Sequence record: MW735835.1
Strand: one strand, 5' to 3'
Length of the DNA stretch: 64,000 nt
In this document: one piece after another, positions 1 through 64,000 of the stretch
Layout of the letters: the number at the start of each line of letters is the position of its first letter
Numbering within the stretch: the first letter of the stretch is position 1
Translations under genes and position numbers: made by a program
The notes under the pieces: generated by a model
The model's database searches: none
What the model was told of the DNA's origin: nothing
What the model saw: only the letters and a program-made list of their open reading frames with translations

Positions 1-14
1 AACTGATCGTCTCC

Positions 15-359
15 ATGGGCAAGATGGCCAAGACTGTGGAAGACATCGACCACATGGCGCAGATCCGTCCGCTGGGCACCATGGTCGAACTGACAAAGGT
101 CATGACCCAGGCGTACATCAACCTGTGGACCTTCTCCAGTGACCGAGATGGCGTTAATCATTTGCTAGAAGCATGCTACCATCGGCTGAACGAGGTAGAG
201 CGGAAGCACATCTTCGCCGATCAGCTCCAGACCGAGATGCTCGTCAGTATCAACGAACATCGCAAGCGCACCGGCCATCCGACCGTGACCCCATCTGCCG
301 CCTACATGGACATCGCTGTATGGCGCAGTGGTAATGGCGGCGGTGCCGTCTCCGGCTAA
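15..359 (+). CDS. Hypothetical phage protein (start may lie upstream of the window)
   Basis: 114-aa ORF with phage-like C-ending codons, ending just before the promoter motif at 378. Confidence 0.6.
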   Translation: MGKMAKTVEDIDHMAQIRPLGTMVELTKVMTQAYINLWTFSSDRDGVNHLLEACYHRLNEVERKHIFADQLQTEMLVSINEHRKRTGHPTVTPSAAYMDIAVWRSGNGGGAVSG

Positions 360-377
360 TCGAACTTTCCACAATGA

Positions 378-392
378 TACATTATCTTTGTG
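378..392 (+). promoter_or_regulatory. Phage promoter motif TACATTAT-N5-TG upstream of phuZ
   Basis: TACATTAT ctttg TG; same motif and spacing recur at six other intergenic sites. Confidence 0.7.
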
Positions 393-427
393 CACATACT
401 TCAACCACCTCCGTGAGGAAGCAACAC

Positions 428-1420
428 ATGAATCAGAACAACGGCCTCTCTACCCGCCCCGTCGGCAAGATCCGCATCTACGGTTGCGGTGGTGGTGGCG
501 TGAACATCGGTAAGGAATACCTGGATCAGGGTCACAGTGGCGACATCGCCAACATCGAGGCCTGCTTCATCGATACCTCCGACGCCAACCTGGAAGACCG
601 CCTGATCGACAAGACCTGGCTGTTCGACGACCTCGATGGCTCCGGCGCCGTTCGCCAGACCAACGTGGCCGCCATCCAGAAAGCAATTCCCGACATCATC
701 CGCAAGTTCCCGGCGGCCGACGTCAACATCGTGATCTTCACCCTGGCCGGCGGCACCGGCTCGGTCGCAGGTCCGCTGCTACTGCAACAACTGCTGGCCG
801 ACGGCCACATGGCGGTCGCCATCGTCATCGGTGCCAAGCACTCCGGCCGTAACGCCGAGAACACTCTGGCCACCGTCAAGACCCTGGACGCCATCCGTCA
901 CGTCACCGGCAAGCCGGTCGTCATGCACCTGGGCATCAACTCCACCAACGCGCCGACCGATGACGGCGTGGACCGTGAAGCTCATCTGATGATCACCTCG
1001 CTGGCCATGCTGTGCTCCCGCCGTAACCATCGCCTGGACACCGCCGACCTGCGTTCGCTGTTCGACTTCACCAAGTCCACCAGCGCCCCGGCTCAGATGT
1101 GCCGTCTGCACGTGACCGACAACACCGAAGCCTTCAACAAGGTGATGAAGACCGGCCCGCTGGCCGCTGCGTACCTGCTGCGCCAGTCCACCGACCCGGT
1201 ACCGGATCTGTTCGTGCCTTACAGCACCTACGGCACCATGCCGGCCATCGCCCAGGCCAGTGGCAGCCTGTTCTTCGGCATCGAGAGCGGTTCGATGGTT
1301 GAACTGCACAAGCTGGTCGCTGACCTGCAAAAAGAAGTCGAAACCCAGAAGCGGGCGGCTACCCAAGCCACCAACTTCGTCGATGCTCCGCCGGCCGGCG
1401 GCAGCGTCCTGGTCTTCTGA
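428..1420 (+). CDS. phuZ: PhuZ phage tubulin
   Basis: GKIRIYGCGGGGVNIG N-terminal loop, IDTSDAN, GSGAVR, tubulin signature variant AGGTGS, LDTADL T7-like loop; GAGGAA before ATG 428; upstream of chimallin/RNAP cluster. Confidence 0.92.
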   Translation: MNQNNGLSTRPVGKIRIYGCGGGGVNIGKEYLDQGHSGDIANIEACFIDTSDANLEDRLIDKTWLFDDLDGSGAVRQTNVAAIQKAIPDIIRKFPAADVNIVIFTLAGGTGSVAGPLLLQQLLADGHMAVAIVIGAKHSGRNAENTLATVKTLDAIRHVTGKPVVMHLGINSTNAPTDDGVDREAHLMITSLAMLCSRRNHRLDTADLRSLFDFTKSTSAPAQMCRLHVTDNTEAFNKVMKTGPLAAAYLLRQSTDPVPDLFVPYSTYGTMPAIAQASGSLFFGIESGSMVELHKLVADLQKEVETQKRAATQATNFVDAPPAGGSVLVF

Positions 1421-1427
1421 CCCACAC

Positions 1428-1464
1428 GGACTGTGGAGCTAACCCCTCCACAGTCCTTATGCCG
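1428..1464 (+). terminator. Stem-loop terminator followed by TTATGCCG
   Basis: GGACTGTGGAG/CTCCACAGTCC 11-bp stem directly after the phuZ stop. Confidence 0.7.
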
Positions 1465-1487
1465 TGTTACCGAGACAAGGAGATTCC

Positions 1488-1964
1488 ATGTCATCCACCC
1501 ATCCTGGCTACATCAGCGCTGCTCGCCTCGAAGACCTGCGCGACCTGTGCCAACCATCGCAGTTCAATACCACCGAAGAAGCCCACAGCGCCCTGCATAA
1601 CGGCATTATCGGTCTGCTCAAGAATACCGACAAACTCTGGGTCGATGCCCGGCGTTTGATCCCCGGTGACATGTTCATGAACGACGACGCCAGCGGTCGC
1701 GTGTTCATCGTCAAGGATCGTTTCTTCCATTACACCCACCATACCCGGCTGTCTCAGCGTATGGTGTTCGGTGAACCCCAAACCCCGCACGGGACCAACG
1801 TCCTGCAAGGCGAGTACCTCGAACTCTCCCTCAAGGACACTGTGCCCGGCGCATCGTTCTACGCATGCGTTCACACTGGTCTGATTTACAGCGCTGTCGC
1901 AGACAAAGACCCCTTCCCGGATTACAAGATCGGGAAGTCCGTTTACCTCATCACTAAGCCCTAA
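1488..1964 (+). CDS. Hypothetical protein
   Basis: AAGGAG RBS before ATG 1488; ORF track frame 1464..1964. Confidence 0.7.
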   Translation: MSSTHPGYISAARLEDLRDLCQPSQFNTTEEAHSALHNGIIGLLKNTDKLWVDARRLIPGDMFMNDDASGRVFIVKDRFFHYTHHTRLSQRMVFGEPQTPHGTNVLQGEYLELSLKDTVPGASFYACVHTGLIYSAVADKDPFPDYKIGKSVYLITKP

Positions 1965-1976
1965 CAGGAGACCATC

Positions 1977-2687
1977 ATGTCCCAGAAGAAAGAACTGATC
2001 TACGGTGCCGATGGCAAACCCATGTATGAACTGGTCGACACCACCCGTGCCAGTCAGTGCATGAAATGGGTCCCGGTCTACGGCGGCAAGCCGCTGCTCC
2101 GTGTGGGCTTCCTCTCCCCGGTACCGAAGCGTCACCTGACCGACGGCGAGTACATCCACGACAGTCGCCCGATCGCTTGGCCGGTCTACCATCCGTACTG
2201 GATCGTCCGCATGTCTGACGACGCCAACATGCTGATGGCCTACGTCGAGAAGCTGGAAGACGTCAAGGTCTACTGGCCGGAAGCGACCGAGATCACCGTC
2301 TTCGAAGAAGGCGCTGAGCGTTACGGCTTCAACGCCAACTTCCCCGAGCCTACCTGGCTGAAGGAAGTCTGGGCGCCGGAGTTCACCGTGGCTCCGCGTA
2401 AGATCGGCGTGTACCGTATCTTCGACGCCGACAACGATGTCCTGAACATCATCGGCTACAGCGACGACGTGGACTACGCCGTGCAGCTGAACAACCACAA
2501 GCTGGAGTACGGCAACCACGAGGACCAGGAGTTCCAGGCTGAATACCCGGGCTGGCAATACCTGACCATCGAGTTCTACCCGACGCCGACGCTGGAAGCG
2601 GCCAAGGCCAAGTACGACGAGCTGTACAAGTTCCACCACCAGGCCGGCAACGAAGAAGGCAACCTGCCGACCAATCTGTTGATCTGA
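1977..2687 (+). CDS. Two-domain protein with C-terminal degenerate GIY-YIG-like domain
   Basis: CAGGAG RBS; C-terminal GVYRIF...NIIGYSDD...HKLEYGNH pattern resembles GIY-YIG; N-terminal Trp/Pro-rich domain. Confidence 0.6.
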   Translation: MSQKKELIYGADGKPMYELVDTTRASQCMKWVPVYGGKPLLRVGFLSPVPKRHLTDGEYIHDSRPIAWPVYHPYWIVRMSDDANMLMAYVEKLEDVKVYWPEATEITVFEEGAERYGFNANFPEPTWLKEVWAPEFTVAPRKIGVYRIFDADNDVLNIIGYSDDVDYAVQLNNHKLEYGNHEDQEFQAEYPGWQYLTIEFYPTPTLEAAKAKYDELYKFHHQAGNEEGNLPTNLLI

Positions 2688-2692
2688 CCGGC

Positions 2693-2986
2693 ATGAAACC
2701 GTTCACGTCAGATTTGTTGAGCGGTTTCGATGAGACCACCGAGCAGGCCCAGCTTGCTCGGTTCTCCAGGAAGCGACTGGTTCAGACGAGCCCGCCGTAT
2801 CCTTGTGTACTCGAAGCGCTTGACGCAGCCGAGGCAAATAACCACATGGACTTCTGCGATTACAGTTACGTTGATTCCCGTAATCGCGTGGTAGCCATCT
2901 TTGAATACAACGATGTGACGCCTGACAAGCCCGTTGGTAAAGGGCAAGAACGCGTCCTCATCCCGCACTACGAGAGAAAGCCATGA
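2693..2986 (+). CDS. Hypothetical protein
   Basis: 97-aa ORF packed in operon, overlaps next start (ATGA). Confidence 0.55.
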   Translation: MKPFTSDLLSGFDETTEQAQLARFSRKRLVQTSPPYPCVLEALDAAEANNHMDFCDYSYVDSRNRVVAIFEYNDVTPDKPVGKGQERVLIPHYERKP

Positions 2987-3168
2987 TCAACCCGTATGGG
3001 AAACTGAACGATGAAGTCCTGGACCTTGCAGTCAAGATGAAGATCGAGCCCGACTTCTCCAACGTACGCCAACGGGTACGCAACGCATCGCTGGCCATGA
3101 AGGTCAAATACAAGCGTGCGATTATCGCCAACTCCATCGACAACCTGCTTGACGGCAACGATTTCTGA
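2983..3168 (+). CDS. Small hypothetical protein
   Basis: 61-aa ORF with GAGAAAG upstream; ATGA coupling. Confidence 0.55.
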   Translation: MINPYGKLNDEVLDLAVKMKIEPDFSNVRQRVRNASLAMKVKYKRAIIANSIDNLLDGNDF

Positions 3169-3178
3169 GGACAACCCC

Positions 3179-3382
3179 ATGTGCACCATCTTTGAATGTG
3201 AAAAGTGCGGCAACGTCGACTCCATCCATGCTACCCAGCAAACCAGCGTGGGTTACGAGTGCGGCCGTTGCAAGACCGGCGAATGGCATGGCCAGTTCCC
3301 CGAAGAGCGCTACGAGTTCGAGAAGCACGGCCCTGCGCTGAACAAGTCCAACCCCTCGGGTGACTACGCCAGTTTCAGTTGA
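3179..3382 (+). CDS. Small zinc-ribbon protein
   Basis: GAGGA RBS; CEKC...CGRC...WHG. Confidence 0.65.
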   Translation: MCTIFECEKCGNVDSIHATQQTSVGYECGRCKTGEWHGQFPEERYEFEKHGPALNKSNPSGDYASFS

Positions 3383-3390
3383 TCCATCAA

Positions 3391-3432
3391 AGAGAGCAGA
3401 GGAATTCCTCTGCTCTCTGGCTTTATTTTTTC
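3391..3432 (+). terminator. Intrinsic terminator
   Basis: AGAGAGCAGAGG/CCTCTGCTCTCT 12-bp stem then CTTTATTTTTT. Confidence 0.85.
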
Positions 3433-3486
3433 AGACGACCAACCGGTTATTATATACTGGGGTGACCTATTCTGTAGGGGGAGGAT

Positions 3487-3828
3487 ATGAATATCGAATT
3501 TAAGGGCCCTACGGCGCTCATCTTCGACGTTTCAGCCCTTACCGGTACCCTAGATATAGGTGGAATGATTCCGCCTCTTGCATGGCAGTTTGTGATCGAG
3601 CAAGACCTGATCGAAAAAGTCGGATTGACGATGGTGTCCACAACACCTCACTGTCCTTCGTTGGAGAATCAGTACAGCTTGATTCGCAAGTTGCAAGACC
3701 GGTACGAGCAGACGTTCGTTGATCAGCTTGATCAGCACTTGACAGCGCACCTGCGCTTGTTCGGGTTATCAATCGAGATGACATTGGATTACTTGGTCGT
3801 CTTTAAAGAGAACACACTTAGGAGTTAG
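3487..3828 (+). CDS. Hypothetical protein, first of small-gene array
   Basis: GGAGGA RBS; 113 aa. Confidence 0.65.
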   Translation: MNIEFKGPTALIFDVSALTGTLDIGGMIPPLAWQFVIEQDLIEKVGLTMVSTTPHCPSLENQYSLIRKLQDRYEQTFVDQLDQHLTAHLRLFGLSIEMTLDYLVVFKENTLRS

Positions 3829-3830
3829 CC

Positions 3831-4439
3831 GTGCAAAACATCGCAGTCCCCATTTCCGAGCTAGTCTCGTACCTTGATGAGACGCTCAGCCTGTGGCCTC
3901 GTGGCTACAACGTAGAGCCCACTGGCCCGGCGCGGAGTGATGTACTGGTACGAGCTGCTGCTGCGTTCGCCCAAGATTACATCCTGATGTCCATGCGTCA
4001 TTTGCGTCGGAAACCTGACCCGTTCCTGACCTTGCTGGATCATCTGGGTTACCCACTGCGCGCCATGTCGGAAGCTGAAACGGATGAGCTGTGCAATGAG
4101 GCGGATGACTTCTTCCTCAACATGACTCTGATGTTCGACCAATTCGTCGACGGTGTGGTTAAGGCTGTCGGGACCCGCAACGTGGAGTTCCGGCACATCG
4201 CGTTCACCGAAGACCTGATCATCGAGGTGAAAGAAGATGCCGCTGCCGAGCGGTACAAGCGCATGCTGATGAAAGTCAAGCGGTTGACCCCTCCGACCCG
4301 CGTGCAAGAGGTCGATGACCTCGGGCCGTATCAGGAATACATCGATTACGCGTTGGGTGAGGTGTTCAACAACATCCACAACCCGACGATTCATGATGAA
4401 GTCAAGCGCATGTTCACCGAGAGCCTCAACCGTCAGTAA
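3831..4439 (+). CDS. Hypothetical acidic protein (array member)
   Basis: AGGAG RBS + GTG; 202 aa. Confidence 0.75.
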   Translation: MQNIAVPISELVSYLDETLSLWPRGYNVEPTGPARSDVLVRAAAAFAQDYILMSMRHLRRKPDPFLTLLDHLGYPLRAMSEAETDELCNEADDFFLNMTLMFDQFVDGVVKAVGTRNVEFRHIAFTEDLIIEVKEDAAAERYKRMLMKVKRLTPPTRVQEVDDLGPYQEYIDYALGEVFNNIHNPTIHDEVKRMFTESLNRQ

Positions 4440-4450
4440 GGTGTCGTCCC

Positions 4451-4894
4451 ATGGTGAGTTTCCTAGTGTCAACTGGCGAGATGGAGAGCATGATCATGGA
4501 CATGCTTTCCGATCAGTTTGGTGGTTGCTTCACAATGGAGGCGACCAACGTCATCGGCCGCCTGGTCGATACCTATAATCGGACGGAGTCAGCCGAACTG
4601 GTTGATGCCGTGATCGAGTCGATCAGGATGCCCTTGGTTGACTACTCCCCCGTGGATGTCATCGTGGACCACTTCCTGGCTCTCGTACAGAAGCCAGTGG
4701 ATCTTACGGTGTACGTGCCGAACCTGGAATACAGTGCCGCGAACGATACGATCGTGGTACGCCAGTTCAAGCGCCCGGTGCCTAACCCTACAACCCGAAT
4801 AAAGGAAGACTTCAACCATGCCCAACAGCAGGGTGACTTCTTTCCTGAAAGGCTACGGCGCGCTTACGAAGAGCTTGTATCCTCAGGCATATAA
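4451..4894 (+). CDS. Hypothetical acidic protein (array member)
   Basis: TAAGG upstream; 147 aa. Confidence 0.65.
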   Translation: MVSFLVSTGEMESMIMDMLSDQFGGCFTMEATNVIGRLVDTYNRTESAELVDAVIESIRMPLVDYSPVDVIVDHFLALVQKPVDLTVYVPNLEYSAANDTIVVRQFKRPVPNPTTRIKEDFNHAQQQGDFFPERLRRAYEELVSSGI

Positions 4895-5306
4895 GCCTTA
4901 TCACGTCGACCGTGTCACGGTGGGTCCAGCCCCTGACACGGTACGTTTCGTGTTGGTGGAAAGCCCGATGGAACACGAGACCTTTAAGGAGTATTACCGT
5001 CAACTGGGACGGATAGGGATCATGATCCCCATGGTCGAGATGATTAACTGCGCTCTCAGGCGCAGGAGTGTCCTCGACACGCGTGCTGGCCGTTCATGGA
5101 TCAACAGAACATCAGAGGAGCGCGTCGCGCTCTTCAAAGCAGAGATAGCTAACATCAACCTAGCCATGCAGTTAGGGTTCAACGGACTCTTGCGCAATGC
5201 CTGTGGGGATTGCCTTGTCATGGAGTACTGTGACGGCTTGATGGTTATAGAGGTGAGAAGAGTTGTCGACTGGAATAAGCTCAATCGCTTTGAAGTTACC
5301 GTATGA
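4818..5306 (+). CDS. Hypothetical protein (array member; start uncertain)
   Basis: ORF track; fits tiling of the array. Confidence 0.55.
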   Translation: MPNSRVTSFLKGYGALTKSLYPQAYKPYHVDRVTVGPAPDTVRFVLVESPMEHETFKEYYRQLGRIGIMIPMVEMINCALRRRSVLDTRAGRSWINRTSEERVALFKAEIANINLAMQLGFNGLLRNACGDCLVMEYCDGLMVIEVRRVVDWNKLNRFEVTV

Positions 5307-5319
5307 CGGGGCGTTCAAT

Positions 5320-5826
5320 ATGCTCGGCAGGAAGCTGGCCGATCAAATTGGCGCCTCGGCATTACTTTATGCCGCAATAGCGTATTTTGTCTTCGATGAG
5401 GCGTTCTACCTTGAGGACCTCTCGGAGAATTTTCCCGAGTTGCATGATGATTTGCTGTGGTGGTGTGATGACATCTATTCATCGTTTTACGCCACCTTCA
5501 AGAACCTTAGGACCTTTTATGAAACTACCGATGATCCTGCCCAGGAACGCGCTCATTCGCCAATGTGCGGAAAGCGGTGGCGTCGGGCACAAAGACCGTT
5601 CCAGCTTCTCAGGGTCGTCTATTACGAACCCGATGAAGATGTCTACATTACGGCCTCGCGAGACCCGAGTGATCATCACCTTGGAAGCATCTGGCGAATT
5701 TCTGGGCAACGTCCTGAAAGTGTGCTCGGCAACAGGCATGAGCATCGAGGAATTGTTTTCCTACCTTTCCAACGCTCTCGACGCCTACCGCGCCGATCAA
5801 TTCCCACCGGCCCTGTTGATGAATGA
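5320..5826 (+). CDS. Hypothetical protein (array member; 3-prime end overlaps next gene)
   Basis: ATG 5320 in ORF 5263..5826; acidic/aromatic body. Confidence 0.55.
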   Translation: MLGRKLADQIGASALLYAAIAYFVFDEAFYLEDLSENFPELHDDLLWWCDDIYSSFYATFKNLRTFYETTDDPAQERAHSPMCGKRWRRAQRPFQLLRVVYYEPDEDVYITASRDPSDHHLGSIWRISGQRPESVLGNRHEHRGIVFLPFQRSRRLPRRSIPTGPVDE

Positions 5827-6064
5827 CCGCTTGCCACGAGCTGAGCAGGTCGACGTCCAGGCCACGCTTGGCAACCTGATCGAACAGTACACCGCAGAGA
5901 CGGAACAACTGGTGAAATTGATCGGTGTGCCACGCCTCGTGGAGGTACATGGAGATGATGATATTGCCGTTGTCGAAGTCAGCAAACCAGAACCTGAGCC
6001 CCTGCCAAGTCCCGATCGCATTGTGCATCCCCGTCGAAGGAGACTGGTTAAGCACGATCGATAG
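5669..6064 (+). CDS. Hypothetical protein (array member; probable GTG start)
   Basis: Protein-like portion of ORF 5387..6064 begins VIITLEAS at GTG 5669. Confidence 0.5.
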   Translation: MIITLEASGEFLGNVLKVCSATGMSIEELFSYLSNALDAYRADQFPPALLMNDRLPRAEQVDVQATLGNLIEQYTAETEQLVKLIGVPRLVEVHGDDDIAVVEVSKPEPEPLPSPDRIVHPRRRRLVKHDR

Positions 6065-6356
6065 AGAACTGCTCGTTGTCTGCGTTTCCTCGGCCCTAGC
6101 GGGTGTAATTAAGAACACCATTGCCGCTGAATATGGGCAAGCACTCAGTTATTGGATGAGGAAGTCTACGAATCGTCGGCATTCCATGGCACGCTTGATG
6201 GTGCAGTTGGACGAAGCTTTCGAGCTGGTGCTGGCAGTGTTTGTAGGCATTGCAGATCAACTAAGTAGATACCGGTTCATCGAATCGCTAGTCACCGAGT
6301 TGGTGGCGTACGATGCGGCTGACGGATCATTGGTAGTGAGAATTTCCGATGGCTGA
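5925..6356 (+). CDS. Hypothetical protein (array member; start uncertain)
   Basis: ORF track; C-terminal YDAADGSLVVRI like neighbours. Confidence 0.5.
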   Translation: MCHASWRYMEMMILPLSKSANQNLSPCQVPIALCIPVEGDWLSTIDRELLVVCVSSALAGVIKNTIAAEYGQALSYWMRKSTNRRHSMARLMVQLDEAFELVLAVFVGIADQLSRYRFIESLVTELVAYDAADGSLVVRISDG

Positions 6357-6705
6357 ATGTAACATCATCCTGGACGGCGTCGACATCCATCGACGCTTCC
6401 TGGACGACCTGTCAAGGGTCTTTGACCACCAGTACGATATCGATGAGGTCTACGCCTTATATCCCGACTGGTGCCGTCGTGGGCAGATTCACGTGGATGC
6501 CTACGCCCGGCCGCTGTACCCGGTTTTCCCCGGCTCCGCAAAAGAAGAGCAAGAAGAAGCCGAAGATAACTTCATAGCCTTGCGAAATGCTATGATCAAC
6601 CTGTACTGCGCGATTGATCGTGCAACTCCCGGATTGGACCGTCGCAGCGTCGTGCATGCTGGATTCTACCCGGGCGAAGAAGCACTGATCATCACCACCC
6701 GCTAA
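6349..6705 (+). CDS. Hypothetical acidic protein (array member)
   Basis: 118 aa; overlaps previous stop. Confidence 0.7.
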   Translation: MAECNIILDGVDIHRRFLDDLSRVFDHQYDIDEVYALYPDWCRRGQIHVDAYARPLYPVFPGSAKEEQEEAEDNFIALRNAMINLYCAIDRATPGLDRRSVVHAGFYPGEEALIITTR

Positions 6706-6713
6706 GGACATCC

Positions 6714-7010
6714 ATGATCATCATCAATACTTCAGAGGTCATCGCTGACCTAATACCTGAGGTATGTCACCACCTAGACCCGGATGCGCCGTTTTACGAC
6801 GAACTCCCTCTGGATGTTCGGAAGTACTTCAAGGCACTCATTCTAAAAGCCTTCAACGCTGCCAAGCAGGAAGACCTGTACTGCAACGTGAACTGGCTTT
6901 TGCGCATCCAGTGCGACCGATCGTTTATCGCCGTCGCCGACAGGCGGTGGGTAGACGTAGAAGTGGTTGACTCCGACGGGACCTTCGTTTTACTTATCGA
7001 GGAACGCTAA
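6714..7010 (+). CDS. Hypothetical acidic protein (array member)
   Basis: TAAGGA RBS; 98 aa. Confidence 0.7.
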   Translation: MIIINTSEVIADLIPEVCHHLDPDAPFYDELPLDVRKYFKALILKAFNAAKQEDLYCNVNWLLRIQCDRSFIAVADRRWVDVEVVDSDGTFVLLIEER

Positions 7011-7012
7011 TC

Positions 7013-7420
7013 ATGATTTCTGAATACGTCGGTAAGACGGTGCGTTTCAACACGCTGGCGCCCAATGTCCTGGGCGCTAACCGTGACAACGTCATCGTCA
7101 AGGCCGTCCTCGACCTCGACACTGCGCGACTGCTCAGCGATGTGCGGTCCAAGCACGCTCAGGTCAAGCCTTACATCGCCAATCTGCCGGAAGCGGCTGG
7201 TTCGTACAGTTACGTCAAGCTGGTTCACGGCAACGGTCAGTCAGAAGTTCTGGGTGTGCCGTGGGTAGACAGCAGCACCATTGAAATCATCTCCGATCGG
7301 AAACTGGTCGTCACCATCGACAAGGTGAGCGACTCCACCGAACAACTCGTGCGTGAGGCGCTGTTGCAAAATGGTGTTTCGAACTTCAAGATCGACTACG
7401 CGGGCACCGTGGCCTCCTAA
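7013..7420 (+). CDS. Hypothetical beta-rich protein, probably conserved in phiKZ-like phages
   Basis: GAGGA RBS; stronger codon bias than neighbours; position just before DNA polymerase. Confidence 0.75.
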   Translation: MISEYVGKTVRFNTLAPNVLGANRDNVIVKAVLDLDTARLLSDVRSKHAQVKPYIANLPEAAGSYSYVKLVHGNGQSEVLGVPWVDSSTIEIISDRKLVVTIDKVSDSTEQLVREALLQNGVSNFKIDYAGTVAS

Positions 7421-7880
7421 GCCTCGCCGCCCTGATTACCGCCTCGACAGACGGGAGGGCTATGAAAACCAAGTCCTCCTTCCTTTTGATGACCGCTTCA
7501 TGTCCGGTTACGGCGATTTCCTTGACAAGGTCGATTCGATCGCCTGTCAGTACGAGGTCTCCGATGACGCTCGACACGGGATGTTCCAGCTCACCCAGTT
7601 GGCCGTCCATGTCGAGATCATGATAGAAGAGAAGAACGGGGAAACAGCCCTTGCTGATAACTTCATGGAAGACGTCTACAGCACCCTTGGTGATGTCGTG
7701 GGCGGAGCTTTCATGGATGCTGTGCTGGAGTTTCACAACGACAAGCCACCCCCGCGTGATCTGGATACCTTGAGGATGGTGCATGCTCAGTCTGAAGGCT
7801 TTGTCCTGATGGGCGTGACCCCTGTACGTGAAGAAGACACGATCATCTACACGTTCGTCAACTTGGGATTCAGTCAATAA
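7353..7880 (+). CDS. Hypothetical acidic protein (start uncertain; possible frameshift near 7462)
   Basis: Protein-like frame from 7461; the best RBS-ATG (7462) is out of frame. Confidence 0.55.
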   Translation: MRRCCKMVFRTSRSTTRAPWPPKPRRPDYRLDRREGYENQVLLPFDDRFMSGYGDFLDKVDSIACQYEVSDDARHGMFQLTQLAVHVEIMIEEKNGETALADNFMEDVYSTLGDVVGGAFMDAVLEFHNDKPPPRDLDTLRMVHAQSEGFVLMGVTPVREEDTIIYTFVNLGFSQ

Positions 7881-7883
7881 AAA

Positions 7884-7930
7884 CGGAGAGTAGCTCTATT
7901 ATGAGCTACTCTCCGATACTTTATTTTTTC
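7884..7930 (+). terminator. Intrinsic terminator
   Basis: CGGAGAGTAGCTC/GAGCTACTCTCCG 13-bp stem then CTTTATTTTTT. Confidence 0.85.
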
Positions 7931-7954
7931 TTTTGTTGGGACAAGGCACGAGCG

Positions 7955-10240
7955 ATGGAAAACCCATTTGTACTTCCAAAGGACGCCTACGTTCGCGATC
8001 TCGATCTGCTGAAAGGCTACTTCAACCAGAACACCCTCTTCCTGCACCGGATGACCGGTCAGCCAAAGGAAAAATGCCTGACCTTCCTCAAGAAGACCCT
8101 GTCTCGTGGCGGCGCATTCCCTCTGCGCGACCCGAACATGCTGGTCCTCAAGCAAGAGAGCCCGGGCAACCGCGTCAAAGACGAGATGACCCTGCTGTCG
8201 TACGTCAATACGGTCACCTCGACCAACCGTATCATGTCGCCGTCGATGGTTTGCTACGAAAACCCGAAGGTATTGAAGTCCCCTTCGGCCAAATTCGTGG
8301 AATCCGGCATCGCTGGGCGTAAGAAAGCCAAGAACGAGATGTTCGTGGCCAAAGTAAACGGTGATGAAGTCCTCGAAAAGATCAAGGACGCCGAGCAGAA
8401 CGCCAAAAAGATCGCGATCAACTCGCTGTCGGGCATGCACGGCTTCACCGGCAACATTCTCTACGTGAAATCGGGCCATTCCAGCCTGACTTCCATGTGC
8501 CGTTCGGCTACGGGCTACGGTAACGCCAACAACGAGAAGCTTTTGGCGGGCAGTCGACACTATCACTCGCCCAAGATAGCCATATCAAACATGCTGGCGC
8601 TGATTGATAGCCAACCGCACGACAAATTCCAGGCGGCGATGGATCATTGCGGCTTTGTGTACCCGACTGTTGAGCAAACCGCCGAGTGCATCAAGCGCAG
8701 CACCGACCTCTACTGGCGTAACGCTGGCAATTTCCAGAAGATCGTGGACTTCATTGTCCGTCTGACCCCGCTGGAACGCGCCATTGTCGTCTACACTGGC
8801 GATCTGTACCATATCGCCAAGTACAACGGTGACTATGTCCGTGGGTTCATGGACAAAATCATCAAGTACGACCCGAAAGCCGACCCGACAGTCGTGGACG
8901 ATGGCTACGCTGTACTTACCGGCAAGAAAATCGACGACGATACCAAGATGCTGGCAACCTACCTCAACGCGGAATACACCCGTGGCGAGAACTTCGACTC
9001 CTTGAAGGAGAAGGGCATGCACGATGTGCTTGCCATGGTAGCCAAAACCGCGTTCAACGTCCAGTCTGTAGTCCAGGAGTACTTCGTGTTCATCCGCACG
9101 ATGCTGACTCCGGTGCTGTTGGCGCCGACCGTGGCAAACATCAAGGGCATCCTGCGTCGTGTGGTGCTGGCTTCTGACACCGACTCGACCATCTTCACCA
9201 CGCAAGAGTGGGTGAGCTGGTACACTGGTAGCGACCATCGCACCAAAGAAGGTGACGGTATCTGGTACACCACGACCTACGTGGCTTGCCAGTGCATCGT
9301 GCACGTCCTGGCCCAATTGTCCGCCAACATGGGGGTGATCCAGGAAGACCTGCACCGCCTGACCATGAAGAACGAGTACGCCTTCCCGGTGTTCACCCTG
9401 ACCAACCGGGCCAAGCACTACTACGCCTTCATGAGCTGCCGTGAGGGCAACGTGTACAAGGACTACGACATGGAGATCAAGGGCGTGGCTCTGCGGTCTT
9501 CTACCGTACCTGTCGCAATCATCAAGCAGGCGAAAGCCATGATGAAGGAGGTCATGACCCGTGCCGACCAGAACCGTCAGTTCACGCTCGAAGAGCTGTA
9601 CCTGACTGTCTGGAAGCTGGAGCAGGACATCTACACCTCCATCAAGAAGGGTGAGCACCGTTACCTGAAGTCGGCACAGATTCAGGCCTTCTACAACAAC
9701 ATGAACAAAGACAACCCGTATCTGGAGAAGACGAACCTTCGTCACTATCACATCTGGGAAATGGTCTTTGCTCCGAAGTACGGTCACGTTGAAAACCCGC
9801 CCTACTCGGTCATTAAGGTTCCGCTGGCGATCAACAACAAGACCGACATGCAGAACTGGTTTGCCCACATGGAATCGGTCGATCCTGACTTCGCAGCGCG
9901 GATGAAGGACTACTGTGACAAGGCAGGCCGGACCGAGATTGGTACGCTGATGCTGCCTCTGTCGATCCTGGCAGGCGTGGGGATGCCCGATGAAGTGATG
10001 GCAGTGATCGACATCCGTCGACTCACCTACGAGATCCTGGAGTCGTTCTACATGATCCTGGAATCGTTGGGTGTGTTCCAGGTGGACAGCAAATACGTCC
10101 GCTTGATCAGTGACATCTATACACCGGAAGGCGAAGTCAACCTGCAACCGGAAGCAACCGATGCGAACAGCCTCATTGAAGAAGATGAGGACCTTCTGTA
10201 CGAGGAAGACGACGATGGAGAAGATTGGCTCGCCGACTGA
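7955..10240 (+). CDS. Family-B DNA polymerase, polymerase-domain subunit (phiKZ gp50-like)
   Basis: Motif B KKIAINSLSG, motif C VVLASDTDS; no exonuclease motifs or motif A; acidic tail. ATG 7955 preferred since 7901 lies inside the terminator. Confidence 0.88.
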   Translation: MENPFVLPKDAYVRDLDLLKGYFNQNTLFLHRMTGQPKEKCLTFLKKTLSRGGAFPLRDPNMLVLKQESPGNRVKDEMTLLSYVNTVTSTNRIMSPSMVCYENPKVLKSPSAKFVESGIAGRKKAKNEMFVAKVNGDEVLEKIKDAEQNAKKIAINSLSGMHGFTGNILYVKSGHSSLTSMCRSATGYGNANNEKLLAGSRHYHSPKIAISNMLALIDSQPHDKFQAAMDHCGFVYPTVEQTAECIKRSTDLYWRNAGNFQKIVDFIVRLTPLERAIVVYTGDLYHIAKYNGDYVRGFMDKIIKYDPKADPTVVDDGYAVLTGKKIDDDTKMLATYLNAEYTRGENFDSLKEKGMHDVLAMVAKTAFNVQSVVQEYFVFIRTMLTPVLLAPTVANIKGILRRVVLASDTDSTIFTTQEWVSWYTGSDHRTKEGDGIWYTTTYVACQCIVHVLAQLSANMGVIQEDLHRLTMKNEYAFPVFTLTNRAKHYYAFMSCREGNVYKDYDMEIKGVALRSSTVPVAIIKQAKAMMKEVMTRADQNRQFTLEELYLTVWKLEQDIYTSIKKGEHRYLKSAQIQAFYNNMNKDNPYLEKTNLRHYHIWEMVFAPKYGHVENPPYSVIKVPLAINNKTDMQNWFAHMESVDPDFAARMKDYCDKAGRTEIGTLMLPLSILAGVGMPDEVMAVIDIRRLTYEILESFYMILESLGVFQVDSKYVRLISDIYTPEGEVNLQPEATDANSLIEEDEDLLYEEDDDGEDWLAD

Positions 10241-10601
10241 GTGCAAGATCCTGCAATTCCCGGAAAGGAAGCCTGAACCCAAGCTGGTATCTGGTTATGG
10301 TGACCTGGTCGGTACGAGCATCACGGCTGCCATTGTGCAGCCGTCGCTTCACCAAACGGTGGCTGATTTCCTTGCTGCCATGATGAAGGAAGCGACAGCA
10401 CTCTCGGAGACCAGTGGGGTTCCTGTACTTCGTTTGATCGAAGATAGGATTCGTCGGGAAACGGGCATAAACAGCTACGTGAAGAAAGTTCTAGCGGACG
10501 CGATGAGGGAGTTAAGGAAAGCTGATGAAAATCAACGAACTCGACTTGCCGAGGCCTCTCGGTTGCACCAAGGTCCATGCGTTCCAGATCAAGACGCTTG
10601 A
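10215..10601 (+). CDS. Hypothetical protein
   Basis: ATG 10215 overlapping polymerase end; weaker codon bias. Confidence 0.45.
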   Translation: MEKIGSPTECKILQFPERKPEPKLVSGYGDLVGTSITAAIVQPSLHQTVADFLAAMMKEATALSETSGVPVLRLIEDRIRRETGINSYVKKVLADAMRELRKADENQRTRLAEASRLHQGPCVPDQDA

Positions 10602-11109
10602 ACGCCTCGACTGGATGAACTGGGAAATGGGCGGGACTTCCTCGTCCTATACAGCGTACGGTCATCATCCGCTGCACACGGTTTCCATCCCCCACAGTCT
10701 CATGGAACTCTACAAGCCTGAGGAAGGCTGGTGGATAGTCCGGTGGCCCACGGGAATCGTGACCTTCCGCAGTGATGAATCCTTCAAGCGGGACTTCGAA
10801 CCAGGCAATGGAACGCTGTACTACACCTGGCTGGAGGGCATTTTCCAACGGGGATGGGAACATCCTGAAGGGCAGCGCCGTCACGCTGAGGAGCGGGCAG
10901 CTGAGAAAGAGCGCCAGCGCAAGCTGCACGAAGAATGGATGGCCAGACGTGCCACTGAGCCCAAGGTCCGTGATCTGGGGAACGGCTGCATTGTCAGGCG
11001 AGTTGACGTGGGATTGGTCGAGATGCCTAAAGGTATTCAAGTCCAACCCCTGTCTGAGCATGTTTCCATCCTTCCGCTGCTCAAGGCACTGACCAGGCCT
11101 AACTTCTAG
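10525..11109 (+). CDS. Hypothetical Trp-rich protein
   Basis: TAAGGA RBS; 194 aa ending at bidirectional hairpin. Confidence 0.65.
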   Translation: MKINELDLPRPLGCTKVHAFQIKTLERLDWMNWEMGGTSSSYTAYGHHPLHTVSIPHSLMELYKPEEGWWIVRWPTGIVTFRSDESFKRDFEPGNGTLYYTWLEGIFQRGWEHPEGQRRHAEERAAEKERQRKLHEEWMARRATEPKVRDLGNGCIVRRVDVGLVEMPKGIQVQPLSEHVSILPLLKALTRPNF

Positions 11110-11116
11110 TGAGGCA

Positions 11117-11149
11117 GCATAGAGAGCGGCCAGTGGCCGCTCTCTATGC
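11117..11149. terminator. Bidirectional terminator hairpin between convergent genes
   Basis: GCATAGAGAGCGGCC/GGCCGCTCTCTATGC 15-bp stem. Confidence 0.85.
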
Positions 11150-11150
11150 C

Positions 11151-12278
11151 TTATGCTGGCTCGACGTTGCGATACAAGAACGGACGGATGTTCTTGTCGA
11201 TGTACTGCTTCACCCAAGCGGCCACGTCCGACGGGATCTGATTGACCAGGTACTTGCCGCTGTCTGCTTCGAGCAGGGCACGGCGAATCCGGTTCTTGTC
11301 CGCGTCGTTCTTCTGGTTATTGTTCAGCTGGTCGAACTTGAGCAGCATCGCAATAGCCGGCATCCGAGCAATGGTGAGCGCCCAGATAGCTTGGTTGGTG
11401 AAGGCAATGTCCGGCAGACGTACCGTCTGAAGCAGGTTATCCTGCCCAAACACCGGTACGTTCGCCAGCATCGTCGTGTAGGTGTAGGTTTCCCGGGAGA
11501 ACCGCGCAGCGATCTCTTTAAGGCCTGCCTCCAGCTTGGGGTAGAGGTCAGCCGTATAGAAAGGCATGTCACTGGGTTCCCGTACGTAACCTTCCCCGCC
11601 GATCAAGCTGTGCAGGGTGTTGAGCACCGCCACGTCCAGATGACTGGTCAGCATGTTTGGGATGATCACTTGGCTGATGAAGTGCGCCGTTGGGAGTTGG
11701 AATCCGTCCGGTGCCATCGAAGCCGTGGCCATCCGCCACAGATGGTACTGACACGCCAACAACGGGATGTTAATCTCCAGCACAGCAGTAGCGCCTGCGC
11801 CCAAACCCTTGAAGGTGTGCTCACCATCCAGTTCCAGAATACCGCACCCGGATATAGGATGAGACAATACCCTCACGGGGCTCATATTCCGCCAGTTGAA
11901 CCAGATGTCGATCGGAGAAATGGAGTCATCGGCAATGGCAATGACGATCTCGTTCACGCCTTTGCCGTAGAAATGGCTGTGGTTACGGACTCGTCCGTGG
12001 TGCGCGCCGGTGCACAACCCCATCTGGCCAGAGATGCGATCGACGATGCTGGAGACACGCAGGTAGTAGTCTGGAAGGTTGCCATCGAAACTGATGTCGA
12101 CCATGGCGAGGATCTTGAGCAGCAAGTGGTCGCTCTTGATGTACCCTGGGTTCACCCGGCGGTACTCTTTATAGCGGTCCACCTGATTGGCCATCAACTC
12201 GCGCTTTACATAGTCCAGGCCCATGGTGGCGATGTTAGTCTGCCGTAGCCTGGCCTCAGTGTTGAAGAGTGTGTACAT
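11151..12278 (-). CDS. Conserved phage protein (phiKZ gp52-like position, possibly virion)
   Basis: 375-aa ORF on minus strand between DNA polymerase and chimallin, matching recalled phiKZ synteny. Confidence 0.7.
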   Translation of the reverse strand: MYTLFNTEARLRQTNIATMGLDYVKRELMANQVDRYKEYRRVNPGYIKSDHLLLKILAMVDISFDGNLPDYYLRVSSIVDRISGQMGLCTGAHHGRVRNHSHFYGKGVNEIVIAIADDSISPIDIWFNWRNMSPVRVLSHPISGCGILELDGEHTFKGLGAGATAVLEINIPLLACQYHLWRMATASMAPDGFQLPTAHFISQVIIPNMLTSHLDVAVLNTLHSLIGGEGYVREPSDMPFYTADLYPKLEAGLKEIAARFSRETYTYTTMLANVPVFGQDNLLQTVRLPDIAFTNQAIWALTIARMPAIAMLLKFDQLNNNQKNDADKNRIRRALLEADSGKYLVNQIPSDVAAWVKQYIDKNIRPFLYRNVEPA

Positions 12279-12341
12279 GGCGGGGTGTCCAGTGACGGTT
12301 AAAGTCTCAAAGGATAGCCGACGTTATAGAAGGAAATCACA

Positions 12342-12629
12342 ATGAATGCTGAAGAGCAGCGTAAAGTCATCACGCCCCTGATCCAGTCGGCGTACAACCT
12401 TACCTTCAATCCTGCGCTGCGTGGTGGGACTGAGCGTCAGGATGGTAAACAGTTGGAAGAAGGCATTACGCTCTTCCCCAACGGGATTGACGTTACCCTC
12501 AACGGGGCAACCCAGGCTATTCGCTGGGAGCTGGATGACCACAAGGTCATCAACGTCACCTACGTTCCCTTGGCCTACTTCAACCTGGCCTGGGAAGCCT
12601 TGTCCAAATACCTGAAGCACACCGAGTGA
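12342..12629 (+). CDS. Small hypothetical protein
   Basis: AAGGA RBS; 95 aa. Confidence 0.7.
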   Translation: MNAEEQRKVITPLIQSAYNLTFNPALRGGTERQDGKQLEEGITLFPNGIDVTLNGATQAIRWELDDHKVINVTYVPLAYFNLAWEALSKYLKHTE

Positions 12630-12837
12630 GAACTGAATCGTAAAAAATAACTCGATAGTGCATATGGTATAGGAGATCTGCTCCGGCCAGGGTTTAGCCT
12701 TGGCGAATGGGAGGGTATTTCCTTTTCTCGGACAGGCAGGGCGGTAAAACCACCAAACCCCGCCCGTAAATTTAAACGCACCGCCTGCATCATGTTGAGG
12801 CTAGGAATGTAAATTCCATTCGAAAAACTCACGGGGA

Positions 12838-12852
12838 TACATTATCAACGTG
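12838..12852 (+). promoter_or_regulatory. Phage promoter motif upstream of chimallin
   Basis: TACATTAT caacg TG. Confidence 0.75.
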
Positions 12853-12924
12853 AATATCGGAGCCAAGCTTCAAGATGTTCACTAGGCCCTAGTAACATTC
12901 TTTTCCATCCCAAGGAGTAACACC

Positions 12925-14832
12925 ATGGCTGTAAACAACGACGAAACCCTCGACACCGGCGCCGGCAGCGAGCAACCCCGTCGCAACGAACCGCGCGGCG
13001 AACCGCGTGGTGAGCGTCGTGAGACCAACATGAACGCCGGTCTGCTGGACATCAACCGCCTCCTGGGCGCCCCGATGAGCCGCCGTATCTCCGGCGAAGT
13101 TCTGGTCAATGCCGTCAAGGCCATCAAGCACTGGTTCGCTCCCGAGCGTCAAGTAGCCGGCGGCGGTCTGATCGATCTGACCAAGATCCAGGTTCTGGGT
13201 CTGGAAGCCTCCGAGCACAACGTCTCGATCTCCAGCGCCATCCTGGCCTACCCGGTCGAAGAAAACGGCACCGTCAAGGTGCTGGTGCACTCCATCGCTC
13301 TGGCTCAGAGCCTGACCGACGACGTCGGTGTGCGTACCGCCGAGATCAACCACCGCAGCTACACCCTGCCGGTGATCCCCTCGGACTACATCACCGAGAG
13401 CTACCTGGCTCTGATCGACGAAATCGTCAAGAAGAACTTCGAGCAGTCCCGCAAGAACGTCGAAATCGTTCGTGCCGGCTGGCGTGTGGTTTCGCCGAAG
13501 GTCGACTTCAGCGAGCCGGAAAACACCGAAGTGCGTCAGGTCGTGTTCTTCGCGCAGGCTGCGCTGGCCGCCATCTACGGCGACCTGTACAACGAGAACC
13601 TGTACTTCTCGCTCGACTGGCTGACCAAGGCCTCCACCCTGGAGATCAACGTCGACCTGTCCGGCCGCGAAGTGTTCACCGCTGACGGCCTGCCGCGTCG
13701 TTCCGACCTGGCCGTGCAAGTCGCCGGTATCGTCCGCAAGGGCGACCAGAACATCCCGGTTCCGCTGGCCAACCTGGGCGGCTACGTCAACATCATGTAC
13801 ACCCCGCCGGCGCAAGAAGAGCGTTGGGCCCGCAACCAGCGCCGTGATCAGCCGTACTTCACTCCGGTGTACGTGATCAACCGCATGGACACCGGCACCA
13901 ACGGCATCACCCCGGAACTGCTCCTGCTGGCCATGGCCGGCGCCTCGGTCATCTCCAAGGACCAGGCCTGGGCGCAGGGCTTCCTGCCGGGCGACGTGCA
14001 GCGCGGTGAAGTGGACTACCGTGACGCCGGTCTGCTGAACATCCTCGGCCCGGATCAGGACAAGCAGCCTGTCGTGTTCGACAGCCGCTCGAGCCTGGAC
14101 ACCAACAAGTGGGCCCAGTACTTCTTCAGCCTGGTGGACGACAACCTGGCCTGGGCAATCGAGCTGGAAGAAGGCGGCGACAACAGCTGGATCACCAGCC
14201 TGCTGTCCGACGCTGCAACCGACGACAGCCCGAACAAGGACGCCATCCGCCGTCTGTACGACTACGCGGACCGTCTGACCAACGGCAACTTCACCCGTCG
14301 TGCCAAGGAGCTGGGCGTCGAAGTCCCGCTGCAAATGTCCGGTGCCCGTTACCTGACCGGTACCTGGATCGACGAGAACGGCAAGGAGCGCGACCTGCGC
14401 GACTGGGACCTGCTGCGCTGGATGGCTTCCAACCCGAGCGACGAGGGCGAATCCGCTCTGCGCTACCAGGACGTCATCGACCGCACTGACCTGGACGTGG
14501 AAATCCGCGTTTCCGAGCAGTTCGACCAACTGACCCAAGCCCTCGGCGCGAGCAACGTCAAGTTCGCCCGCTACGTGGACCTGGCCTTCATCAACCCGGC
14601 CTTCATCGAGGCCCTCGCCATGGCCGTTGCTGATTGCAAGATCAACATCGACCAGCGCTCTGCGCACTACACCTTCGGCAACCGTCGCCTGCGTGGTAAC
14701 ACCCGCATCCGCGACTTCGTCGGTGGTGACCTGACCCACGGCATGCTCTCGAGCCGCCGCATGGGCAACGACGGTCAGCGTGGTCTGCGTTCCGTAGTCG
14801 GCAACGGCTTCGGTTTCGGCAACACCTACTGA
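12925..14832 (+). CDS. chmA: Chimallin, major phage-nucleus shell protein
   Basis: 635 aa, extreme codon bias; segments GLPRRSDLAV, TPELLLLAM, AWAQGFLP, GTWIDENGKERDLRDWD, NPAFIEAL, RRLRGNT match recalled 201phi2-1 gp105 motifs; directly upstream of RNAP beta-prime gene. Confidence 0.9.
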   Translation: MAVNNDETLDTGAGSEQPRRNEPRGEPRGERRETNMNAGLLDINRLLGAPMSRRISGEVLVNAVKAIKHWFAPERQVAGGGLIDLTKIQVLGLEASEHNVSISSAILAYPVEENGTVKVLVHSIALAQSLTDDVGVRTAEINHRSYTLPVIPSDYITESYLALIDEIVKKNFEQSRKNVEIVRAGWRVVSPKVDFSEPENTEVRQVVFFAQAALAAIYGDLYNENLYFSLDWLTKASTLEINVDLSGREVFTADGLPRRSDLAVQVAGIVRKGDQNIPVPLANLGGYVNIMYTPPAQEERWARNQRRDQPYFTPVYVINRMDTGTNGITPELLLLAMAGASVISKDQAWAQGFLPGDVQRGEVDYRDAGLLNILGPDQDKQPVVFDSRSSLDTNKWAQYFFSLVDDNLAWAIELEEGGDNSWITSLLSDAATDDSPNKDAIRRLYDYADRLTNGNFTRRAKELGVEVPLQMSGARYLTGTWIDENGKERDLRDWDLLRWMASNPSDEGESALRYQDVIDRTDLDVEIRVSEQFDQLTQALGASNVKFARYVDLAFINPAFIEALAMAVADCKINIDQRSAHYTFGNRRLRGNTRIRDFVGGDLTHGMLSSRRMGNDGQRGLRSVVGNGFGFGNTY

Positions 14833-14863
14833 TCGGCGCTGAGCGTCAGCAGTAAAGTAGCAA

Positions 14864-14903
14864 GGGGGAGCTAACGCTCCCCCGAGCTATTCCTTTTTAT
14901 TTT
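14864..14903 (+). terminator. Intrinsic terminator after chmA
   Basis: GGGGGAGC/GCTCCCCC stem, T-rich tail. Confidence 0.7.
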
Positions 14904-14924
14904 CACCGGAGCACGGAAAGGCCA

Positions 14925-16388
14925 ATGAAAGAACGCAATGGCGTTTACTTGCGTGTGGTGAGTTACGACACCATGTTCATGCATCAGAGTCACCCTGCGA
15001 CCCTGATGAACGACTTCAACATCGATCTTGAGGCTGATCGTCTCAAGCTGAACAACCTCATTTATGCCTCTCTGGATGGCGACTCGCTGAACAACACGGC
15101 GAGCTGTGACTGTGGGCACATCACCGGCATGGACAACTATGGCATCCGCTGCCACGAGTGTCTGAGCCTGGTCATGCCCATCACCGAGAAACCACTGGAG
15201 ACTCTCCTGTGGATCAAGGTGCCGGCTGGCATCAACAAATTCATCAACCTGACGGTGTGGCGGATTCTGTCGAAGAACCTGACGCACTCGAACTTCAACA
15301 TCCTGGAGTACTTGTGTAACCCGCGTTACAACGCACCGAGTCCGTTAGCCGCGGACAAGATGCGCAAGTTGGAGCGCCTGGAAATCCCGCGTGGCTACAA
15401 CCACTTCGTTGACAACTACGAGGCCATCCTGGTCGCGTTGTTCAAAGCGGGGCTCATCGGTCCATCCGCTTCTGCCCGTAAGCGCCGCAAGATCATGCGC
15501 TTCTTGCAGGAGAACTTTGACCGGACGTTCTCGGAGTACCTGCCGTTCCCAACTCGGCTGGGCTTCATCAAGGAGAGCAGCAACAACCGTATCACGGCCG
15601 ACCCGAAGATGGTGGCTGCGGTCAACGCCGCGCACATCCTCATCGGTATCGACAACCGCGAGACGGTCGAGAACCAACCCAAGCTGTCCCAGGCCCAGAA
15701 AGAAGGACGCGTGGTCAACGCGCTCCAGAACTTCAACGATTACTACAAGACCTTCGAGTCCGAGGTGATCTTCAAGAAGCCTGGTATCGCTCGTAAGCTG
15801 ATTTACGGCACCCGGCCGTACTTCGGGTTCCGTGCGGTGATCACCTCCCGTCAGAAGCCTCACCGGCAAGATGGCATGGAGATGCCGTGGTCGGCAAGTA
15901 CACTGCTCTTTAAGGTGCACTTGCAGAACAAGCTGATCACCCAGGGCTACATCCCTAACGAGATGCAGGCCCTGATCTACGAGAACACGCTGCGCTGGCA
16001 CCCAGAGCTGGATCGGCTGTTCAAGGAGTTGCTGGCAGAAGCTCCCAACGGGACTATTCCCACCACCTTCGGTCGTAACCCGACCCTGACGCGTGGTTCG
16101 ATCGGCTACAACCAGATCGACACCATTAAGAGTGACCCAACGGACAACACCATCTCGATCAGCCCGCTGAACTTGATCGACAAGAACGCGGACTTCGACG
16201 GTGACGCGCTCTGGGGCGAGCTGCCGCTTGACCACAAGAACGCGAAGATCATGTCCCGCCTGGACCCGGTCACTGGCGTCATGGACCTCGACAAACCGTT
16301 TACCATCTCGCGAAATACGACGCTGCCGGCGCCGTTGATTGCGACGATGACGAATTGGCTCATCGAGGGCGATAAGGTATCCACATGA
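14925..16388 (+). CDS. Non-virion RNA polymerase beta-prime N-terminal subunit (phiKZ gp55-like)
   Basis: Zn ribbon CDCG..CHEC; catalytic NADFDGD at 16185..16205; RNPTL motif. Confidence 0.92.
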   Translation: MKERNGVYLRVVSYDTMFMHQSHPATLMNDFNIDLEADRLKLNNLIYASLDGDSLNNTASCDCGHITGMDNYGIRCHECLSLVMPITEKPLETLLWIKVPAGINKFINLTVWRILSKNLTHSNFNILEYLCNPRYNAPSPLAADKMRKLERLEIPRGYNHFVDNYEAILVALFKAGLIGPSASARKRRKIMRFLQENFDRTFSEYLPFPTRLGFIKESSNNRITADPKMVAAVNAAHILIGIDNRETVENQPKLSQAQKEGRVVNALQNFNDYYKTFESEVIFKKPGIARKLIYGTRPYFGFRAVITSRQKPHRQDGMEMPWSASTLLFKVHLQNKLITQGYIPNEMQALIYENTLRWHPELDRLFKELLAEAPNGTIPTTFGRNPTLTRGSIGYNQIDTIKSDPTDNTISISPLNLIDKNADFDGDALWGELPLDHKNAKIMSRLDPVTGVMDLDKPFTISRNTTLPAPLIATMTNWLIEGDKVST

Positions 16389-16398
16389 GGAGTGAGTT

Positions 16399-17022
16399 AT
16401 GGCGATAGCTATCTACGCTGACGATCAGGAGTTCGGGGTCATGCACTACGGCCTCCCGCGATCCGAGGACCGGGCGGCTATCCGACAGCGTATGGAGAAC
16501 ACGGCTCGGTCATTTGGTTTGACCGGCAGTGACCTCTTCAGCAAGGCGATCAGCCGGTTCGAGTCGTTCGACTTCGATAAGGTGGAGCGCAAGCTCGATG
16601 CCTTGAAGCGGAAAGTCACCCACCTCTTCGACCGGGATGAAATCCGGCCGATGTGGAAGATCGGTCAGTTCCAACAGGCCGGTCCTGTCCAGCAGCGGTG
16701 GCTGATGGCAAACCCACGGGCTCAGAAGCTCTTCGAAGCGGACATGATGTATGGCTGGCGTGATACCTTCGTCAACCATCACAAAGGCCGCTACGGCGAG
16801 GAGAACCCGGACTACCGCGCCGTCATGGACGGTCTGGTGGTGTTCAACGAGGAAGGCGGGGCGGTATGCACGCAGTTCTTGACCGACCGTGATGCCGACA
16901 ACCGAGGCGTCCTCAACTTCTCGGACCAGACTCTGGTTCACGGAAGCATGTGGGCCAACTTCGGGGCATTCCTGGACGAAGGGCTGGACGATCCGGGCGA
17001 TCCGAACAACGGTTCGCTCTGA
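16399..17022 (+). CDS. Conserved hypothetical phage protein
   Basis: GAGGAG RBS; 207 aa in core block. Confidence 0.8.
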   Translation: MAIAIYADDQEFGVMHYGLPRSEDRAAIRQRMENTARSFGLTGSDLFSKAISRFESFDFDKVERKLDALKRKVTHLFDRDEIRPMWKIGQFQQAGPVQQRWLMANPRAQKLFEADMMYGWRDTFVNHHKGRYGEENPDYRAVMDGLVVFNEEGGAVCTQFLTDRDADNRGVLNFSDQTLVHGSMWANFGAFLDEGLDDPGDPNNGSL

Positions 17023-17106
17023 CCGACCTGCACCGCACATATCTCAATGGTATGTGCGGTGTACCCCCTCACGGGTACCTTTCTTTTTTCGTCCCGAGAT
17101 AATCCC

Positions 17107-17532
17107 ATGGCCCGTGTAGTCCCTGTTCTTGGCAGTGCCGGATTCGCCACTGACCTGACCATCAAGGCCGACGAAGCCTTGTCCAATTTCTACCTCTCCC
17201 AGCGGTCTCAGTCTGACCTGTACCGTGGCAGCATTGCCAGTCTGGGGGAGATCATCAGTGCCCACGGTAACAACCCTCCTGTCCTCGAATCCGAGACCCG
17301 GAAGGTGCTGCAAGGGTATTTTGAGCGCCAGTTTGAGGAAGTCACCCTCGATGTCAAGTCCGTAGTGAAAGGACCCAGTATTGATTTACAGATCTCTGTT
17401 ATCCTACGAGACGGAGACAAATCAATCGACATTGCCCACGTGGTTTCGTCCTCTGATTCCAAAATTCGCAGCATCATTGATCTGCAAAACGAAGGAAGGC
17501 CGTTCATCTCGGCCGACCTACTTTCGACCTAA
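17107..17532 (+). CDS. Conserved hypothetical phage protein (gp59-like position)
   Basis: ATG 17107 downstream of terminator; upstream part of ORF 17047 is within hairpins. Confidence 0.7.
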   Translation: MARVVPVLGSAGFATDLTIKADEALSNFYLSQRSQSDLYRGSIASLGEIISAHGNNPPVLESETRKVLQGYFERQFEEVTLDVKSVVKGPSIDLQISVILRDGDKSIDIAHVVSSSDSKIRSIIDLQNEGRPFISADLLST

Positions 17533-17545
17533 GGAGTAACACCCG

Positions 17546-18391
17546 ATGTCCGAACATGAAGCCCGCCAAGACCAGCGCATTGCTGAACTGGAAGCCCGCC
17601 TGGAAACCGCCGAGAAAAGCCTGACCACCGCGAACAGCGTCATCCTCGGCCTGCAACGCAGCATCGTCGATATCACCGCTGACCACGTTCACCGCGTGTT
17701 CAACGACCCGGTGCTGGTCGACAGCCTGGCTCAGCGCTTCTTCATCGCCGCTGCCAACGCGATCGCCTTCAAGGCCAAGTCCTCCAAGCAGCGCACCCCG
17801 CAGCTGGTCGTGATCGAGCAGTACATCCCGGGCGCCATCCGCGCTACCCTGCAAGAAAACGGCGACGTCTTCATCGAAGAGCAGACCGAAGGCGGCGAGT
17901 GGAAGTCCGGCGAAGCACTGTCCGAGCAGATGCGCACCCCGGAAGTGCAGACTGCCTTCGGCAACCTGCTGATCTCCTACACCGCCGAAGTCGGCAAGCC
18001 CTACTTCATCACCGAGGACGTGTACCTCGAAGAGTTCCGCGCTCAGGCTTCCCAGCAAGCTCTGGCCGTGGTCAAGGGCGTGGAAGACACCGCCGCCAAG
18101 GCGCAAGTGCGCATCACCACCCGTCCGGCCCCGCTGGGCGACGCCCCGGTGAGCGAAGACGCCAGCAACGACCTGACCATGGACGTACCGTTCGACGCGG
18201 TCTTCCACATCAAGCAAGCTGACGGCTCCGTCGTGGAAACCCTGGCCAGCGCCGTGAAAGAAGGCGACGTCGCCATCGTTTCCCGCAACGAGCAGGTCAT
18301 CCAGGAAGTGATCATCGCTGCCGTGCCGGTCGTGGCCGAAGAAGCTCCGGTTGAAGCCGAAGCGCCTGCCGCCGAAGCTGCCGCGCAGTAA
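17546..18391 (+). CDS. Highly expressed coiled-coil/acidic protein
   Basis: AAGGAG RBS; N-terminal heptads RIAELEARLETAEKSL; Ala/Glu tail; strong codon bias. Confidence 0.85.
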   Translation: MSEHEARQDQRIAELEARLETAEKSLTTANSVILGLQRSIVDITADHVHRVFNDPVLVDSLAQRFFIAAANAIAFKAKSSKQRTPQLVVIEQYIPGAIRATLQENGDVFIEEQTEGGEWKSGEALSEQMRTPEVQTAFGNLLISYTAEVGKPYFITEDVYLEEFRAQASQQALAVVKGVEDTAAKAQVRITTRPAPLGDAPVSEDASNDLTMDVPFDAVFHIKQADGSVVETLASAVKEGDVAIVSRNEQVIQEVIIAAVPVVAEEAPVEAEAPAAEAAAQ

Positions 18392-18395
18392 GTCA

Positions 18396-18428
18396 GCATA
18401 GAGGGAGGCTTCGGCCTCCCTCTTTTAT
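18396..18428 (+). terminator. Intrinsic terminator
   Basis: AGAGGGAGGC-TTCG-GCCTCCCTCT then TTTATG. Confidence 0.85.
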
Positions 18429-18440
18429 GGAGATAAGGTC

Positions 18441-19040
18441 ATGCAACTGACTCCCGATGATTTTGCCCGTCTGGAAGAGATGGATCGTGAAGCCAATGCC
18501 CGCCTGAGCGAGCGTGACTTTGTCGGTCGTCTGCTTCCGCACCTGATCCCGAACGAAGATGGCTCGGTGAGCAATCGCCGTGTAGACATCTATGTGGAAG
18601 CCGCTGGCCACGCTCAGCGCATGATCGACGTCTACGCTGACAACGATCCCACCAAGATCCTCTACACCGTTCCGCCGCTGATCAGCCCGACCCCGATGGT
18701 CATCCGTTCGGTCCAGGCCAACCCGGAAACCGACATCGGCGAACTGTCCGCCACGTTCGAGGCCCAGATCACCACCGCTCACCCGGGTGCTGTGATCGAA
18801 GCGTTCGTTCACCGCCTGATGGCGCTCAACTACAGCCCGGCTGACGCGATCTCCACCGTCTACAGCATGATGTGGGCGAAGATCTACCGTCGCTACAACA
18901 TCCCGCTGGAACGCCTGTTCGGCGAGAACGCCGCTGCCGTCGAGAAGCAGCTCGGCCTGGCTCCACAGGAAGAAGACGCCCAAGCGTCGAAAAGGACCGT
19001 ACTCAATGAGATTGCAGACGACGACATCGAACCGCTCTGA
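18441..19040 (+). CDS. Conserved hypothetical phage protein
   Basis: TAAGG RBS; 199 aa. Confidence 0.8.
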   Translation: MQLTPDDFARLEEMDREANARLSERDFVGRLLPHLIPNEDGSVSNRRVDIYVEAAGHAQRMIDVYADNDPTKILYTVPPLISPTPMVIRSVQANPETDIGELSATFEAQITTAHPGAVIEAFVHRLMALNYSPADAISTVYSMMWAKIYRRYNIPLERLFGENAAAVEKQLGLAPQEEDAQASKRTVLNEIADDDIEPL

Positions 19041-20172
19041 TTTGGTCATGGCGTTCATCTCGGATATCCACCTGGCCCATCCGCGTACTTCCACGTACCA
19101 CATCATCCAGAACCTCCGCAAGGCGTTCCCGGACGATGAAGCCACGGGTAAGCTGGACATCCTGTTCTTCGCAGGCGACGTCTTTGACCGCCTAATGAAC
19201 CTGCCTCAGGATGAGGTGGACGCCATCCAAGAGTGGATTGGTGACGTTCTTCGCATCTGCGCCAAGCGTAACATCTTGGTGCGTGTTCTCGAAGGTACGC
19301 CCAGTCACGACTGGCGTCAGTCCAAACAGTTCGTCAACGTCAACAACACCCTGGATAAGCCAGCCAACCTGAAGTACGTCGATACCTTGAGTGTCGAAGT
19401 CATCAGTGAGCTGAACAACCTGAGTGTGTTGTACGTGCCGGACGAATGGAACGCTGACGCCAGCGTGACGCTCCAGCAAGCCAAGGAACTCCTGTCTATC
19501 CACGGGATGGAACAGGTGGACGTCGCTTGCATGCATGGCTCGTTCGATTACCAGCTTCCGATCGAATCGGTCAAGAACCACAACAGCGAAGCTTACTTGG
19601 CCATGGTGCGCCACTTCATCGGTATCGGTCACGTGCACATTCGCTCGGATCGGTCCATGCCAGCGTACAAGTCCATCATCCTGGCTCAGGGGTCGTTCGA
19701 TCGCCTGTCCCACGGTGAGGAAGCCGCCAAAGGACACTACAGGGCTTGCATCTCGTCTGTCGGTAACTACCACTGGTTTGTGGAGAACACCGGCGCACGG
19801 ATCTACAAGACCCTGGACTGCCGCGAGATGTCGGTGGATGAAACCATCGAGATGCTCGAGCATTACGAAGAGTACCCGGACGAGTCTTGCTTCCGTCTGG
19901 TGATCAAGCGCAACAGCACGGTGCAGCACGGCATGCGTGACTTGCGCAAGCGGTTCCCGCAGTTCAAGTTGACCACCCAGATGGATGACCTGAAAGCCCA
20001 GGAAGAAGTCAACCTGGTGCAGCCGCAGGTCAAGGCCGTCAAACCCATCAGCATCACGCCCACCAACATCGTGCATTTGGTCAGTGAGCGTTTGAAGCGG
20101 CGTTACGCCGAAGACGACCCTCGTGCCCAGAAGGTACTCAAGGTGTTGGTCAAGCATAAGGAGGCGTTATGA
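19006..20172 (+). CDS. SbcD/Mre11-like metallophosphoesterase nuclease (phiKZ gp65-like)
   Basis: FISDIHL, AGDVFDR, EGTPSHD, MHG, IGHVH calcineurin-like motifs. Confidence 0.85.
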   Translation: MRLQTTTSNRSDLVMAFISDIHLAHPRTSTYHIIQNLRKAFPDDEATGKLDILFFAGDVFDRLMNLPQDEVDAIQEWIGDVLRICAKRNILVRVLEGTPSHDWRQSKQFVNVNNTLDKPANLKYVDTLSVEVISELNNLSVLYVPDEWNADASVTLQQAKELLSIHGMEQVDVACMHGSFDYQLPIESVKNHNSEAYLAMVRHFIGIGHVHIRSDRSMPAYKSIILAQGSFDRLSHGEEAAKGHYRACISSVGNYHWFVENTGARIYKTLDCREMSVDETIEMLEHYEEYPDESCFRLVIKRNSTVQHGMRDLRKRFPQFKLTTQMDDLKAQEEVNLVQPQVKAVKPISITPTNIVHLVSERLKRRYAEDDPRAQKVLKVLVKHKEAL

Positions 20173-21035
20173 GTGATCCACGGGCCATTGAGGCCGTCTC
20201 CAGCCGTGAGGTGGGGCAAATCCCCATCTCCATCGGTAGTAGTCTGGCCCTTGAGGGTGCGTTTGGCATCCTTGAGGATCACCCCAACCCGAACCCCATC
20301 ATCAACAATGTGGACGTCCTGTACGTCAACATCCGGACCCTGATCCGGAACATGGTGGGGGCCATCAACAGTGAGCAATTGACCTACGTCTTCCCCGAGG
20401 ACTTGGCCAATGCTTTGCTGAATGAGATCACGGTCCTGGAAGGGGCAGTGACTCGGGTGAGCAACGGCCGCGTCAAGGTCGTTCCTTATCTGTGCAACTA
20501 TCGGGGAATTCCCAAGAAGTTCCCGTACGCCATCCTGAAGAACGCTAACACCGAACGACAGAAAATGGCAGCGTTGAGGGAAGAGAACACGGTCATCGAG
20601 TTCCTCCACCTCTTGCAGCACCGTCCGGACATCCGGATCATCGAGACGGACATTGATCTTCAGCAGGATAACCGCAAGGTCCTGATGATGACCAGTTACG
20701 CCGTTGACTTGCTGCAACGCTACAAGTTCTCGTCCCTCACCCTGCTGGAGTCTCACACTGGCGCGGCGAAGCCGCCCGCTTTGTGGTACACCAAACTCAC
20801 CAATGGTAAGGAGTTGGAGCACATTCCGTTCGATCGGATGACGCTTCAGTTCTTTGGCGACAACGGCAACCTCTTTACCGGTTTTCCGATAAAGTTCCGC
20901 CGGGTGATGCTTGACATCGCCAAGAAAAACCGCTGGACAGCGCTGACGACCAAGGACTACATCATCCAATCCGTGAAGAAGGCTTACGAGCCGGAACTGG
21001 AGAAATTGGTGATGAATCTGTACGCGAAAGCCTGA
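20169..21035 (+). CDS. Conserved phage protein (gp66-like; possible PIN/5-prime nuclease-like fold)
   Basis: GGAGG RBS, ATGA overlap; LYVNIRTLIRN strand-helix start; fold call is tentative. Confidence 0.7.
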   Translation: MSDPRAIEAVSSREVGQIPISIGSSLALEGAFGILEDHPNPNPIINNVDVLYVNIRTLIRNMVGAINSEQLTYVFPEDLANALLNEITVLEGAVTRVSNGRVKVVPYLCNYRGIPKKFPYAILKNANTERQKMAALREENTVIEFLHLLQHRPDIRIIETDIDLQQDNRKVLMMTSYAVDLLQRYKFSSLTLLESHTGAAKPPALWYTKLTNGKELEHIPFDRMTLQFFGDNGNLFTGFPIKFRRVMLDIAKKNRWTALTTKDYIIQSVKKAYEPELEKLVMNLYAKA

Positions 21036-21116
21036 GGGGAATCCCGCGGGTAAAAAAGAAACTCTAGGTCCTATTGTTTGGACAAAAGCGATCACATCTG
21101 TTTCGGAGATCAGTAA

Positions 21117-21890
21117 ATGAGTGAACAGAACCAGCGTCCGGAAACCATTCTGGACGATCCCAGTCTGGCCCTCAAAGCAAAGCGCCAGGACGGCATGGAG
21201 GGTGATCCCACTCTGCGCCCGGCCTATTACGAGAACAACCCGCGTCTGGTCGTGAAGACCAAGGTGCCCAACGACAAGAACAACGGCAAGATCGAGGCAG
21301 CGCTGTCCAACCGCGCTTTCTACTCCGTGCTGCGTGCTCTGGAAATGGTCGCCGAGTCCTCCAGTCCGATCGTGGTCTTCCTGGACAACAAAGGTCACCG
21401 CTTCGTCGACAAGAAGCGCGACCCGAACCCGTCCATCATGAGCTGCATCAAGCTCGAGAAGAACAACGAAGGCGTGATTTCGATCTGTATCAGTGCCGGT
21501 AAGAACCGTCCGCTGATCGAGTTCCCGTTCCTCGACTGCACCTATCACCAGTTCCGCGATGGCAACGGCAGCATGCCGGTGAGCACCGCGTCCAAGCTGT
21601 ACTGCCTGGGCTGGATCGACGTGATGCGCGAATACCTGCCTGCGGTCATCGAGAAGCACTACGCCAAGCCGGCGTGGATGGCTCGTCGTGAACAAGGCGG
21701 TGGCGGTAACAACAACTGGGGCAACCGCGGTGGTAACAGCGGTGGCGGCGGCAACTGGAACAACGGCGGCAATCGTGGCGGACAGCAGTCCGGCGGTGGC
21801 GGTGGTTGGGGCGGTGGTGGCGGTCAGCAACAGTCTGCAAGTGTGTCCGGCGGAAGTGATTTCAACTTCGACGACGACGTGCCTCTCTAA
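21117..21890 (+). CDS. Conserved protein with SSB-like Gly/Asn/Gln linker and acidic tail (gp67-like position)
   Basis: C-terminus ...GGWGGGGGQQQ...DFNFDDDVPL. Confidence 0.85.
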   Translation: MSEQNQRPETILDDPSLALKAKRQDGMEGDPTLRPAYYENNPRLVVKTKVPNDKNNGKIEAALSNRAFYSVLRALEMVAESSSPIVVFLDNKGHRFVDKKRDPNPSIMSCIKLEKNNEGVISICISAGKNRPLIEFPFLDCTYHQFRDGNGSMPVSTASKLYCLGWIDVMREYLPAVIEKHYAKPAWMARREQGGGGNNNWGNRGGNSGGGGNWNNGGNRGGQQSGGGGGWGGGGGQQQSASVSGGSDFNFDDDVPL

Positions 21891-21918
21891 GGACTAATCC
21901 CATCATCGAGTAGATGAA

Positions 21919-21950
21919 TCGTCACAGGGTCGGACTCGACCCTGTGACGA
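21919..21950 (+). terminator. Stem-loop terminator
   Basis: TCGTCACAGGGTCG/CGACCCTGTGACGA 14-bp stem. Confidence 0.8.
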
Positions 21951-21999
21951 CCTTATACCCTGTTGACGGGAGGATTTCTGCTGAAGCGTTTTATAGCGA

Positions 22000-22014
22000 T
22001 ACATTATATCCTTG
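22000..22014 (+). promoter_or_regulatory. Phage promoter motif upstream of sigma-like subunit
   Basis: GTTTTATAGCGA TACATTAT atcct TG. Confidence 0.75.
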
Positions 22015-22044
22015 AATACCAGTAACCATTGAGGTTGTTAGACG

Positions 22045-23607
22045 ATGCAGATTCATATCCATGAACTGTCGGGCAAGGGCATCACGATGCTCCGACTCGA
22101 GCACAAGGGTGAGCAGTTGCTGCTATCTGCGGGCAGCTATCACTCGGCGGCTATCATCAATCGCGAAGTGCTGTTCAAGGAGACCAACGAATTTCTGAAG
22201 TCCCTTCCGGACGAAGACCAGGATCGACTGTGGAGCATCTACCAGCGTGTGGATGACTACCTGTCGTCTGAAGAGATTCGTTCGTCCTTCTTTATCCGCG
22301 CCGAAGTGGAGCGGGTGGTCAAGGAGCTGTACCAGATCATCGGGTACCCGCAGCTTCGTGCGTTCATCGACAAGATTCGTCCGGACATCCCGGGCGACGT
22401 GAGTGAGAAGTTCGAGGAATTCAACGAACGTGGCCGGAACTACCGGAGCCGTACCTACATCAAGCCGGATTACCTGGACTTGGTGGCAATGGCCTTGGGC
22501 CTGCGTTTCATGGTGCCGGTCTGGGGCATGTACATCCAGAACGTCTCGTCCATCAACGGCAACGGCTACAAGGAATCCGAAGCGGTCAAGCTCATCGAGC
22601 TGGCTGGCGTGGATAAATGGCCGCCGTACATCCGGATGAACGAGTACATCGAAGCGAGCGTGGAGAAAGAAGTCAGCATGACCATGGTCATGGCCGGCCT
22701 CTCCTCCGAGGAAGTCCCGCGGCACCTGATGGCGATGGCCTTGGTCCGCAAGATTTCCATCGGCCCGCTGAGCACCACTCAGGAACGCGACAGCTTGGCG
22801 CGCATCCTGTTCAACTACGTTACGGGCACCCACCTGCGTATGGATGGGCGGTTTGCGAGTGTGACTGGCATCGTCCAGGCCAAACGCCACCGCAATCTGG
22901 ACAAAGGTGACGAGGACAACTCCTCGGTGCTGGACGACTACAACCAGACGACTGAGATCACCGAGGGTGATCGTCAGATGATCGAGGTCTTCAGTGAGAA
23001 TGTCGCGGTGATTGTGAACCGTGCAGCTCCTGACTTGGACCTGGCCCGGGTGCAGCAGTGCATCTCGGTCTGCTCACGGCACGAGGCCCGTCCGGTCGAA
23101 GCGTTCCAGAAAGCCATCGTGTTCTGGGTTCTGCGTTCCATCTCGCCGGAAGCGCGTGAGCTGCTGCTCAAGCGTACCCATTTCCGCCTGATGGGCATTG
23201 CGCAAGCAATCCTGGATCACTGGGGTTTCCACGAACTGGCCATCCTGGTCTCGGCGGAGGAGTACATCCACGAGGACGGTGAAGCTTTCATTCCGATGGA
23301 GACCCGTAACAAAATCACCCGTCAGCAAGCCGAGATTCTCGACAAGCAGTATCCGTACTACCGTCAGGAATCGAAGCGTCAAGACCCCGGCAAACGCGGC
23401 AACGTCGCGGTAATCGCCATCGACCAAGTCGTCGATTGGATGAGCGGCCGGGCTTGGAAGCCACATGCACCGCGCGACATCATCGAGAAGATCCCGTTGC
23501 TTTCTCAGACCGGGTACCTGTACATCTCTGGTGATATTCGCCGTCAACTAGCCGACATGATCATTCGTGTCAACAACAACCTGGGGAGCCAACATGCAAC
23601 TGCTTGA
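22045..23607 (+). CDS. Non-virion RNAP promoter-specificity (sigma-like) subunit (phiKZ gp68-like)
   Basis: 520 aa, GAGG RBS; size and position before picA and the RNAP beta gene match recalled synteny; LALRFMVPVWG-type segment. Confidence 0.75.
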   Translation: MQIHIHELSGKGITMLRLEHKGEQLLLSAGSYHSAAIINREVLFKETNEFLKSLPDEDQDRLWSIYQRVDDYLSSEEIRSSFFIRAEVERVVKELYQIIGYPQLRAFIDKIRPDIPGDVSEKFEEFNERGRNYRSRTYIKPDYLDLVAMALGLRFMVPVWGMYIQNVSSINGNGYKESEAVKLIELAGVDKWPPYIRMNEYIEASVEKEVSMTMVMAGLSSEEVPRHLMAMALVRKISIGPLSTTQERDSLARILFNYVTGTHLRMDGRFASVTGIVQAKRHRNLDKGDEDNSSVLDDYNQTTEITEGDRQMIEVFSENVAVIVNRAAPDLDLARVQQCISVCSRHEARPVEAFQKAIVFWVLRSISPEARELLLKRTHFRLMGIAQAILDHWGFHELAILVSAEEYIHEDGEAFIPMETRNKITRQQAEILDKQYPYYRQESKRQDPGKRGNVAVIAIDQVVDWMSGRAWKPHAPRDIIEKIPLLSQTGYLYISGDIRRQLADMIIRVNNNLGSQHATA

Positions 23608-25096
23608 GATCGTATTCCGTGAGCGTCAGGGATACCGCGACATGCCGATTCGTCCGTTTGGTAGCGATGCTACTCCGGACTTGATCCGTATGCTCGACCA
23701 TGACACTCGTGGTGGCTCTGACATCGCGCCTGCTGCCCTTAGCCGCGTAGCTGGCCGTATCATCCGTCCATTGGCCAACACCCAAGGCCAGGCAATCATT
23801 GCCAACGGCTGGGGTGAGAAGCGCTTCATGTTCATCATGACCGTCCTGGTTCGTAAGACCACGACCGCGGTGTCGACGCTGGAAATCTCCGGCTACACCG
23901 ACCACGTAGGTGCTCACCAAGGCCTGCGTGGCATCTCGCTGGACGAAGACATGGCGATGTACTTCAACTCGATCACCGAGCTGAACCAGAGCTACATGGA
24001 CACCCCCACCGGTGGCGGCTGGCGCACCCAGATCGCTTCCTCCAACCACCTCATCACCCCGCAGACTCTGCCGGACTTCAGTCGTGACCGCCTCTCCCCG
24101 GGCACCATGACCATGCGCCCCGAGGACGTGTTCCACAACAACCCGAAGAACGTGGTGCAGAATGCGTTCCAGCGCCGTGCCTCGCAAGAGAACTGGCTGG
24201 ACATGCGCCATGGCTTCACGGGCAATGCCCTGCGGATGTCGAACCGCCTGAACGACAGCTCGACTCGCTTCCTGCACCGCTCCCTGCGAGCGCTGGCAAC
24301 GGCGAACGAAGGCGAAGTGTTCGGCCAAGATGGTCAATTCGACCGCGACACCAGCAAGATCCTCAAGGATGCCCGCAGTCAGGTCCGTGAAAAGACCCTC
24401 AGCGGTATTCCGGCTCTGGCCGAATTGGCCCGCGACACCAACATCCTCGACCAAGGTTTCATCACCTATGGCGAGCTGGTCGCAATGAACCCGGACTACC
24501 AGTGGAACGACGTCAAGATCTACTTCGCTACGCCGGAGATGACTCGTGACCACCGTAACCTGACCGGCTGGGGCGGCAAGGATAACACCACCATCGCCGC
24601 CAACCAGATCGCCCGGGCCCTGCCGACCTTCATGGCGTTCCACCACATCGGCTACGTCGAGTTCCATGCTGACAACATGTCGGCAATGGGTGAGCCGGTC
24701 GTGGTCATGCCGCAAGTCCTGCCGATGCTGGGCAAGCGTGTGACCGAACGGTCGCTGATGGCGTTCGAAGAGCGCCTGATCACCGAGATGTTCGTGGACA
24801 TGCTGCCGTGGGAGAACTGCATGTTCGACCTGGAGGTGAAGGCTGGCCTGAACAACGACATCGACATCTGGATTCAGCTCGAAGGCGAAGACCCGGGCGA
24901 GTTCAAGTTCCCGGTGTTCTGTGACTCCCTGGTAGCCCCGATCATCGTGGACGACCAGCGCACCATCGAAAGCATGAGCGAAACCATCAGCGGCATCGTT
25001 GACAGCCTGGGTAGCACTTATCGTGGCGACGACGACACCGGCTTCGAAGAAGGTCCGAGCATTCTCGATTCCACTGGCAACAAATTCAAGTTCTAA
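23594..25096 (+). CDS. picA: PicA/Imp1-like phage-nucleus protein importer (phiKZ gp69-like)
   Basis: GGGAG RBS; ~500 aa; IANGWGEKRFMFIM, GYTDH, FNSI, FCDSLVAPI segments and position after gp68-like gene. Confidence 0.7.
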   Translation: MQLLEIVFRERQGYRDMPIRPFGSDATPDLIRMLDHDTRGGSDIAPAALSRVAGRIIRPLANTQGQAIIANGWGEKRFMFIMTVLVRKTTTAVSTLEISGYTDHVGAHQGLRGISLDEDMAMYFNSITELNQSYMDTPTGGGWRTQIASSNHLITPQTLPDFSRDRLSPGTMTMRPEDVFHNNPKNVVQNAFQRRASQENWLDMRHGFTGNALRMSNRLNDSSTRFLHRSLRALATANEGEVFGQDGQFDRDTSKILKDARSQVREKTLSGIPALAELARDTNILDQGFITYGELVAMNPDYQWNDVKIYFATPEMTRDHRNLTGWGGKDNTTIAANQIARALPTFMAFHHIGYVEFHADNMSAMGEPVVVMPQVLPMLGKRVTERSLMAFEERLITEMFVDMLPWENCMFDLEVKAGLNNDIDIWIQLEGEDPGEFKFPVFCDSLVAPIIVDDQRTIESMSETISGIVDSLGSTYRGDDDTGFEEGPSILDSTGNKFKF

Positions 25097-25105
25097 GGAG
25101 TAAGC

Positions 25106-26491
25106 ATGGATCTCCCCGAGTTCAACCAACGGGTGCTGAATAGCATCGGCATCGTCGATGAGACCGGCAAGGGTCACCTGAGCCGTGTCATCGGCCCTGG
25201 CCAGCTGAGCCCGCTCACCATCGGCGGTAAACGTGTGGTGCTGCCCACCAGCGAGCACATGCGCGAAGGTGGCGACAACATCATCATCTTCCACCCGCTG
25301 TCGGAGAACATCACCCGCAGCGAATCCGACATGATCAAGTCCATGCGTGACCAGATCATGTACCGCCTGACCCTGGTTGCCGTCGATCTGATCGACAACC
25401 TGGGCCGGGTGGCCGCCACTGACAGCCTGCACGCCAAGCTGGACAAGGAATCGCAGAAGTACCTCAAGCTGGTCTCCGGCATGGACGTACGCACCTACGA
25501 GTTCCTCAAGAAGCTGATCCTGCGTATCGGCCCGCAGCCCGAGAAGCGTCTGATCTCCATCAGCCTGCGTAAGGGCAAGAACGCCGACGGCGTGCTGCGC
25601 TCTGCCCAGTTCAAGTTCCCGGTCCTCCAGGAAATGCTGGCGAACGAGCAGGAAGTCCTGGGCCTGAAATACCCGTCGAAGAAAGCCCGCAACACCCTCA
25701 TCGCCCTGTTCGAGATCGTGTTGGGCAACGAGGAGCAGCGCGCTCAGTACGACTACGGCAGCAAGAACATGACGGCACCGTACTTCGATGCGCTGATGAT
25801 GGGCTTCCACCGCATCGCCACGCACCTGAACGACGTGACCCGACGCCACCGGAAGTTGCTGGGCAAAGCCGTCAATGCCGAAGGTGAAACCCAATCGCAC
25901 GATCTGGCTGACGACCTGCTGTTCGACCTGACCTGGGAAGAAGGTATGGACCAGCTCGCTGAGCTGCGCCGTATCGTTCCGCCGCAGGAAGGTAACGAAG
26001 GTGCCATCATCGTTGCTGAACCCGGTCAGCTGGACAAGGAGAAGGTGACCCAGCGTGCCGCTGCTCGCCTGGCTCCTGCTGCACGTGCATCCAGTGAAAC
26101 GAAGAAGGAAGAAGTGGTCGACGTACCGTGGGACACCGACGACAACCAGGGTGCCCGTAGCCCGCGCCGCGAGGAAACTCGCCGTGATGCTCCGGCCCCG
26201 GCCCGTAGCGGTAAGTCGCTCGATGACTTCCTGTATGGCGACCAGCGTCGTGATGACCGCCGTGACAGCCGTGACGATCGTCGCTGGGGTCGTGATGACC
26301 GCAGTCAGGCACGTTGGGGCCGTGACAGCCGCGATGACCGCGGTGGTCGTCGTTTCGACCTGGGTCTGAGCGATGACCGCGGTGGCGATAGCCGTTGGTC
26401 CAGCATGGACTTCCGCCGTGAAGAGCGTGGCAGTGGTTCGGGTCGCCGTCCCTTCGGGTCTGGTAACCAGGACAACCGCCGTCGCTACTAA
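25106..26491 (+). CDS. Conserved protein (gp70-like) with Arg/Asp/Gly low-complexity tail
   Basis: AAGGAG RBS; FHPLSENI motif; RDDRR-type repeats at C-terminus. Confidence 0.85.
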   Translation: MDLPEFNQRVLNSIGIVDETGKGHLSRVIGPGQLSPLTIGGKRVVLPTSEHMREGGDNIIIFHPLSENITRSESDMIKSMRDQIMYRLTLVAVDLIDNLGRVAATDSLHAKLDKESQKYLKLVSGMDVRTYEFLKKLILRIGPQPEKRLISISLRKGKNADGVLRSAQFKFPVLQEMLANEQEVLGLKYPSKKARNTLIALFEIVLGNEEQRAQYDYGSKNMTAPYFDALMMGFHRIATHLNDVTRRHRKLLGKAVNAEGETQSHDLADDLLFDLTWEEGMDQLAELRRIVPPQEGNEGAIIVAEPGQLDKEKVTQRAAARLAPAARASSETKKEEVVDVPWDTDDNQGARSPRREETRRDAPAPARSGKSLDDFLYGDQRRDDRRDSRDDRRWGRDDRSQARWGRDSRDDRGGRRFDLGLSDDRGGDSRWSSMDFRREERGSGSGRRPFGSGNQDNRRRY

Positions 26492-26500
26492 CGGTCGGAC

Positions 26501-26540
26501 GGCATAGAGGAGAGGGGCGACCCCTCTCCTCTTTCTTTGC
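26501..26540. terminator. Terminator hairpin between convergent genes
   Basis: AGAGGAGAGGG/CCCTCTCCTCT stem with TTTCTTT tail. Confidence 0.8.
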
Positions 26541-26879
26541 CTAGATTCGCCCCGGCGTAAGACGGTACAGGTTCTTCAGGTTATCGACCACTCCTGGGTC
26601 GGGAACCATGATCTGTTTGAAATCCATTGTCATCTGGGTAGGACAATCGAAATTGTTGACGACCATGAAGATCAGCAAGTTTTCTATCGGGTACCCCAAT
26701 TCGATCATCAAGGAAGCGAAGTTGTACTCGAACTTGTGAACCACGCCCGGATCAAGGGCTGCCGGTACGCAGTTCGCTTTTAAGTAGGCTTCGTGAGCAT
26801 GCACAAAGCTAAGGAAGTCCGGCGAATGAAACATCGTATCGCCGCTGGCTACCATGAGTGAGTTCAATGCAGCAGTCAT
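26541..26879 (-). CDS. Small protein, possibly T4 gp53/LysM-like baseplate wedge component
   Basis: 112 aa with GAGGA RBS on minus strand; FEYNFASLMIELGYPIENLLIFMVVNN resembles gp53-type pattern (recalled, unsearched). Confidence 0.55.
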   Translation of the reverse strand: MTAALNSLMVASGDTMFHSPDFLSFVHAHEAYLKANCVPAALDPGVVHKFEYNFASLMIELGYPIENLLIFMVVNNFDCPTQMTMDFKQIMVPDPGVVDNLKNLYRLTPGRI

Positions 26880-26910
26880 GCTCAGTCCTCGTTTGAATTT
26901 TCTTCAGAAA

Positions 26911-26925
26911 TACATTATCTAGTTG
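26911..26925 (+). promoter_or_regulatory. Phage promoter motif upstream of nvRNAP beta
   Basis: TACATTAT ctagt TG. Confidence 0.75.
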
Positions 26926-26963
26926 GCAAGCCAATGCTCACCTGTAGTGTAAGGGAGTCACCG

Positions 26964-29189
26964 ATGACAAGTAACCAGTCTGTCCAGGAGCAACTGGCTC
27001 AGTACTATGCTCAGTCCGCCCGTAATCCGGTGGAACTGCATCCTGAGTTGATGTCGCTCTATGGGCTCAACCCGTTTATCCGGCACATCTCCGCATCCCG
27101 TGCGGCTATGTTCACCGGCAACCTGGCACAAATGGTGGTAATCAAGGAGCCCACCAGGAAGCACATCATGACCCTGATGGAGCGTCCGTTTGCCGATACG
27201 ACGTTCTCGATTGAATTCGAGGACAACGTGCAGATCCTTAAAATCATCCCGCGCTTCGGCCACACCGCCGGTGCCAACCGTATCCGGCATTCGCCGCAGA
27301 CGGCCATCATTTACGAGAACCAGCGCACCAACGAGATCGGGGTGACGATGCTGACGGACTACCACGTCACGCACCAGCACTTCGGCACCGAGTTCAAGCG
27401 CAATCGTGACGTGATGGACCTGATGCGCGAGAAGGCGTACTTCAAGGCTGGTACCAAGCTGGCCCACAGTCCGCTGATTGACCAGTATGGCAACTACATG
27501 TACGGCCGCGAGACGAACGTGCTCATGGCGTCTGACGTGGCAGGGACTGAGGACGGTGTGAAGGCCCGTCGGGGATACCTGGAGAAGTTGGCCCCCACAG
27601 GATTTGAGACTCGTGTCTTCGAATTCGGGCGTGAGTTCTTCCCGACCAACCAATCCACAGTCCCCGGCATCTATAAGGTCATGCCTGACCTGGGCGAGAA
27701 GGTAAGCAGCACTGGCTTGCTGGTAGCGCTGCGCCGGTATGACCCGATCAGTGGCGTGGCCAACATGACCACCGAGGCGCTGCAACAGCCGGACTACATC
27801 TTCGACCGGAAGCGGTTCGTCCAACACATCGATGCTGAAGTGGTGGACATCAAGGTCGAACGCAACACCTCGATCAACATCCCGCCGTTGCCGGTGGGCA
27901 TGGAAGATCAGCTGCTCAAGTACTACAACGCCGACACCGAGTTCTACAAGAAGATCGTGGACTTCTGGTGGGAAAAGCGTAAAGAAGCGCGCAAGCGTGG
28001 GTACGAAGAGCTGCCGATGGAGCCGGAGTTCAACCATCTGGTGTTCGAAGCCATCGGCCGGGTTGGTCCTGACCATCTGCGGTCGGACCATGGGTTCAAC
28101 CGGAAGGTCGATGAAGCCGTCTCGGGCGGTAAAGTCGACAAGGTCTACCGCGGCGTGAAGCTGGACGCATGGCGCGTGGAGATCACCTTCAAGTACCTGT
28201 CCATCCCGAACAAGGGCTATAAGATCACCGACATCAACGGCAACAAGTCCGTCGTGGTCGAGGTGGTCGATGACGAAGACATGCCGGTCGACGAGAACGG
28301 AATCGTCGCTGACATCGTCGTAGACCCGAACTCCCGTTGGAACCGGGTAACACCAGCATCCCCGATCGAAATGGTGATCTCGGGTGCCGGGCGTGACCTG
28401 GGCAAGCGCCTCCAGCATGCCTTCGGGTTCCCCATGAACGATCAGTTGAAGGAGGATGAAGTAAACGACGTCGTCTATTCTCCCGAGAACCGTGATCTCG
28501 TGGAGTATTGGTTCGACGAGCTGATGGAGTTCTACAAGGTAGTCGCTCCGTACCAGTACGACGACCTCTCGGACCCCGAGTACCACCGCTTCAACCCGGA
28601 GTACAAGCACACGCAAGTGGCCGCAGTCATGCTGGATCACCTGCTGGGCATCGACCTCACCATGCCGACCGATAACCCGGTCCACATGCCGGATGTCATC
28701 CGCGCCATTCAGGAGCGCTGGCCTCCGTTCATCACCCCTGTCCGCTTCCGCGGCCGGGACGGCAAGATGAAGGTGTCCCGTGAGCCGATGCTGATTGCTC
28801 CGTCCTACTACATCAACCTGGAGAAGACCGCAGAAGACTCGTGGATGGCTGCATCGTCCGCGAAGTGCAACGTGTTCGGTACCACTGCGCGTCTGTCCAA
28901 CAACGACAAGTACGACTCTCCCGGTCGTCAGTCGTCCATTCGTGTCGGTGAGTCCGAGATTCGCTCGGAGTCCGCTGTCTGTGGTGGTGAAGCCACTGCC
29001 GATCAGAAGGACGCCTCCAACAACCCGATTGCGCACAAGTTCGTGCTCCGTCGGCTGTTGACCCACCCGACCCCGACCAACATCGAGGAGGTTCTCGATC
29101 GGAAGGTGGTTCCGGTAGGCGGGCATAGACCGTTGGCCTACATGCGCAACATGTTCGAATGCTCGGGCAAACAACTCACCAACGAATAA
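26964..29189 (+). CDS. Non-virion RNA polymerase beta subunit, C-terminal part (phiKZ gp71-73-like)
   Basis: GRETNVLMA..GTEDG, GYKITDINGNK, DMPVDENG..ADIVVDPNSRWNR, RVGESE beta motifs; AGGGAG RBS before 26964. Confidence 0.9.
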   Translation: MTSNQSVQEQLAQYYAQSARNPVELHPELMSLYGLNPFIRHISASRAAMFTGNLAQMVVIKEPTRKHIMTLMERPFADTTFSIEFEDNVQILKIIPRFGHTAGANRIRHSPQTAIIYENQRTNEIGVTMLTDYHVTHQHFGTEFKRNRDVMDLMREKAYFKAGTKLAHSPLIDQYGNYMYGRETNVLMASDVAGTEDGVKARRGYLEKLAPTGFETRVFEFGREFFPTNQSTVPGIYKVMPDLGEKVSSTGLLVALRRYDPISGVANMTTEALQQPDYIFDRKRFVQHIDAEVVDIKVERNTSINIPPLPVGMEDQLLKYYNADTEFYKKIVDFWWEKRKEARKRGYEELPMEPEFNHLVFEAIGRVGPDHLRSDHGFNRKVDEAVSGGKVDKVYRGVKLDAWRVEITFKYLSIPNKGYKITDINGNKSVVVEVVDDEDMPVDENGIVADIVVDPNSRWNRVTPASPIEMVISGAGRDLGKRLQHAFGFPMNDQLKEDEVNDVVYSPENRDLVEYWFDELMEFYKVVAPYQYDDLSDPEYHRFNPEYKHTQVAAVMLDHLLGIDLTMPTDNPVHMPDVIRAIQERWPPFITPVRFRGRDGKMKVSREPMLIAPSYYINLEKTAEDSWMAASSAKCNVFGTTARLSNNDKYDSPGRQSSIRVGESEIRSESAVCGGEATADQKDASNNPIAHKFVLRRLLTHPTPTNIEEVLDRKVVPVGGHRPLAYMRNMFECSGKQLTNE

Positions 29190-29201
29190 GCGGAGTAAGC
29201 A

Positions 29202-31304
29202 ATGCGTCGAATCAAAGCACGTGAGTTCATGAACCGCGACGTAATCGCGGAGTGGCCGCTGCCCGATGAGAAGTTGATTATCGAGTTCGACGACGGGGTT
29301 CTTGAGACCACCACTCGCCGTACCACGACGAGCTGGTTTTGCTGGGAGCTGCACCGGCAGTTCCCCCGCACCCCGCTGAACATCAACCACCACATCGGCA
29401 ATGGGTTCCCCAGCGCTGACATGATCCCCAAGACGCTGTCCAACATCGTCCGGGATCTGCACTACACGTACTTCACGCCAGGCAGCGAACTGGCAAACCA
29501 CGATCTGTGCTACGACCGGGAGGATGTGTGGCGCGTGGTGAAGGACGTCGGTAACGAGATCTACAACGTCCTGTCGGTCAATCTGGAAGAGTGGCATGTC
29601 CACATCAACGCCTTCCACCTGCTCGAGCTGTACGACTACCCGCCGTTGGTGGCGATTCGTGCGACGCTCAAGGATAACCAGCTCTCCATCTCCAACGCGA
29701 TGGACCGGACCTCTGAAGTCCTGATGAAGGACCCAGCGATCCTGCACAACCCCATCGTACGGGGGCTGCGTTCCAAGCAGATCAAGATGGGTCAGTTCTT
29801 GCAGATCATCCTCTGCTTGGGCTACCGGACCGACCTGGACCAGGTAATCTTCCGCAAGGCCATCACGGTCGGCTTCTTCGAGGGCCTGACCAAGATGCAC
29901 GACATCATGATCGAGTCGTGCTCGGCCAAGAAAGCGCTCATGTTCACCAAGAAGCCGCTGCGGATCGTCGAGTACTTCAACCGGAAGATGCAGCTGTCCA
30001 CCACCGTGGTCGACAAGCTCATCTGGAACGACTGTGGTTCGGACGTGTACGCCGAGATCCCGGTCGACACCCACCTCTGGTCCCACCTCGACGGCAAGTT
30101 CTACCTCGATGAGTCCACCCGCAAGTTGACTGCTATCCATGCGGACAACAAAGAGCAGCAGAAAGCGCTCAAGGGTAAGACCATCAAGATGCGCTCGGCC
30201 ATGTTCTGCCGTTACCGTGGTCGTGGTGAAGTTTGCCACGTCTGCTTCGGCGAGCTGGCTTGGTCCATCCCGCGGGAAACCAGCCTGGGTCACGTCTGTG
30301 CTACCGAACTCTGCCGGGAAGGTTCCCAGCGGACGCTGTCTGTGAAACACTTGGACGGCTCGTCGGTAGTGGAGGAAATCGTCATTGCGGAGGAACACCT
30401 GCCGTACATTGACGTCTGTGCCTCGGACCCAGCAGTGAACGACAACGGGGATGTGGAGGTGATGTCTGCCGCCACCGAAGAACTCCTGGGTGAAGCTGTC
30501 CCGGAAACCGCCCGTGAATCCTCGCTGCTGAAGTTCAACCCACGGCTGAAGAAGATGAAGCCGGTCATGATCCTGCCTGCCGCCCCGGACAAGAACACCG
30601 AGAACGCAGCGGGCCTGGCCGCCATCAACAGCGACACCGTCATCGAGCGCTTGAACATCCACCGGTTCACTTCGTTCCGCGAAGTTCAGATCCGTGTGAC
30701 CAACCTGCGCGAAGAAACCACCGATGCGTTCATCCCGGTCAGCCAGGGTGCACGGTTGGGTTCGCTGTCCCGCGTCATGCTGCACTACATCAAGGACCAC
30801 GGCTACACCGTTGACGAAGATGGCAACTATTGCATCGACCTCAGCGAGTGGGACTTCGGTGCTCCGGCGTTCTCCCTGCCGCGCCGCCATGCCAGTACGC
30901 TGGACTTCATGGCTGCGGTAGAGGCATTCATCCGCTCCCCGGCGAAGAAGTCGGAACGCAACGGCTTCAACGGCCGCATGCTGACCAGCTACGACGACCC
31001 GGTAGCAGCATTGCTGGACTTCAGTGATCTGGTGAACTCGCAACTGCGGGTATCCATCAGCCACCTCGAAGTGATCCTGCTGTCGCTGTCCCGTCCGGCG
31101 GATGACCCTGACGACTACCGTCTGCCGGACTTTGACCGGCCGATGAAGTTCGAAGAGCACCGGACCCTGATGCAGTATCGTTCGGCTGGCCAGCAACTGG
31201 CCTACGAGCGGCAGCCTGACATGATCGAAGATCCGGACAGCTACCTGATCACCAAGCGTCCGGCGGGTCTCCTGGACCCGTTCGTGTTCCCGGAAGTTAT
31301 CTGA
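29202..31304 (+). CDS. Non-virion RNA polymerase beta-prime subunit, C-terminal part (phiKZ gp74-like)
   Basis: RSAMFC...VCHVCFG Zn site, LCREGSQRTLSVKH trigger-loop-like segment, HLEVIL; follows beta gene. Confidence 0.85.
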   Translation: MRRIKAREFMNRDVIAEWPLPDEKLIIEFDDGVLETTTRRTTTSWFCWELHRQFPRTPLNINHHIGNGFPSADMIPKTLSNIVRDLHYTYFTPGSELANHDLCYDREDVWRVVKDVGNEIYNVLSVNLEEWHVHINAFHLLELYDYPPLVAIRATLKDNQLSISNAMDRTSEVLMKDPAILHNPIVRGLRSKQIKMGQFLQIILCLGYRTDLDQVIFRKAITVGFFEGLTKMHDIMIESCSAKKALMFTKKPLRIVEYFNRKMQLSTTVVDKLIWNDCGSDVYAEIPVDTHLWSHLDGKFYLDESTRKLTAIHADNKEQQKALKGKTIKMRSAMFCRYRGRGEVCHVCFGELAWSIPRETSLGHVCATELCREGSQRTLSVKHLDGSSVVEEIVIAEEHLPYIDVCASDPAVNDNGDVEVMSAATEELLGEAVPETARESSLLKFNPRLKKMKPVMILPAAPDKNTENAAGLAAINSDTVIERLNIHRFTSFREVQIRVTNLREETTDAFIPVSQGARLGSLSRVMLHYIKDHGYTVDEDGNYCIDLSEWDFGAPAFSLPRRHASTLDFMAAVEAFIRSPAKKSERNGFNGRMLTSYDDPVAALLDFSDLVNSQLRVSISHLEVILLSLSRPADDPDDYRLPDFDRPMKFEEHRTLMQYRSAGQQLAYERQPDMIEDPDSYLITKRPAGLLDPFVFPEVI

Positions 31305-31310
31305 CCATTC

Positions 31311-31340
31311 GAGGGGCCTTCGGGCCCCTCTTTTATTTTG
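31311..31340 (+). terminator. Intrinsic terminator
   Basis: GAGGGGCC-TTCG-GGCCCCTC then TTTTATTTT. Confidence 0.85.
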
Positions 31341-31341
31341 C

Positions 31342-31638
31342 ATGGAGGGCCTCATGGGCCAACTGCGTATCAAAGAAGCTACCCTGTCCATGGAAGTCGG
31401 CGCCAAAGGCCACTTCTGCGTGGACAGTCTGTTCAGCGACCGTGAGATCGACGTGATCGATCAACTGTCCGTCCGGCTGGATGAGAAAGAAATCCAGGCC
31501 GACAACCCCAAGTTCGACATCACGATCAAGGACAACCACATCCACTACGTCCTGAAGGAAGGCCAGAATTCCTGGAACGACACCATCTCCTTCACTGCGT
31601 ATTTCGATCAGCCGGTGAATTGGCACCCGCATCGCTGA
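31342..31638 (+). CDS. Small hypothetical protein
   Basis: 98-aa ORF, strong codon bias; start could be ATG 31354 after GGAGGG. Confidence 0.7.
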   Translation: MEGLMGQLRIKEATLSMEVGAKGHFCVDSLFSDREIDVIDQLSVRLDEKEIQADNPKFDITIKDNHIHYVLKEGQNSWNDTISFTAYFDQPVNWHPHR

Positions 31639-31646
31639 GTGGGTAT

Positions 31647-31700
31647 CATGGACGTCTTCGGACGTCCATGGACTTCTATGGACTTAGTTTTTTATCATCT
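31647..31700 (+). terminator. Stem-loop terminator
   Basis: CATGGACGTC-TTCG-GACGTCCATG, T-run downstream. Confidence 0.7.
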
Positions 31701-31750
31701 TTTCGAGGTTTGTTATGTAACAGTCGTATGCCGCCAGTTAGGGATACCAG

Positions 31751-33304
31751 ATGAAAATTGATGTCTATAGCCACGCACTCAAGGTTACTGGCGTAACCAC
31801 AGAGCGTGACCTTCAGGCGATGTTGCAGTTCTGCCGACCCCTAATCGAGATGGGCTACGAGAAGAGGGGGAAGCGGTTTATCCCCAAGGGACTGCGAACA
31901 TTCGCCGCTGCTACGAAGAACCGACAGGAGTTCAGTTTCCACCGAAACCAGCTCCAGCAACTGAAAAGACACCTGTTCCAGAACTGCGGTTACGCAGAAC
32001 ACCTGGTCCCCATCACGCACCACCTTGTCGAAGACATCAAAGTCGAGAAAGTCAAGTTCGACGTCCGTCACATGCACCCGCCTCGTGAACGACAAGTGGG
32101 CATTATTCAGTACGTGCTTGATGATCAAGACCCCAAGTGGGACCCGATCATCAAGATGGTCACCTTGCAGACCGGCGGGGGTAAAACCTTCGTTGCGCAA
32201 TTCTGCATGAATGAGTTGGGTGTCCGCACCGTCATTCATTTCAAAGGTGGCTACGTGGAGCGCTGGAAGAACGACTTGGAGGAAACCTTCAAGTTCAAGC
32301 GCGGGGAGTTCCTGATCGTTCGGGGCTCCAAGGACCTGATCGCTCTCCAGCAGATGGCACTGGATGGCGACATCAAGGCCCAGGTGATCATCATCACCTC
32401 CGCCACCATGCGTGACTACATCAAGAACTACGAGGAATCCAACGGCAACAGCAAGATCTACCCGATCAAGCCGATTGACTTCTACCCGAAACTGGGTGTG
32501 GGTTTCCGTACCACTGACGAACTGCACCAAGAGTTCCACAACAACTACCGCATCGACCTGTACACGCACATCCCAAAAGCGCTCGGTCTGTCTGCCACGA
32601 TGACCAGCTCGGATGCGTTCAAGAACCGGATGTACGACATCGGCTACCCTGTCATGCAGCGTCACGACGGCGGTGGGTACAACGTCTACATCGGTGTGAC
32701 AGCTATCCTCTACCACATGGACCCCGAGGTCCGTATCCGCTACATGGGTGGTCAGGGTTACTCGCACACCACGTTCGAAGAATCCATCATGCGGCACAAG
32801 GGCCTGCTGAAGAACTATCTGCGCATGATTGACCACGCGATTTACAATCGCTACGTCTCGGTGCGTGAGGAAGGTCAGAAGGCACTGGTGTTCTTCGCCC
32901 GGGTGGACCTGTGCACGCTCATGGTGGAACGTCTCAAGAAGATGTACCCTGAGCTGAACGTCGTGCGGTACGTGGGTTCTGAAGGCGACTCGTACGAAGA
33001 ACTGCTGGAAGCGGATATCGGTGTCACCACCATCGGCTCTGGCGGTACGGCGATTGACATCAAGAACCTGCGGTGCTCGTTCATGACTACCGCGATTGAC
33101 TCCCGTCAATCCAACGAACAAGTGCTTGGTCGGACCCGTCCCCTCAAGGACTGGCCTGATATCACGCCTGAGTTCATTTACTTCGGCTGCCTCGAGATCG
33201 AGCAGCACTGTAAGTACCATCGCAACAAGATCGAGTTCTTCAAGGGCAAGGTCCTGTCGCACATGGAGGTCATGTCCAAGTACGTGCTCCAGCTGCAAGG
33301 TTGA
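31751..33304 (+). CDS. SF2 (DEAD/UvsW-like) helicase (phiKZ gp75-like)
   Basis: Walker A QTGGGKT, DELH, SAT, QVLGRTR motif VI. Confidence 0.9.
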   Translation: MKIDVYSHALKVTGVTTERDLQAMLQFCRPLIEMGYEKRGKRFIPKGLRTFAAATKNRQEFSFHRNQLQQLKRHLFQNCGYAEHLVPITHHLVEDIKVEKVKFDVRHMHPPRERQVGIIQYVLDDQDPKWDPIIKMVTLQTGGGKTFVAQFCMNELGVRTVIHFKGGYVERWKNDLEETFKFKRGEFLIVRGSKDLIALQQMALDGDIKAQVIIITSATMRDYIKNYEESNGNSKIYPIKPIDFYPKLGVGFRTTDELHQEFHNNYRIDLYTHIPKALGLSATMTSSDAFKNRMYDIGYPVMQRHDGGGYNVYIGVTAILYHMDPEVRIRYMGGQGYSHTTFEESIMRHKGLLKNYLRMIDHAIYNRYVSVREEGQKALVFFARVDLCTLMVERLKKMYPELNVVRYVGSEGDSYEELLEADIGVTTIGSGGTAIDIKNLRCSFMTTAIDSRQSNEQVLGRTRPLKDWPDITPEFIYFGCLEIEQHCKYHRNKIEFFKGKVLSHMEVMSKYVLQLQG

Positions 33305-33306
33305 GT

Positions 33307-33335
33307 GGGAGGGCTTCGGCCCTCCTCTTATGCCG
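33307..33335 (+). terminator. Stem-loop followed by TTATGCCG
   Basis: GGGAGGGC-TTCG-GCCCTCCT. Confidence 0.75.
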
Positions 33336-33395
33336 CGTGTCAATGAAAACCAACTCTACCCATTATCTGAATACCTCATCGCTAAGGAGTTAGCC

Positions 33396-34430
33396 GTGCT
33401 CGAGAAACATGAAAACGAAGTCTACCATCAGATGATGATCCTTGCTCAGGGTAGCGGTCAACATCACGCCCTGAGCGCTTACCCTCATCTGCAAGCTCTG
33501 TTCTTCGAGCAGGCTTCCAACATGCAGAACCTGACCAACATGTTCTTCCAGCGACATCGCGAAGAACTGTTCTACGGGTTGACTCCCTGGGCTATGCTCT
33601 ACAAGTTGCAGACGGGTCGTGATATCAAGTTGCCTACCCCAGCCATCGTGAAATATTTGGCCGATTCCAATCGGGTTGAGGTGTCACCGATCCCCATCAA
33701 GGAAATTGCCAGGTATGCCAAGAGCTATCGCCTGGACAAACTCCCTGCATCCATGCGTGAAAGTGAGCGCTGGGGACATTCGTTCAAGAAAGATACTGTC
33801 ACGGTGGACATCTCGCTGGCTGACCAGAGCGCCACCATTAGCTGGGATAACAACGACATGTACCTTAACATGCCCGACTTCGGCGCTAGTCGTGCAGAGG
33901 TGCATTGTCCGCTGTTCCATGCACCATACACCATCCATCTCGAACACAGCTTCTTGAACTCGGTCCTGTATGACCCTCTGGTCGACATGTTGATCGGCGA
34001 CGAGGCTATCACCCTGGACTTCGAATCGAAGTACCTACTCATGGACCATTACTTCGGCACCCGCCAAGAGCCGAAGGAACTGCCTACCGAACACCCGTTC
34101 GTCCAACTGCGCCATCTGCTCAACACCAGCTCCTATGGTAAAGCAGGTAAGAGCACCATCCGCCTGAAGGTGAACAACGACTACTCTATCGCGATCAGCG
34201 CTACCCGCGATTGGAACTTCCACGAGAGCCTGGTCGTCAAGATCGATTCCGCCTATCGCCATTACGAGAAAGACGGCGAGATGAAGGAAGACAGCATCTG
34301 GAACTCCACGTGGGAGAAGAACCCGTTGTTCGTCCGCGACATCATCGCCAACCTGCCTCGCATGATCGATGAAGCGTTGGCTGAACACGAACGGCAACTG
34401 GCCGGCACTGACGGTTACGTGGCGAAATAA
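33396..34430 (+). CDS. Hypothetical protein
   Basis: AAGGAG RBS + GTG 33396, in frame with ORF 33096..34430. Confidence 0.7.
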   Translation: MLEKHENEVYHQMMILAQGSGQHHALSAYPHLQALFFEQASNMQNLTNMFFQRHREELFYGLTPWAMLYKLQTGRDIKLPTPAIVKYLADSNRVEVSPIPIKEIARYAKSYRLDKLPASMRESERWGHSFKKDTVTVDISLADQSATISWDNNDMYLNMPDFGASRAEVHCPLFHAPYTIHLEHSFLNSVLYDPLVDMLIGDEAITLDFESKYLLMDHYFGTRQEPKELPTEHPFVQLRHLLNTSSYGKAGKSTIRLKVNNDYSIAISATRDWNFHESLVVKIDSAYRHYEKDGEMKEDSIWNSTWEKNPLFVRDIIANLPRMIDEALAEHERQLAGTDGYVAK

Positions 34431-34612
34431 ATAGAGGGGCCTAGGCCCCTCTTTTCTTTTGTTTCGGATGGTTTAATTCCGGAGTAAACTTTCTTCAGAA
34501 TTTCATGATACCATCGAAAGCGTTCTTTGGTTTTTTCACGGTGCAGCCATTGATTTTCTTCCCGTTGATTTACGGTGCGGGTATTATGCTTTATTGAACC
34601 GTTTTATAGCCC

Positions 34613-34627
34613 TACATTAAACTACTG
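34613..34627 (+). promoter_or_regulatory. Phage promoter motif variant upstream of HD gene
   Basis: GTTTTATAGCCC TACATTAA actac TG; upstream 10-mer identical to that at 21989. Confidence 0.7.
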
Positions 34628-34652
34628 AGAATCCAATCACCTAGGAGCTATC

Positions 34653-35246
34653 ATGGATATTGCGGAACTGCGTAATCAGATCGTCACAGCCTTCGAAGAG
34701 AAGTGGTCGATCAACGATAAAGCGCACCAACAGAATCACTTCGAGGCTGTGTTCCAATGCGGCCTGAAAATCAATGAACGGCTGAACTGTGGGTTCGATC
34801 CCAAGTTGATCCTGTTCGCTGCCTACTTCCACGATCTGTTTGCGTGGAGTCGGGTGAACCACCATGAACTGTCATTCCACTGGATGATGACCACCGATCA
34901 CAAGGTGATTACGGATAACCTCGATCCGATGGAAAACCAGTTGGTAGCCTGGGCGTGCCATCAACACCGGGCATCGTTCAAGGGTAACTTCAAGTACATC
35001 TTCTGCGAGCTGATTAACTCAGCAGATCGGGAGTTCCCGGGCAATGTGGCGATGATGCTGGAGCGGGCGGTGCTCTATCGTCAGAAGAACTTCCCCATGA
35101 TGTCGGTGGAGCAAGGTTTCGAAGATGCTGTCAAGCATCTGAAGGAGAAGTTCGGCCATGGCGGATATGCCCGTTACCCGGACATGTATCTGAAATGTTT
35201 CGCTGAGGAGTTGGAAGCTCAGCGCGACCACATCATGGCGTTGTAA
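34653..35246 (+). CDS. HD-domain phosphohydrolase
   Basis: H(QQNH), AAYFHDL, HQH, SAD metal-binding pattern; AGGAG RBS. Confidence 0.8.
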   Translation: MDIAELRNQIVTAFEEKWSINDKAHQQNHFEAVFQCGLKINERLNCGFDPKLILFAAYFHDLFAWSRVNHHELSFHWMMTTDHKVITDNLDPMENQLVAWACHQHRASFKGNFKYIFCELINSADREFPGNVAMMLERAVLYRQKNFPMMSVEQGFEDAVKHLKEKFGHGGYARYPDMYLKCFAEELEAQRDHIMAL

Positions 35247-35313
35247 GTAGGGACGGGAGAGCGATGCTCTCCCGTATGTCCGTCTCACCGTTCTATTCAA
35301 TGTGGAGGTTCGT

Positions 35314-35547
35314 ATGAACATGCTGTACAAAAACATCAATGCGAACTTCCGCATTGTACTGGACTTCGGCATGGAGTTTGACCATGCCAAGATCATCGTT
35401 GCGAGGTTGGCCGGTCGGGTCATCCTCAACATGATCCATGATGGCCCTGATCACGTGAAGATCGAGTTCACGGAGAATGGGTTGAAGAACCGTAAGCGTT
35501 TCACCAAGGTCATGGCCAAAGGTAACGCTCTCGATCTGGCGGTTTGA
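35314..35547 (+). CDS. Small hypothetical protein
   Basis: GGAGG RBS before ATG 35314. Confidence 0.65.
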   Translation: MNMLYKNINANFRIVLDFGMEFDHAKIIVARLAGRVILNMIHDGPDHVKIEFTENGLKNRKRFTKVMAKGNALDLAV

Positions 35548-35563
35548 CGAACATGCAGAATAG

Positions 35564-35603
35564 AGGAGAGCCCGAAGGCTCTCCTCTTTCTTTTTTCTTT
35601 TGC
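35564..35603. terminator. Terminator between convergent genes
   Basis: AGAGGAGAGCC-CGAA-GGCTCTCCTCT with long T tail. Confidence 0.85.
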
Positions 35604-38510
35604 TTACTTGCCGTAGTAAGCGAGCAGGTTCTGACGAGCCTTCTCGTTGGCCAGATCTTTCAGGCTGGCGTTCCAGTCGATGGTGCGCAGGGCGCGCTCA
35701 CGCTTGGCCGGATCAGCAGTGGAGATCAGGATGGAGGTCAGGCTGTTGAAGTTGCGCAGGCCCTTCGGAGTGATGGTCATCTGACCCACGCCGGTGTAGA
35801 CCTTCTTGGGCGACATGATGCCGTTGCTGTTCTTGAAGAAGAACGTCAACAGCTCGGTCCAACCCTGGACGAAGTCTTCGCCATCCAGACGCAGCACACG
35901 GTTGATGCAGCGATCCAGCAGGGTCTGGTAAGGCGCAGCTTTCACCACGTCATCACCAGCTTCCTTACGGCCGTCTTCGTAGGCTTTCAGGTCTTCGGTC
36001 ACGAATTTCACGGTCATTGTCATCGACTCCTCGGTAATGTCGCTGATACGTTTCTTGATCGACTCATCGTCGAGCAGAGTGGAGACCCCGAACAACGCCG
36101 CCGCACGACGGATCATTGCTTGAGGGGTTGTGTTGATACCTGGCAGGATCTGTCCACGTGCCCAGGCCTTGATTTCACGGCGAGTCCAGTGGTCGAGCTT
36201 ACGTGCGTCCCGGTAACGGTCACGGACGTAGATGCCCGACGGAGTGGACGGAACCACAGTGCCGTGCAGTACAAAGGATTTGGCATCCTCGTGGTACCAG
36301 AACAGCGGAACCCGGAAGCGCAGGTAGACTTCTTCCCAGAGGACGTCTTCCGACGCCTTCTCGGTTGCCGGAATCTCGCCTTTGAGCCATGCCTTGACCT
36401 CAGCGTCACGCCATTGGCCGGCCACCTTCAACGGGCGGGTCGGATCATTGAGGTAAACGCCGCTTTCCAACGCCTTGGGCTTGGTGCTGGTCTTGAGGTA
36501 CTCGATCACTTCGTTATCGGCCCAGTGAGCAGGGCTGACACCGAACTGGACGTCGATCAGTCGACGAACACGTGCTTGAGCTGCCGGATCAGTGAGGGCA
36601 AACTTCGCCACCACTTGTTCATTGGCCAGGGCCTTCAGTTCGTTCCACGACCAGTTCGACGGATCATCGCAGTTACGCAGACGATCTTCGACGTAGGTGC
36701 CGTCCGGCAGGCGCTTGGGCTCACTTCCATTACGGAAATACGCCAGGATGTGCTGGTTGGTCCAGTGCGAGTTGATCTGGTAGATCGAACGCACTTGGCT
36801 GTAGAGGAACTCGCGGTTGATGCTCTTATCGACTTCGATCTCGCCTTTGAGCCATGCCAGCAGCTGGCGTTCAGAACATGGCTTGCCTTCGACGATGGGT
36901 GGGACCGGATTGTTGGGGAGAACACCGGACACGGCAAACTCCTTGACTTCGTTGTCGTCCAACCGATCAGGAACCCTGAACCGAGCACGGATGTTCAGCA
37001 GGATTACATTGGCCGGTACGGTGGTGATGATTTTGCCAGCTGCCCAAGCTTTCAGCTCTTCTTCCGACCAATCACCTGGATGTTTACTGTCCCGCACACT
37101 GTCCTCGACCAGAACCCCCTCATCAAAGCCCGCAGGAAGCGTTTTAGCGCTTACAAACGCCTTGACTGCACCATCGGTCCAGTTCTTGACGAACGCGCCA
37201 CAGGCGATGCGTAGAGCGGCTGTGAGGGTAGCGACCGTGGTGTTCATGCCAGGAGCAATCTCACCACGAGCCCAACCTACCAACTCGACCATGGTCCACT
37301 TGCTGGCGCTGATGAATTTCCGGCGAGCATCATCGAGGATTACTTCTTCCGGAGTTTCCGCAGCCATTGCTGCGCGCAGCTCAGAACCATCAGGAACCAG
37401 TTCGGTCCAGAGGGTAGGAGTTTTCTCTTCAGGAGGGTCCACAGGGTCGACAGGATCTGTCTCTCCCGGCTCTTCCTCGTCTGTTCCTTCACCCTCTTCA
37501 GGTTCTGGTTCAGTAGGTTCAGGTTCGGTCTCTGGTTCTGGCTCATCGACCGGGTCCTCCGGTTCTGGTTCTGGCGGGGTGGGCTTGACACCCGTTTCGA
37601 TGAAGGTGAGGGCCTGGTCTTCAGTCCACCACTCTTCCATCTCATCCATGTGCCGGCTGATCAGGGTCAGCTTGGCTTTGGCGTCAGCATCATTGCGCAC
37701 CAGGCTGAGCAACTGAGCATCGGTGTACTCAGTGTACGCATGCTCAACCTCAGGGATCTTCTGATCGACCACCCAGACCTTGAGGTCCTCGCGCTTCCAG
37801 TACCATTCGCCGCCGAACACTTCCAGCGCCACAGGCAGCAGGTTGAGGTCAGATTCGAGTTCACCGGCCACCCAGGCGGTCAGTTCAGCTTCTGACCAAT
37901 CCGCAGCCAGCTTCGAGGGCCGGTTACGGTCATTGATCAGAACACCGTTGCTGGTTTCCGCAGGCTTGATGCCTTTCTGGATGTACGCGCAGTAGTCTTC
38001 CCAGGTGATTCCCATGGGCAGATCAAACCGCTGGCAGGCTTCGTCGAGGATGTAGTACTGGCTACGCTCGAGGTCACCGAAGAAGCCCGCACCGAGGTCG
38101 GACAGCTCACTGTCGTTCCAGTACTTGGCTTCCTTGACCCAGCGGTTCGGGTCATTGATGTAATAACCACCCGGGCTCTTGGCCGGTTTGCGGTCAAACA
38201 TCAGCCAGTCGTAGAGGTCTTCCTCGCCCCAATTGACAGCATCGCTGTCGGTCAGGGCGGCGCGACCCCGCAGGGCCTTGTAGAAGTCCTCCCCACCACT
38301 GACGTGGTTGGTGAACAGCTCGTTGTTGGCCAGAGCGAAGAGTTCTGCCAGGCTCCAGTCCCCGAGTTCCTTTGCTTCCCGTTCGATGTCGGAGACCCAG
38401 AGGTCATTCGACGTCTTCGGTGGCTCCTGACCCAAGGACTCGTACACGGCAATCTCTTGCTCGCTCCAAGCCTTGGGGTAGACGCCCCTGTATTTATCGC
38501 TCATGCGCAC
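35604..38510 (-). CDS. Large repeat protein: about ten Trp-rich repeats plus C-terminal gp79-like domain
   Basis: Recurrent W(S/T)xxELxAWxxGE and WxDxxVxxF motifs; E/P linker; C-terminal GWTELLTFF...TADPAKR domain; start 38504 or 38510. Confidence 0.85.
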   Translation of the reverse strand: MRMSDKYRGVYPKAWSEQEIAVYESLGQEPPKTSNDLWVSDIEREAKELGDWSLAELFALANNELFTNHVSGGEDFYKALRGRAALTDSDAVNWGEEDLYDWLMFDRKPAKSPGGYYINDPNRWVKEAKYWNDSELSDLGAGFFGDLERSQYYILDEACQRFDLPMGITWEDYCAYIQKGIKPAETSNGVLINDRNRPSKLAADWSEAELTAWVAGELESDLNLLPVALEVFGGEWYWKREDLKVWVVDQKIPEVEHAYTEYTDAQLLSLVRNDADAKAKLTLISRHMDEMEEWWTEDQALTFIETGVKPTPPEPEPEDPVDEPEPETEPEPTEPEPEEGEGTDEEEPGETDPVDPVDPPEEKTPTLWTELVPDGSELRAAMAAETPEEVILDDARRKFISASKWTMVELVGWARGEIAPGMNTTVATLTAALRIACGAFVKNWTDGAVKAFVSAKTLPAGFDEGVLVEDSVRDSKHPGDWSEEELKAWAAGKIITTVPANVILLNIRARFRVPDRLDDNEVKEFAVSGVLPNNPVPPIVEGKPCSERQLLAWLKGEIEVDKSINREFLYSQVRSIYQINSHWTNQHILAYFRNGSEPKRLPDGTYVEDRLRNCDDPSNWSWNELKALANEQVVAKFALTDPAAQARVRRLIDVQFGVSPAHWADNEVIEYLKTSTKPKALESGVYLNDPTRPLKVAGQWRDAEVKAWLKGEIPATEKASEDVLWEEVYLRFRVPLFWYHEDAKSFVLHGTVVPSTPSGIYVRDRYRDARKLDHWTRREIKAWARGQILPGINTTPQAMIRRAAALFGVSTLLDDESIKKRISDITEESMTMTVKFVTEDLKAYEDGRKEAGDDVVKAAPYQTLLDRCINRVLRLDGEDFVQGWTELLTFFFKNSNGIMSPKKVYTGVGQMTITPKGLRNFNSLTSILISTADPAKRERALRTIDWNASLKDLANEKARQNLLAYYGK

Positions 38511-38514
38511 ACCC

Positions 38515-39891
38515 TTAGGTAAAGGCTTCCAGAATGTTCAGTTTGGCCGTCTTCAGTTCTTTGGCGTGTGCCGAGGCCATCATGATGTCCATGAACTTGG
38601 ACGCCACAGAGGTGTTCTCAGCGCCGATGGCGTGCGGGATGGCCGCCAGGGCTTCACCTACGCACTTAGCGCAGAAGTCGGTAGCACCGGTCTTGCAGAA
38701 GATCGGCGAACGGGTAAGGACGGTCTTACCTTCGAGGCTGATGGCACGTTGCTCATCGAGCAGTACCGGACCTTTCGGGGTGATTTCCCAAAGGCCAGCG
38801 TAGTACGAACCTTGACCTTTCTCGATGGTCCGTTCCAGCCCCAGCGTAGCGCCGCAGTCGTCTTCGGAGATCGCGACGTTCTGGAACACCCGCATGAAGA
38901 ACTTCACCGCTTCCCCGCCGAGTGCAGTCAGTGCACCCCGGTAGAAGGAACCGGCACGAGTGGAGTTGAACATCGCCACCAGCTTGTCGGTGTCCCAGCC
39001 CTCGGTCAGCGAGTTGACCACGAGTTCGGCGCTACCGCCCTCGTTGAAGCCCGCTTCAGGACCGTGGATGAGGAACATACGCTTACGTGCCGTGCCCCAG
39101 GTCTTGTTCGACAGGAGGAAGCCTTCAGACGGGTCGTCTTTCAGCCAAGCCTTGTCCATGTCGATCAGTTCGTTCTGGATCTTCGAGACCACAACCGGGT
39201 CGTGCAGACGCTCTTGGTTCTCTTCGAGCAGCTTGGCACGACGACCGTAGACCGCCGGGTCAGTCATCAGCGACTTGGGCGTCAGGGTCGGCACGAACAA
39301 CTGGGTGAAACCAGCCAGTGCGCCCATGCAACGACCAAAGCGCATGTACATCTTCACCGGGATCTGGTCAGGCCGGGGTTCGACACCACTGACCTCAGGA
39401 TCGTCGCACAGCTTGGAGGCGATGATGCGTTCGATCTTGCTGATCTTCACCGGACCGACCTGGTAAGGGATACGGTCTTCGAAGGGTTCGACCAGCGCGA
39501 TGTAGTTGAACAGCAGATCGCCGTAGGTGGAGTCCACTTCCTCATGGAGGTTGGCGATCATGTCCGGGGTGACCTTGAGGTCATCGGCCGGGTAGAACAG
39601 CGGGGTCATCGGGACGGTATCCTCGATGGGTACCCATGCTTCTGGGTCTTCCACCGGGATGTGGCGCACCTGAGGGACACCATGATGATCACCGAGGATC
39701 ACCGTGCCTTCCGGCTCATGTTTCTCACCGGGCAGGTAGACTTCGGTGACATCGGCCTTGTAGCGGATGTCGTAAGCCTGAGGGACGATGCCGTTCTCAG
39801 GACGGACGACTGAGAAGGCACTGATGACCCAGTCCTTACGGCGGTAGCACCCTGCTCGCAGGGCGGCTACGTAGAGGTCTTGCTTCTTCAC
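38515..39891 (-). CDS. Virion RNA polymerase beta-prime C-terminal subunit (phiKZ gp80-like)
   Basis: GSFYRG, EDDCGAT, TRSPIFCKT..FCAKCVGE beta-prime Zn site. Confidence 0.85.
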   Translation of the reverse strand: MKKQDLYVAALRAGCYRRKDWVISAFSVVRPENGIVPQAYDIRYKADVTEVYLPGEKHEPEGTVILGDHHGVPQVRHIPVEDPEAWVPIEDTVPMTPLFYPADDLKVTPDMIANLHEEVDSTYGDLLFNYIALVEPFEDRIPYQVGPVKISKIERIIASKLCDDPEVSGVEPRPDQIPVKMYMRFGRCMGALAGFTQLFVPTLTPKSLMTDPAVYGRRAKLLEENQERLHDPVVVSKIQNELIDMDKAWLKDDPSEGFLLSNKTWGTARKRMFLIHGPEAGFNEGGSAELVVNSLTEGWDTDKLVAMFNSTRAGSFYRGALTALGGEAVKFFMRVFQNVAISEDDCGATLGLERTIEKGQGSYYAGLWEITPKGPVLLDEQRAISLEGKTVLTRSPIFCKTGATDFCAKCVGEALAAIPHAIGAENTSVASKFMDIMMASAHAKELKTAKLNILEAFT

Positions 39892-40721
39892 GGCGTATCC
39901 TCCGGAAGGGTAGAGAGCACGGCGGTGACGCGCTTGTAGGACTTCTGCACGACGAACGGATCATCATGCATCTCTTCTACGAAGAACATCACTTCGTCAC
40001 GCAGTGCATCGCGAGGGGTCTTGGCCAGGATGGCAATGGACAGCAATTGGTCAGCAAGATCCTCAGGACCGAGATCAGCCAATTGAGGCCGGGCGCTCTT
40101 GACCAGTTCTTCTGCCGAGGAACCGATCTCCACACCTGCGTTCAGGGATTCCATGCCGACGGTCAACTTCTCACCGACGATCTTCTGGTGAGCGTTCAGC
40201 AGACGGGTAGCGTTCTGTACGCCGTCTTCACCCTGCACGGTGTAACCCAGGTTACGTTCGACCCGTTCCTTGATGGCAAGGATCACGTCGCCGGAACACC
40301 CCAGCACGTACTCCATCAGTTCTTCAGGTTCGACCGCCATGTGGATGGCCAGTACGTTGCAGAGGGTATCGACCCCGTCTTCCCCGGCATTGACCGCGGT
40401 GAGGAATTCGTAGTCGTTGTCATTCGGGTTGAACAGCAAGCACTCGAGGATGCTTGCCAGCGGATCGAGCTTCAGGATGTCGAGGTCCAGTTCGATCTGC
40501 ATCTGCGCCAGCAAGGCACGGACCTGGTCCATGACGATGGTGCGGGCTTCGTCAACGAGGGTGATACTGTCGTGCTCGTTGGCGTTCATGCGCAGGATCA
40601 GGATACGGTCTTTGTAACCGGTAGCCTTGTACTTCTCCAGCGCTTGAGTCAGGGCCTCGAAACCATCGTAGACGGACGGGTCAACCTTATCCTGAAGGAT
40701 ATCGGAAAGTTCTTGCAACAT
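39888..40721 (-). CDS. Conserved acidic helical protein (gp81-like position)
   Basis: AAGGA RBS; coupled to vRNAP gene. Confidence 0.8.
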   Translation of the reverse strand: MLQELSDILQDKVDPSVYDGFEALTQALEKYKATGYKDRILILRMNANEHDSITLVDEARTIVMDQVRALLAQMQIELDLDILKLDPLASILECLLFNPNDNDYEFLTAVNAGEDGVDTLCNVLAIHMAVEPEELMEYVLGCSGDVILAIKERVERNLGYTVQGEDGVQNATRLLNAHQKIVGEKLTVGMESLNAGVEIGSSAEELVKSARPQLADLGPEDLADQLLSIAILAKTPRDALRDEVMFFVEEMHDDPFVVQKSYKRVTAVLSTLPEDTP

Positions 40722-40817
40722 GGCGGTTTCCTTAATAAAAAAAGTTTACCCGACCTAATATGAGTAAAGTACAAATAATTGGCCAGGCCGTAAACAAATT
40801 AACTGGGGTACAAATGA

Positions 40818-41216
40818 ATGAACACCACCGTCCAGACGCCTGCTCAGGCGTTGAGTGAGCTGCGCCAACAAGCGCTCAGACTCCTGTACAAATTCGCTGA
40901 ATCCACCCGTGATATCGCCCGCTTCCGTCAGTGGACCGATACCAACCGTCAAGCCCGTTGCAACCAACTGGTGCAGTGCATCAAGCGTGATCTCAACGAG
41001 TTCCATGGTCGGGTGCAAGCGCTCGACAACAAACACAAGCGCGAGATCTCCAGCAACGTACTGGCTCACCCGCATCACCCGGTCATGCTGGCCGCTGGCG
41101 GTGAGTGGTACTCCCTGATCGACGACATCACCAGTGTCGTCACCCCTAACTCGGCTGAACTTGCTGGCCTGCTGGCCCAAGAAGGTGCAGCCTCTCAACA
41201 AGCCGCTGTTGTATAA
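40818..41216 (+). CDS. Hypothetical protein
   Basis: 132 aa, strong codon bias, divergent from AT-rich spacer. Confidence 0.8.
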   Translation: MNTTVQTPAQALSELRQQALRLLYKFAESTRDIARFRQWTDTNRQARCNQLVQCIKRDLNEFHGRVQALDNKHKREISSNVLAHPHHPVMLAAGGEWYSLIDDITSVVTPNSAELAGLLAQEGAASQQAAVV

Positions 41217-41225
41217 GGTACTACC

Positions 41226-42830
41226 ATGAGCGACAATCAAAACGGCCAAGGTGGCATGGACGAGATCGATGGCGATCCGGCTGAGAACATGATCCAGGAC
41301 CCTGACGCGCCTCAAGGTGCTGATGCCTTTGCCGCTGCCGCGCAACAAGCCGCTGCTGCTGGTCCCGAGACTCCGGCTGAGAAACAGCCTGAGCCGAAAG
41401 TGGAAATCGAAGGTCTGTGGGATGAGGTCGACCAACCCAACCCGCACGTAACCCACAACGCCTCCATGTTCCATCGTCAGGCTCTGGCACCGACTCAGGT
41501 CGGCCTGGCAGCCCTGCACGTGGGCATGCGTGAGCTGGACATGATCATGGAAGCCCGTGGTCTGAACAACCTCACCGAAGAGAAGGCCAAGTCCCTCTCG
41601 AACGCTGACCGTCGCATGGTCAACCTAGCTCGTAACCTGACCACCATCTACCAAGACATCTACTTCGACGATGTCGACAAGGCCGGCAACTGGCACGCCA
41701 CGGTCATGCACAACGAGACCGCCCTCGGCGCTGGTAAGGTGAAAGCCGCCAACATCAAGGACCCGGTACTCGCCATTCGTGCGACCTTCGGCCAGGGTTC
41801 TCAGGTTCAGATCCCGCTGTGGTCCACTGGCCTGTGGGTGACCTTCCGTGCGCCGACCATCCAGGAACTGCTGGACTTCGAACAGAAGTGCCGCCTGGAG
41901 AAGATGAACCTCGGTCGTTCTTCCAACGGCATGGTCTTCTCGGCCGTCGAGGTGTACACCGTCGAGACTTACATGCGCTTCGCTCTGGAGCACGTGATCT
42001 CGGTGAACTACGCCTTCGAGACCGCTGACCACGTCGAAGAACTGCTGACCGTGATCCGTTCGCGCGATTACCAGCAGGTCGTGTGGGGCATGGTCTGTGC
42101 CATGTATCCGGATGGCTACCCGCTGCGTCAGCCGTGCGTGGCCAACCCCGATACCTGCGACCACCTGGACGAGGTTCTGCTGAACTTCGCCCGCATGGGC
42201 TTCGTGGACCGCGACAAGATCAGCGACAAGCAAGCGTTGATGATGGCCTCGCGTTCCACCAAGCGTGATCGCAAGTGGCTGGAAGAATACCAGGCCGAGT
42301 TCCCGTTCTTCGAGAAGCGCATCAACGTCGGCAATGGCCTGACTGCGGTACTGCGTTGCTCCTCGCTGGCCGAACAGATCGATGCAGGCCACCTGTGGGT
42401 GGACGGTATCTCCAAGGCAACCAACGAAGCCTTCGGTGCCCGTCTGTCCGAGATGGACCGCATCCGTCACATCATGCGTTCGGGCGCATTGACCAACCTG
42501 CGTCAGTACGGCCACTGGGTCGCCCAGTTCGAACACAAGACCGACCCGGAAGCTGCGCCGATCATTCACGCCGACTTCGAGAACAAGGACCGCATCCTCG
42601 AGTTGCTGTCTGAAGACCCGCAAGTCAGCGAGATGCTGACCAACGAGATCGTCGAGTGGATCAAGAAGTCGACCGTGTCCTACACTGCGCTGGCCAAGAC
42701 ACCGTGCCCGGCCTGCCAGAAGGAACCGGAAGACAAGACTCATCCGCACCTCATCCCGATCGACATCGGTTACGTTTTTTTCACCCTAGCCGCACTGAAG
42801 ATCAGCCAAGTAGAAGGCGCGGCGGTGTAA
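41226..42830 (+). CDS. T4 gp26-like baseplate/tail assembly chaperone
   Basis: IPLWSTGLWVTFRAPTIQELL resembles gp26 LPSxGxxVxFRP; Cys motifs PCVANPDTC and PCPAC. Confidence 0.6.
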   Translation: MSDNQNGQGGMDEIDGDPAENMIQDPDAPQGADAFAAAAQQAAAAGPETPAEKQPEPKVEIEGLWDEVDQPNPHVTHNASMFHRQALAPTQVGLAALHVGMRELDMIMEARGLNNLTEEKAKSLSNADRRMVNLARNLTTIYQDIYFDDVDKAGNWHATVMHNETALGAGKVKAANIKDPVLAIRATFGQGSQVQIPLWSTGLWVTFRAPTIQELLDFEQKCRLEKMNLGRSSNGMVFSAVEVYTVETYMRFALEHVISVNYAFETADHVEELLTVIRSRDYQQVVWGMVCAMYPDGYPLRQPCVANPDTCDHLDEVLLNFARMGFVDRDKISDKQALMMASRSTKRDRKWLEEYQAEFPFFEKRINVGNGLTAVLRCSSLAEQIDAGHLWVDGISKATNEAFGARLSEMDRIRHIMRSGALTNLRQYGHWVAQFEHKTDPEAAPIIHADFENKDRILELLSEDPQVSEMLTNEIVEWIKKSTVSYTALAKTPCPACQKEPEDKTHPHLIPIDIGYVFFTLAALKISQVEGAAV

Positions 42831-43285
42831 CCCTAGCAATAGGAGAACACGTCGGAGACCGAAGCTTCGGCTTAAAGCAGATCGGCAATCGTGATGAGCC
42901 TTCGCACCTGGACAGAATCTTGGGTACCTACGACAAGACGCTGGACAGTATCCAAGCGGAGATCATCACGAGGGAGTGTTACGACGAGTACTTCGGCATT
43001 TACGCTCAGAGTACCCAAGGAGCTTCTCCTTGGGCTTTGGCCGCGATGCATGAGCCGGAAGACCTAGGTAAGGTGGACCCGTTCGATGTGTACCTTGAGC
43101 GATACTTGGTCGCCAACGTGCTGAAGTACACGGGAATCAACTTTCAAGATTTCATGAAGTTGCCCCGTGATCGAGCGGAAGCCATGTTGAAAAGGTGTGA
43201 CTCGTTGTCCTCGAAAGAAGACAGTGATGTGGCCAACCTCGTCAACGGGCGGAACGCCAAGCAACCGACGATGAAACCGAAATAA
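42782..43285 (+). CDS. Downstream chaperone-like ORF (gp51/gpT-like), probably reached by -1 frameshift or a non-canonical start
   Basis: Open -1 frame from 42656 to 43285; protein-like body with INFQDFMKLP; no convincing RBS-linked start. Confidence 0.55.
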   Translation, partial: HPSRTEDQPSRRRGGVTLAIGEHVGDRSFGLKQIGNRDEPSHLDRILGTYDKTLDSIQAEIITRECYDEYFGIYAQSTQGASPWALAAMHEPEDLGKVDPFDVYLERYLVANVLKYTGINFQDFMKLPRDRAEAMLKRCDSLSSKEDSDVANLVNGRNAKQPTMKPK

Positions 43286-43329
43286 GGAGGAGGGGTTCGC
43301 CCCTCCTCTATTCCATCTCACAGTGACGA

Positions 43330-43344
43330 TACATTATCCAACTG
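43330..43344 (+). promoter_or_regulatory. Phage promoter motif at start of accessory island
   Basis: TACATTAT ccaac TG. Confidence 0.75.
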
Positions 43345-43364
43345 TCTATCCATCGGAGTTCATC

Positions 43365-43871
43365 ATGTCTGATAAACGCAGTGGTATCGAGAAACTGACC
43401 AACCCGGAAGCACTTTTGCAGGGCTATTGGCAATCAGTGGTCCACCAGTACCGGGAAACCGATTACATTATCGTGGACGAGGACATCCGCGATATCGTCG
43501 CCAAGATCAACGAAGTTTCCGGGGTCTTGGTGACCGACTGCTGCGCCTCCCATCCGGAGCGTGAGCGTCATAACCTCTACCTGGCCTTCCTCCCAACCAC
43601 CGAAGGCTTTGATTTCCTCGCCGACCTGTATAACCACTTCGTGGGCCAGGTGTTGAACGAGGCAGTCATTGGTAATCTGGTCTCGCAGATCCAATTCCGT
43701 GTTCGTCATCGACAAGTCGATGTGAAATTCCAGGAGTGGGGCACCATTTGGAGCATCCGTCTCCCGGTGGACGATCAGAACGTGAAAGATCGTGCACTCA
43801 CCTGCCTCAGGAGGGCTGTTGACAATGCCATTGGAGATCTTAGACGAGAACCTGTGGGCGATCCAAGCTGA
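43365..43871 (+). CDS. Hypothetical protein with TDCCASHP motif
   Basis: GGAG RBS; KINEVSGVLVTDCCASHP resembles the LNxxxGxxTxxSCxGH phage domain. Confidence 0.7.
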   Translation: MSDKRSGIEKLTNPEALLQGYWQSVVHQYRETDYIIVDEDIRDIVAKINEVSGVLVTDCCASHPERERHNLYLAFLPTTEGFDFLADLYNHFVGQVLNEAVIGNLVSQIQFRVRHRQVDVKFQEWGTIWSIRLPVDDQNVKDRALTCLRRAVDNAIGDLRREPVGDPS

Positions 43872-44286
43872 CACCCGCGTCATCACTGTCAACATGGTGG
43901 GTGCCATGGGTGCAGGAGTCGCCAGAACGGCCAGGAATACCATCCCTGGGCTGTACAAGCACTACCGCAAGATGATCACCCAGATCGAACCCACCCAGTT
44001 CATCACTTACCAACATGACGGCATCCGTTATTTGCTGATTCCCACGAAGCTGGATTGGCGAGACCCTTCGCCACGTGGGTTGGTGGTGCACAATTTCTGT
44101 AAACTGGTGGTCTTAGCCAACCGCCACCGCTTAGGCACCATCGTACTGCCGCCCATGGGGTGTGGGAACGGCCAGTTGGACTGGGAGAATGACATCCAGT
44201 ACCTCTACAAGTCGTTGTTGCCGTATCAAGAGACCAAGTTCATCGCCGCGTTAGGCGACATGAGGAGCAGGAATGGAAGGTCCTAA
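43825..44286 (+). CDS. Macrodomain ADP-ribosylhydrolase, DarG/OARD1-like
   Basis: VNMVGAMGAGVA, LIPTKLDWRDPS, LPPMGCGNGQLDW; AGGAGG RBS. Confidence 0.85.
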   Translation: MPLEILDENLWAIQADTRVITVNMVGAMGAGVARTARNTIPGLYKHYRKMITQIEPTQFITYQHDGIRYLLIPTKLDWRDPSPRGLVVHNFCKLVVLANRHRLGTIVLPPMGCGNGQLDWENDIQYLYKSLLPYQETKFIAALGDMRSRNGRS

Positions 44287-45166
44287 TTACTTCCGCGATG
44301 CGTTCGGGTATTTCAAGCGAAAGACAGTGATCCCTGGGACCGATGGACTCGCCAATGCGATGCAGTCGGCCATCAAGGCTCACAAGTTCGTGTTGCCGGA
44401 AGGTGGGCGGGTGCTGGATAACGACTTGCGGGCTCTGCCTGACATCGTTCGTTTGCCGTACCCTACGTTGGTGCTCGAATATGCCTGCGAAGAAGACGTC
44501 CTCAGACCAATTGCTCAAGAGGCTGTTGACAAGGGCAGTGATGACGCCGAGATCCAGTTCATGCTCAAGGGCGGTTTCCGTCGAGACAAGCTGATCGTCA
44601 TCGCCATGCAGAAAGATGACAAGGACATCGACGTCTTTATCATCTTCCATTCCCCATTGCAGAACAACTGGGCTAGCCCGCCGTTCGAATGCACCATTCC
44701 GTCGAAAAAAGAAGAAGTGATGAACTTCCTTGATTCGGCTATCATCCCTGTTCGGGTTGAAAGTGACCATGGGATGTCGCAGGAATGGTTCCAGAAGATC
44801 GTCTGGGCCACCATGCAAGGACCTGTGCGTGCTATTTACGAGGTCGTTGAGGCGCTCTCGTTCAGTAACATCACGGAGATGGACATCCCTGCGAAGAAGA
44901 TGACCTTCACCGAAAGCCGGAAGAAGGCCTTGCCCTACGACAGCTACAAAGTGCTCGTGGTGGACAAGACTCAGAAGATCGTTGGTGCAGGGCGAAGCGA
45001 ACAACGAGCACCGGTGCAGCCTGGCGAGCGTCGTCAGAGCCGTGAGCACACCCGTCGAGGTCATGACCGTACCTATAAACGGTCCGGCAAGAAGATCTGG
45101 ATCAATCCCATGGTGATCAACGCCGGAGTGGGCGGAACGATCATCAAAGACTACTCAGTGAAATAG
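44273..45166 (+). CDS. Hypothetical phage protein with C-terminal basic HxRRGHxR motif
   Basis: GAGGAG RBS; REHTRRGHDRTYKRSGKKIWINP. Confidence 0.8.
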   Translation: MEGPNYFRDAFGYFKRKTVIPGTDGLANAMQSAIKAHKFVLPEGGRVLDNDLRALPDIVRLPYPTLVLEYACEEDVLRPIAQEAVDKGSDDAEIQFMLKGGFRRDKLIVIAMQKDDKDIDVFIIFHSPLQNNWASPPFECTIPSKKEEVMNFLDSAIIPVRVESDHGMSQEWFQKIVWATMQGPVRAIYEVVEALSFSNITEMDIPAKKMTFTESRKKALPYDSYKVLVVDKTQKIVGAGRSEQRAPVQPGERRQSREHTRRGHDRTYKRSGKKIWINPMVINAGVGGTIIKDYSVK

Positions 45167-45177
45167 GAGCGTCACCT

Positions 45178-45651
45178 GTGAAAGAGAAGAAACAAGTCCG
45201 TCTGGTCAACATCAGCAAAGCCCGCGTACAGAAGATCGATCCGAAGCTGCCATTGGTGTCCATCACCGACCGTTACAGCAACGGCGTCTCCATTCCGTAC
45301 AAGGATCAGCGCCCCTTGTTGCAACTGGAGTTCTTCCCGCGCGACCATGCGCCGGAGATCGCAGTCGAGCACTGCATGACCATCGAGCGCGCAGATCAGC
45401 TGATCAAGTTCGTCGAAGAGCAGCGTGAGGCCGGTGCTGAGGTGATCTACATCCACTGCACCGAAGGTCGTGTGCGCTCCTATTCGGTCTGTGCTGCACT
45501 GGAAAGCCTGCCGGGCTTCTACCATGACCACTCCGATGCCTGCATCAAAACGGGTATCCTGGACCGCTACACCTACAACCTCCTGGGTGATCGTTGCGAC
45601 GCTTACGACGAAGCCCGCTCGGCTGGCGCCGAAGAGGAAGCAGCCTCGTAA
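45178..45651 (+). CDS. Protein-tyrosine/dual-specificity phosphatase-like enzyme
   Basis: P-loop IHCTEGRVRS (HCxxGxxRS); TAGGAG RBS + GTG. Confidence 0.8.
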   Translation: MKEKKQVRLVNISKARVQKIDPKLPLVSITDRYSNGVSIPYKDQRPLLQLEFFPRDHAPEIAVEHCMTIERADQLIKFVEEQREAGAEVIYIHCTEGRVRSYSVCAALESLPGFYHDHSDACIKTGILDRYTYNLLGDRCDAYDEARSAGAEEEAAS

Positions 45652-45661
45652 AAAAGTACCA

Positions 45662-45895
45662 CGAGGGGATAGTGTATGCGAAATACGTTGGCACGCCGTG
45701 ATGCCAGCGCCCCTTTCGGATCGCCAGTCACGCGTGATCACATCCTCGGCCTCTCACGGCGGCGCGAGGACTGGTCACCGGCTGGCGATCCCCATACAGG
45801 GGACCTGTAGAGGGCTCTCTAACCCGTTCTCGCCGCCCGTACCCGTCCGTGGCACAATGGCGTGACTACGAGGTCCCCGCCTATCCTCAACCTCG
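45662..45895. ncRNA. Candidate large structured ncRNA of unknown class
   Basis: Intergenic; closing stem 45662-72/45881-95, 10-bp stem 45718-27/45782-91, 8-bp stem 45799-806/45871-78, crossing pairing 45728-33/45860-65. Confidence 0.6.
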
Positions 45896-45909
45896 GTAAG
45901 GATCTACCG

Positions 45910-46701
45910 ATGAAACAAGTCTACCTCGGCGTCAAAATCATCGTGGGCCAGCCCATGACTCGTGGTGCTTACAACGAGTACCGCGGATGGCAAACCCCGG
46001 AGCGTGAAAACGCTGAAGACGAAGGCTATCTGGTGGAATACCCGGACAGCGCGCCGAACCACCCGGACCATGCCGGGTACATCAGCTGGTCACCCAAGTC
46101 GGTCTTCGATAACAGCCACATCGCCCTTGGCGACGTGTCGAACTTCCCGCCCTTCGCCGTCCGTCTGATCGGCGAGCGCAACCAGCTGGCCAGCAACCTG
46201 GGCAAGCTGAAGACCTTCCTGGAAGGTGACGTTACCCACCTCAGTGAGCGTAACCTCGATCTGCTGAACCGTCAGGTACAGGCACAAGAAGTCCTGCTGG
46301 ACATCCTGAACCAGCGCCTGGATTCGGTTGACCTGGGCGTGAGCGTGTCCACTTCGGTTCGCGTCGAGCTGGACCTGGCCAACAACAACGCCAAAGACCT
46401 GATGGGTCTGGCAATTGCTGCTGGTGCTGAAGGTCAAGGCCCCACCGACGTCATCGTGGCACTCGAAGATGCCAAGATCGTCGATGCCGAGGGCAACGAG
46501 ATCGCCGACTCCAGCGTCGAGATCGAGAACCTGGTGCGTGGTTTCTCCGTGAGCGGCAACATCGGCGAGAACCTCTACGGTGTTGCAGTCTGCCGTGAGC
46601 GTTGCGTAGCCAACGTGCACAGCTCCTTCGTTGAAGAAGGCACCAAGCTGTCCCTGCTGGTCAAGATCGGCAGCCACAACCGCGCGCCAGCTTTCGCGTA
46701 A
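45910..46701 (+). CDS. Three-domain phage protein (YxGxK/EGYLVxY/SWSP domain + crAss001_48-like helix pair + unknown C-terminal domain)
   Basis: TAAGGA RBS; YLGVKII..PMTRGAYNEYRGW..DEGYLVEY..YISWSPK; ERNQL..KLKTFL..LLNRQ..LDILNQR. Confidence 0.75.
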   Translation: MKQVYLGVKIIVGQPMTRGAYNEYRGWQTPERENAEDEGYLVEYPDSAPNHPDHAGYISWSPKSVFDNSHIALGDVSNFPPFAVRLIGERNQLASNLGKLKTFLEGDVTHLSERNLDLLNRQVQAQEVLLDILNQRLDSVDLGVSVSTSVRVELDLANNNAKDLMGLAIAAGAEGQGPTDVIVALEDAKIVDAEGNEIADSSVEIENLVRGFSVSGNIGENLYGVAVCRERCVANVHSSFVEEGTKLSLLVKIGSHNRAPAFA

Positions 46702-46761
46702 ATCGTTACGGCCTCCGTAGATAGATATGTGAAACCACTATTCATCTTACGGAGGCTTTCG

Positions 46762-46938
46762 ATGTATCGCGTCCTGTCACTCGAAAAGATTCGCCAGCAA
46801 CAAACCCCCGAGGAACTGGAGAACAATCGCCAGAAGACCTTGGAAGCATGCGCTCGTTTCAAAGAGGCTCAAGAATCCTTGGAGAAGCTCTGTGCAGAAC
46901 GAGGCATCGAAGTGCCCGTGATGATGTGCGCTGCCTGA
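46762..46938 (+). CDS. Small helical protein
   Basis: GGAGG RBS before ATG 46762. Confidence 0.6.
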   Translation: MYRVLSLEKIRQQQTPEELENNRQKTLEACARFKEAQESLEKLCAERGIEVPVMMCAA

Positions 46939-47340
46939 TGTCGGAGGCTCCCTAGACGTGGATGCGTTGCACGGCTTGCGTCCATTCATGTCAGGGGTGG
47001 TTCCCGGGGTACGGGGAGCCTCCACATTCTCAAGCCTGTACTCTGCCTATGGTATGTCGACCGAAGATTTCTTCCCTCGATGTGCTATGGCCCGAGACGA
47101 ACTGCGATTCAGGGGCGGTCCTGGCTTGAGAAAGGCTCCAGCTTCAACTGGAGTCGAGTCCCAACGAATTACGACAGCTCAAGGCGCTGCTGCGCTTGGA
47201 TTGGGAGATCCCGGTCGGCTGTCACCTGTTCGGAAAAGGCCCGGGTTAGCGGGCATCGGGCCAGCGGCAGCCTTTTGGCAGCGCGCGATAATGGCCGGCA
47301 GCCTACGTGGTAGCCATCCGCCGGCGCCCGGGCCTTTTCC
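46938..47340. ncRNA. Tandem structured RNA modules upstream of tRNAs
   Basis: Closing stems 46943-52/47014-23 (10 bp), 47027-36/47123-32 (10 bp), 47232-45/47327-40 (14 bp perfect) plus internal hairpins; no credible CDS. Confidence 0.6.
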
Positions 47341-47350
47341 ACCTAGTTGT

Positions 47351-47426
47351 TCCGCGATAGCTCAGTTGGTAGAGCAGCAGACTGTTAATCTGTTGGTCCC
47401 TGGTTCGAGTCCAGGTCGCGGAGCCA
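47351..47426 (+). tRNA. tRNA-Asn (GTT)
   Basis: TCCGCGA/TCGCGGA acceptor, AGCTCAGTTGGTAGAGC D-arm, CT-GTT-AA loop, GTTCGAGT T-loop, encoded CCA. Confidence 0.97.
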
Positions 47427-47435
47427 GCTTCACCC

Positions 47436-47512
47436 GGCTCCATAGTTCAGTTGGTTAGAATGCTAGCCTGTCACGCTAGAGGTCAGGGGTTCGAGTCCCC
47501 TTGGAGTCGCCA
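47436..47512 (+). tRNA. tRNA-Asp (GTC)
   Basis: GGCTCCA/TGGAGTC acceptor, CTAGC-CT-GTC-AC-GCTAG anticodon arm, GGGGTTCGAGTCCCC T-arm, encoded CCA. Confidence 0.97.
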
Positions 47513-47529
47513 TTTTCACGGATACGATC

Positions 47530-47763
47530 ATGCACGATAGAATCGTTGAACTCGCCAACGCCCATGACGTCACCACCGCTGCTTTCGAAGCGCTCCTGAG
47601 TCAGGAGTTCTTGGCAAGAGTGAGTGTGTTCCATCGTCAGGCGAAGCATGTCACCGAAGTCATCAATCGTTTGCTGGTCGTGGTCCAAGGTGAGGAAACT
47701 CACTACATTGAACTCATGATGATCTTGATTGCTCCTGATCCGAAGTGGGTTCTCGCTCAATGA
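47530..47763 (+). CDS. Small hypothetical protein inside tRNA cluster
   Basis: 77-aa helical ORF; its TGA stop is the first triplet of the tRNA-like element. Confidence 0.55.
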   Translation: MHDRIVELANAHDVTTAAFEALLSQEFLARVSVFHRQAKHVTEVINRLLVVVQGEETHYIELMMILIAPDPKWVLAQ

Positions 47764-47841
47764 GGACGTGGGGCCAGCCGGTACGGCAGTCGCTCTTGAT
47801 GCTTCTAGGAGTGGGTTCAATTCCCACCCGTCCTCAACCCA
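47761..47841 (+). ncRNA. tRNA-like element / degenerate tRNA (anticodon unresolved, TTG or CTT)
   Basis: 8-bp acceptor TGAGGACG/CGTCCTCA, D-arm GCC-AGCCGGTAC-GGC, T-arm GTGGG-TTCAATT-CCCAC; anticodon stem mismatched. Confidence 0.6.
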
Positions 47842-48186
47842 TTCAAAGTTTCTGTTGTGCGGCGGCCGCTGTGCAACGGGATGCCGAGAGATAACTCTAG
47901 AAGGTCCAGAATCCGCCGTGGGAGGCAGACTTCCGACCTCTGGGGGCGATTGCAGTCGTCGTTCTCTTGGTTACAGTGCTAGGGACCATCCCGCCCGATA
48001 CGGTGCAAGGCTGCGACGAATTCCACAAACACGACTCCCTAGAGTGCACGCTAGAGGAGCAGCCGTACCTGAGGTCCATCCAGGTGGCGGTGTTGTAGTG
48101 TCACCCTGATGGACTGCTGTACGTTCTGGACTGGTTCCAGCCGCGGCACGTGACTACGGTAGAATAGCAACCGGTTCCGCCTCTGG

Positions 48187-48227
48187 CTGCCCGCTTGACC
48201 CTCGTTGGCGAGCGGGCAGTTATGCCG
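48187..48227 (+). terminator. Stem-loop closing the RNA cluster, followed by TTATGCCG
   Basis: CTGCCCGCT/AGCGGGCAG 9-bp stem. Confidence 0.65.
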
Positions 48228-48270
48228 TTTCAACTACTTGGAACTGACTATAACAAGGACATCGGCCAAC

Positions 48271-48648
48271 ATGCACTACTTCCTGTTCTACCCAGCTCTC
48301 AACGCCTCATTCAACGACAGCACGGAACTGCTCGCTAAGTTCATGTGCCTGGGGGAGAATATCGTCGTGGCGATGGAGAAGGGTATTGAGAAGACTAAGC
48401 GAGTGGAGGAGGACGAACTCGAAGCACCACTGCTGCACCTTGTGACTGGCTTCAATGTCCGGCGCATTGAGCAGAAGTTCAACGCCATTGTAGAGAAAGT
48501 GATTGCTCGTTTCGGACAAGGATTGGAGCCCTCTCAGCCGAGCGAGAAAGGTAAACTGTCGATGATCGCCCTCCTGCTTGTACAGGACCGCTGGGACATC
48601 ATCGAGCAAGTAATAGACACTACGCCTTTGGCAATGCTGAGGCCGTAA
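48271..48648 (+). CDS. Hypothetical protein
   Basis: AAGGA upstream of ATG 48271 in ORF 48205..48648. Confidence 0.65.
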   Translation: MHYFLFYPALNASFNDSTELLAKFMCLGENIVVAMEKGIEKTKRVEEDELEAPLLHLVTGFNVRRIEQKFNAIVEKVIARFGQGLEPSQPSEKGKLSMIALLLVQDRWDIIEQVIDTTPLAMLRP

Positions 48649-48705
48649 CCATTTCATGAGGGGCGGCTGTCCGCCCTTTATGCCGTCACCCAAGGAGACT
48701 CATCT

Positions 48706-49143
48706 ATGCTGTCCAATCGTGAACTGTCCAAAGCCGTGCGTTGTGAAGTGCTCGGTAAAGTCAACCGCCGCATCAACTCGCTGTGTCGCATCCACAAACC
48801 GCTGCTGTCCAAGTTGGGACGTTGCTATTACGTCGTCTCGCTGAGTAACATCAAGCGGATCAAGATCCGCGTCATGTCGGCAGAGGCGCCGCTCGACCCG
48901 ACCAAACGCTGCCTGCTGGTGAACAGAGACCTCTACTCCCAGAATGCCTACTACGGTTGGGTCAAATACGACGACGGCAAGTGCCGGTTCGAGCGTCAGA
49001 AGAAAGTCAAAGAAGGGGTGACCTACGCCGATGGTCAGATCCTCTTCGAGATGACTTTGACGGGCATGGACGATCACTTCAGTCAAGAAGACGTCCGCCA
49101 GGCGTTCAAATACTACCGGGCGAAGAAGGAGTCGAAGAAATGA
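48706..49143 (+). CDS. Hypothetical basic protein
   Basis: AAGGAG RBS; 145 aa. Confidence 0.75.
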   Translation: MLSNRELSKAVRCEVLGKVNRRINSLCRIHKPLLSKLGRCYYVVSLSNIKRIKIRVMSAEAPLDPTKRCLLVNRDLYSQNAYYGWVKYDDGKCRFERQKKVKEGVTYADGQILFEMTLTGMDDHFSQEDVRQAFKYYRAKKESKK

Positions 49144-49616
49144 AGAGCCCTTTCTTTTACCTAGGCAAGCTCACTGGGTATATCCATGGCTGGTTCACGG
49201 GCTGGATGGAGGGTCGGCGTGTTGCTGCCCTGTGGCGTCAATACGGGGCACTGGAGGCCATCCCCACTCGTCTCCTGCGTAACACCGGTCCATCGGCACC
49301 GATGATGGTGCGGCGCCAACAGGTGAAGATCGCCACGTTCCATCTGCTCAACGCCCTGGACATGACCAATGGCCCGCAGATCCCCAACACAATCGCGATG
49401 GTGGAAGCCTGGCTGAGCTTCAACTCTCAAGGCGAAGACATCATCACCATGGAGAACATCTCACGTTCAAACGGGATCGTCCACTCGCTGATTGACCTCG
49501 CTGTCCGTAAAGACGGTCTGGACAAGACCCAGTTACAAGAAGCCTTCAAGGCCATGAACAAGGTGTGGGTCTGGGAGCAGTACCGTACCAACAGATTCTT
49601 GTCCGTGGGCGATTGA
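49140..49616 (+). CDS. Hypothetical protein
   Basis: AAGGAG upstream; ATGA coupling at 49140. Confidence 0.7.
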   Translation: MKSPFFYLGKLTGYIHGWFTGWMEGRRVAALWRQYGALEAIPTRLLRNTGPSAPMMVRRQQVKIATFHLLNALDMTNGPQIPNTIAMVEAWLSFNSQGEDIITMENISRSNGIVHSLIDLAVRKDGLDKTQLQEAFKAMNKVWVWEQYRTNRFLSVGD

Positions 49617-49678
49617 CATAAACGGGAGGGGTGCACCCCTCCCTTTCTTTTTGTTTTGATTCGAATTATTTTCGACAA

Positions 49679-49693
49679 TACATGATAGCGGTG
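49679..49693 (+). promoter_or_regulatory. Phage promoter motif variant
   Basis: TACATGAT agcgg TG after a terminator. Confidence 0.65.
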
Positions 49694-49720
49694 AATATCC
49701 CCACCAATGTCTAAGGAGAC

Positions 49721-49978
49721 ATGATGAACCGTATCGAAAACGATGTAATGGGTACTCACGTCCTGCTCAACCTGGTCAAAGAGATCATGGACTGTGCCAT
49801 CAACATGAAGGACGAAACCACAGCCGAACGTATCCAGATGGTCCGCATCTGGTTCAACCGCGCCAAGCCGTCCGTTCAGCAGGATGTTGAAATGTTCCTG
49901 CGCCACATCCTGGCTGGGGAAGAAGAACACCAGACTCGTCTGGTTCGTTCTGCTATCGACATCATCATCACGAAATAA
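49721..49978 (+). CDS. Small hypothetical protein
   Basis: AAGGAG RBS; 85 aa. Confidence 0.75.
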   Translation: MMNRIENDVMGTHVLLNLVKEIMDCAINMKDETTAERIQMVRIWFNRAKPSVQQDVEMFLRHILAGEEEHQTRLVRSAIDIIITK

Positions 49979-49987
49979 GGGATCGCC

Positions 49988-50710
49988 ATGCACAACCTGA
50001 ATGAGTTCACTGAAGACCAGTACGGCAACTTCATCATCGAGCACGATGGTGTAGAGGTCAACTACGGTCGTCTGCGCCTGATCGGGACCGAGTCGGGCAT
50101 GATGTTTGTGACCGATCTTCGTAACTACGGCGACATGGTCGAGATCTTCATGGAGGATTCGCTCTCCATGGAGAAATTCGATGGGCGGGCTAACTTCCAC
50201 CTTACCATCGAGATCGGTGAGCGAGGGGAAAGCAACTTTGTACGTTTGTGGCCGGTGCTCAATGAGGATGTCGATCGCCTCTGTCGAGTACTGACCGTGG
50301 AAACAGGTAACATCGTCGAGGTGTCGCACGAAGGCCATGTCTTGGCGGTTTATGACCGCCATGAGCTGAAGGAACAGTCTCACAACCTGGACTACTTCGA
50401 CAGCGAAGTCGCTCCCGATGCCGTCGAGGCCACTTCCTGGCCTCGACTGGAAATGGACTTCGACCTCGCGGCGAAGATCCTCAGTGAGTCCATCCGCGAC
50501 GAACTGCGTGATCATGCATTCGGCGATAAGGAAATCTACTGGCGAGATCAACACGGCCACCAAGTTGCCACGGGTTACTACGGTTCCTCTGGCGTCGAAG
50601 TGGGGATGTGCGGGTTCGACATCAACTTCTCTGAAGAAGAAGCTCGTCAGCTGGTTGGGCTGGGGACTCTGGGTGAAGTCCAGCGAAACGACTCCCAGGG
50701 GGACGAGTAA
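49988..50710 (+). CDS. Hypothetical acidic protein
   Basis: TAAGGGA RBS; 240 aa. Confidence 0.75.
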   Translation: MHNLNEFTEDQYGNFIIEHDGVEVNYGRLRLIGTESGMMFVTDLRNYGDMVEIFMEDSLSMEKFDGRANFHLTIEIGERGESNFVRLWPVLNEDVDRLCRVLTVETGNIVEVSHEGHVLAVYDRHELKEQSHNLDYFDSEVAPDAVEATSWPRLEMDFDLAAKILSESIRDELRDHAFGDKEIYWRDQHGHQVATGYYGSSGVEVGMCGFDINFSEEEARQLVGLGTLGEVQRNDSQGDE

Positions 50711-50833
50711 GAAATAACCAGGTCTGCTAGATGTATGATAGCAGGCCTGGTCTTGCAATAAATCGTATGAGGGTGTAAACTCTCTGCCACACAAACAAGA
50801 AACCACCACTAACCAGACGCCAAGGAGTGTCTA

Positions 50834-51163
50834 ATGAACGAAGCGCTTGGAAAGCGTGATTTGAAACGGATTCTTTCCGTTCGTTTGGATCAACTGGTGC
50901 ACGTCCCGAAGTTCTTTGACGATACTGGTTTTTCCACCCTGGGCCATTGCCTCCACGTGGAGGTAGATCGTGAAGACGGGTTGATCAAGTACGACCTGTA
51001 CGGTAACGTGGTAGCCCAAGCTCGTATCACCACTGGCGGCGTCGGTGACATTGAAGTCGTCGACAAGAAAGTGTGGGACGAGGATGAGTTGGGATTGGAT
51101 ACCCTGATCGAGTGCACGTGCGATTGCATGGGTATCTCTCCCAGGGAGATGTACAACATCTGA
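50834..51163 (+). CDS. Hypothetical protein
   Basis: AAGGAG RBS; 109 aa. Confidence 0.75.
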   Translation: MNEALGKRDLKRILSVRLDQLVHVPKFFDDTGFSTLGHCLHVEVDREDGLIKYDLYGNVVAQARITTGGVGDIEVVDKKVWDEDELGLDTLIECTCDCMGISPREMYNI

Positions 51164-51227
51164 TCCGAAAAGAGAGGGGCTTCGGCCCCTCTTCTTTTGC
51201 CGTTTGACCATAACCAGGAGAAAGCCA

Positions 51228-51644
51228 ATGCGGAACCTCACCGCCAAGCTGTTGGTCTCAGCCCTCAAGGTACTGCATGCCGAAGAGACGTTCTTAGACA
51301 CGTGCGATTGGGAAACCTTACCCGATTACCGGATCGTCCGCATCACCCATGATGGGGAATGGAACAGCATCATCACCTTCGGCAGTAATAAGAACAAACT
51401 GACTGGCACAGTCAGAGTCAACTACAATGTACTCCGTCGTCATCTGATGGATCTCAGTTACAGCATCATCGAGACGGCTGGTGCTTCTTTCCAGACCTTC
51501 TCCAAAGCGGGTTATCCCGGGTTCTTCTTCAAGATCATGGAAAAGAAGAACCGCAAAGGAGAAACCACATTGCAGCGCCTAGAACGTGAAGCCGCAGAAG
51601 TTCAGGCCAAGCACGAACGCATGATCGCTGACAAGAAGAAATAA
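51228..51644 (+). CDS. Hypothetical protein
   Basis: CAGGAG RBS before ATG 51228. Confidence 0.7.
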   Translation: MRNLTAKLLVSALKVLHAEETFLDTCDWETLPDYRIVRITHDGEWNSIITFGSNKNKLTGTVRVNYNVLRRHLMDLSYSIIETAGASFQTFSKAGYPGFFFKIMEKKNRKGETTLQRLEREAAEVQAKHERMIADKKK

Positions 51645-51693
51645 ACGGATAGGGGACTTCGGTCCCCTCCCCCGTCAAGCCGACGAACGGTAA

Positions 51694-51721
51694 TTGACAC
51701 GTAGCTGGGTTATGCTACAAT
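51694..51721 (+). promoter_or_regulatory. Sigma70-type promoter
   Basis: TTGACA (51694-99), 16-nt spacer, TGn-TACAAT (51713-21). Confidence 0.6.
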
Positions 51722-51747
51722 TCAACTAAGGCCACATGGAGGGCAAC

Positions 51748-52014
51748 ATGAATGCAATAAATAACAAGAAAGGTACGAGAATGAAGAAAGTTGTAAACTG
51801 GTTCACCAATCGCTTGGACAAATGGTTCAAGTTCAAAACTGTCAAGCTGTTCAATTTCGAGGCTGAAGACATGAAGGTAGTAGGCTACGGGCTGATCACT
51901 CTGGCATTCGCAATCGTCATCAACGCGGGTGTCAACGCTTACGCGATACATGAAGGTAAGACTATCCATCAAACCTTTGAAGTCAACATCATCAAGAAGG
52001 AGGAGGCTAAATAA
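51748..52014 (+). CDS. Small AT-rich single-pass membrane protein
   Basis: GGAGGG RBS; hydrophobic VVGYGLITLAFAIVINAGVNAYAI after a Lys-rich N-terminus. Confidence 0.7.
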   Translation: MNAINNKKGTRMKKVVNWFTNRLDKWFKFKTVKLFNFEAEDMKVVGYGLITLAFAIVINAGVNAYAIHEGKTIHQTFEVNIIKKEEAK

Positions 52015-52117
52015 GAGCGGCACGAAAATAAACCCAGGCCAAGACGGCCCGGGCTTTATTTTTTGTTTTGAAGGAATCCTATGCGTTAATTTTTCTTTTG
52101 TCCGCTAGGGATTCATT

Positions 52118-52723
52118 ATGAGATCTTTACTTATGGCGGGAGCCATGGTCAAGTCCGACATCAGAGGCAGTGTACTGTTCCAGACCAGTGGAACATTCAA
52201 ATGGAAATGTCCTGAAGGAGTCACCAAGGTATCGATAGCCCTTGTAGGTAGCGGTGGCTCTGGTTATTGGGAGAACCGTCAGATTGGTGCTGGCGGTAAC
52301 GTGCGGTTCGTCAACGACGTTCCCGTTGTTCCAGGTACAGAATACAACATCACCATCCCCAGTCAACGTGCAGCGAAGAACCTCAACGCCGATAACAGCA
52401 CCAGCGCTCTTGGCTATACGGCTAACTCTACGTTGTCCGCCACTGTACTGGGTGGTAACGGTCAACAACCACTCCAATCTCTTGGTAGCTCGATGCGAGC
52501 AGGCGGCGCGGTAGGTTATGTTGCCAGTGGTACCACTGGTCAAGGTATCAATCTCCTGACCTTCACTGCAACCGCCCCTTCCAGCGGTGGACGTTACGAT
52601 GGCCAAACCGCCGGCGGTGGTGGTGGCTACAATGGATCGAGTGCAGGTCTTGGTGCCGTGGGTGCCGTCCGCATTCTTTGGGGTAAAGGTAGAGCCTTCC
52701 CTTCCACCGATATTGTGGACTGA
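52118..52723 (+). CDS. Glycine-rich virion/tail-fibre-like domain protein
   Basis: TSGTFKWKCPEGVTKVSIALVGSGGSG...GAGG..VVPGTEYNITI...GAVRILWGKGRAFP glycine-rich phage domain. Confidence 0.7.
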   Translation: MRSLLMAGAMVKSDIRGSVLFQTSGTFKWKCPEGVTKVSIALVGSGGSGYWENRQIGAGGNVRFVNDVPVVPGTEYNITIPSQRAAKNLNADNSTSALGYTANSTLSATVLGGNGQQPLQSLGSSMRAGGAVGYVASGTTGQGINLLTFTATAPSSGGRYDGQTAGGGGGYNGSSAGLGAVGAVRILWGKGRAFPSTDIVD

Positions 52724-52724
52724 C

Positions 52725-52758
52725 AGCATAGAGCCCGGCATCTGCCGGGCTCTATGCT
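52725..52758. terminator. Bidirectional terminator
   Basis: AGCATAGAGCCCGGC/GCCGGGCTCTATGCT 15-bp stem between convergent genes. Confidence 0.85.
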
Positions 52759-52759
52759 C

Positions 52760-54496
52760 TTATGCTGCTTCCAGCGCCAGCTCTTTCTCGAACTCTGCCA
52801 GCAATTCCCACGGATCGGGAGCCTTCATCGTCTCGGTCATGATCTCGATCGAGTTCACAGGACCACCTGTAAGGTTGATCCCCACCAGACGTTGCTTGCT
52901 CGCCGTCACCCCGGCAATCCGACAGACCTCGTACATCGTCGTCATCTTCGACAGGTTGAGAATGATCTCACCGTTCGGATACGTCGAACCGATGTCAGCG
53001 TCAGACGTGTACCGCCGCACGTAACTGCGTACCGAGGGCAGGTCCTTGATCATGAACACGCCGTTGGCCTCTACGAGGCTAGTTGGCAAGGTCACAATCC
53101 AGTCATCTTTACCCAGAAGCAGTTTGTCCAGCTCATCTTCCATCCGGTCCGACAACGTACCCGCCACCATCCCATCTTTGAGCATGTCAAAGTAGAAGTC
53201 GTTGACGTTACGCTTCGGGTTCGAGTTGAAGATGCTGTACTCGGACGATCCCGACAGAATGCCAATCTGAGTGTTGAGGTCAGTGACTTTCTTGTCCAGC
53301 AGTTCCACACCCAAGCAGTCGTAGACGTTATACACCACGTAGTTGACTTTGTAGTGCTTCTGCATCTGCATGTGCCATTCGACACTACCAGACGCTGCGG
53401 TGGAGTCACCTGTCGGGAAGTAGAGCTTGCCCCAATCCTCGCCCAGGTTTTTCTTCAGAATTGCATCCAACGCATAGCTGGGTTCTTTACCCTTGGCCCG
53501 ACGGATGTTCCGGTAGACGGCTGCCGAGTCGATCCAGATGTGGCTGGAGGGTGTCTCCACCACGTGCCAACGATCGTACCATGCCAGGTTCTCTGACTTA
53601 CCATCGGCCTTGACCTTGGTTTCAGGACCCCGCTTATAACGGAAGTACTTGAACGGTTCCGGCACTTCCGGCGCACTGAACACCTCAGCCAGGTTGTAGC
53701 CTTCCATCTCCAGCGCACGGAGCATCACCGTGATGTCGAAGTCCATGTTCCAGAAGGACACGAAGTCTGGCTGCCATTCGTGACACTTGTCGATGCATTC
53801 CTTGACCATGGCCCCAGGGGACTTCATGATCTTGATCTCGAACTCGATCCCACGCGGCCTGGTGATGTGACCCAAGTGCTGGTCCAACGCTGCCTTAATG
53901 GTGTTGATCGGATCAGGGATACCGGCAATCCAGGTGTCCAGAATGGTCACGATGGCCTTGTTGTTGAAGGTCACCGTCGAGATGATGATGTCCTTACCCC
54001 CGTTCTCGTTCCACATGTCGGTCTCGGTGTCGAGTACCGCCACCTGGTTCGAGCGGAACAGTCCAGGCCATTTCTCCTGGTACTGACGTTTGATGAGGGT
54101 CGAAGGACTGATGTCGGCACCGTAGATGTATTGGTTCCGGCATAGGGTCTTTAACTGCTGCTTGGGGTTCCCGTAACCCAGACGGCGCACGATCTGTTGG
54201 TTCAGATCCCGCTGAGTGGTCTCACACTGGATAAGCTTATCCATGTACTCCACTTCTTTTTTGTCTTTGTGGTTGCGGTACTTCTCCTTGGTGATCCAGA
54301 AGGGTCGCTTACGGTTCGGATAGAAACGAAGTCGGGTCTGGTGAGTGCCATCCTTCAGATGGACGATCTCTTTGACCGTCAGCAGGTCATCGGTATCGTT
54401 CGCTGCTGATTCGGTATAAATGGCGTGTTTGCACTCGAGCCCAATGATGTCTTCTGGTTTGAAGACAGGTGCTTTCTTAACGACGGTCATTGGCAC
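52760..54496 (-). CDS. Family-B DNA polymerase exonuclease/N-terminal subunit (phiKZ gp82-like)
   Basis: ExoI VLDTET, ExoII FWNMDFD, ExoIII YNVYD, polymerase motif A DADIGSTYPN. Confidence 0.85.
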   Translation of the reverse strand: MPMTVVKKAPVFKPEDIIGLECKHAIYTESAANDTDDLLTVKEIVHLKDGTHQTRLRFYPNRKRPFWITKEKYRNHKDKKEVEYMDKLIQCETTQRDLNQQIVRRLGYGNPKQQLKTLCRNQYIYGADISPSTLIKRQYQEKWPGLFRSNQVAVLDTETDMWNENGGKDIIISTVTFNNKAIVTILDTWIAGIPDPINTIKAALDQHLGHITRPRGIEFEIKIMKSPGAMVKECIDKCHEWQPDFVSFWNMDFDITVMLRALEMEGYNLAEVFSAPEVPEPFKYFRYKRGPETKVKADGKSENLAWYDRWHVVETPSSHIWIDSAAVYRNIRRAKGKEPSYALDAILKKNLGEDWGKLYFPTGDSTAASGSVEWHMQMQKHYKVNYVVYNVYDCLGVELLDKKVTDLNTQIGILSGSSEYSIFNSNPKRNVNDFYFDMLKDGMVAGTLSDRMEDELDKLLLGKDDWIVTLPTSLVEANGVFMIKDLPSVRSYVRRYTSDADIGSTYPNGEIILNLSKMTTMYEVCRIAGVTASKQRLVGINLTGGPVNSIEIMTETMKAPDPWELLAEFEKELALEAA

Positions 54497-54619
54497 TTCC
54501 TGAAACTGAGTGGAGTATATTGAAGGTGGTTATACAAATGGATATCGGGCCTTTGTAAGAATTTACGCCAATCTCTATGATTGGGTACTTACGCCAAGCC
54601 ACTTTTAAGAGACTCTGTC

Positions 54620-55936
54620 ATGAAACAAGCACTCGTTGCATCTCTGGAGGCCATCGACTTCCAGCGGAACTCCACCCTCATCAAGGAGATGGGGATGCAG
54701 TTCGACACCTGCCTGCGAGACCCGTCCAAAGACACCTTCAACAAGTGCTCCGAGGCGCTCTCCGCCATCGCTTTCAAGCACACCAAGATGAAGTTCCGCT
54801 TCCACTTCGTTCGTCTTGGTGGTCCGAACGCCTTCGTGATCCCGCCGCAGGCCGACATTGCCAACCCGATGCGCCCTGACGAAATCGCCACCAAGGTTCA
54901 GCGCCTGGGTCGCATGCCCACCGAGCAGGAGCTGTTCAAGGGCACGGTGGATCTGAAGACCGGCCAAGTTGGTGGCATCTACTCGGAAATCCCGATCGAC
55001 ATCTTCACTGCTGTCGAGTTCTTCACCGACCGCAACATGGGCAACATCACCGGCGACCACATCGCTGCGATCTCTGCTCATGAAATGGGTCACGGCTTCA
55101 CCTACCTGCGCTACCTGGGCCAGATGGTCCTGTCCAACTGCGCCGTGGCCGAGATCATCAAGAAGCAGCACGAAGGCGCTGACGACAAGGTGGTCCAGGA
55201 AGTCGTCAAGGTGGTCGAACAACGCACTGGCTGGCGCCTGCGCGATCTGGGCGAAATCAACCGTTCCACCGATCCACTGGTGGTCCAGCAAGTGATCATG
55301 GCTGGCATGGTGGACAGCATCCGTTCGGAACTGGGCACCAAGTTCTATGATCGTCGCGCTTTCGAGTTCTCTGCTGACCAGTTCGTGGCCCGTCACGGCG
55401 GTGCTCAACTGATCGTGGAAGCTTTGGACATCATGTACAAGTCCTACCCGGCGTACTTCAAAGAGTACCGTGGCCGCATGGCGAACATCATGTCCTCTCT
55501 GGTCGGCTACGGTCGCCTCGTTCTCGGCTCCCTGATGGTTGCCGGCGGCATCATGATGGTCCAGCCGCTGTTCTTCATCTTCGGTCTGTTCATGGTCCTC
55601 ATGAGCCTGTTCGGCGGTGGCGATGACGGTATCTACGACCCGATTCCCAAACGCTACGAAGCGATGCGTCGTGAGCTGATTGCGTCCTCCAAGGACCAGA
55701 ACCTCTCCATCGCACAGCGTAAAGAGATCATCGACCAGATCACTGCAATCGACAGCATCCTGGAAGAAGTCGCCAAGAACTCCAAGGGCTATTTCGCTCC
55801 CGACGTTGCCATTGAGTTCCTCAAGGGTATCTTCAACGGCCGACCGGCTGAGCAGAAGTTCCAGCGCATGCTCGAGAACCTGGTCAACAACCGCCTGTTC
55901 GAACTCTCCAACCAACTTCAAGCCAAATCGGTGTGA
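54620..55936 (+). CDS. Virion protein with HExxH zinc-peptidase-like motif and hydrophobic hairpin (gp83/84-like)
   Basis: AHEMGHG, EFSADQF; long hydrophobic segment; ASLE near N-terminus. Confidence 0.7.
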   Translation: MKQALVASLEAIDFQRNSTLIKEMGMQFDTCLRDPSKDTFNKCSEALSAIAFKHTKMKFRFHFVRLGGPNAFVIPPQADIANPMRPDEIATKVQRLGRMPTEQELFKGTVDLKTGQVGGIYSEIPIDIFTAVEFFTDRNMGNITGDHIAAISAHEMGHGFTYLRYLGQMVLSNCAVAEIIKKQHEGADDKVVQEVVKVVEQRTGWRLRDLGEINRSTDPLVVQQVIMAGMVDSIRSELGTKFYDRRAFEFSADQFVARHGGAQLIVEALDIMYKSYPAYFKEYRGRMANIMSSLVGYGRLVLGSLMVAGGIMMVQPLFFIFGLFMVLMSLFGGGDDGIYDPIPKRYEAMRRELIASSKDQNLSIAQRKEIIDQITAIDSILEEVAKNSKGYFAPDVAIEFLKGIFNGRPAEQKFQRMLENLVNNRLFELSNQLQAKSV

Positions 55937-56373
55937 ACATGAAAATCCAGCGCCTCCTGCAACTCCTCGAGTCCGTTCCGAAACCCGAGCTGCGTAAGCC
56001 CTTCCTCGAAACCGCCCTGGCCGTCGAGATCGCCTACAGCCTGGCCCTGCCCAGTGGTCGTGTTGAAAGCGTGGTCGCCCACTTCGACCAGTTCCACGCC
56101 GAACAGGTGAAGCAGATCATCGGTGAAGTGAACGAACTGTACCCGTTCAACGTCAACGTCACCTACAACATGGTCGTCGACGCTTTCAAGAACCGCTACG
56201 TGATCTGCCACGAGCCCTGCCTGCTCACCGCCGATGACATCGCAGCCCAACTGCGCCGTCCGGCCTTCCAGATGTCCGTGGACCCGGTGCACGCCGAAGT
56301 CCTCCAGGCCGGTTACAGCAAACTGCTGCGCGATGACCTCTGCGAGTTCATCCGCCGGTTCATTCCTGCCTAA
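55933..56373 (+). CDS. Virion-cluster hypothetical protein
   Basis: GTGA coupling; strong codon bias. Confidence 0.75.
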   Translation: MNMKIQRLLQLLESVPKPELRKPFLETALAVEIAYSLALPSGRVESVVAHFDQFHAEQVKQIIGEVNELYPFNVNVTYNMVVDAFKNRYVICHEPCLLTADDIAAQLRRPAFQMSVDPVHAEVLQAGYSKLLRDDLCEFIRRFIPA

Positions 56374-56421
56374 TCACACCGAGGGGAGCCTAGGCTCCCC
56401 TCGCTCTATGAGGACTGATCT

Positions 56422-57687
56422 ATGCTGATCTCCGAATCCGGGGCAATCGTAGACCCGAACGAACTCGCGGCTTGCCTCGAGACCACGCCTGAAGAGCTGG
56501 CTGCTCAGGATCAACAGATCCTTGAAGCCTCTCTGGAGGACCTGCTGGAAGATCTCGAGGGCAATATCAACATTGCTCCTGACGAGGACATCCCGGTAGA
56601 CGTGCTCGAACCGGCCATGGAATCCATCCTGAATGTCGCCAACGGCATCCTTGATGCTGGCGCTATCTCTCGTTCGGATGCCCAAGCCCTGCGTCAAATG
56701 ACAGCGTCTTTGGAGGGCTTCCAGGACACTTTCACCAACATGCCGATGGCATCGTTCACCGAACTACCGTCGAAGGTCAACTACGACGCTTCGATGGAAT
56801 CGGTCCTGAGCACCGTGGGCCGGAAGATCGTCGAAATCATCAAGGCGATCATCAAGTGGGTGAAGGAAAAGGCCAAGGCTATTGTCGGTTTCTTCCGCGA
56901 CAACCGCATGAAGGCCAAGAAGACCGAAGAAGCTTCCAAGAAGGTCAGTGAAGCACTGAAGGCCTCTGAAAAGAGTCTGGAAGAGATCTTCCTGTCTGCG
57001 GTCAAGCCAGAGCACCTGAAGCCCGACGGTCAAACCGAATTCCGTACTCGGAAGAAAGGCCAGAAGGTCGATTTGCACATCAACTCGCTGGCTGCTCACC
57101 TGAGTGACAACCCGACGAGCATCGGCAAGGTACAGACCTTCATCAATGCCTTGTCCGGTGGTGCGAAAGCCATGTTGACCAGCACCACTGATCTTCAGAT
57201 GGCCAACGTGACCGGTCTGGATTCGATGTTGTTTGCCGAGAAGACACCGTACACCAAGGGCGACTCCGCCCTGGAATCGACTGCCTATCTGCACGCCATC
57301 GCCAAGCGCCTGGCCAGCACTGTCGCCGACGTCGACGTGATCACCACCGACACCCCTGAAGCCGATGTCAATAAACGTCTGGCAGTGTTCGATGGGTCCA
57401 AGATGGCCAATCTGGCCATGATCATGGCAGTGCCCTTGACCAACACCGCGAATGCCGCGGCAAAAGGTCTGGAAGAGGTTAAAGCCGAGATCACCACGCT
57501 GACTAAGGACAACGTCCGCCTGACGAACGAAGACCCGCTGTACGTGAAGGCTCGTCATTACAAGGCTATCACGCAGATGGTCGACGATCTGAACAGCGTG
57601 TACGGTTACGTCATGAAGGCGTGGACCGATCTGATTTCGGTCGGTGCCAAGGTGGCCAAAGATCCGGGCTACGGCATAGCGGCCTGA
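56422..57687 (+). CDS. Internal head protein with acidic propeptide
   Basis: GAGGA RBS; acidic N-terminus with repeated (S/A)-x-E sites (ASLE, AME, SLE, SME) matching the phiKZ-type prohead protease motif. Confidence 0.7.
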   Translation: MLISESGAIVDPNELAACLETTPEELAAQDQQILEASLEDLLEDLEGNINIAPDEDIPVDVLEPAMESILNVANGILDAGAISRSDAQALRQMTASLEGFQDTFTNMPMASFTELPSKVNYDASMESVLSTVGRKIVEIIKAIIKWVKEKAKAIVGFFRDNRMKAKKTEEASKKVSEALKASEKSLEEIFLSAVKPEHLKPDGQTEFRTRKKGQKVDLHINSLAAHLSDNPTSIGKVQTFINALSGGAKAMLTSTTDLQMANVTGLDSMLFAEKTPYTKGDSALESTAYLHAIAKRLASTVADVDVITTDTPEADVNKRLAVFDGSKMANLAMIMAVPLTNTANAAAKGLEEVKAEITTLTKDNVRLTNEDPLYVKARHYKAITQMVDDLNSVYGYVMKAWTDLISVGAKVAKDPGYGIAA

Positions 57688-57694
57688 CATGCAA

Positions 57695-57731
57695 CATACA
57701 GGGAGGGGCAGTTGCCCCTCCCTGTATGCCG
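57695..57731. terminator. Bidirectional terminator
   Basis: CATACAGGGAGGGGC/GCCCCTCCCTGTATG 15-bp stem between convergent genes. Confidence 0.85.
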
Positions 57732-60656
57732 TTACTCCGAAGCGTGCTTCATGAACACGACGTCGATGCTGTCCACCACCCCGTAGGTTCCGTTGGGGAG
57801 GGAGATCAGCTTCTTGCCGATGCACAGACGGGACGATTCGTCAGCCATGGTGATCACACTGAAGTTGCGTGGGCCACCAAAGTTCTTAATCGCCACGGCC
57901 TGGATGTCGTTACCCATGACGTTCTTGAGTGCAGTCTGCAAGTTGTCTCGCGTGACCTGCATCTCTTTGAAGTCAGCAGTGATCGACTTACGGGTCGCTT
58001 TACGCATCTCTTCCTTGAGGACTTCGTTCTTGTAGACCGAGTCATTGACGTAGTACTCGACCACCAGGTGCTGTGCCGCTTGCAGGGACATCGCCAGGCT
58101 GTCATCCACCAGTGCCTCCACCAAGCCCACCGTCGACTTCGGATGGAACCAGAGTTTGGTCTTCTCCAGAAGCTTCTTACGGATCGGTGCCAGCGTGATG
58201 TTGACCCATTCCACGATCTGGTTCGGGACCGTCTCGCGGTAGTTCAGGTCGGTCTCGTTGGTGACGAAGAAGTACACGCCGTCGAACAGGCAGAGTTCTA
58301 CCTGACGCAGTACACTGCGCGGGGACGCAATGATCGGTTCACCGTCTTGGTAGATGATGGACCCTTCTTCATGCAGCACGATGGGGAGTTCGGTCTCCTC
58401 GTCGTACTTGATGTCGCCGGCCTTGTGCTTGTACACCACGTGAGGCTTGCCTTGTCCGTCGTACTCCACGAGTACGCCACCGGTGGCCGTGGTTTCCGGC
58501 ACGTTGGTGGTCCACAGCTCGTAGACGGTCTCCTCGTAGCGAAGGTATTGCTCCTCGCCAACCGTTGAACGTGCGCGCGCCCAGAGGCCTTCCAGGGACG
58601 CTCCCAACACTAGCGTGACTTGCTCGTGGTACAGACCCGAGATCTCGTCGGTGTAGAGGAACTTGCCCATGTTCTCGTCGATGCTGGTGTACTCGCCCTG
58701 TTCCACCAGAGCCGACTTGACACCGTAGAAGATGTCGAAGACGGTGGACATCGCTGCGGGGTAGGCATGCGGTGCAATGTCCTCGGCTTGGAAGCCGTTC
58801 AGGTAGACGTTGTGTTCAGGGTCGACGTCCCAGTTCGAGTCGAAGCGGAATTCGAAGATCCATTCCTTGGACTTCGGATCACGCCCTACCAGGGTGCCGT
58901 TCAGGTACGTGCGGGTCACTTCACCCGGCGCGATGTACGCCAGCTGAGCCACCAAGCCATCGTCGTCCAACTCCTTGAGGCTGTCGGTCGAGTCAGACAT
59001 GATGCGCAGCACCCAACCTGTGTCAGTGCGCTCGAAGGTGTGACCGTTACTGTTGATGCCCACGCCCATGGTGCCGTTGTCTTCGACGAAGAACCGGCGC
59101 GTCAGCTGCGGATTGCCGAAGTAATACGGTCGTACCGTGAAGACGTTGTCCGTGATGTCGTAGACGTAATGGAACGGGGTATAGAAGTAGTTGCCGTTGG
59201 TGACCCGGTCCACCAACAGGTCTGGCGAGAGTTCCAACAGCTCTTCCTTGGTTTCCTTGTCCACGATGGACAGGTAACCCCCTTCGTCCTTATACAGGGT
59301 CGACGGCAGGATGGTCATCCGCAGACCATTGTCCTTCACGTCGGCCGTAGCCAGGATCTGGTCAATGGTCTTGCTGAGTGTGATCACGTTAGCGCCCACA
59401 CCGGTGGAGACTTCCTTGATGTCCGGTGCAGGCAGCTCACGGGAAGCGGCGTACAGACGGTTGGTCAGGTTGTCCACGTCGGTTACACAGCTGAAGCCTG
59501 CGTCAGTGAGCAGGTCAAGCTGCGATTGGATCTGCACGTTAGTGATCGGGACATCGATGCGACCAGTGGCGTTGTTGATGACACGTTCTTTCAGCTTGGC
59601 GAAGCTGATGGCATTAGAACCGCCGGTAGCGGGAGTCGATGCCATGAAGTACGCCGAGGTCAGGCGGGCCACCGGAGAGGTGTACTTGCCATTGTCGTCG
59701 TTGTCGTAGTCATCGAAGGTCGCCTTGAACATGTCCGAGCTGTAACCATTGAGCGCCAGCTCCAACACCCCACGAGTGGTGTAGATGTCGATGCGCAGGG
59801 TACGGTTCACCAAACCAGTGGTGTAGTAGACCTGCGGGATAGAGACGTTCAACTGGTTGTTGTCCAGCAGCTTCAGAACAGCTGTCGGCACCAACGGGTT
59901 GTAGACCTGGTCGCTGTGCGTGGTGTTGATCTCGGTCCACCCACCGTTACCATCGCTGGCATAGACACGACAGTGGTAGAACTGGTCACTGAACCCGTAG
60001 GTCTTGTTGAAGACCTTGGAGGCAGTCAATGGAGCCGTGACCGACTTGATCTCGACTTGCTGGCACGGCACCTCCATCTGGATGAACTCCTCGTGACCGA
60101 GGTTGTAGTTCAGCAGAGACCATTCCACGCTGTTGGTTTCCAGCGGCATGGTTGGGGAGGGTTTGCTGTTGTCGTAGACGATCTGGAGGCCGCCGTGCGG
60201 CAACACCCGGATCTCGATCGGGTACTGGAGGGTAAACGGAACATCGCCCCCAAGGATCTTGGTGTGACGCGGGATGGTCAGTTTCTTCACCCCGGCGTTG
60301 CCGGTATCGACGGCTTTCTCAATCACTTCGTTCTTGTTGAAGGCCAGCAGGATGTTGGCCACCGAAGGACTGGAGAAGACGTTGATGTAATCGACGGTGC
60401 TCATGTGACGGTAGAGGTCATCACGGGTCTGAGCCTGCTCCGGGTATTGCAGACGGTTCAGGAACTCATCCTTCCGGGTCGCGTTGGCAAACAGCGTGCT
60501 GGCGAACTCCATCAGGTAGACGAAAGCGTTCGACGCATCGGTGATCTCGACTTCGCCGTTGGTGACGCGTTCGAGGTACTCGATACCGGCGCGTTGGATC
60601 GCCATCGGATTGAGCTTGGCCAGCTCAATCATGTTGTTCAAATCTGCCCTTTGCAT
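57732..60656 (-). CDS. Large virion structural protein, probably baseplate (gp87-like)
   Basis: 974 aa; GGAG RBS; FSSPSVANI, ATGGSNAISF..LKERVI segments resemble baseplate wedge (T4 gp6-like) proteins; synteny. Confidence 0.7.
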   Translation of the reverse strand: MQRADLNNMIELAKLNPMAIQRAGIEYLERVTNGEVEITDASNAFVYLMEFASTLFANATRKDEFLNRLQYPEQAQTRDDLYRHMSTVDYINVFSSPSVANILLAFNKNEVIEKAVDTGNAGVKKLTIPRHTKILGGDVPFTLQYPIEIRVLPHGGLQIVYDNSKPSPTMPLETNSVEWSLLNYNLGHEEFIQMEVPCQQVEIKSVTAPLTASKVFNKTYGFSDQFYHCRVYASDGNGGWTEINTTHSDQVYNPLVPTAVLKLLDNNQLNVSIPQVYYTTGLVNRTLRIDIYTTRGVLELALNGYSSDMFKATFDDYDNDDNGKYTSPVARLTSAYFMASTPATGGSNAISFAKLKERVINNATGRIDVPITNVQIQSQLDLLTDAGFSCVTDVDNLTNRLYAASRELPAPDIKEVSTGVGANVITLSKTIDQILATADVKDNGLRMTILPSTLYKDEGGYLSIVDKETKEELLELSPDLLVDRVTNGNYFYTPFHYVYDITDNVFTVRPYYFGNPQLTRRFFVEDNGTMGVGINSNGHTFERTDTGWVLRIMSDSTDSLKELDDDGLVAQLAYIAPGEVTRTYLNGTLVGRDPKSKEWIFEFRFDSNWDVDPEHNVYLNGFQAEDIAPHAYPAAMSTVFDIFYGVKSALVEQGEYTSIDENMGKFLYTDEISGLYHEQVTLVLGASLEGLWARARSTVGEEQYLRYEETVYELWTTNVPETTATGGVLVEYDGQGKPHVVYKHKAGDIKYDEETELPIVLHEEGSIIYQDGEPIIASPRSVLRQVELCLFDGVYFFVTNETDLNYRETVPNQIVEWVNITLAPIRKKLLEKTKLWFHPKSTVGLVEALVDDSLAMSLQAAQHLVVEYYVNDSVYKNEVLKEEMRKATRKSITADFKEMQVTRDNLQTALKNVMGNDIQAVAIKNFGGPRNFSVITMADESSRLCIGKKLISLPNGTYGVVDSIDVVFMKHASE

Positions 60657-60667
60657 GGGTCACTCCA

Positions 60668-61858
60668 TTAAGCGATGATCTGGACGGGCGCCGGATCGTT
60701 CGGGTTCTCGATCGGCTGGATGTCGGTCTTGTCGAAATTGCCTTTGATGACGCTTTCGTACTCAGCCCGGTCTATCCACCATTCCAGCTCGTTGTTGTTC
60801 ATCATGTTGATCCACGGGAAGCCCTTGTAGTTGAACAGCTTGCGCTCTTCAGGGCTGATCTTGACCATGGACTTCTCACGGGTGCCGTCACCCATGCTGG
60901 CATTGAACGTCACCACCAGCTTGTTGAACTCCCACAGTGCCAACGGGTCGTTGTACTCGGCGACCGTGCACTCGAAGGTGGCTTGGATCGACTTGTTCGA
61001 CTCGTTGTAGGGGTTTTCACGGCTGTAGTTGAACGCAGTACCCATCGACAGGCCAGTGGGGAAACCCGCACCGCAGATGGCCCATTTCTGGATGAAGCGA
61101 CCCGACCAATCCATCACGAACCGGTAGACCCGGGTCATGTAGTCGATCTCATTTTGGACGATGCTGTAACCTGCGGGCTGGATCTTGGTGCCCATGTAGA
61201 CACCACCGATGTACAAAATCCACGCAAACAGCGTCAATGATATAGGATCGCCTAGGGTGTTTTCAAAGGTGCAGTCCAGGGAAAAACGACCATTGATCTC
61301 TGCGATCGAGTCGTTCATCATCCACACTTCTTTCGCCATGCCTTCTGCCGAACTGTACGCGTGAAGCGTCAGGTCGGGCCATCCGGACATATTCGTCAGG
61401 GTGTTACTGAGCAACGGCATAAAAGCTTGGCGGTTGTCGAAGATGGTGTTGTCACCTTTAATATCCGATTGGATACTGTCAGGCCAGAGCATCCGACGAA
61501 TGATTCGGCTGTACGACGACGGTTCTTCACTGGCCAAAACCGACAATTGTCGGAGCGCCATCACGTTATCGTATGACAGGTTCAAATTTGGGCGTGTGAA
61601 AAACGTCAGGCCCTGCATGTCGGTATTCGCAGGTACTGCCGAACCTTGTTGTGTCCGGTTGAAACCACCGAGCAGATCATGGAAACGAGCCCCAATAGCA
61701 CCCGTGCCCTGCTCTCGGGTCAGTCGGCGCATCAAGGCATCATCACTGTCAAACCCCCCGTACTTGGCAATGGTGTCCATCACCTGCGCCATGGCACTCA
61801 GGGGATTAGGGTTCGCCCTGGAAACCCGCTGAACTTTGTAATCATTCATTTCTACCAC
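60668..61858 (-). CDS. Virion structural protein, tail/baseplate (gp88-like)
   Basis: 396 aa; GLTFFTRPNLNL, IDYMTRVYRFVMD; synteny. Confidence 0.7.
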   Translation of the reverse strand: MVEMNDYKVQRVSRANPNPLSAMAQVMDTIAKYGGFDSDDALMRRLTREQGTGAIGARFHDLLGGFNRTQQGSAVPANTDMQGLTFFTRPNLNLSYDNVMALRQLSVLASEEPSSYSRIIRRMLWPDSIQSDIKGDNTIFDNRQAFMPLLSNTLTNMSGWPDLTLHAYSSAEGMAKEVWMMNDSIAEINGRFSLDCTFENTLGDPISLTLFAWILYIGGVYMGTKIQPAGYSIVQNEIDYMTRVYRFVMDWSGRFIQKWAICGAGFPTGLSMGTAFNYSRENPYNESNKSIQATFECTVAEYNDPLALWEFNKLVVTFNASMGDGTREKSMVKISPEERKLFNYKGFPWINMMNNNELEWWIDRAEYESVIKGNFDKTDIQPIENPNDPAPVQIIA

Positions 61859-61874
61859 GCCTTAATGAAGGGAA

Positions 61875-63329
61875 ATGTTCATGAAGAATAATGTCTCGCA
61901 AGAGAGTATCGGCGTCCTCGCCGGGATGGCGATCTCTACCGGGGCTGGCCTGTTGGTCAAATACACCCCGCAGATCGTTGCTGCTCTTTCGTCGAAGATC
62001 GGTCAACAAGCGGCAGGCGCGGTCATCGACCAAGCTAAGCAGACCATCGCCGATAGCATCAAGAACGGCAAGGAAACCGATTTGGTTCGCTTCACACAAT
62101 CTGCGCGTGTGGAGCCCATCCTGCTGATGGACAAGCGTGCGGTCCAGATCCCGTTCATTCAGGACGTGGTCCACACCGTGTTCAACATGTTCACCGGCTA
62201 CTGGTTGCTGGCCGTTTCCCTCGACACCAAGATCAACGGCGTCTCCGTTGGTAAGCGTCTCGACAAGTTCGCCACCGACCGCGACCTGAACGATGCCACC
62301 CTGACCATGCTCAGTGACGACTTCGGCATTCGTCCGTCCACCGAGTCCCTGGCCTTCGGCCTGCCGTTCATCGACGACATCATTGCTGAACAGGACGCTA
62401 CTGCTTCCATGGAAGCCGACAGCGACATCAGCGCTGAAGAGCTGGCCGCCCTGATCGGCAAAGCGCTCGACGAGCGTGAGCAGAAGGACGACAGCGAAGC
62501 TCAAAAGACCCTGAACAAGATCACCGACGAGCGTCTGCGTGACAAGCTCAAGCGTGAAATGGACAAGGTCCAGAAAGGTACCGCCAAAGACGCCACCGAG
62601 TTGGCCAAGAAAGCCCTCGATGAGTGGAAGCAGGAAAACGCCAAGAACGGCGGCACTGGCGTGACCAACGCTGCCAAGTACGTCGAGAAGATCACCAACC
62701 TCGCCGTGGGTAACGTCATTGACGTGACCATCAGCGAAGACGGCAAAGAAGCCGTGGTTCCGGTGACCATCCGTATGCGTGTGGCTGGTATGCCTTCTGA
62801 CACCATGGTCCAGACTCTGGCCGTGGGTGGTACTGATGTGACTTTCCGCAGCCGCTGGAGAGCTTGGCGTGCTGGCGAGATCGGTTTCTGGTCTGACTTC
62901 GTACTTCAGATGGACCGTGTCGACGCACACCGCGCCGCCATGATGAAGGACGAGACCGGCTACTACAAGACCGTCTACGCCCGTGCCAACCGCAACTCCA
63001 TGGCGCAGAACCTTGCCGGTGGTCCTTCGCTGGCCACTGCTTCGGCTATCCTCGTGCTGGACGCTACCACTGCGACCAACCTGGAACGCCGTATCGGCGG
63101 CAAGCTGGACAACTTCAAGACCCGCCAGGGCATCTTCGGCCACACCTACTCCATGCTGATGGCAGTGGTGGACCCGGACTGGGAATCGATCACCATCTAC
63201 ACCCGCGGCATCGAGATGCCGACCAAGCTGCGTAAGGACGACATCAAGACTGCCGGCAAGTCCGACAGTAAAGAAGTGATGGAAATCCTGAAGTCCTATC
63301 AGCTGGGTCGCGCTCCGGGCCGTATCTGA
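61875..63329 (+). CDS. Virion/inner-body protein (gp89-like)
   Basis: AAGGGA RBS; RVEPILL motif; S-x-E processing-like sites (SQE, STE, SME). Confidence 0.7.
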   Translation: MFMKNNVSQESIGVLAGMAISTGAGLLVKYTPQIVAALSSKIGQQAAGAVIDQAKQTIADSIKNGKETDLVRFTQSARVEPILLMDKRAVQIPFIQDVVHTVFNMFTGYWLLAVSLDTKINGVSVGKRLDKFATDRDLNDATLTMLSDDFGIRPSTESLAFGLPFIDDIIAEQDATASMEADSDISAEELAALIGKALDEREQKDDSEAQKTLNKITDERLRDKLKREMDKVQKGTAKDATELAKKALDEWKQENAKNGGTGVTNAAKYVEKITNLAVGNVIDVTISEDGKEAVVPVTIRMRVAGMPSDTMVQTLAVGGTDVTFRSRWRAWRAGEIGFWSDFVLQMDRVDAHRAAMMKDETGYYKTVYARANRNSMAQNLAGGPSLATASAILVLDATTATNLERRIGGKLDNFKTRQGIFGHTYSMLMAVVDPDWESITIYTRGIEMPTKLRKDDIKTAGKSDSKEVMEILKSYQLGRAPGRI

Positions 63330-63355
63330 TCACCCCACCCTCAAGGAACCTTGAA

Positions 63356-64000
63356 ATGATCCTCGACTTCCTGCGCCGTCTGGCGGCATCCTTCACCAAG
63401 GATGAGTTGAAAGAAAAGCTTCGTGTGCTGGCGCAAGCCGGCCAGAAGGCCATCGAAACCTACATGAACGCCGAAACCGTGCTGACCTCCTTCAAGTCGA
63501 AGGCCGGTAAGGAGTTCGAGAACGAGATGGGCAAGGCCGTGCGCCTGCCCCCTCGCATGACCCTGGTGGCATACATCCGCCAGGTGCTGACCAACATGTC
63601 GGTGACCCTGGAGCTGCTGGGTGCCATTGCCGAGAAGTCCTACGGCAAAGACATCGTGGTGGAAGGCATCACCTACAAGCGGGCAGAGCTGCTGCGCACC
63701 ATCGGGTACATGGACTTCGTTGTCGCGTATTCGATGCAGCTGCTGCACTACCTGACTGTGGCTGAAGCCTCCGTGGTCTCGAAGGAACATGCTGACGGCC
63801 AAGAGCGTCCGCGCCCTGAGCTTCAGTACCTGAAGATGAACCAGAAAGCCTTCTTCACGCTGCTGCAAACCTTCAGCAAGCCGTCGCGTGAATTGGCAGC
63901 CCTGATCGAGTCCATTCCTGACATCACCGTCGGCGCCGACGATGAGAAGGTGATCGTTCCGCAGGTCGGCTACTCCAAGCTCGACCCGCTGAAGAACAAC
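63356..64000 (+). CDS. Virion protein (gp90-like), truncated by window end
   Basis: AAGGA RBS, ATG 63356, open frame with strong codon bias to position 64000. Confidence 0.75.
   Translation, partial: MILDFLRRLAASFTKDELKEKLRVLAQAGQKAIETYMNAETVLTSFKSKAGKEFENEMGKAVRLPPRMTLVAYIRQVLTNMSVTLELLGAIAEKSYGKDIVVEGITYKRAELLRTIGYMDFVVAYSMQLLHYLTVAEASVVSKEHADGQERPRPELQYLKMNQKAFFTLLQTFSKPSRELAALIESIPDITVGADDEKVIVPQVGYSKLDPLKNN

Follow-up and report, generated by a model that had tools for sequence, protein, structure and literature searches.

An array of Trp-rich helical units on a conserved anchor probably makes a capsid decoration protein of the phiKZ gp81/Goslar gp77 family in Pseudomonas phage pPa_SNUABM_DT01

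The window analyzed here, 64,000 nucleotides of sequence record MW735835.1, carries the gene PA10_00167 of the Pseudomonas jumbo phage pPa_SNUABM_DT01 (hereafter DT01), an orthologue of phiKZ gp81, Psa21 gp088, and Goslar gp77 (Table 1). A preliminary description of the sequence had reported an open reading frame of 968 amino acids at 35604-38510. The reading frame, on the minus strand, is genuine but the length is not, as the protein comprises 966 residues from the ATG at 38504 (MSDKY...), which is the start in the deposited annotation and in all relatives. The whole protein has a net charge of -54 and a pI of 4.7. The hairpin downstream of the gene is likely the end of its transcript. Apart from one 11.9-bit match, no paralogues of PA10_00167 were found within the window, and when the full protein was searched by tblastn against 50,697 deposited phage genomes, full-length similarity was found in DT01 itself only.

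Table 1. Coordinates of PA10_00167, its parts, and adjacent features in the window
Feature	Position	Strand	Remarks
Hairpin	35562..35587	.	11-bp stem; between convergent PA10_00166 and PA10_00167
CDS PA10_00167 (QTH80367.1)	35604..38504	-	966 aa + stop codon
C-terminal all-alpha anchor domain, aa 830-966	35607..36017	-	pI 9.2; matches phrog_18957
Lone B-helix-like segment, aa 813-829	36018..36068	-	array-anchor junction; highly conserved (78%)
C-terminal array, six units	36069..37409	-	aa 366-439, 440-516, 517-578, 579-658, 659-733, 734-812
Acidic Pro/Glu-rich linker, aa 305-365	37410..37592	-	net charge -23
Degenerate U4 (aa 234-290) and lone B-helix remnant (aa 291-304)	37593..37805	-	
N-terminal array, U1 (aa 11-89), U2 (aa 90-165), U3 (aa 166-233)	37806..38474	-	pI about 4.3
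PA10_00168, virion RNA polymerase beta' fragment	38515..39891	-	phrog_2962; orthologue of phiKZ gp80
PA10_00169	39888..40721	-	phrog_5038; counterpart of phiKZ gp79 and Goslar gp79

PA10_00167 belongs to a conserved three-gene block that begins with PA10_00169 and runs in the order phrog_5038, virion RNA polymerase (vRNAP) beta', decorator. This arrangement recurs in Goslar (gp79-gp78-gp77), phiKZ (gp79-gp80-gp81), Psa21 (gp086-087-088), 201phi2-1 (gp138-139-140), and DT01 (169-168-167), and was kept in all 16 related loci from IMG/VR. The vRNAP beta' gene lies on the same strand, with its stop codon 10 nt before the ATG of PA10_00167, and the same-strand spacing of 10 nt is repeated in the 16 loci, which agrees with the early suggestion that the gene next to vRNAP is co-transcribed with it; PA10_00167 is probably transcribed together with a vRNAP subunit and a head protein. 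The link from PA10_00169 to the gp79 proteins of phiKZ and Goslar runs through phrog_5038 only, and pairwise BLASTP between them was not significant.

The protein was initially described as being built from about ten copies of a Trp-rich repeat, and nine clear units and one degenerate unit, each of ~75 aa, were recovered and aligned significantly. With the unit at aa 655-735 as the sole query, phmmer found eight other units (aa 7-63, 90-164, 172-217, 387-417, 440-512, 525-572, 579-633, and 748-786) with independent E-values of 1e-3 to 6e-12. After removal of the seed unit, seven matches of at least 10 bits were present in the real protein (best 32.5, sum 152 bits); among 200 residue shuffles of the protein the maximum was 5.9 bits, and none of the 200 reached 10 bits. 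The proposed layout of four units before and six after an acidic linker corresponds to three units and a degenerate fourth, followed by six. U1, U2, and U3 each contain, besides a variable helix, a B helix (W-x4-V-x2-F...G-x2-P), the hairpin GxYxxDxxR, and an A helix (WSxxELxAWxxGE). The motif first written down for the unit is accurate except for the spacer from R to W, which has 7 residues, not 5. The degenerate unit has lost the hairpin and kept the helices, and two B helices stand alone (aa 291-304 and 813-829).

Every Trp position of the motif is invariant among 49 homologues. The role of the invariant W, D, R, and E residues is most likely in forming the fold, in which case any binding specificity would sit in the variable surfaces. 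Nearly every unit is acidic. No tandem repeat was found at the DNA level in PA10_00167, which excludes recent slippage, and pairwise identity among the units is only 10-36%; together these observations indicate that the array is old. Among orthologues, individual units are 40-69% conserved, and the distal units U1-U2 (61-69%) match the anchor domain (71%) in conservation. The linker, described earlier as an acidic PEPEPE stretch at ~37430-37580, is real and Pro/Glu-rich. It is predicted to be disordered, with AlphaFold pLDDT below 50 at aa 312-360, and is poorly conserved (25% identity among relatives).

Consistent with the earlier impression that the repeat has no named family, the unit corresponds to no Pfam or NCBIfam family, and nothing above threshold emerged when Pfam, NCBIfam, and PDB were searched by sequence with PA10_00167 in full, with a single unit, with two units together, or with relatives. 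The unit occurs in only 120 of 1.84 billion representative proteins, nearly all of which carry the same C-terminal domain. The AlphaFold2 model of the full-length protein has a mean pLDDT of 86.6, with only residues 312-360 disordered. The model of a two-unit piece, for which the unit alignment was built from orthologous pieces of the IMG/VR loci, reaches pLDDT 93 and pTM 0.78, and these values suggest that adjacent units pack rigidly. Helices make up the predicted secondary structure, with two-residue bridges as the sole exception. When the models were compared by Foldseek with a PDB copy to 2026-04-08, which returned no Goslar entry, the full-length model retrieved generic helical-repeat proteins only (best E 0.25) and the two-unit model retrieved no fold neighbour (best E 3.7). 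The ~75-residue Trp-rich domain is thus previously undescribed and, being compact, confidently predicted, and without family or fold neighbour, is a good target for structural genomics.

SAM/Pointed domains (PF02198) are, like the unit, helical and of similar size (about 70 aa), and their starting helix, W-x3-[DE]-V-x2-W-L, resembles the B and A helices of the unit; the hairpin of the unit, however, is absent from SAM domains. Pfam SAM_PNT scored 11.6-17 bits (cut-off 24), a weak PDB sequence match was to a SAM domain chain (E 0.25), and Foldseek with the confident two-unit model returned no SAM structure (best SARM1, E 4.2, probability 0.03). With sub-threshold scores and no fold support, this identity was set aside. 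Ig-like and BIG beta-sandwich domains were likewise discarded, as there was no Pfam Ig or BIG match and the predicted structure is helical.

The ~130-aa C-terminal domain had been likened to a small phiKZ gene next to the vRNAP subunit. The domain itself (137 aa) is indeed shared with phiKZ gp81, but gp81 is not small, having 473 aa with two repeat units; it is Goslar gp77, with 212 aa, that represents the small form. The profile phrog_18957 matches aa 853-965 of the DT01 protein (E 5.7e-12), phiKZ gp81 (3.5e-6), and Goslar gp77 (2.8e-18), as well as RP12 ORF264 and Ea35-70 gp277. PHROG 18270, which represents the phiKZ gp81-like virion structural protein and matches gp81 itself at 1.5e-227, matches PA10_00167 at E 7.3e-60 in six separate stretches, because the two units of the profile align with the repeats at many places. 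A profile of the DT01 clade matched the PDB chain 11fg_A, "Capsid Decorator gp77" (E 0.0017), and a broader family profile with Goslar left out matched gp77 with 59 bits (E 5.6e-15); hhalign of the Goslar-free profile against gp77 gave a probability of 97.7% over 128 columns. Furthermore, the last ~150 aa match many chimallivirus proteins in a Foldseek search of BFVD. Cryo-EM placed Goslar gp77 on the exterior of the capsid, between two protomers of the major capsid protein (MCP), and showed it on empty capsids as well, which lack the portal and the internal complex (bioRxiv 10.64898/2026.04.21.720040). Goslar gp077 is abundant in virion mass spectrometry (72.6% coverage), and phiKZ gp81, Psa21 gp088, and 201phi2-1 gp140 are virion proteins according to the annotation of their public records.

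These relatives bear out the earlier view that the repeats expanded on a virion anchor that is itself conserved. The repeat unit, the anchor domain, and the gene position are all shared by phiKZ gp81, Psa21 gp088, and 201phi2-1 gp140, which differ from the DT01 protein in having 1-2 units each, a length of 467-570 aa, and no Pro/Glu linker between two arrays. Goslar gp77 (PDB 11fg/11mk/11ml) has the homologous C-terminal all-alpha domain as its globular part and an equal gene position, but carries a short low-complexity N-terminus and no repeat unit. Metagenomic relatives have from 1 to about 18 units. The number of units in relation to genome size is 0 at 237 kb in Goslar, 2 at 280 kb in phiKZ, 2 at 305 kb in Psa21, and about 10 at 265 kb in DT01, and in a tree of the anchor domain, two-unit and 6-17-unit forms are interleaved. 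Some family members, close relatives included, have acidic low-complexity N-termini in place of repeats, and a BLAST search for a homologue of the decorator in PCH45 identified none. The family architecture is thus a conserved anchor with a highly variable outward projection.

Decoration proteins with Ig domains, such as T4 Hoc and T5 pb10, combine a capsid-binding domain with a string of small domains; those of the Hoc type are nonessential and variable, and have been proposed to mediate adhesion through weak multivalent contacts. We consider that PA10_00167 is probably a capsid decoration protein of chimalliviruses, in the family of phiKZ gp81 and Goslar gp77, and that it displays an acidic array outward in a Hoc-like manner. 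The shared logic would be one capsid-binding domain followed by projecting, independently folded small domains, without any relationship in sequence or fold. The DT01 units are alpha-helical with a short hairpin, whereas those of Hoc-type proteins are Ig-like beta sandwiches, and, with about 10 units vs 3, the DT01 array is far longer; it is also strongly acidic. The basic C-terminal domain would dock on the outer face of the shell, between two adjacent MCP subunits, at 60 or more copies per capsid if the Goslar cryo-EM structure is a guide; this location is transferred from Goslar across anchor domains that are only about 20% identical. The remaining 830 residues would extend away from the shell as two stiff rods, each built of small domains, with a flexible spacer between them; both this rod shape and the exposure of conserved residues at the surface are predicted from pTM and helix periodicity only. 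Such arrays could cover the capsid in a dense "fur" of strong negative charge, which may make weak multivalent contacts with polymers of the host surface or matrix, as in T4 Hoc, and/or keep particles from sticking non-specifically.

The varying unit number, the interleaved tree, the replacement of repeats by acidic tails, and the charge of -54 make it reasonably likely that the array serves for display and is not a fixed structural element. The multivalent scaffold proposed in the preliminary description is possible in the sense of such a displayed array. As to the partner of the array, the conservation of U1-U2 at the level of the anchor is easier to reconcile with a conserved partner than with a host ligand that evolves fast, and no match to a ligand-binding family or fold was found in Pfam, NCBIfam, PDB, or Foldseek searches in support of adhesion.

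A fixed structural role would make the protein a strap or cement, with the anchor placed as in Goslar and the array lying flat on the shell, where its units would contact capsid subunits and stabilize a very large capsid. The position of Goslar gp77 between two MCP protomers, the individual conservation of the units among orthologues, and the apparently rigid packing of adjacent units are in line with this. It is nevertheless rather unlikely, since the number of units (0, 1, 2, 3, 6, 9-10, 12, or 17-18) is untied to genome or capsid size, the array is broken by a 60-aa disordered acidic linker, low-complexity acidic tails stand in for units in close relatives, and Goslar copes with zero units.

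The protein might instead be an internal head protein that is ejected into the cell with the virion RNA polymerase, which covers both a partner of vRNAP and the injected decoy of the preliminary description. Many ejected proteins are packaged in phiKZ-like heads (PMC5694885), and the probable co-transcription with the vRNAP subunit and a head protein, in a block conserved across the family, would agree with this. However, neighbourhood in a late structural operon is weak evidence of physical partnership, and the injected decoy is disfavoured because the homologous Goslar domain lies on the capsid exterior, including that of empty portal-less capsids lacking the internal complex; we regard an internal or ejected protein as unlikely.

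An array displayed on the capsid could also serve inside the cell, as an adaptor that binds a phage structure during assembly (the nuclear shell, PhuZ filaments, or other particles in "bouquets") and nothing extracellular. The equal conservation of U1-U2 and the anchor fits a conserved phage-encoded partner, and the family is confined to chimalliviruses. The decorator family, however, is not listed beside its two neighbours among chimallivirus core genes, and Goslar (no repeats) and phiKZ (few) dock and traffic their capsids normally, so that we hold an adaptor of this kind to be quite improbable. Only a slender chance is likewise given to the combined proposal that the unit is a new fold and that capsid-exterior arrays are intracellular adaptors rather than environmental adhesins; were it true, it would offer a molecular handle on the trafficking and docking of chimallivirus capsids. 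Finally, a DNA-binding coat of SAP, HTH, or SAM-like helical modules, also proposed at the outset, is very improbable, as the motif-level signals for it (SAM_PNT, the SAM domain chain, and a BFVD match to a pithovirus SAP protein at E 0.19) are weak and it is opposed by the charge of -54 with nearly all units acidic, by the pI of 4.7, by searches of Pfam, NCBIfam, and PDB that gave no significant match and no SAP or HTH match or fold neighbour, and by an inferred location outside the capsid.

The most likely identity of PA10_00167 is therefore a capsid "hair" of a novel type, in preference to a protein that is injected or binds DNA, because cryo-EM of a related phage has shown a relative of its C-terminal domain bound to the capsid exterior. 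Anchor and array together could be a display scaffold on jumbo-phage capsids. As DT01 is the only one of the 50,697 phage genomes with full-length similarity, it is the experimental entry point, and it is suited to asking what a jumbo phage gains from capsid "fur"; candidate roles are adsorption, retention in biofilm or mucus, colloidal stability, and intracellular trafficking.

The family also links phiKZ gp81, hitherto a "virion structural protein" without place or function, to the Goslar capsid decorator. The phiKZ protein is absent from the models of both phiKZ cryo-EM studies and from PDB, no functional statement on it was found in the literature, and an SEC-MS supplement lists PHIKZ081 as detected only. 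In papers on SPN3US, the name "gp81" belongs to the SPN3US portal, not to the phiKZ protein.

The PA10_00167 coding sequence (QTH80367.1) was deposited as a "hypothetical protein"; window coordinates are record coordinates minus 124,000. The open reading frame of the preliminary description exists, with a mechanical call beginning at GTG 38510, but its length of 968 aa does not stand: in the annotation and all relatives translation begins at ATG 38504 (MSDKY...), for a protein of 966 aa. The minus-strand frame is backed by conservation, and the long antisense reading frames on the plus strand opposite it are what a genome of 57% G+C commonly produces.

The repeat in PA10_00167 is real. When one unit (aa 655–735) was used as the lone phmmer query, eight further units were recovered (independent E 1e-3 to 6e-12), and with the seed unit taken out, seven stretches of the protein still scored 10 bits or more, against a maximum of 5.9 bits in 200 shuffles. 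The layout agrees with that first described, i.e., three units and one degenerate unit, a linker, six units and a C-terminal domain (see table). The GxYxxDxxR motif also holds as reported, except that its R is separated from the next W by 7 residues, not 5. No DNA-level tandem repeat of unit length was found in the gene, and the units share only 10–36% identity with each other. Orthologous units in related phages share 40–69%. It follows that the duplications took place long ago and that every unit has been individually maintained. The Trp residues of the units are invariant in 49 homologues. Invariant residues (W, E, D and R) lie on one helix face or within the hairpin; their most likely role is to shape the fold, not to form a site for binding.

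Features of PA10_00167, three-gene blocks in five phages, and family members with low-complexity N-termini
Feature	Position or members	Remarks
Unit starts	~aa 11, 90, 166, 364, 440, 517, 579, 659, 734	period ~75 aa
Degenerate tenth unit	aa 234–290	helices kept, hairpin lost
Lone "B helices"	aa 291–304 and 813–829	
Pro/Glu linker	aa 305–365	61 residues; net charge −23
C-terminal domain	after six units	137 residues
SAM-like B-helix sites	aa 13–24, 92–103, 442–453, 661–672, other B helices; phiKZ gp81 aa 89–102 (L005)	sub-threshold
DT01 block	PA10_00169-168-167	
phiKZ block	gp79, gp80, gp81	head protein; virion RNAP beta' fragment; 473 aa, "virion structural protein"
Psa21 block	gp086-087-088	
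201phi2-1 block	gp138-139-140	
Goslar block	gp79-gp78-gp77	
Low-complexity N-terminus	P0056, P0057, P0058, P0063, P0159, P0162; L002:3762-5342; L007:37414-38052	L002, Ea35-70 gp277; L007, Goslar gp77

An AlphaFold2 model of PA10_00167 (49 homologues) has a mean pLDDT of 86.6, with the linker (312–360) as its sole disordered stretch. In each modelled unit there are three helices 8–15 residues long, short 3-10 turns, and a beta bridge of two residues within the GxYxxD hairpin. The full-length model has a low pTM (0.45), which a chain interrupted by a disordered linker would be expected to give. The two-unit piece aa 579–733, modelled with orthologues, reached pLDDT 93 and pTM 0.78, which suggests that adjacent units pack in a fixed way; the array would then be rod-shaped. 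In Foldseek searches of the PDB, neither the full-length protein nor the two-unit piece had a neighbour (best E 0.25 and 3.7, respectively). The B helix, W-x3-[DE]-V-x2-[FWY]-L, resembles the first helix of SAM/Pointed domains. This signal is recurrent but weak, below every threshold (Pfam E 0.006–0.3; PDB 2d8c E 0.25; Foldseek SARM1 E 4.2) and without fold support, and a SAM/Pointed identity was rejected.

That the repeat belongs to no named family was borne out: Pfam and NCBIfam gave nothing above threshold for PA10_00167, its pieces or its relatives. A nine-unit profile had no match among PDB sequences and, among 1.84 billion representative proteins, reached just 120 at E ≤0.001. The same C-terminal domain occurs in 150 of the 165 proteins pooled from both searches, and the remainder appear mostly fragment-like or divergent; the unit is therefore confined to one family of proteins. 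The majority of these carry two units, and a minority 6, 8–9, 10–12 or 14–18. In PHROGs the same family is phrog_18270 ("virion structural protein"), with six matching stretches in PA10_00167. With the unit profile, phiKZ gp81 and Psa21 gp088 each show two units and 201phi2-1 gp140 shows one or two; Goslar gp77, RP12 ORF264 and Ea35-70 gp277 show none.

Gene order and profile matches point to the same family for PA10_00167. Each of the four phages tested has a phrog_5038 gene in first place; second comes phrog_2962 in DT01 and, in the others, a gene recognised through tblastn or annotation as a virion RNA polymerase (vRNAP) beta' fragment; the third carries a phrog_18957 domain in DT01, phiKZ and Goslar, and this domain is also found in Ea35-70 gp277 and RP12 ORF264. 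The three-gene order is kept in 16/16 IMG/VR relatives. DT01 is among the chimallin-encoding phages named in a study whose core-gene table lists cg19 (Goslar gp79/phiKZ gp79) and cg20 (Goslar gp78/phiKZ gp80), followed by DNA polymerase (bioRxiv 10.1101/2023.02.24.529968 supplement). The gp77/gp81 family, unlike its two neighbours, is missing there; the clustering behind the table probably could not group sequences this divergent.

A DT01-clade profile matched the Goslar "Capsid Decorator gp77" in the PDB (11fg_A, E 0.0017). Against a wider, Goslar-free family profile, gp77 reached 59 bits (E 5.6e-15 in a search the size of the PDB), and hhalign aligned the two over 128 columns with 97.7% probability. 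Cryo-EM places gp77 on the capsid exterior between two major capsid protein protomers, with one copy built per asymmetric unit and two or more others visible; empty, portal-less capsids without the internal vertex complex still bear gp77 (bioRxiv 10.64898/2026.04.21.720040). Goslar virion mass spectrometry found gp077 to be abundant. From homology and position, aa 830–966, the sole basic part of PA10_00167 (pI 9.2), most likely form an outer-capsid anchor. Its phiKZ relative gp81 was placed in neither phiKZ cryo-EM study and has no PDB entry. Residues 43–142 of PDB 36za_7, "Inner-peripheral baseplate spoke gp220" (147 aa), are letter-identical to Goslar gp77 108–207 (11fg_A), probably a naming mix-up in a composite model.

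PA10_00167 is most likely a repeat-bearing capsid decoration protein, and outward display of the array, as in T4 Hoc, is favoured over a fixed structural role on several grounds. Unit number does not track genome size (0 in Goslar, 237 kb; 2 in phiKZ, 280 kb; 2 in Psa21, 305 kb; ~10 in DT01, 265 kb). In the anchor-domain tree, two-unit proteins are interleaved with 6–17-unit proteins. Members with few or no units have long acidic or Ala/Val/Glu/Lys/Pro-rich low-complexity N-termini before the same anchor, and acidic ones replace the repeats in two-unit close relatives, Goslar and Ea35-70, whose gp277 has a net charge of −73. PA10_00167 itself has a net charge of −54 and a disordered Pro/Glu spacer mid-chain. 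The array might alternatively bind a conserved phage component or lie on the shell. Both readings are kept alive by the conservation of the two distal units, which matches that of the anchor (61–69% vs 71%) and is not what rapid evolution towards host ligands would produce; the middle units and linker are the most variable parts. An internal or ejected vRNAP partner is suggested by gene order only, with a 10-nt gap to the neighbouring gene and no terminator between, and is contradicted by the Goslar structure. The DNA-binding coat proposed earlier is contradicted by the charge of PA10_00167 and by its lack of a match to any DNA-binding family or fold.

The protein family is already known, as is the anchor role since April 2026. 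The literature searched contains no description of phiKZ gp81-type proteins grouping with Goslar gp77, no account of their Trp-rich domain as family-specific and without Pfam/NCBIfam family or PDB fold neighbour, and no report of its expansion to ~10–18 copies in one clade. By sequence search, DT01 is the only cultured member of that clade among 50,697 phage records, as tblastn of full-length PA10_00167 returned DT01 alone, plus short matches in Psa21 and D6.

Several other features of the window were observed. Among 445 window ORFs, the anchor profile scored weakly (11.9 bits, E 0.0018) on one at 54581–55933 (plus frame), which overlaps an opposite-strand ORF of equal length; the match may be due to chance. 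Between the convergent PA10_00166 (plus) and PA10_00167 (minus) lies a perfect hairpin (35562–35587; stem of 11 bp). It has a T-run on the plus strand and, on its other side, an A-run, and might end transcription of both genes. The depositor's note on PA10_00177 (~45910–46701, plus) likens it to Dec, a decoration protein of Salmonella phage ST64T; this gene, ~7 kb from PA10_00167, may thus also encode a capsid decoration protein. A tRNA-Asn(GTT) gene and an adjacent tRNA-Asp(GTC) gene are annotated at 47351–47512.

What the first reader, a model, noticed from the sequence alone, without database searches (positions are those of the whole stretch)
41226..43285. Candidate programmed -1 frameshift making a G/GT-type tail chaperone pair in a jumbo phage
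Seen: codons GTT TTT TTC at 42774-82 form the slippery heptamer T TTT TTC (42776-82). The T7 run and TTT codon are very unusual in this C-ending gene. The -1 frame is open to 43285 and becomes protein-like (…YDEYFGIY…INFQDFMKLP…), yet has no convincing start. GCCGC/GCGGC and CTGA/TCAG pairings lie just downstream. Established: long-tailed phages make tail-assembly chaperones G and GT this way, and the upstream protein resembles T4 gp26. Inference: a 534-aa product plus a ~685-aa fusion. I do not recall this being described for phiKZ-like phages.
Basis: partly seen in the sequence, partly recalled or inferred. Interest (0 to 1): 0.75.

Follow-up and report, generated by a model that had tools for sequence, protein, structure and literature searches.

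The report
Conserved -1 frameshift in jumbo phages
A run of seven T's near the end of a conserved jumbo-phage gene (phiKZ gp77 family, whose fold resembles T4's baseplate-hub assembly protein gp26) is very probably a programmed -1 frameshift site that gives part of the protein a ~167-residue extra tail; the signal is kept in about 90% of 73 related phages, and none of the 30 phage records I opened annotates it.

Summary
The window is Pseudomonas jumbo phage pPa_SNUABM_DT01. ORF 41226-42830 (534 aa) contains one in-phase slippery heptamer, T_TTT_TTC (42776-82), and the -1 frame is open from there to 43285. I compared 73 homologous loci: 30 isolates and 43 metagenomic contigs, mostly 20-35% protein identity.

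- A T_TTT_TTN heptamer sits at the same xFFxL codons in 65 of 73 loci. Codon usage predicts 3.4 of 30; 24 of 30 were observed.
- The downstream ORF is in the -1 frame and stop-free from the site in 72 of 73 loci, with an extension of 152-183 codons.
- Conserved residues of the extension lie upstream of any ATG/GTG/TTG in many phages, including DT01 and a phiKZ-virus.
- In 23 of 29 isolates the -1 frame opens 2-20 codons before the site with no start codon in between.
- No in-frame fusion was seen among homologues.

Best reading: -1 ribosomal frameshifting makes a 534-aa form and a ~686-aa form. Transcriptional slippage on the T-run is the main rival.

The "G/GT tail chaperone" label is not supported: there is no TAC homology and no tape-measure neighbour. 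Fold search does link the protein to T4 gp26-like baseplate-hub assembly proteins. No published description was found. This is a new member of a known kind of recoding.

The parts
41226..42830 (+). Frame-0 ORF, 534 aa. It is the homologue of phiKZ gp77 / 201phi2-1 gp136 / PhiPA3 gp074 / EL gp47. GenBank QTH80371.1 calls it 'putative baseplate hub assembly protein'.
   Evidence: phrog_4585 matches at E 1.7e-85. The AF2 model has pLDDT 70 and pTM 0.74. Foldseek links it to T4 gp26-like models. Four invariant Cys (C304, C311, C494, C497) appear in alignment A2.
42776..42782 (+). Slippery heptamer T_TTT_TTC in phase with frame 0 (T-run 42775-42781). It lies on the invariant Phe518-Phe519 codons.
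   Evidence: It is the only in-phase heptamer in the ORF. The homologous T_TTT_TTN is present in 65 of 73 loci. The codon-usage null predicts 3.4 of 30 against 24 observed.
42789..42823 (+). Candidate stimulatory stem-loop. GCCGC (42789-93) pairs with GCGGC (42819-23), 6 nt after the heptamer.
   Evidence: The RNAalifold consensus keeps the stem in 12 of 12 DT01-clade sequences, with G-U changes only and no compensatory pairs, at -7.3 kcal/mol. It is not unusually stable for this gene, and no comparable structure is conserved family-wide. Status: compatible, unproven.
42776..43285 (+). The -1 frame reading from the site to stop TAA 43283-85: 169 codons counted from the site, 167 new codons after the shift. 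It encodes the C-terminal extension domain (phrog_12109 family).
   Evidence: the profile match starts near 42845, upstream of the annotated start. The -1 frame is stop-free for 60 codons after the site in 70 of 70 loci tested, against 8 of 70 for the +1 frame. Extension length is 152-183 codons across the family.
42831..42919 (+). A stretch annotated as intergenic that is in fact coding in the -1 frame and contains no ATG/GTG/TTG. It carries the conserved HVGDRxFG-type motif.
   Evidence: Codon-position divergence in the DT01 clade is 0.35/0.24/0.60, which is coding periodicity. The family-wide motif lies upstream of the first start codons.
42920..43285 (+). GenBank CDS QTH80372.1 (121 aa, TTG start). 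This is the annotated downstream 'gene', most likely just the distal part of the extension.
   Evidence: Gene callers give 101-145 aa for this ORF in close relatives, so there is no conserved start.
43287..43308 (.). A G+C-rich hairpin directly after the extension's stop codon, possibly the end of the transcription unit.
   Evidence: flags it as terminator-like on the minus strand. On the plus strand it is followed by a weak T tract.
40818..41216 (+). Upstream neighbour (132 aa) at the position of the phiKZ gp78 homologue. It is likely in the same transcription unit.
   Evidence: The synteny gp79(-)/gp78(+)/gp77(+)/extension(+) is seen.

Best explanation
**Proposed mechanism**
- Ribosomes translating the gp77-family gene (41226-42830) mostly terminate at TAA 42828. 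This gives a 534-aa protein whose last 15 residues (conserved TLxxxK-type tail) are read in frame 0.
- A fraction of ribosomes slip one base back while the two Phe-tRNAs occupy T_TTT_TTC (42776-82).
- Those ribosomes continue in the -1 frame for 167 further codons to 43285. The product is about 686 aa (about 76 kDa) and shares residues 1-519 with the short form.
- The ORF annotated downstream (42920-43285) is therefore not an independent gene in this phage. It is the distal part of a C-terminal extension domain.

**Scope and function**
- The arrangement is ancestral to the phiKZ-like (Chimalliviridae and allied) gp77 family.
- The core of the protein has the fold of T4 gp26-type baseplate-hub assembly proteins. 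The likely biological logic is a fixed ratio of two isoforms of a non-virion assembly factor.

**Shown versus inferred**
- Shown: the site, its phase, the open frame, coding constraint in the -1 frame upstream of any start codon, and family-wide conservation.
- Inferred: that the shift is ribosomal, how efficient it is, and what the protein does.
For: 1. **Site conservation.** An in-phase T_TTT_TT[T/C/A/G] sits at the same xFFxL codons in 65 of 73 loci: 24/30 isolates, 33/35 pattern-found metagenomic loci, and 8/8 loci chosen by whole-protein HMM.
2. **Synonymous-site constraint.** With the amino acids fixed, codon usage predicts 3.4 of 30 heptamers against 24 observed. High-GC3 relatives that use TTT 0/11 to 0/17 elsewhere still have TTT at this site. 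No other in-phase T_TTT_TTN occurs in 34,221 codons of 70 genes.
3. **Frame relation.** The downstream ORF is in the -1 frame and stop-free from the site in 72 of 73 loci, with an extension of 152-183 codons. No locus of 70 has a stop in the first 60 -1-frame codons, against 62 of 70 for the +1 frame.
4. **No conserved start.** The first ATG/GTG/TTG after the site is 48 codons away in DT01, 87 in the phiKZ-virus KTN4, 89 in AgentSmith, 79 in Ea277G and 70 in RAY. Conserved residues (FFYP, RF-G, AYDxxxGI) lie upstream of those codons.
5. **Coding signal in the 'gap'.** The DT01-clade gap 42831-42919 shows coding periodicity in the -1 frame.
6. **Initiation upstream of the site is excluded in most phages.** In 23 of 29 isolates the -1 frame opens 2-20 codons before the site with no start codon in between. 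The windows in which a shift could occur intersect at codons -2 to +10 around the heptamer.
7. **Reinitiation cannot reach a conserved motif.** In Moabite, KpLz-2_45, SPLA10, PCH45 and Ea277G the conserved RF-G motif is encoded before the frame-0 stop, so reinitiation after termination would miss it.
8. **No fused versions.** All 45 close homologues are 520-557 aa. The best 150 of 1,631 family clusters all end within about 25 residues (usually 3-12) of the match end.
9. **A 6-T core in phase is enough.** Four loci have a T-run of only 6, which suits a ribosomal heptamer better than polymerase stuttering.
10. **Phages without a perfect heptamer tend to have their own start.** D6, Psa21, PhiPA3, Noxifer and pVa-21 have an ATG or TTG soon after the upstream stop.
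Against: - There is no protein, ribosome-profiling or RNA evidence here or in the papers searched.
- No strong stimulatory RNA structure is conserved. The mean z-score of the 70 nt after the site is -0.7. The DT01 stem is short, shows no compensatory changes, and is no more stable than other windows of the gene.
- T-runs of 7-9 (61 of 65 sites) would also allow RNA-polymerase slippage, which gives the same protein. These phages use their own RNA polymerases, whose slippage behaviour is unknown.
- Some DT01-clade relatives have an ATG or GTG 19-25 codons after the site, just before the HVGDRxFG motif. A free-standing extension protein may therefore exist in some lineages.
- The function is uncertain. 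The phiKZ gp077 homologue of phage Churi is listed among proteins detected early in infection (PMC11849849), which fits a late tail-assembly role poorly.
- The extension folds with low confidence on its own (pLDDT 48).
Confidence: 0.77

Rival explanations
1. The recoding is real but happens during transcription. The RNA polymerase (the phage's own multisubunit enzyme or the host's) stutters on the T7-T9 run and adds one U to some transcripts. Those transcripts then encode the long form in a single frame.
For: T-runs are 7, 8 or 9 nt in 61 of 65 canonical sites, lengths at which bacterial polymerases are known to slip (established knowledge). The product would be identical to the frameshift product. 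A small hairpin (42756-42769) lies just 5' of the run and was flagged as terminator-like. No strong ribosomal stimulator is conserved.
Against: Four loci have only six T's, exactly in heptamer phase. In every canonical case the preceding codon ends in T, even where that codon is rare. For example, valine codons ending in T are only 7% of valine codons in the DT01 gene. That is what the ribosomal X_XXY_YYZ rule needs. The upstream hairpin is weak: 5 bp, and 5 nt away from the run.
Confidence: 0.13
2. There is no recoding. The downstream ORF is an ordinary separate gene, started at the annotated TTG 42920, at a non-canonical codon, or by reinitiation after the upstream stop. The T-run is merely the way Phe-Phe happens to be encoded.
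For: GenBank annotates it that way. Some relatives have ATG or GTG close to the start of the conserved region. An AGGAG at 42841-45 looks like a ribosome-binding site.
Against: Conserved, codon-periodic sequence lies upstream of 42920 with no start codon. The AGGAG is followed by GTC, and in relatives it varies as Leu/Ile-Gly codons of the -1 frame. In KTN4, AgentSmith, Ea277G and RAY more than 70 conserved codons precede any start. In five phages a conserved motif lies before the frame-0 stop. The synonymous-site conservation of the heptamer and the universal -1 phase would be left unexplained.
Confidence: 0.06
3. It is an artefact. The homopolymer length is mis-called in the assembly, and the two ORFs are really one continuous gene.
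For: Homopolymers are error-prone. One relative (RTH11) does show a displaced frame arrangement in its record.
Against: The same two-frame arrangement recurs in 72 of 73 independent assemblies from many laboratories and platforms. No single-frame version appears among 45 close homologues or the best 150 family representatives. The frame-0 tail after the site is itself conserved, with L521 and K525 invariant in A2.
Confidence: 0.02

Closest known systems
Lambda G/GT and the conserved tail-assembly-chaperone frameshift of long-tailed phages (own knowledge: Levin et al. 1993; Xu, Hendrix and Duda 2004)
   Same: A -1 shift at a heptamer near the 3' end of the upstream ORF. It gives a major short form and a minor C-terminally extended form that share their N-terminal part. 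The extension has no start codon of its own, and no strong RNA stimulator is required. The products are assembly factors rather than virion parts; here the family is absent from all solved structures and does not appear among the Goslar baseplate proteins named in the passages read.
   Different: The gene is not located between tube and tape-measure genes. The proteins are 534 and 686 aa rather than about 140 and 280 aa. There is no sequence or profile match to TAC families. The fold relates to T4 gp26-like proteins instead.
Phage P2 E/E' tail-gene frameshift (own knowledge: Christie et al. 2002)
   Same: A myophage assembly gene recoded by a -1 shift on a U6-type heptamer (T_TTT_TTG class). 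That class is also used here: T_TTT_TTG in pEa_SNUABM_54 and T_TTT_TTC in DT01.
   Different: It is a different protein family, a different size and a different genomic context. No homology was detected.
T4 gp26, baseplate hub assembly protein (UniProt P13335, named in the record's note)
   Same: Fold-level similarity of the core of the DT01 protein to BFVD models named 'Baseplate hub assembly protein, bacteriophage T4-like', 'Baseplate hub subunit', 'Baseplate hub assembly chaperone' and 'Gp26 base plate hub subunit [Aeromonas phage 25]'. Both are apparently missing from the mature baseplate.
   Different: The gp26-like targets are 200-285 aa, so the DT01 protein has an extra N-terminal region of about 180 aa. 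There is no Pfam or NCBIfam profile match. The gene is not in a baseplate gene cluster. No frameshift is known to me for T4 gene 26 (own knowledge, not tested here).
E. coli dnaX tau/gamma (own knowledge)
   Same: A bacterial -1 frameshift that sets a ratio of two isoforms sharing the N-terminal part.
   Different: In dnaX the shifted form is the shorter one, and it depends on a strong downstream hairpin plus an upstream Shine-Dalgarno-like element. Here the shifted form is longer and no such strong elements were found.

Membership tests
Programmed -1 ribosomal frameshift site | Slippery heptamer X_XXY_YYZ in phase with the upstream frame | tested here: met
   T_TTT_TTC at 42776-82, in phase. 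It is the only such heptamer in the ORF.
Programmed -1 ribosomal frameshift site | The -1 frame is open across the site and continues into a substantial, conserved coding region | tested here: met
   167 further codons to 43285. phrog_12109 matches at E 1.7e-25. The 'gap' shows coding periodicity. 70 of 70 loci are stop-free for 60 codons.
Programmed -1 ribosomal frameshift site | Site, phase and frame offset conserved in diverged homologues beyond what the protein sequence requires | tested here: met
   65 of 73 loci have the heptamer. Expectation is 3.4 of 30 against 24 observed. 72 of 73 have the -1 offset.
Programmed -1 ribosomal frameshift site | Stimulatory element (downstream stem-loop or pseudoknot at 5-9 nt, or an upstream SD-like element) | tested here: inconclusive
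   A 5-7 bp stem with a 6-nt spacer is kept in 12 of 12 DT01-clade sequences but shows no covariation. No family-wide structure was found, mean z -0.7. No SD-like element was seen upstream. Many phage sites of this kind work without one (own knowledge).
Programmed -1 ribosomal frameshift site | Trans-frame protein actually made | not testable with these tools
   No proteomic or ribosome-profiling data were at hand, and none was found in the papers searched.
Tail assembly chaperone pair G/GT | Two overlapping ORFs lying between the major tail/tube gene and the tape-measure gene | tested here: not met
   The neighbours within 26 kb are RNA-polymerase subunits, a helicase, gp78/gp79-like genes, tRNAs and a DNA polymerase. 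No tube or tape-measure gene is annotated there.
Tail assembly chaperone pair G/GT | Homology to a known TAC family | tested here: not met
   No Pfam, NCBIfam or PDB sequence match. PHROG families 4585 and 12109 have unknown function. Named Foldseek matches are to baseplate-hub proteins, not TACs.
Tail assembly chaperone pair G/GT | -1 frameshift near the 3' end of the first ORF giving a fusion with the second | tested here: met
   The site is 15 codons before the frame-0 stop. See the frameshift rows above.
Tail assembly chaperone pair G/GT | Small size (about 100-150 aa, with a fusion of about 250-300 aa) | tested here: not met
   534 aa and about 686 aa.
T4 gp26-like baseplate hub assembly protein | Sequence-profile match to the family | tested here: not met
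   No Pfam hit at E<=1 for DT01 or for 12 diverse homologues. No NCBIfam hit.
T4 gp26-like baseplate hub assembly protein | Shared fold | tested here: met
   Foldseek against BFVD gives about 20 models named baseplate hub assembly protein, subunit or chaperone, including an Aeromonas phage 25 Gp26. E-values run from 8e-4 to 0.2, probability up to 1.0, and target-normalised TM is 0.43-0.60. The query model is of moderate quality, pLDDT 70.
T4 gp26-like baseplate hub assembly protein | Role in hub assembly, absent from the mature virion | not testable with these tools
   The evidence is indirect only. The family is absent from all PDB chains, including jumbo-phage virion structures. The Goslar paper reports that all density of the hub and inner baseplate was assigned, and neither gp80, gp81 nor gp82 appears anywhere in its text; how the paper's gene numbers map to the RefSeq locus tag of the Goslar homologue was not checked.

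The most novel reading that the evidence does not exclude
This is an ancient recoding signal in a core gene of the nucleus-forming jumbo phages and their allies, a family of at least 1,631 protein clusters. A gp26-like hub-assembly factor is always made as two isoforms in a ratio set by frameshifting. In most lineages, phiKZ-viruses included, the extension domain exists only as the frameshift fusion. The small ORFs annotated downstream of gp77 homologues would then not be genes. That would make it one of the most widespread phage frameshifts outside the tail-chaperone G/GT case.
Probability: 0.6. Interest if true: 0.75.

Novelty: new member of a known kind. Interest (0 to 1): 0.68.

Why it matters
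**Annotation.** In each of the 30 isolate records examined the region is annotated as two separate genes. The downstream start is often arbitrary: products of 75-182 aa in isolate records and 101-145 aa in close relatives. None carries a ribosomal-slippage feature.

**Biology.** phiKZ-like phages are model systems for the phage nucleus and for phage therapy. A conserved two-isoform assembly factor with a T4 gp26-like fold gives a concrete handle on how their very large baseplate hub is built. It extends the 'fixed-ratio by frameshift' logic of tail chaperones to another assembly step.

**Method.** A weak single-genome signal (one T7 run, not rarer than chance in the window) becomes decisive once phase, synonymous sites and frame openness are compared across diverged relatives.

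Tried and rejected
- **Locus search with the 13-phage alignment A1** found no stretch conserved enough to search with. I used annotated phage records, a DT01-clade alignment and HMM-chosen representatives instead.
- **Downstream RNA structure as a family-wide stimulator**: MFE z-scores average -0.7, and the DT01 stem shows no covariation. I could not support it beyond 'compatible'.
- **Shine-Dalgarno-led independent start**: AGGAG at 42841-45 is followed by GTC, and in relatives it is explained by -1-frame Leu/Ile-Gly codons. My simple SD scan found almost no SD before any candidate start in 29 phages.
- **Sequence-profile link to T4 gp26 or any named family**: none found.
- **PDB**: the sequence searches and the PDB fold search found nothing significant.
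- **Structure of the extension alone**: pLDDT 48, not usable for fold search.
- **Literature**: nine searches found no description of this frameshift. The 'gp77' and 'gp136' hits were other genes numbered alike.
The two frames were always handled apart.
Full report
**Identity of the window.** The region is 100% identical to Pseudomonas phage pPa_SNUABM_DT01 (MW735835.1, 265.5 kb; record coordinate = window + 124000). GenBank annotates 41226-42830 as 'putative baseplate hub assembly protein' (QTH80371.1). It annotates 42920-43285 as a hypothetical protein with a TTG start (QTH80372.1). The neighbours are RNA-polymerase beta/beta' fragments, a helicase, tRNAs and a DNA polymerase, the usual make-up of a phiKZ-like jumbo phage. 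No tube or tape-measure gene is annotated within 26 kb.

- Codons GTT TTT TTC lie at 42774-82 in the frame of the 534-aa ORF.
- The T-run is 42775-81 and the in-phase heptamer T_TTT_TTC is 42776-82.
- It is the only in-phase X_XXY_YYZ heptamer in the ORF.
- Phe is otherwise TTC 16 times and TTT once, with GC3 of 0.77.
- The -1 frame is open from 42614 to the stop at 43283-85. It has no ATG/GTG/TTG between 42704 and 42920.
- Two small corrections: 42656 is GTG rather than ATG, and the long product would be about 686 aa (519 + 167).
- A T7 run as such is not rarer than chance in the window: 2 found against 3.6 expected.

**What the two ORFs are.**
- The upstream protein belongs to phrog_4585 (E 1.7e-85).
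- Record notes identify it as the homologue of phiKZ gp77, 201phi2-1 gp136, PhiPA3 gp074 and EL gp47.
- The -1-frame stretch matches phrog_12109, a profile of about 147 positions. The match starts near 42845, which is 75 nt upstream of the annotated TTG.
- tblastn finds the upstream gene in 228-240 phage records and the downstream domain in 50, always adjacent and in the same order.

**Comparative test in 30 isolates.** I fetched 29 further loci spanning Pseudomonas, Xanthomonas, Klebsiella, Serratia, Erwinia, Salmonella, Ralstonia, Burkholderia, Vibrio, Cronobacter, Escherichia (Goslar) and Bacillus phages. Protein identity to DT01 is mostly 20-33%.
- At the codons for the invariant Phe of the xFFxL motif (one of only 11 invariant columns), an in-phase T_TTT_TT[T/C/A/G] is present in 24 of 30.
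- Five more phages have (G/A)_TTT_TT[T/C], and one has A_CTT_TTT.
- In 29 of 30 the downstream ORF is in the -1 frame, and that frame is stop-free from the site to the downstream stop. The extension is 153-182 codons.
- The exception, RTH11, has one frameshift-type discrepancy in its record relative to its close relative LucasX. A homopolymer call error is the simplest reading.

**Wider sampling.**
- A metagenome scan with a DT01-clade alignment returned 39 loci. Of the 35 that include the C-terminus, 33 have the canonical heptamer. All 35 have an open -1 extension of 152-179 codons.
- One of the two search patterns contained the FFT motif at the amino-acid level. I therefore also took eight family representatives chosen by a whole-protein HMM from 1.84 billion proteins. 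All eight have the heptamer and the open -1 frame.
- Totals: the canonical heptamer is in 65 of 73 loci, with T-run lengths of 6 (4 loci), 7 (33), 8 (24) and 9 (4).

**Is it more than amino-acid conservation?**
- With the amino acids held fixed and each gene's own codon usage applied, 3.4 of 30 heptamers are expected and 24 are seen.
- In Xoo-sp14, RTH11 and FLC6, TTT is used 0 of 14, 0 of 11 and 0 of 17 times elsewhere, yet it is TTT at the site.
- No other in-phase T_TTT_TTN occurs in 34,221 codons of the 70 genes.
- In the first 60 codons after the site, the -1 frame has a stop in 0 of 70 loci and the +1 frame in 62 of 70.

**Can the extension be made any other way?**
- The first canonical start after the site is 48 codons away in DT01, 87 in KTN4 (a Phikzvirus), 89 in AgentSmith, 79 in Ea277G, 70 in RAY and 60 in pEa_SNUABM_54.
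- The aligned extension shows conserved positions (FFYP, an RF-G motif, AYDxxxGI) upstream of those codons.
- In the DT01 clade (14 sequences, 62-78% protein identity), the stretch between the frame-0 stop and any DT01 start has per-site divergence of 0.35/0.24/0.60 at -1-frame codon positions 1/2/3. That is like ordinary coding sequence.
- The 15 overlap codons are nearly frozen (0.15/0.05/0.07), as expected for dual coding.
- Upstream initiation is excluded in most phages. In 23 of 29 the -1 frame opens only 2-20 codons before the site with no start codon in between. The possible shift windows intersect at codons -2 to +10 around the heptamer.
- In five phages the frame-0 stop lies 39-46 codons after the site, beyond the RF-G motif. 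Termination-reinitiation cannot express that motif there.
- Phages lacking a perfect heptamer (D6, Psa21, PhiPA3, Noxifer, pVa-21) have an ATG or TTG soon after the upstream stop. This looks like a secondary replacement of the mechanism.
- Some DT01-clade relatives also have ATG or GTG 19-25 codons after the site. A free extension protein may therefore coexist in some lineages. DT01 has none.

**No fused versions.** All 45 close homologues are 520-557 aa. The best 150 of 1,631 family clusters end within about 25 residues (usually 3-12) of the match end. The frame-0 tail after the site is itself conserved, with T520, L521 and K525 invariant in A2. Both products therefore appear to be under selection.

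**Mechanism.** The phase-exact U6N heptamer favours ribosomal -1 frameshifting. So do the requirement for a T at the wobble position of the preceding codon and the four six-T cases.
- A stem (GCCGC 42789-93 with GCGGC 42819-23) begins 7 nt after the heptamer, leaving a 6-nt spacer. It is kept in 12 of 12 clade members, but only through G-U changes.
- Family-wide there is no conserved strong structure. That is also true of lambda G/GT (own knowledge).
- Transcriptional slippage on T7-T9 runs gives the same protein and cannot be excluded from sequence alone. I put it at about 0.13.

**Function.**
- Sequence profiles are silent, and no PDB chain matches.
- An AF2 model of the 534-aa protein (pLDDT 70, pTM 0.74) retrieves the family itself from BFVD. 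It then retrieves a run of models named baseplate hub assembly protein, subunit or chaperone, including Gp26 of the T4-like Aeromonas phage 25. Target-normalised TM is 0.43-0.60 and probability is up to 1.0.
- The gp26 likeness in the GenBank note and in the finding is thus a fold-level resemblance of the core to the gp26-like models, not a profile-level membership.
- The Goslar virion paper reports that all density of the hub and inner baseplate was assigned, and its text never mentions gp80, gp81 or gp82 (10.64898/2026.04.21.720040). I did not check how that paper's gene numbers map to the RefSeq locus tag of the Goslar homologue, so this agrees only indirectly with a non-virion assembly factor.
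- Against a purely late role, the phiKZ gp077 homologue of phage Churi was listed among proteins detected early in infection (PMC11849849).
- The extension alone models poorly (helical, pLDDT 48).

**Comparison and novelty.** In mechanism and logic this is closest to the tail-chaperone frameshifts (lambda G/GT, P2 E/E'). It fails their membership tests on position, size and homology. I found no description of this site in nine literature searches, and no ribosomal-slippage feature in any of the 30 phage records opened. It is a new member of a known kind of recoding, notable for its breadth and for the mis-annotation it explains.

Noticed in passing
L004:748-2950 (Xanthomonas phage RTH11, OQ790161.1): In this record the gp77-family gene shows one frameshift-type discrepancy relative to the rest of the family and to its close relative LucasX. 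The annotated upstream CDS therefore runs on in a third frame and overlaps the downstream ORF. It is probably a homopolymer call error, though possibly real.
   Followed up: partly
window 42756-42769: A small hairpin (5 bp, 4-nt loop) lies 5 nt upstream of the T-run and was flagged as terminator-like. It could matter if polymerase slippage or pausing plays a part. It is only loosely kept in the DT01 clade.
   Followed up: partly
window 43287-43308: A strong G+C-rich hairpin (9 bp) follows directly after the extension's stop codon. It probably marks the end of the gp78-gp77-extension transcription unit. It scores as a terminator on the minus strand.
   Followed up: no
L017:2620-2700 and L026:2959-3040 (Pseudomonas phages D6 and Psa21): These two phages have A_TTT_TTT instead of the canonical heptamer, plus an ATG 20 codons later. 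They also have an unusually stable long stem starting 4 nt after the site (z -3.3 and -3.7, more stable than every other window of the gene). A residual or differently stimulated shift cannot be excluded.
   Followed up: no
window 41226-42830 (residues C304, C311, C494, C497): Four cysteines in CX6C and CX2C pairs are invariant in the DT01 clade and present in most of the family, though absent in RSF1 and FLC6. This suggests a zinc site. The Goslar homologue gives a weak YgiT-type zinc-finger hit at the second pair (E 0.017, below the family's cut-off).
   Followed up: partly
L023:3103-3563 (Pseudomonas phage KTN4, Phikzvirus): The stretch between the gp77 homologue and the small annotated ORF KTN4_102 (80 aa) is 218 nt of 'intergenic' DNA. 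It is open and conserved in the -1 frame. The annotated ORF covers less than half of the extension domain.
   Followed up: yes
window 40737-40743 (minus strand): This is the only other T7 run in the 64-kb window. It lies in the short divergent gap between the minus-strand gene ending at 40721 and the plus-strand gene starting at 40818. It could be promoter-region AT-richness.
   Followed up: no
window 47351-47512: Two adjacent tRNA genes, Asn(GTT) and Asp(GTC), are annotated in the record downstream of the region.
   Followed up: no

Follow-up and report, generated by a model that had tools for sequence, protein, structure and literature searches.

Does the run of small genes beside the DNA polymerase gene of a Pseudomonas jumbo phage form one operon, and do these genes serve one purpose? 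I analysed a stretch of 64,000 nucleotides (the window), which is identical (100%) to MW735835, the record of Pseudomonas phage pPa_SNUABM_DT01 (DT01); a window position equals the record position minus 124000. In summary, it is fairly probable that genes 174–177 are a conserved four-gene anti-defence cassette in the 5′ half of an early-promoter unit (unit 1), and that a separate unit 2 follows.

Setting of the gene block

A chimallin homologue is encoded at window 12925–14832 (E 2e-21 to phiKZ gp54), and PhuZ is annotated in the record at window 428–1420. Thus, judging from these two homologues, DT01 is very probably a nucleus-forming jumbo phage. Both of its RNA polymerase sets have been described (PMC8541153). 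The plus-strand block of small genes (43365–52723) is flanked by PA10_00171/172 and by the minus-strand DNA polymerase gene. This setting agrees with an earlier sequence-only reading of the locus, but the "chaperone" label given there to the upstream locus lacks family support: no chaperone family was matched, Pfam gave no match, and the PHROG families matched are all of unknown function. The features of the block are listed in Table 1.

Table 1. Features of the block and its borders in window coordinates.
Feature	Position	Strand	Description
Upstream hairpin	43287–43308	+	G+C hairpin closing the upstream unit (genes 170–172); directly 5′ of P1; conserved in relatives
P1	43329–43337	+	Early-type promoter core ATACATTAT; recurrence and conservation
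Gene 173	43365–43871	+	168 aa; T-D-C-C-A-S-H motif; weak TYW3/Taw3-like signals; variable slot
Gene 174	43825–44286	+	153 aa; stand-alone DarG2-like macrodomain; homologue of phiKZ gp104 (AdfM)
Gene 175	44273–45166	+	297 aa; AcrVA2/FinQ-like; C-terminal H259-x-R261-x-x-H264 (H-T-R-R-G-H); 14-nt overlap with gene 174
Gene 176	45178–45651	+	157 aa; Cys-based (CX5R) phosphatase-like; H-C-T-E-G-R-V-R-S
Structured RNA 1	45665–45887	+	Between genes 176 and 177; z −4.5
Hairpin before gene 177	45894–45909	+	5 bp; Shine-Dalgarno of gene 177 in the loop; abuts the ATG; stems invariant in 8/8 sequences
Gene 177	45910–46701	+	263 aa; N-domain (1–77), Sequestin domain (80–138), C-terminal beta domain
Gene 178	46762–46938	+	58 aa; good ribosome-binding site
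Noncoding stretch	46939–47350	+	412 nt; stacked hairpins 5′ of the tRNAs; z −6.0
tRNA-Asn (GUU)	47351–47426	+	Called by two programs
tRNA-Asp (GUC)	47436–47512	+	Called by two programs
tRNA-Gln(UUG)-like element	47762–47836	+	Decayed; acceptor stem and T arm intact
Structured RNA 2	48035–48222	+	5′ of gene 182; ends in a long hairpin, then UUAUGCCG
Genes 182, 183, 184	48271–49616	+	Small proteins without assigned function; conserved in relatives
T1	49624–49643	+	Strong intrinsic terminator; 8-bp G+C stem, then T-rich run; closes unit 1
P2	49678–49686	+	Second early-type promoter; ATACATGAT with T-rich upstream element
Unit 2, genes 185–190	49724–52723	+	Small proteins without assigned function; glycine-rich domain in gene 190

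Promoters, terminators and transcription units

The motif ATACATTAT has five exact copies in the window, all intergenic and all on the plus strand, where about 0.5 would be expected by chance. When one mismatch is allowed, about 25 copies are found genome-wide, on the plus strand and upstream of genes. At P1, eight relatives have the motif unchanged in the same location. Thus, the promoter motif that had been proposed to head the block is real and conserved. Copies of the motif also lie ahead of the genes for chimallin, PhuZ, and RNA polymerase, which fits an early promoter. P1 matches the early promoters published for jumbo phages, in which a T-rich stretch precedes an AT-rich motif of about 10 nt (PMC7598289; PMC8244752). 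From this promoter class I infer that unit 1 (43329–49643), as one transcription unit starting at P1, would probably be transcribed early, and by the virion RNA polymerase. RNA-labelled wastewater runs contained only a few low-depth fragments, flagged as probably DNA.

Where does this unit end? A scan of 43329–49620 revealed no strong intergenic hairpin followed by a T-run. The earlier remark that the run has no strong terminator is therefore right for the items which it listed, up to the tRNAs, but not for the span to 52723, which meets T1 and P2; three additional plus-strand terminators lie at 51173–51192, 52030–52056, and 52726–52757. The context of P2 is nearly identical to that of two other promoters (251859 and 255584 in record numbering), and P2 is kept 3′ of the gene 184 homologue in four relatives (L002, L003, L005, and L025). 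Thus, T1 and the conserved P2 divide the supposed single run into at least two transcription units, and unit 2 (49678–52723) would be a separate second unit of small genes after unit 1. It was also conceivable that 43330–52723 is one terminator-free early operon that shields mRNA, tRNA, and proteins in the cytoplasm and uses the tRNA-like elements as decoys. The reality of P1 and the terminator-free stretch to 49620 suit such an operon, but the terminators and the promoter beyond it do not, and I regard this possibility as very improbable.

Conservation of genes 174–177

Is the block conserved in related phages? The order of the macrodomain, AcrVA2-like, phosphatase, and Sequestin genes is the same in eight uncultured jumbo phage relatives (L002, L003, L005, L025, L028, L029, L030, and L031), in which genes 174–177 show only 30–67% identity. 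The 14-nt overlap of genes 174 and 175 is kept in all eight. In a ninth, distant relative (L023), the macrodomain, AcrVA2-like, and phosphatase genes are still present together, separated by insertions. Of the four conserved proteins, three belong to families with published anti-defence activity (AdfM/DarG2-like, AcrVA2/FinQ-like, and Sequestin). A predicted counter-defence cassette of genes 174–177 is thus well supported. The coordinated counter-defence unit of the sequence-only reading survives in these four genes, but neither as a single operon nor with its cytoplasm-only rationale.

Alternatively, the block might be a plastic accessory region, in which small unrelated genes, together with tRNAs and RNA elements, have gathered between core genes with no common purpose and share promoters only as a result of a compact genome read in one direction. 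Its gene content is variable: homologues of gene 173 were found in only three of the nine relatives and none of genes 178, 181, 185, 188, and 190 in any, the tRNA sets differ among relatives, and foreign insertions occur in L025 (a homing-endonuclease-like gene) and L028 (a Kelch-repeat gene). In addition, GC3 is 0.68 in the block versus 0.77 in core genes, and most genes 3′ of gene 177 have no family match. However, a plastic region without purpose is rather unlikely in view of the order of genes 174–177, which is fixed at such low identity together with the overlap, of the co-occurrence of three of these genes even in L023, and of the anti-defence families to which three of the four belong. 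The preferred reading, a counter-defence cassette, is confined to genes 174–177. The whole block as a one-purpose island is unproven, because no function can be assigned to genes 178 and 181–184 or to any gene of unit 2.

The cassette resembles the N4-like anti-signalling hot spot, where inhibitors of different immune systems adjoin in a variable region flanked by core genes, and also anti-CRISPR loci, as several inhibitors likewise lie side by side between core genes. It differs from both in belonging to a chimallivirus and in having a promoter of the virion-polymerase type. It also pairs a predicted nuclear DNA-repairing enzyme with predicted cytoplasmic inhibitors, and its transcript would include tRNAs and two RNAs with covariation support.

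Proteins of the cassette

The protein motifs picked out from the letters for genes 173, 175, and 176 (Table 1) and the macrodomain of gene 174 are all present. Gene 174 matches the Macro domain of Pfam (22.8 bits) and the NCBIfam model antitoxin_DarG (E 1.6e-21). Its best solved relatives are the DarG macrodomains 5m3i (E 1e-14) and 5m31 (E 6e-13), and it retains the P-T-K segment of the DarG alignment. It is the sole match of phiKZ gp104 in the DT01 genome (33% identity, E 3e-21). The phiKZ protein, AdfM, is a chimallivirus DarG2-like macrodomain that counters DarTG2; it is expressed late and, after import into the phage nucleus, removes ADP-ribose from DNA (Morgan et al., Cell Rep 2026, PMC13309987). 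Gene 174 likewise encodes a stand-alone macrodomain of about 155 aa from a chimallin-encoding Pseudomonas jumbo phage, but, at variance with the late expression of AdfM, it lies behind an early-type promoter, and it overlaps an AcrVA2-like gene, which a profile search did not find in phiKZ. By homology, the gene 174 protein would strip DarT2-made ADP-ribose off phage DNA, probably inside the phage nucleus. Thus, the rationale that the block covers only the cytoplasm does not fit the macrodomain, whose phiKZ homologue acts on DNA within the nucleus, while it suits the signal sponge and the AcrVA2-type protein, which would act in the cytoplasm.

Might these genes rather form a housekeeping module for nucleotides, ADP-ribose, and RNA? 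The macrodomain and the phosphatase would then process ADP-ribose derivatives, such as ADP-ribose 1''-phosphate from RNA repair or splicing, while a TYW3-like tRNA enzyme and the phage tRNAs would support the translation of Asn-, Asp-, and Tyr-rich phage proteins. It accords with this that PHROG 335, the best PHROG match of gene 174, is labelled 'phosphatase', that gene 173 gives weak profile scores (Pfam TYW3, E 0.21; NCBIfam Taw3, E 0.09) and a TM of 0.61 to a TYW3 cluster in a structure comparison (Atlas) with no sequence match in PDB, that tRNAs lie within unit 1, and that the core genes use AAC, GAC, and TAC 43, 50, and 30 times per 1000 codons, respectively. However, gene 174 resembles DarG in particular rather than MacroD or Appr1p enzymes of the general kind, and is a homologue of an experimentally shown anti-DarT factor (PMC13309987). 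Gene 173 is absent from most relatives, and no housekeeping role suggests itself for the Sequestin and AcrVA2-like genes. A housekeeping module is therefore improbable, and the predicted counter-defence role is retained below.

Gene 175 appears to be a distant member of the AcrVA2/FinQ family. Its comparison with the PF26125 clusters (Atlas) gave a feature score of 0.97 and a structure TM of 0.69, and PF26125 was detected on two orthologues. The top solved-structure match is AcrVA2 (7ci1) with a middling Z of 6.1, the next being 3.6, while HMMER found no sequence match to solved AcrVA2. The HxRxxH motif is invariant among 14 homologues and corresponds to AcrVA2 residues H286/R288/H291, which AcrVA2 requires for its activity; the family is also known from megaphages and from hosts without Cas12a (Marino et al., bioRxiv 10.1101/2022.11.29.518452). 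Gene 175 resembles AcrVA2 in size (about 300 aa) and in the spacing of this motif and its position about 35–40 residues from the C-terminus, whereas its N-terminal part, which binds the target, is divergent. The host genus is not known to have Cas12a, so the target of gene 175 must differ from Cas12a. A tblastn search among 50,697 isolated phage records matched DT01 only. Gene 175 would be translationally coupled to gene 174, and its protein would recognise a nascent host protein, causing the loss of that protein's mRNA.

Gene 176 may encode a cysteine phosphatase. C94-x5-R100 and D56 are invariant in eight orthologues, the DSPc match (E 0.0019) is under the Pfam cut-off, and the PDB matches, to DSP/PTPMT1, are weak.

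The Sequestin domain of gene 177 scores 46.7–51.3 bits with PF21825 (cut-off, 24.8). Sequestin is a 3′cADPR sponge against type I Thoeris (bioRxiv 10.1101/2025.07.12.664507), and R85-x3-E89 of gene 177 and two further conserved residues, a Gln and an Arg, lie near the published ligand-contact positions. Thus, the domain would soak up the Thoeris signal 3′cADPR. Gene 177 differs from the short stand-alone sponge in being a 263-aa fusion (structure model pLDDT, 77) with an extra 125-aa beta domain after the Sequestin part; this C-terminal domain resembles small proteins from phiKZ-like phages. The N-domain is 47% identical to residues 10–84 of phage N4 gp49, whose residues 83–159 are Tad2-like; thus, this type of N-domain is fused to Tad2 in N4 gp49. 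Pseudomonas phage Ab09 has an Acb4-Sequestin fusion, gp59 (bioRxiv 10.64898/2026.06.04.730250), and in gene 177 too, the Sequestin domain is preceded by a partner domain, about 80 aa long, at the N-terminus. This partner is the N4 gp49 N-domain and not Acb4, which was ruled out by the lack of a PF13876 match and of an alignment with Ab09 gp59.

tRNAs and structured RNAs

The structured noncoding RNAs proposed for the block proved real, as indicated by the z scores (Table 1) and by covariation. In structured RNA 1, 12 of the 37 consensus pairs are changed on both sides (shuffles, 4.9 ± 1.6, 0/500; slid controls, ≤4), and in structured RNA 2, 16 of the 57 (shuffles, 6.9 ± 1.6, 0/500; slid controls, ≤2). 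Neither has an Rfam match. Thus, these are two new conserved structured RNAs supported by covariation; the first has an additional hairpin of about 85 nt in DT01. On the other hand, the noncoding stretch at 46939–47350 is not conserved in the 277-kb relatives and has no similarity elsewhere in the genome. One soil relative has 290 other letters in place of 46874–47168.

As for the tRNAs reported earlier, those for Asn and Asp stand, whereas the third element was called neither by ARAGORN nor by the Rfam tRNA model. In phiKZ-type phages, matches of tRNA-Asn and tRNA-Asp (88% identity) lie at most about 150 bp apart, and both are annotated in phiKZ. The third element has two mismatches in the anticodon stem and C at position 33. 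Is it a decoy? The tRNA set of the clade, which comprises Tyr, Asp, Asn, and His (all with GUN anticodons) plus Gln, may be of the kind that an anticodon nuclease could target. However, its alignment partner in relatives is a working tRNA-Gln(UUG), and the mismatches of the element are typical of decay; it looks like a decayed tRNA-Gln gene. The use of AAC, GAC, and TAC in the DT01 core genes is higher than in the GC-rich host, and such heavy use of codons for Asn, Asp, and Tyr would be an ordinary reason for carrying the tRNAs. The 3′ half of unit 1 would supply tRNA-Asn and tRNA-Asp, together with the decayed tRNA-Gln and the two structured RNAs. The tRNA region of phage T4 also encodes small stable RNAs, C and D, and thus, by analogy only, resembles this part of unit 1 in having structured stable RNAs among phage tRNA genes.

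Phage identity and setting

The 43000-53000 interval matches Pseudomonas phage pPa_SNUABM_DT01 (MW735835, 265.5 kb; DT01) at 100% identity, and window coordinates are the record coordinates minus 124000. The open reading frames PA10_00173 to PA10_00190 (genes 173-190) lie on the + strand and nearly all are annotated as hypothetical in the record. The assumption of the sequence-only reading that the phage forms a nucleus is well founded, because a chimallin homologue is present, PhuZ is annotated, and both virion and non-virion multisubunit RNA polymerases have been reported for DT01 (PMC8541153). DT01 encodes chimallin, by which Chimalliviridae are recognized. Chimalliviruses are studied as phages that evade DNA-targeting immunity inside a protein nucleus, and recent work shows that the shell is not enough. 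The gene before the block had been called part of a chaperone locus; this is not borne out, as it has no Pfam match and matches PHROG 4585 and PHROG 8054, both function-unknown families.

Metagenomes of nine studies, from estuaries and soil among other sources, contain nearly identical phage DNA. A few 100%-identical fragments, 47015-47312 among them, turned up in two wastewater libraries labelled RNA-Seq. Since these are contigs flagged as probably DNA, they indicate presence only and not expression.

Coordinates of the features in and around the block (window positions)
Feature	Position	Remark
PhuZ homologue	428-1420	annotation note of the record
Chimallin (ChmA) homologue	12925-14832	phiKZ gp54 match, E 2.3e-21, residues 70-609
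Gene before the block	41226-42830	annotated in the record as baseplate-hub assembly protein
Promoter motif ATACATTAT	377, 12837, 21999, 26910, 43329	exact copies, + strand, intergenic
Unit 1	43329-49643
RNA 1	45665-45887	between genes 176 and 177
N-domain of gene 177	45910-46140
Segment replaced in a soil relative	46874-47168	end of gene 178 and the 412-nt hairpin stack up to two thirds of its length
412-nt stretch	46939-47350	before the tRNAs
tRNA-Asn(GUU), tRNA-Asp(GUC)	47351-47512	72.3 and 69.5 bits
tRNA-Gln-like element	47762-47836
RNA 2	48035-48222	before gene 182
9-mer TTATGCCGT	48220-48228, 48675-48683	after RNA 2; after gene 182
Terminator	49624-49643	8-bp G+C hairpin, then a T-rich run
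Second promoter ATACATGAT	49678
Unit 2	49678-52723
Sigma-70-like site	51694-51721	TTGACA, 16 nt, TG-n-TACAAT
Gene 190	52133-52723

At least two probable transcription units

A promoter motif had been noted at 43330, and this is borne out by its recurrence and conservation. While about 0.5 copy is expected by chance, ATACATTAT occurs in five exact copies in the window, which precede PhuZ, chimallin with a non-virion polymerase subunit, PA10_00156 (hypothetical), and two polymerase subunits as well as the block. Genome-wide, about 25 + strand copies with one mismatch or fewer were found, with a T-rich stretch upstream. Relatives for comparison came from IMG/VR (five loci) and from other assemblies (six contigs); in eight of them the motif is invariant at the same position. 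It is known that the early promoters of jumbo-phage virion polymerases are AT-rich motifs of about 10 nt with an upstream T-rich stretch, recurring before early operons (PMC7598289; PMC8244752). The motif of DT01 has the same recurrence and upstream T-rich stretch and is conserved, and the promoter at 43329 is probably an early one.

The block had been regarded as a single run with no strong terminator. As far as the tRNAs this stands, because a hairpin/T-run scan of 43329-49620 found no strong intergenic terminator, whereas it fails for the whole span to 52723. A terminator lies directly after gene 184 and is followed by a second promoter, with surroundings that match two other promoters of the genome nearly letter for letter, and genes 187, 189, and 190 are each followed by a further terminator made of a hairpin and a T-run. 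Thus, the single-operon reading is rejected. In the 20-kb loci of the relatives that reach far enough, the same two promoters and no others were found. The initial observation was therefore largely right, while the operon boundary was wrong.

Two minor signals were also seen. Upstream of gene 189 and just after a hairpin, there is a near-consensus sigma-70-like promoter (11/12 matches); such a site is unexpected in a phage believed not to need the host polymerase, and it may be due to chance. The 9-mer TTATGCCGT follows a G+C hairpin twice, and its first copy is nearly invariant in the relatives; it could serve for processing or as an internal start of the TATG type.

A conserved set of four candidate inhibitors

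The order of the genes for a macrodomain (gene 174), an AcrVA2-like protein (gene 175), a phosphatase-like protein (gene 176), and a Sequestin protein (gene 177) is kept in eight relatives at 30-67% identity, together with the 14-nt overlap of the gene 175 start with gene 174. A divergent locus (L023) keeps the macrodomain, the AcrVA2-like protein, and the phosphatase with insertions between them. For these four genes, the proposed counter-defence role gains stronger backing than could be argued at first, the functional statements being predictions from homology. The set is compact and conserved, and one cultured P. aeruginosa phage thus offers four candidate inhibitors for joint cloning and testing.

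Gene 174 matches Pfam Macro at 22.8 bits (cut-off 22). Only three PDB sequences matched, 5m3i, 5m31, and 7omu; they are listed under generic molecule names (RNase III inhibitor, Appr-1-p processing domain protein, and Macro domain-containing protein), and I take them to be DarG/DarTG macrodomain entries. The NCBIfam antitoxin_DarG model matches the macro part only (E 1.6e-21), so that the Macro fold of gene 174 is closest to DarG. Gene 174 is also the sole match of phiKZ gp104 in the DT01 genome (E 3e-21, 33% identity) and, judging from this match, is an orthologue of gp104 (AdfM). The AdfM/DarG2 type of macrodomain takes ADP-ribose off thymine in single-stranded DNA. Import of AdfM into the phage nucleus has been shown, as has its removal of DarT2-added ADP-ribose from phage DNA (PMC13309987). 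This nuclear import and action on phage DNA contradict the idea that the block acts only in the cytoplasm, on the layer that the nucleus leaves exposed.

Gene 175 was grouped in the ESM Atlas with AcrVA2-like clusters (features 0.97, structure TM 0.69) that carry the AcrVA2/FinQ family PF26125, and two gene 175 orthologues (52-53% identity) have weak precomputed PF26125 matches. When its AlphaFold model (pLDDT 71.5) was used in a wide VIA structure search, the AcrVA2 crystal structure 7ci1_A ranked first out of 48,161 chains, with 168 residues aligned at an rmsd of 4.6 and a Z of 6.1 (runner-up Z 3.6), and the predicted model has the fold of the solved AcrVA2. A Foldseek search of the model against the PDB missed AcrVA2 and returned just a designed protein and proteasome subunits, and a profile built from gene 175 homologues found only a 47-residue match at chance level among the PDB sequences. 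The HxRRGH motif noticed in the sequence is real; it corresponds to H259-x-R261-x-x-H264, which is invariant in 14 homologues and has the spacing of H286/R288/H291 in the C-terminal HxR(xxH) of AcrVA2. Mutation of these AcrVA2 residues abolishes the AcrVA2-driven loss of Cas12a mRNA, and homologues of AcrVA2 are found in hosts that lack Cas12a as well as on megaphages (bioRxiv 10.1101/2022.11.29.518452). A tblastn search of gene 175 across isolated phage records gave no match outside DT01, and searches of phiKZ found neither an AcrVA2-like protein nor Sequestin. The host is not known to have Cas12a; therefore, gene 175 may be a direct route to a new target of the unusual AcrVA2-type mechanism, in which the mRNA of a specific target is lowered through its nascent peptide.

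In gene 176, C94-x5-R100-S101 and D56 are invariant in all eight orthologues, giving the CX5R loop and general-acid Asp of dual-specificity/Cys-based protein phosphatases. The protein scores 18.5 bits against Pfam DSPc, below the cut-off of 33.5, and its profile reached a best E of only 0.65 against the PDB.

Gene 177 consists of an N-domain, a Sequestin domain, and a C-terminal beta domain. The second matches Sequestin (PF21825) at 46.7-51.3 bits, about twice the cut-off of 24.8. Sequestins are antiparallel homodimers with 3'cADPR pockets. In gene 177, R85, E89, and Q122 do not vary among the homologues and R136 is retained in most; by their approximate positions these may correspond to the pocket residues R, E, Q, and R of SequestinA. 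The Sequestin family binds 3'cADPR and cancels type I Thoeris (bioRxiv 10.1101/2025.07.12.664507), and in P. aeruginosa phage Ab09, Sequestin works as an Acb4-Sequestin fusion (bioRxiv 10.64898/2026.06.04.730250). Acb4 (PF13876) was rejected as the N-domain of gene 177, since there is neither a PF13876 match nor an alignment with Ab09 gp59. Instead, the N-domain shares 47% identity with the N-terminal domain of gp49 from phage N4, a protein with a Tad2-like C-terminal half; no Pfam model for it was found in the Pfam copy scanned. With Tad2 as its fusion partner in N4 and Sequestin in DT01, the N-domain is a plausible further signal binder and a candidate new sponge domain, by the reasoning from fusions that led to Sequestin. 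The domain is widespread in phages (127 isolated phage records), standing alone, fused to Tad2 as in N4 gp49 (1174-1653 of the N4 locus L036), or fused to Sequestin in N4-like phages of Klebsiella, Pseudomonas, and Stenotrophomonas. The C-terminal beta domain resembles small proteins of phiKZ-like phages in a viral structure library. Useful matches came only from this library, as the search of the whole model against PDB structures was swamped by helical-hairpin matches.

tRNA genes and structured RNAs

Both tRNA-Asn and tRNA-Asp were accepted by ARAGORN and Rfam RF00005, while neither called a cloverleaf in the tRNA-Gln-like element. In this element, the acceptor stem and T arm pair perfectly, the anticodon stem is mismatched, and position 33 is a C; it aligns over its full length, anticodon loop included, with the tRNA-Gln(UUG) of the relatives. 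It is read as a probable decaying tRNA-Gln gene, which may retain a decoy role. In L002-L005, related loci whose tRNA array lies at about 12500-13600, there are Tyr(GUA), Asp(GUC), Gln(UUG), and Asn(GUU) together with His(GUG) or, in one case, Ser. Tyr, Asp, Asn, and His are the four GUN-anticodon (queuosine-family) tRNAs, of which DT01 retains only Asn and Asp; its core genes have 43 AAC, 50 GAC, and 30 TAC per 1000 codons. A 112-nt tRNA-model match in L002 (13414-13525, 48 bits), uncalled by ARAGORN, possibly represents a tRNA interrupted by a long insert.

Two of the noncoding stretches show covariation. The RNA 1 alignment (8 sequences) has 37 consensus pairs, 12 of them compensatory, against 4.9 +/- 1.6 in shuffles (0/500) and 4 or fewer in slid controls. 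For RNA 2 (6 sequences), 16 of the 57 pairs are compensatory, against 6.9 +/- 1.6 (0/500) and 2 or fewer. DT01 RNA 1 has an additional hairpin of about 85 nt; in the relative L030, RNA 1 is absent and the gap is just 33 nt. The Shine-Dalgarno sequence of gene 177 sits in the loop of a 5-bp hairpin, the stems of which are invariant. The 412-nt stretch folds far better than shuffles (z -6.0) and has no counterpart in the 277-kb relatives. The three stretches have no internal repeats and no other genomic copies, and Rfam searches with them gave nothing relevant (E up to 10 for DT01 and up to 1 for L002). RNA 1 and RNA 2 thus represent two new RNA families with ready-made alignments.

It seems rather unlikely that the two covarying RNAs, perhaps with the 412-nt stack and the tRNA-Gln relic, are active counter-defence parts and not spacers. 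RNA 1 might act as a switch that senses a ligand or a protein and sets the amount of the gene 177 sponge. Alternatively, the RNAs could serve as decoys or sponges against host immune systems that sense or cut RNA; if so, a chimallivirus would pair protein and RNA inhibitors on a single early transcript. In a near-identical relative from a soil metagenome, a segment reaching into the 412-nt stretch is replaced by 290 unrelated letters, while the last module and tRNA-Asn are retained.

Variable content around the core

Gene 173 is present in some relatives only. It is below the cut-off of the TYW3/Taw3 methyltransferase profiles (Pfam E 0.21, NCBIfam E 0.09), and its profile found nothing in the PDB; only the Atlas structure comparison points to TYW3 (TM 0.61). 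Gene 190, in unit 2, scores 29.7 bits for a glycine-rich domain (PF21722) and gives weak matches to minor-tail and tail-fibre families in PHROG; no homologue was found in the 277-kb relatives. Several small genes also lack homologues, and the tRNA sets differ. GC3 is lower in the block (0.68) than in core genes (0.77). Two relatives have inserts in the tRNA region, a NUMOD4-type homing-endonuclease-like gene in L025 (11610-12143) and a Kelch-repeat gene in the opposite orientation in L028 (13141-14076, minus strand).
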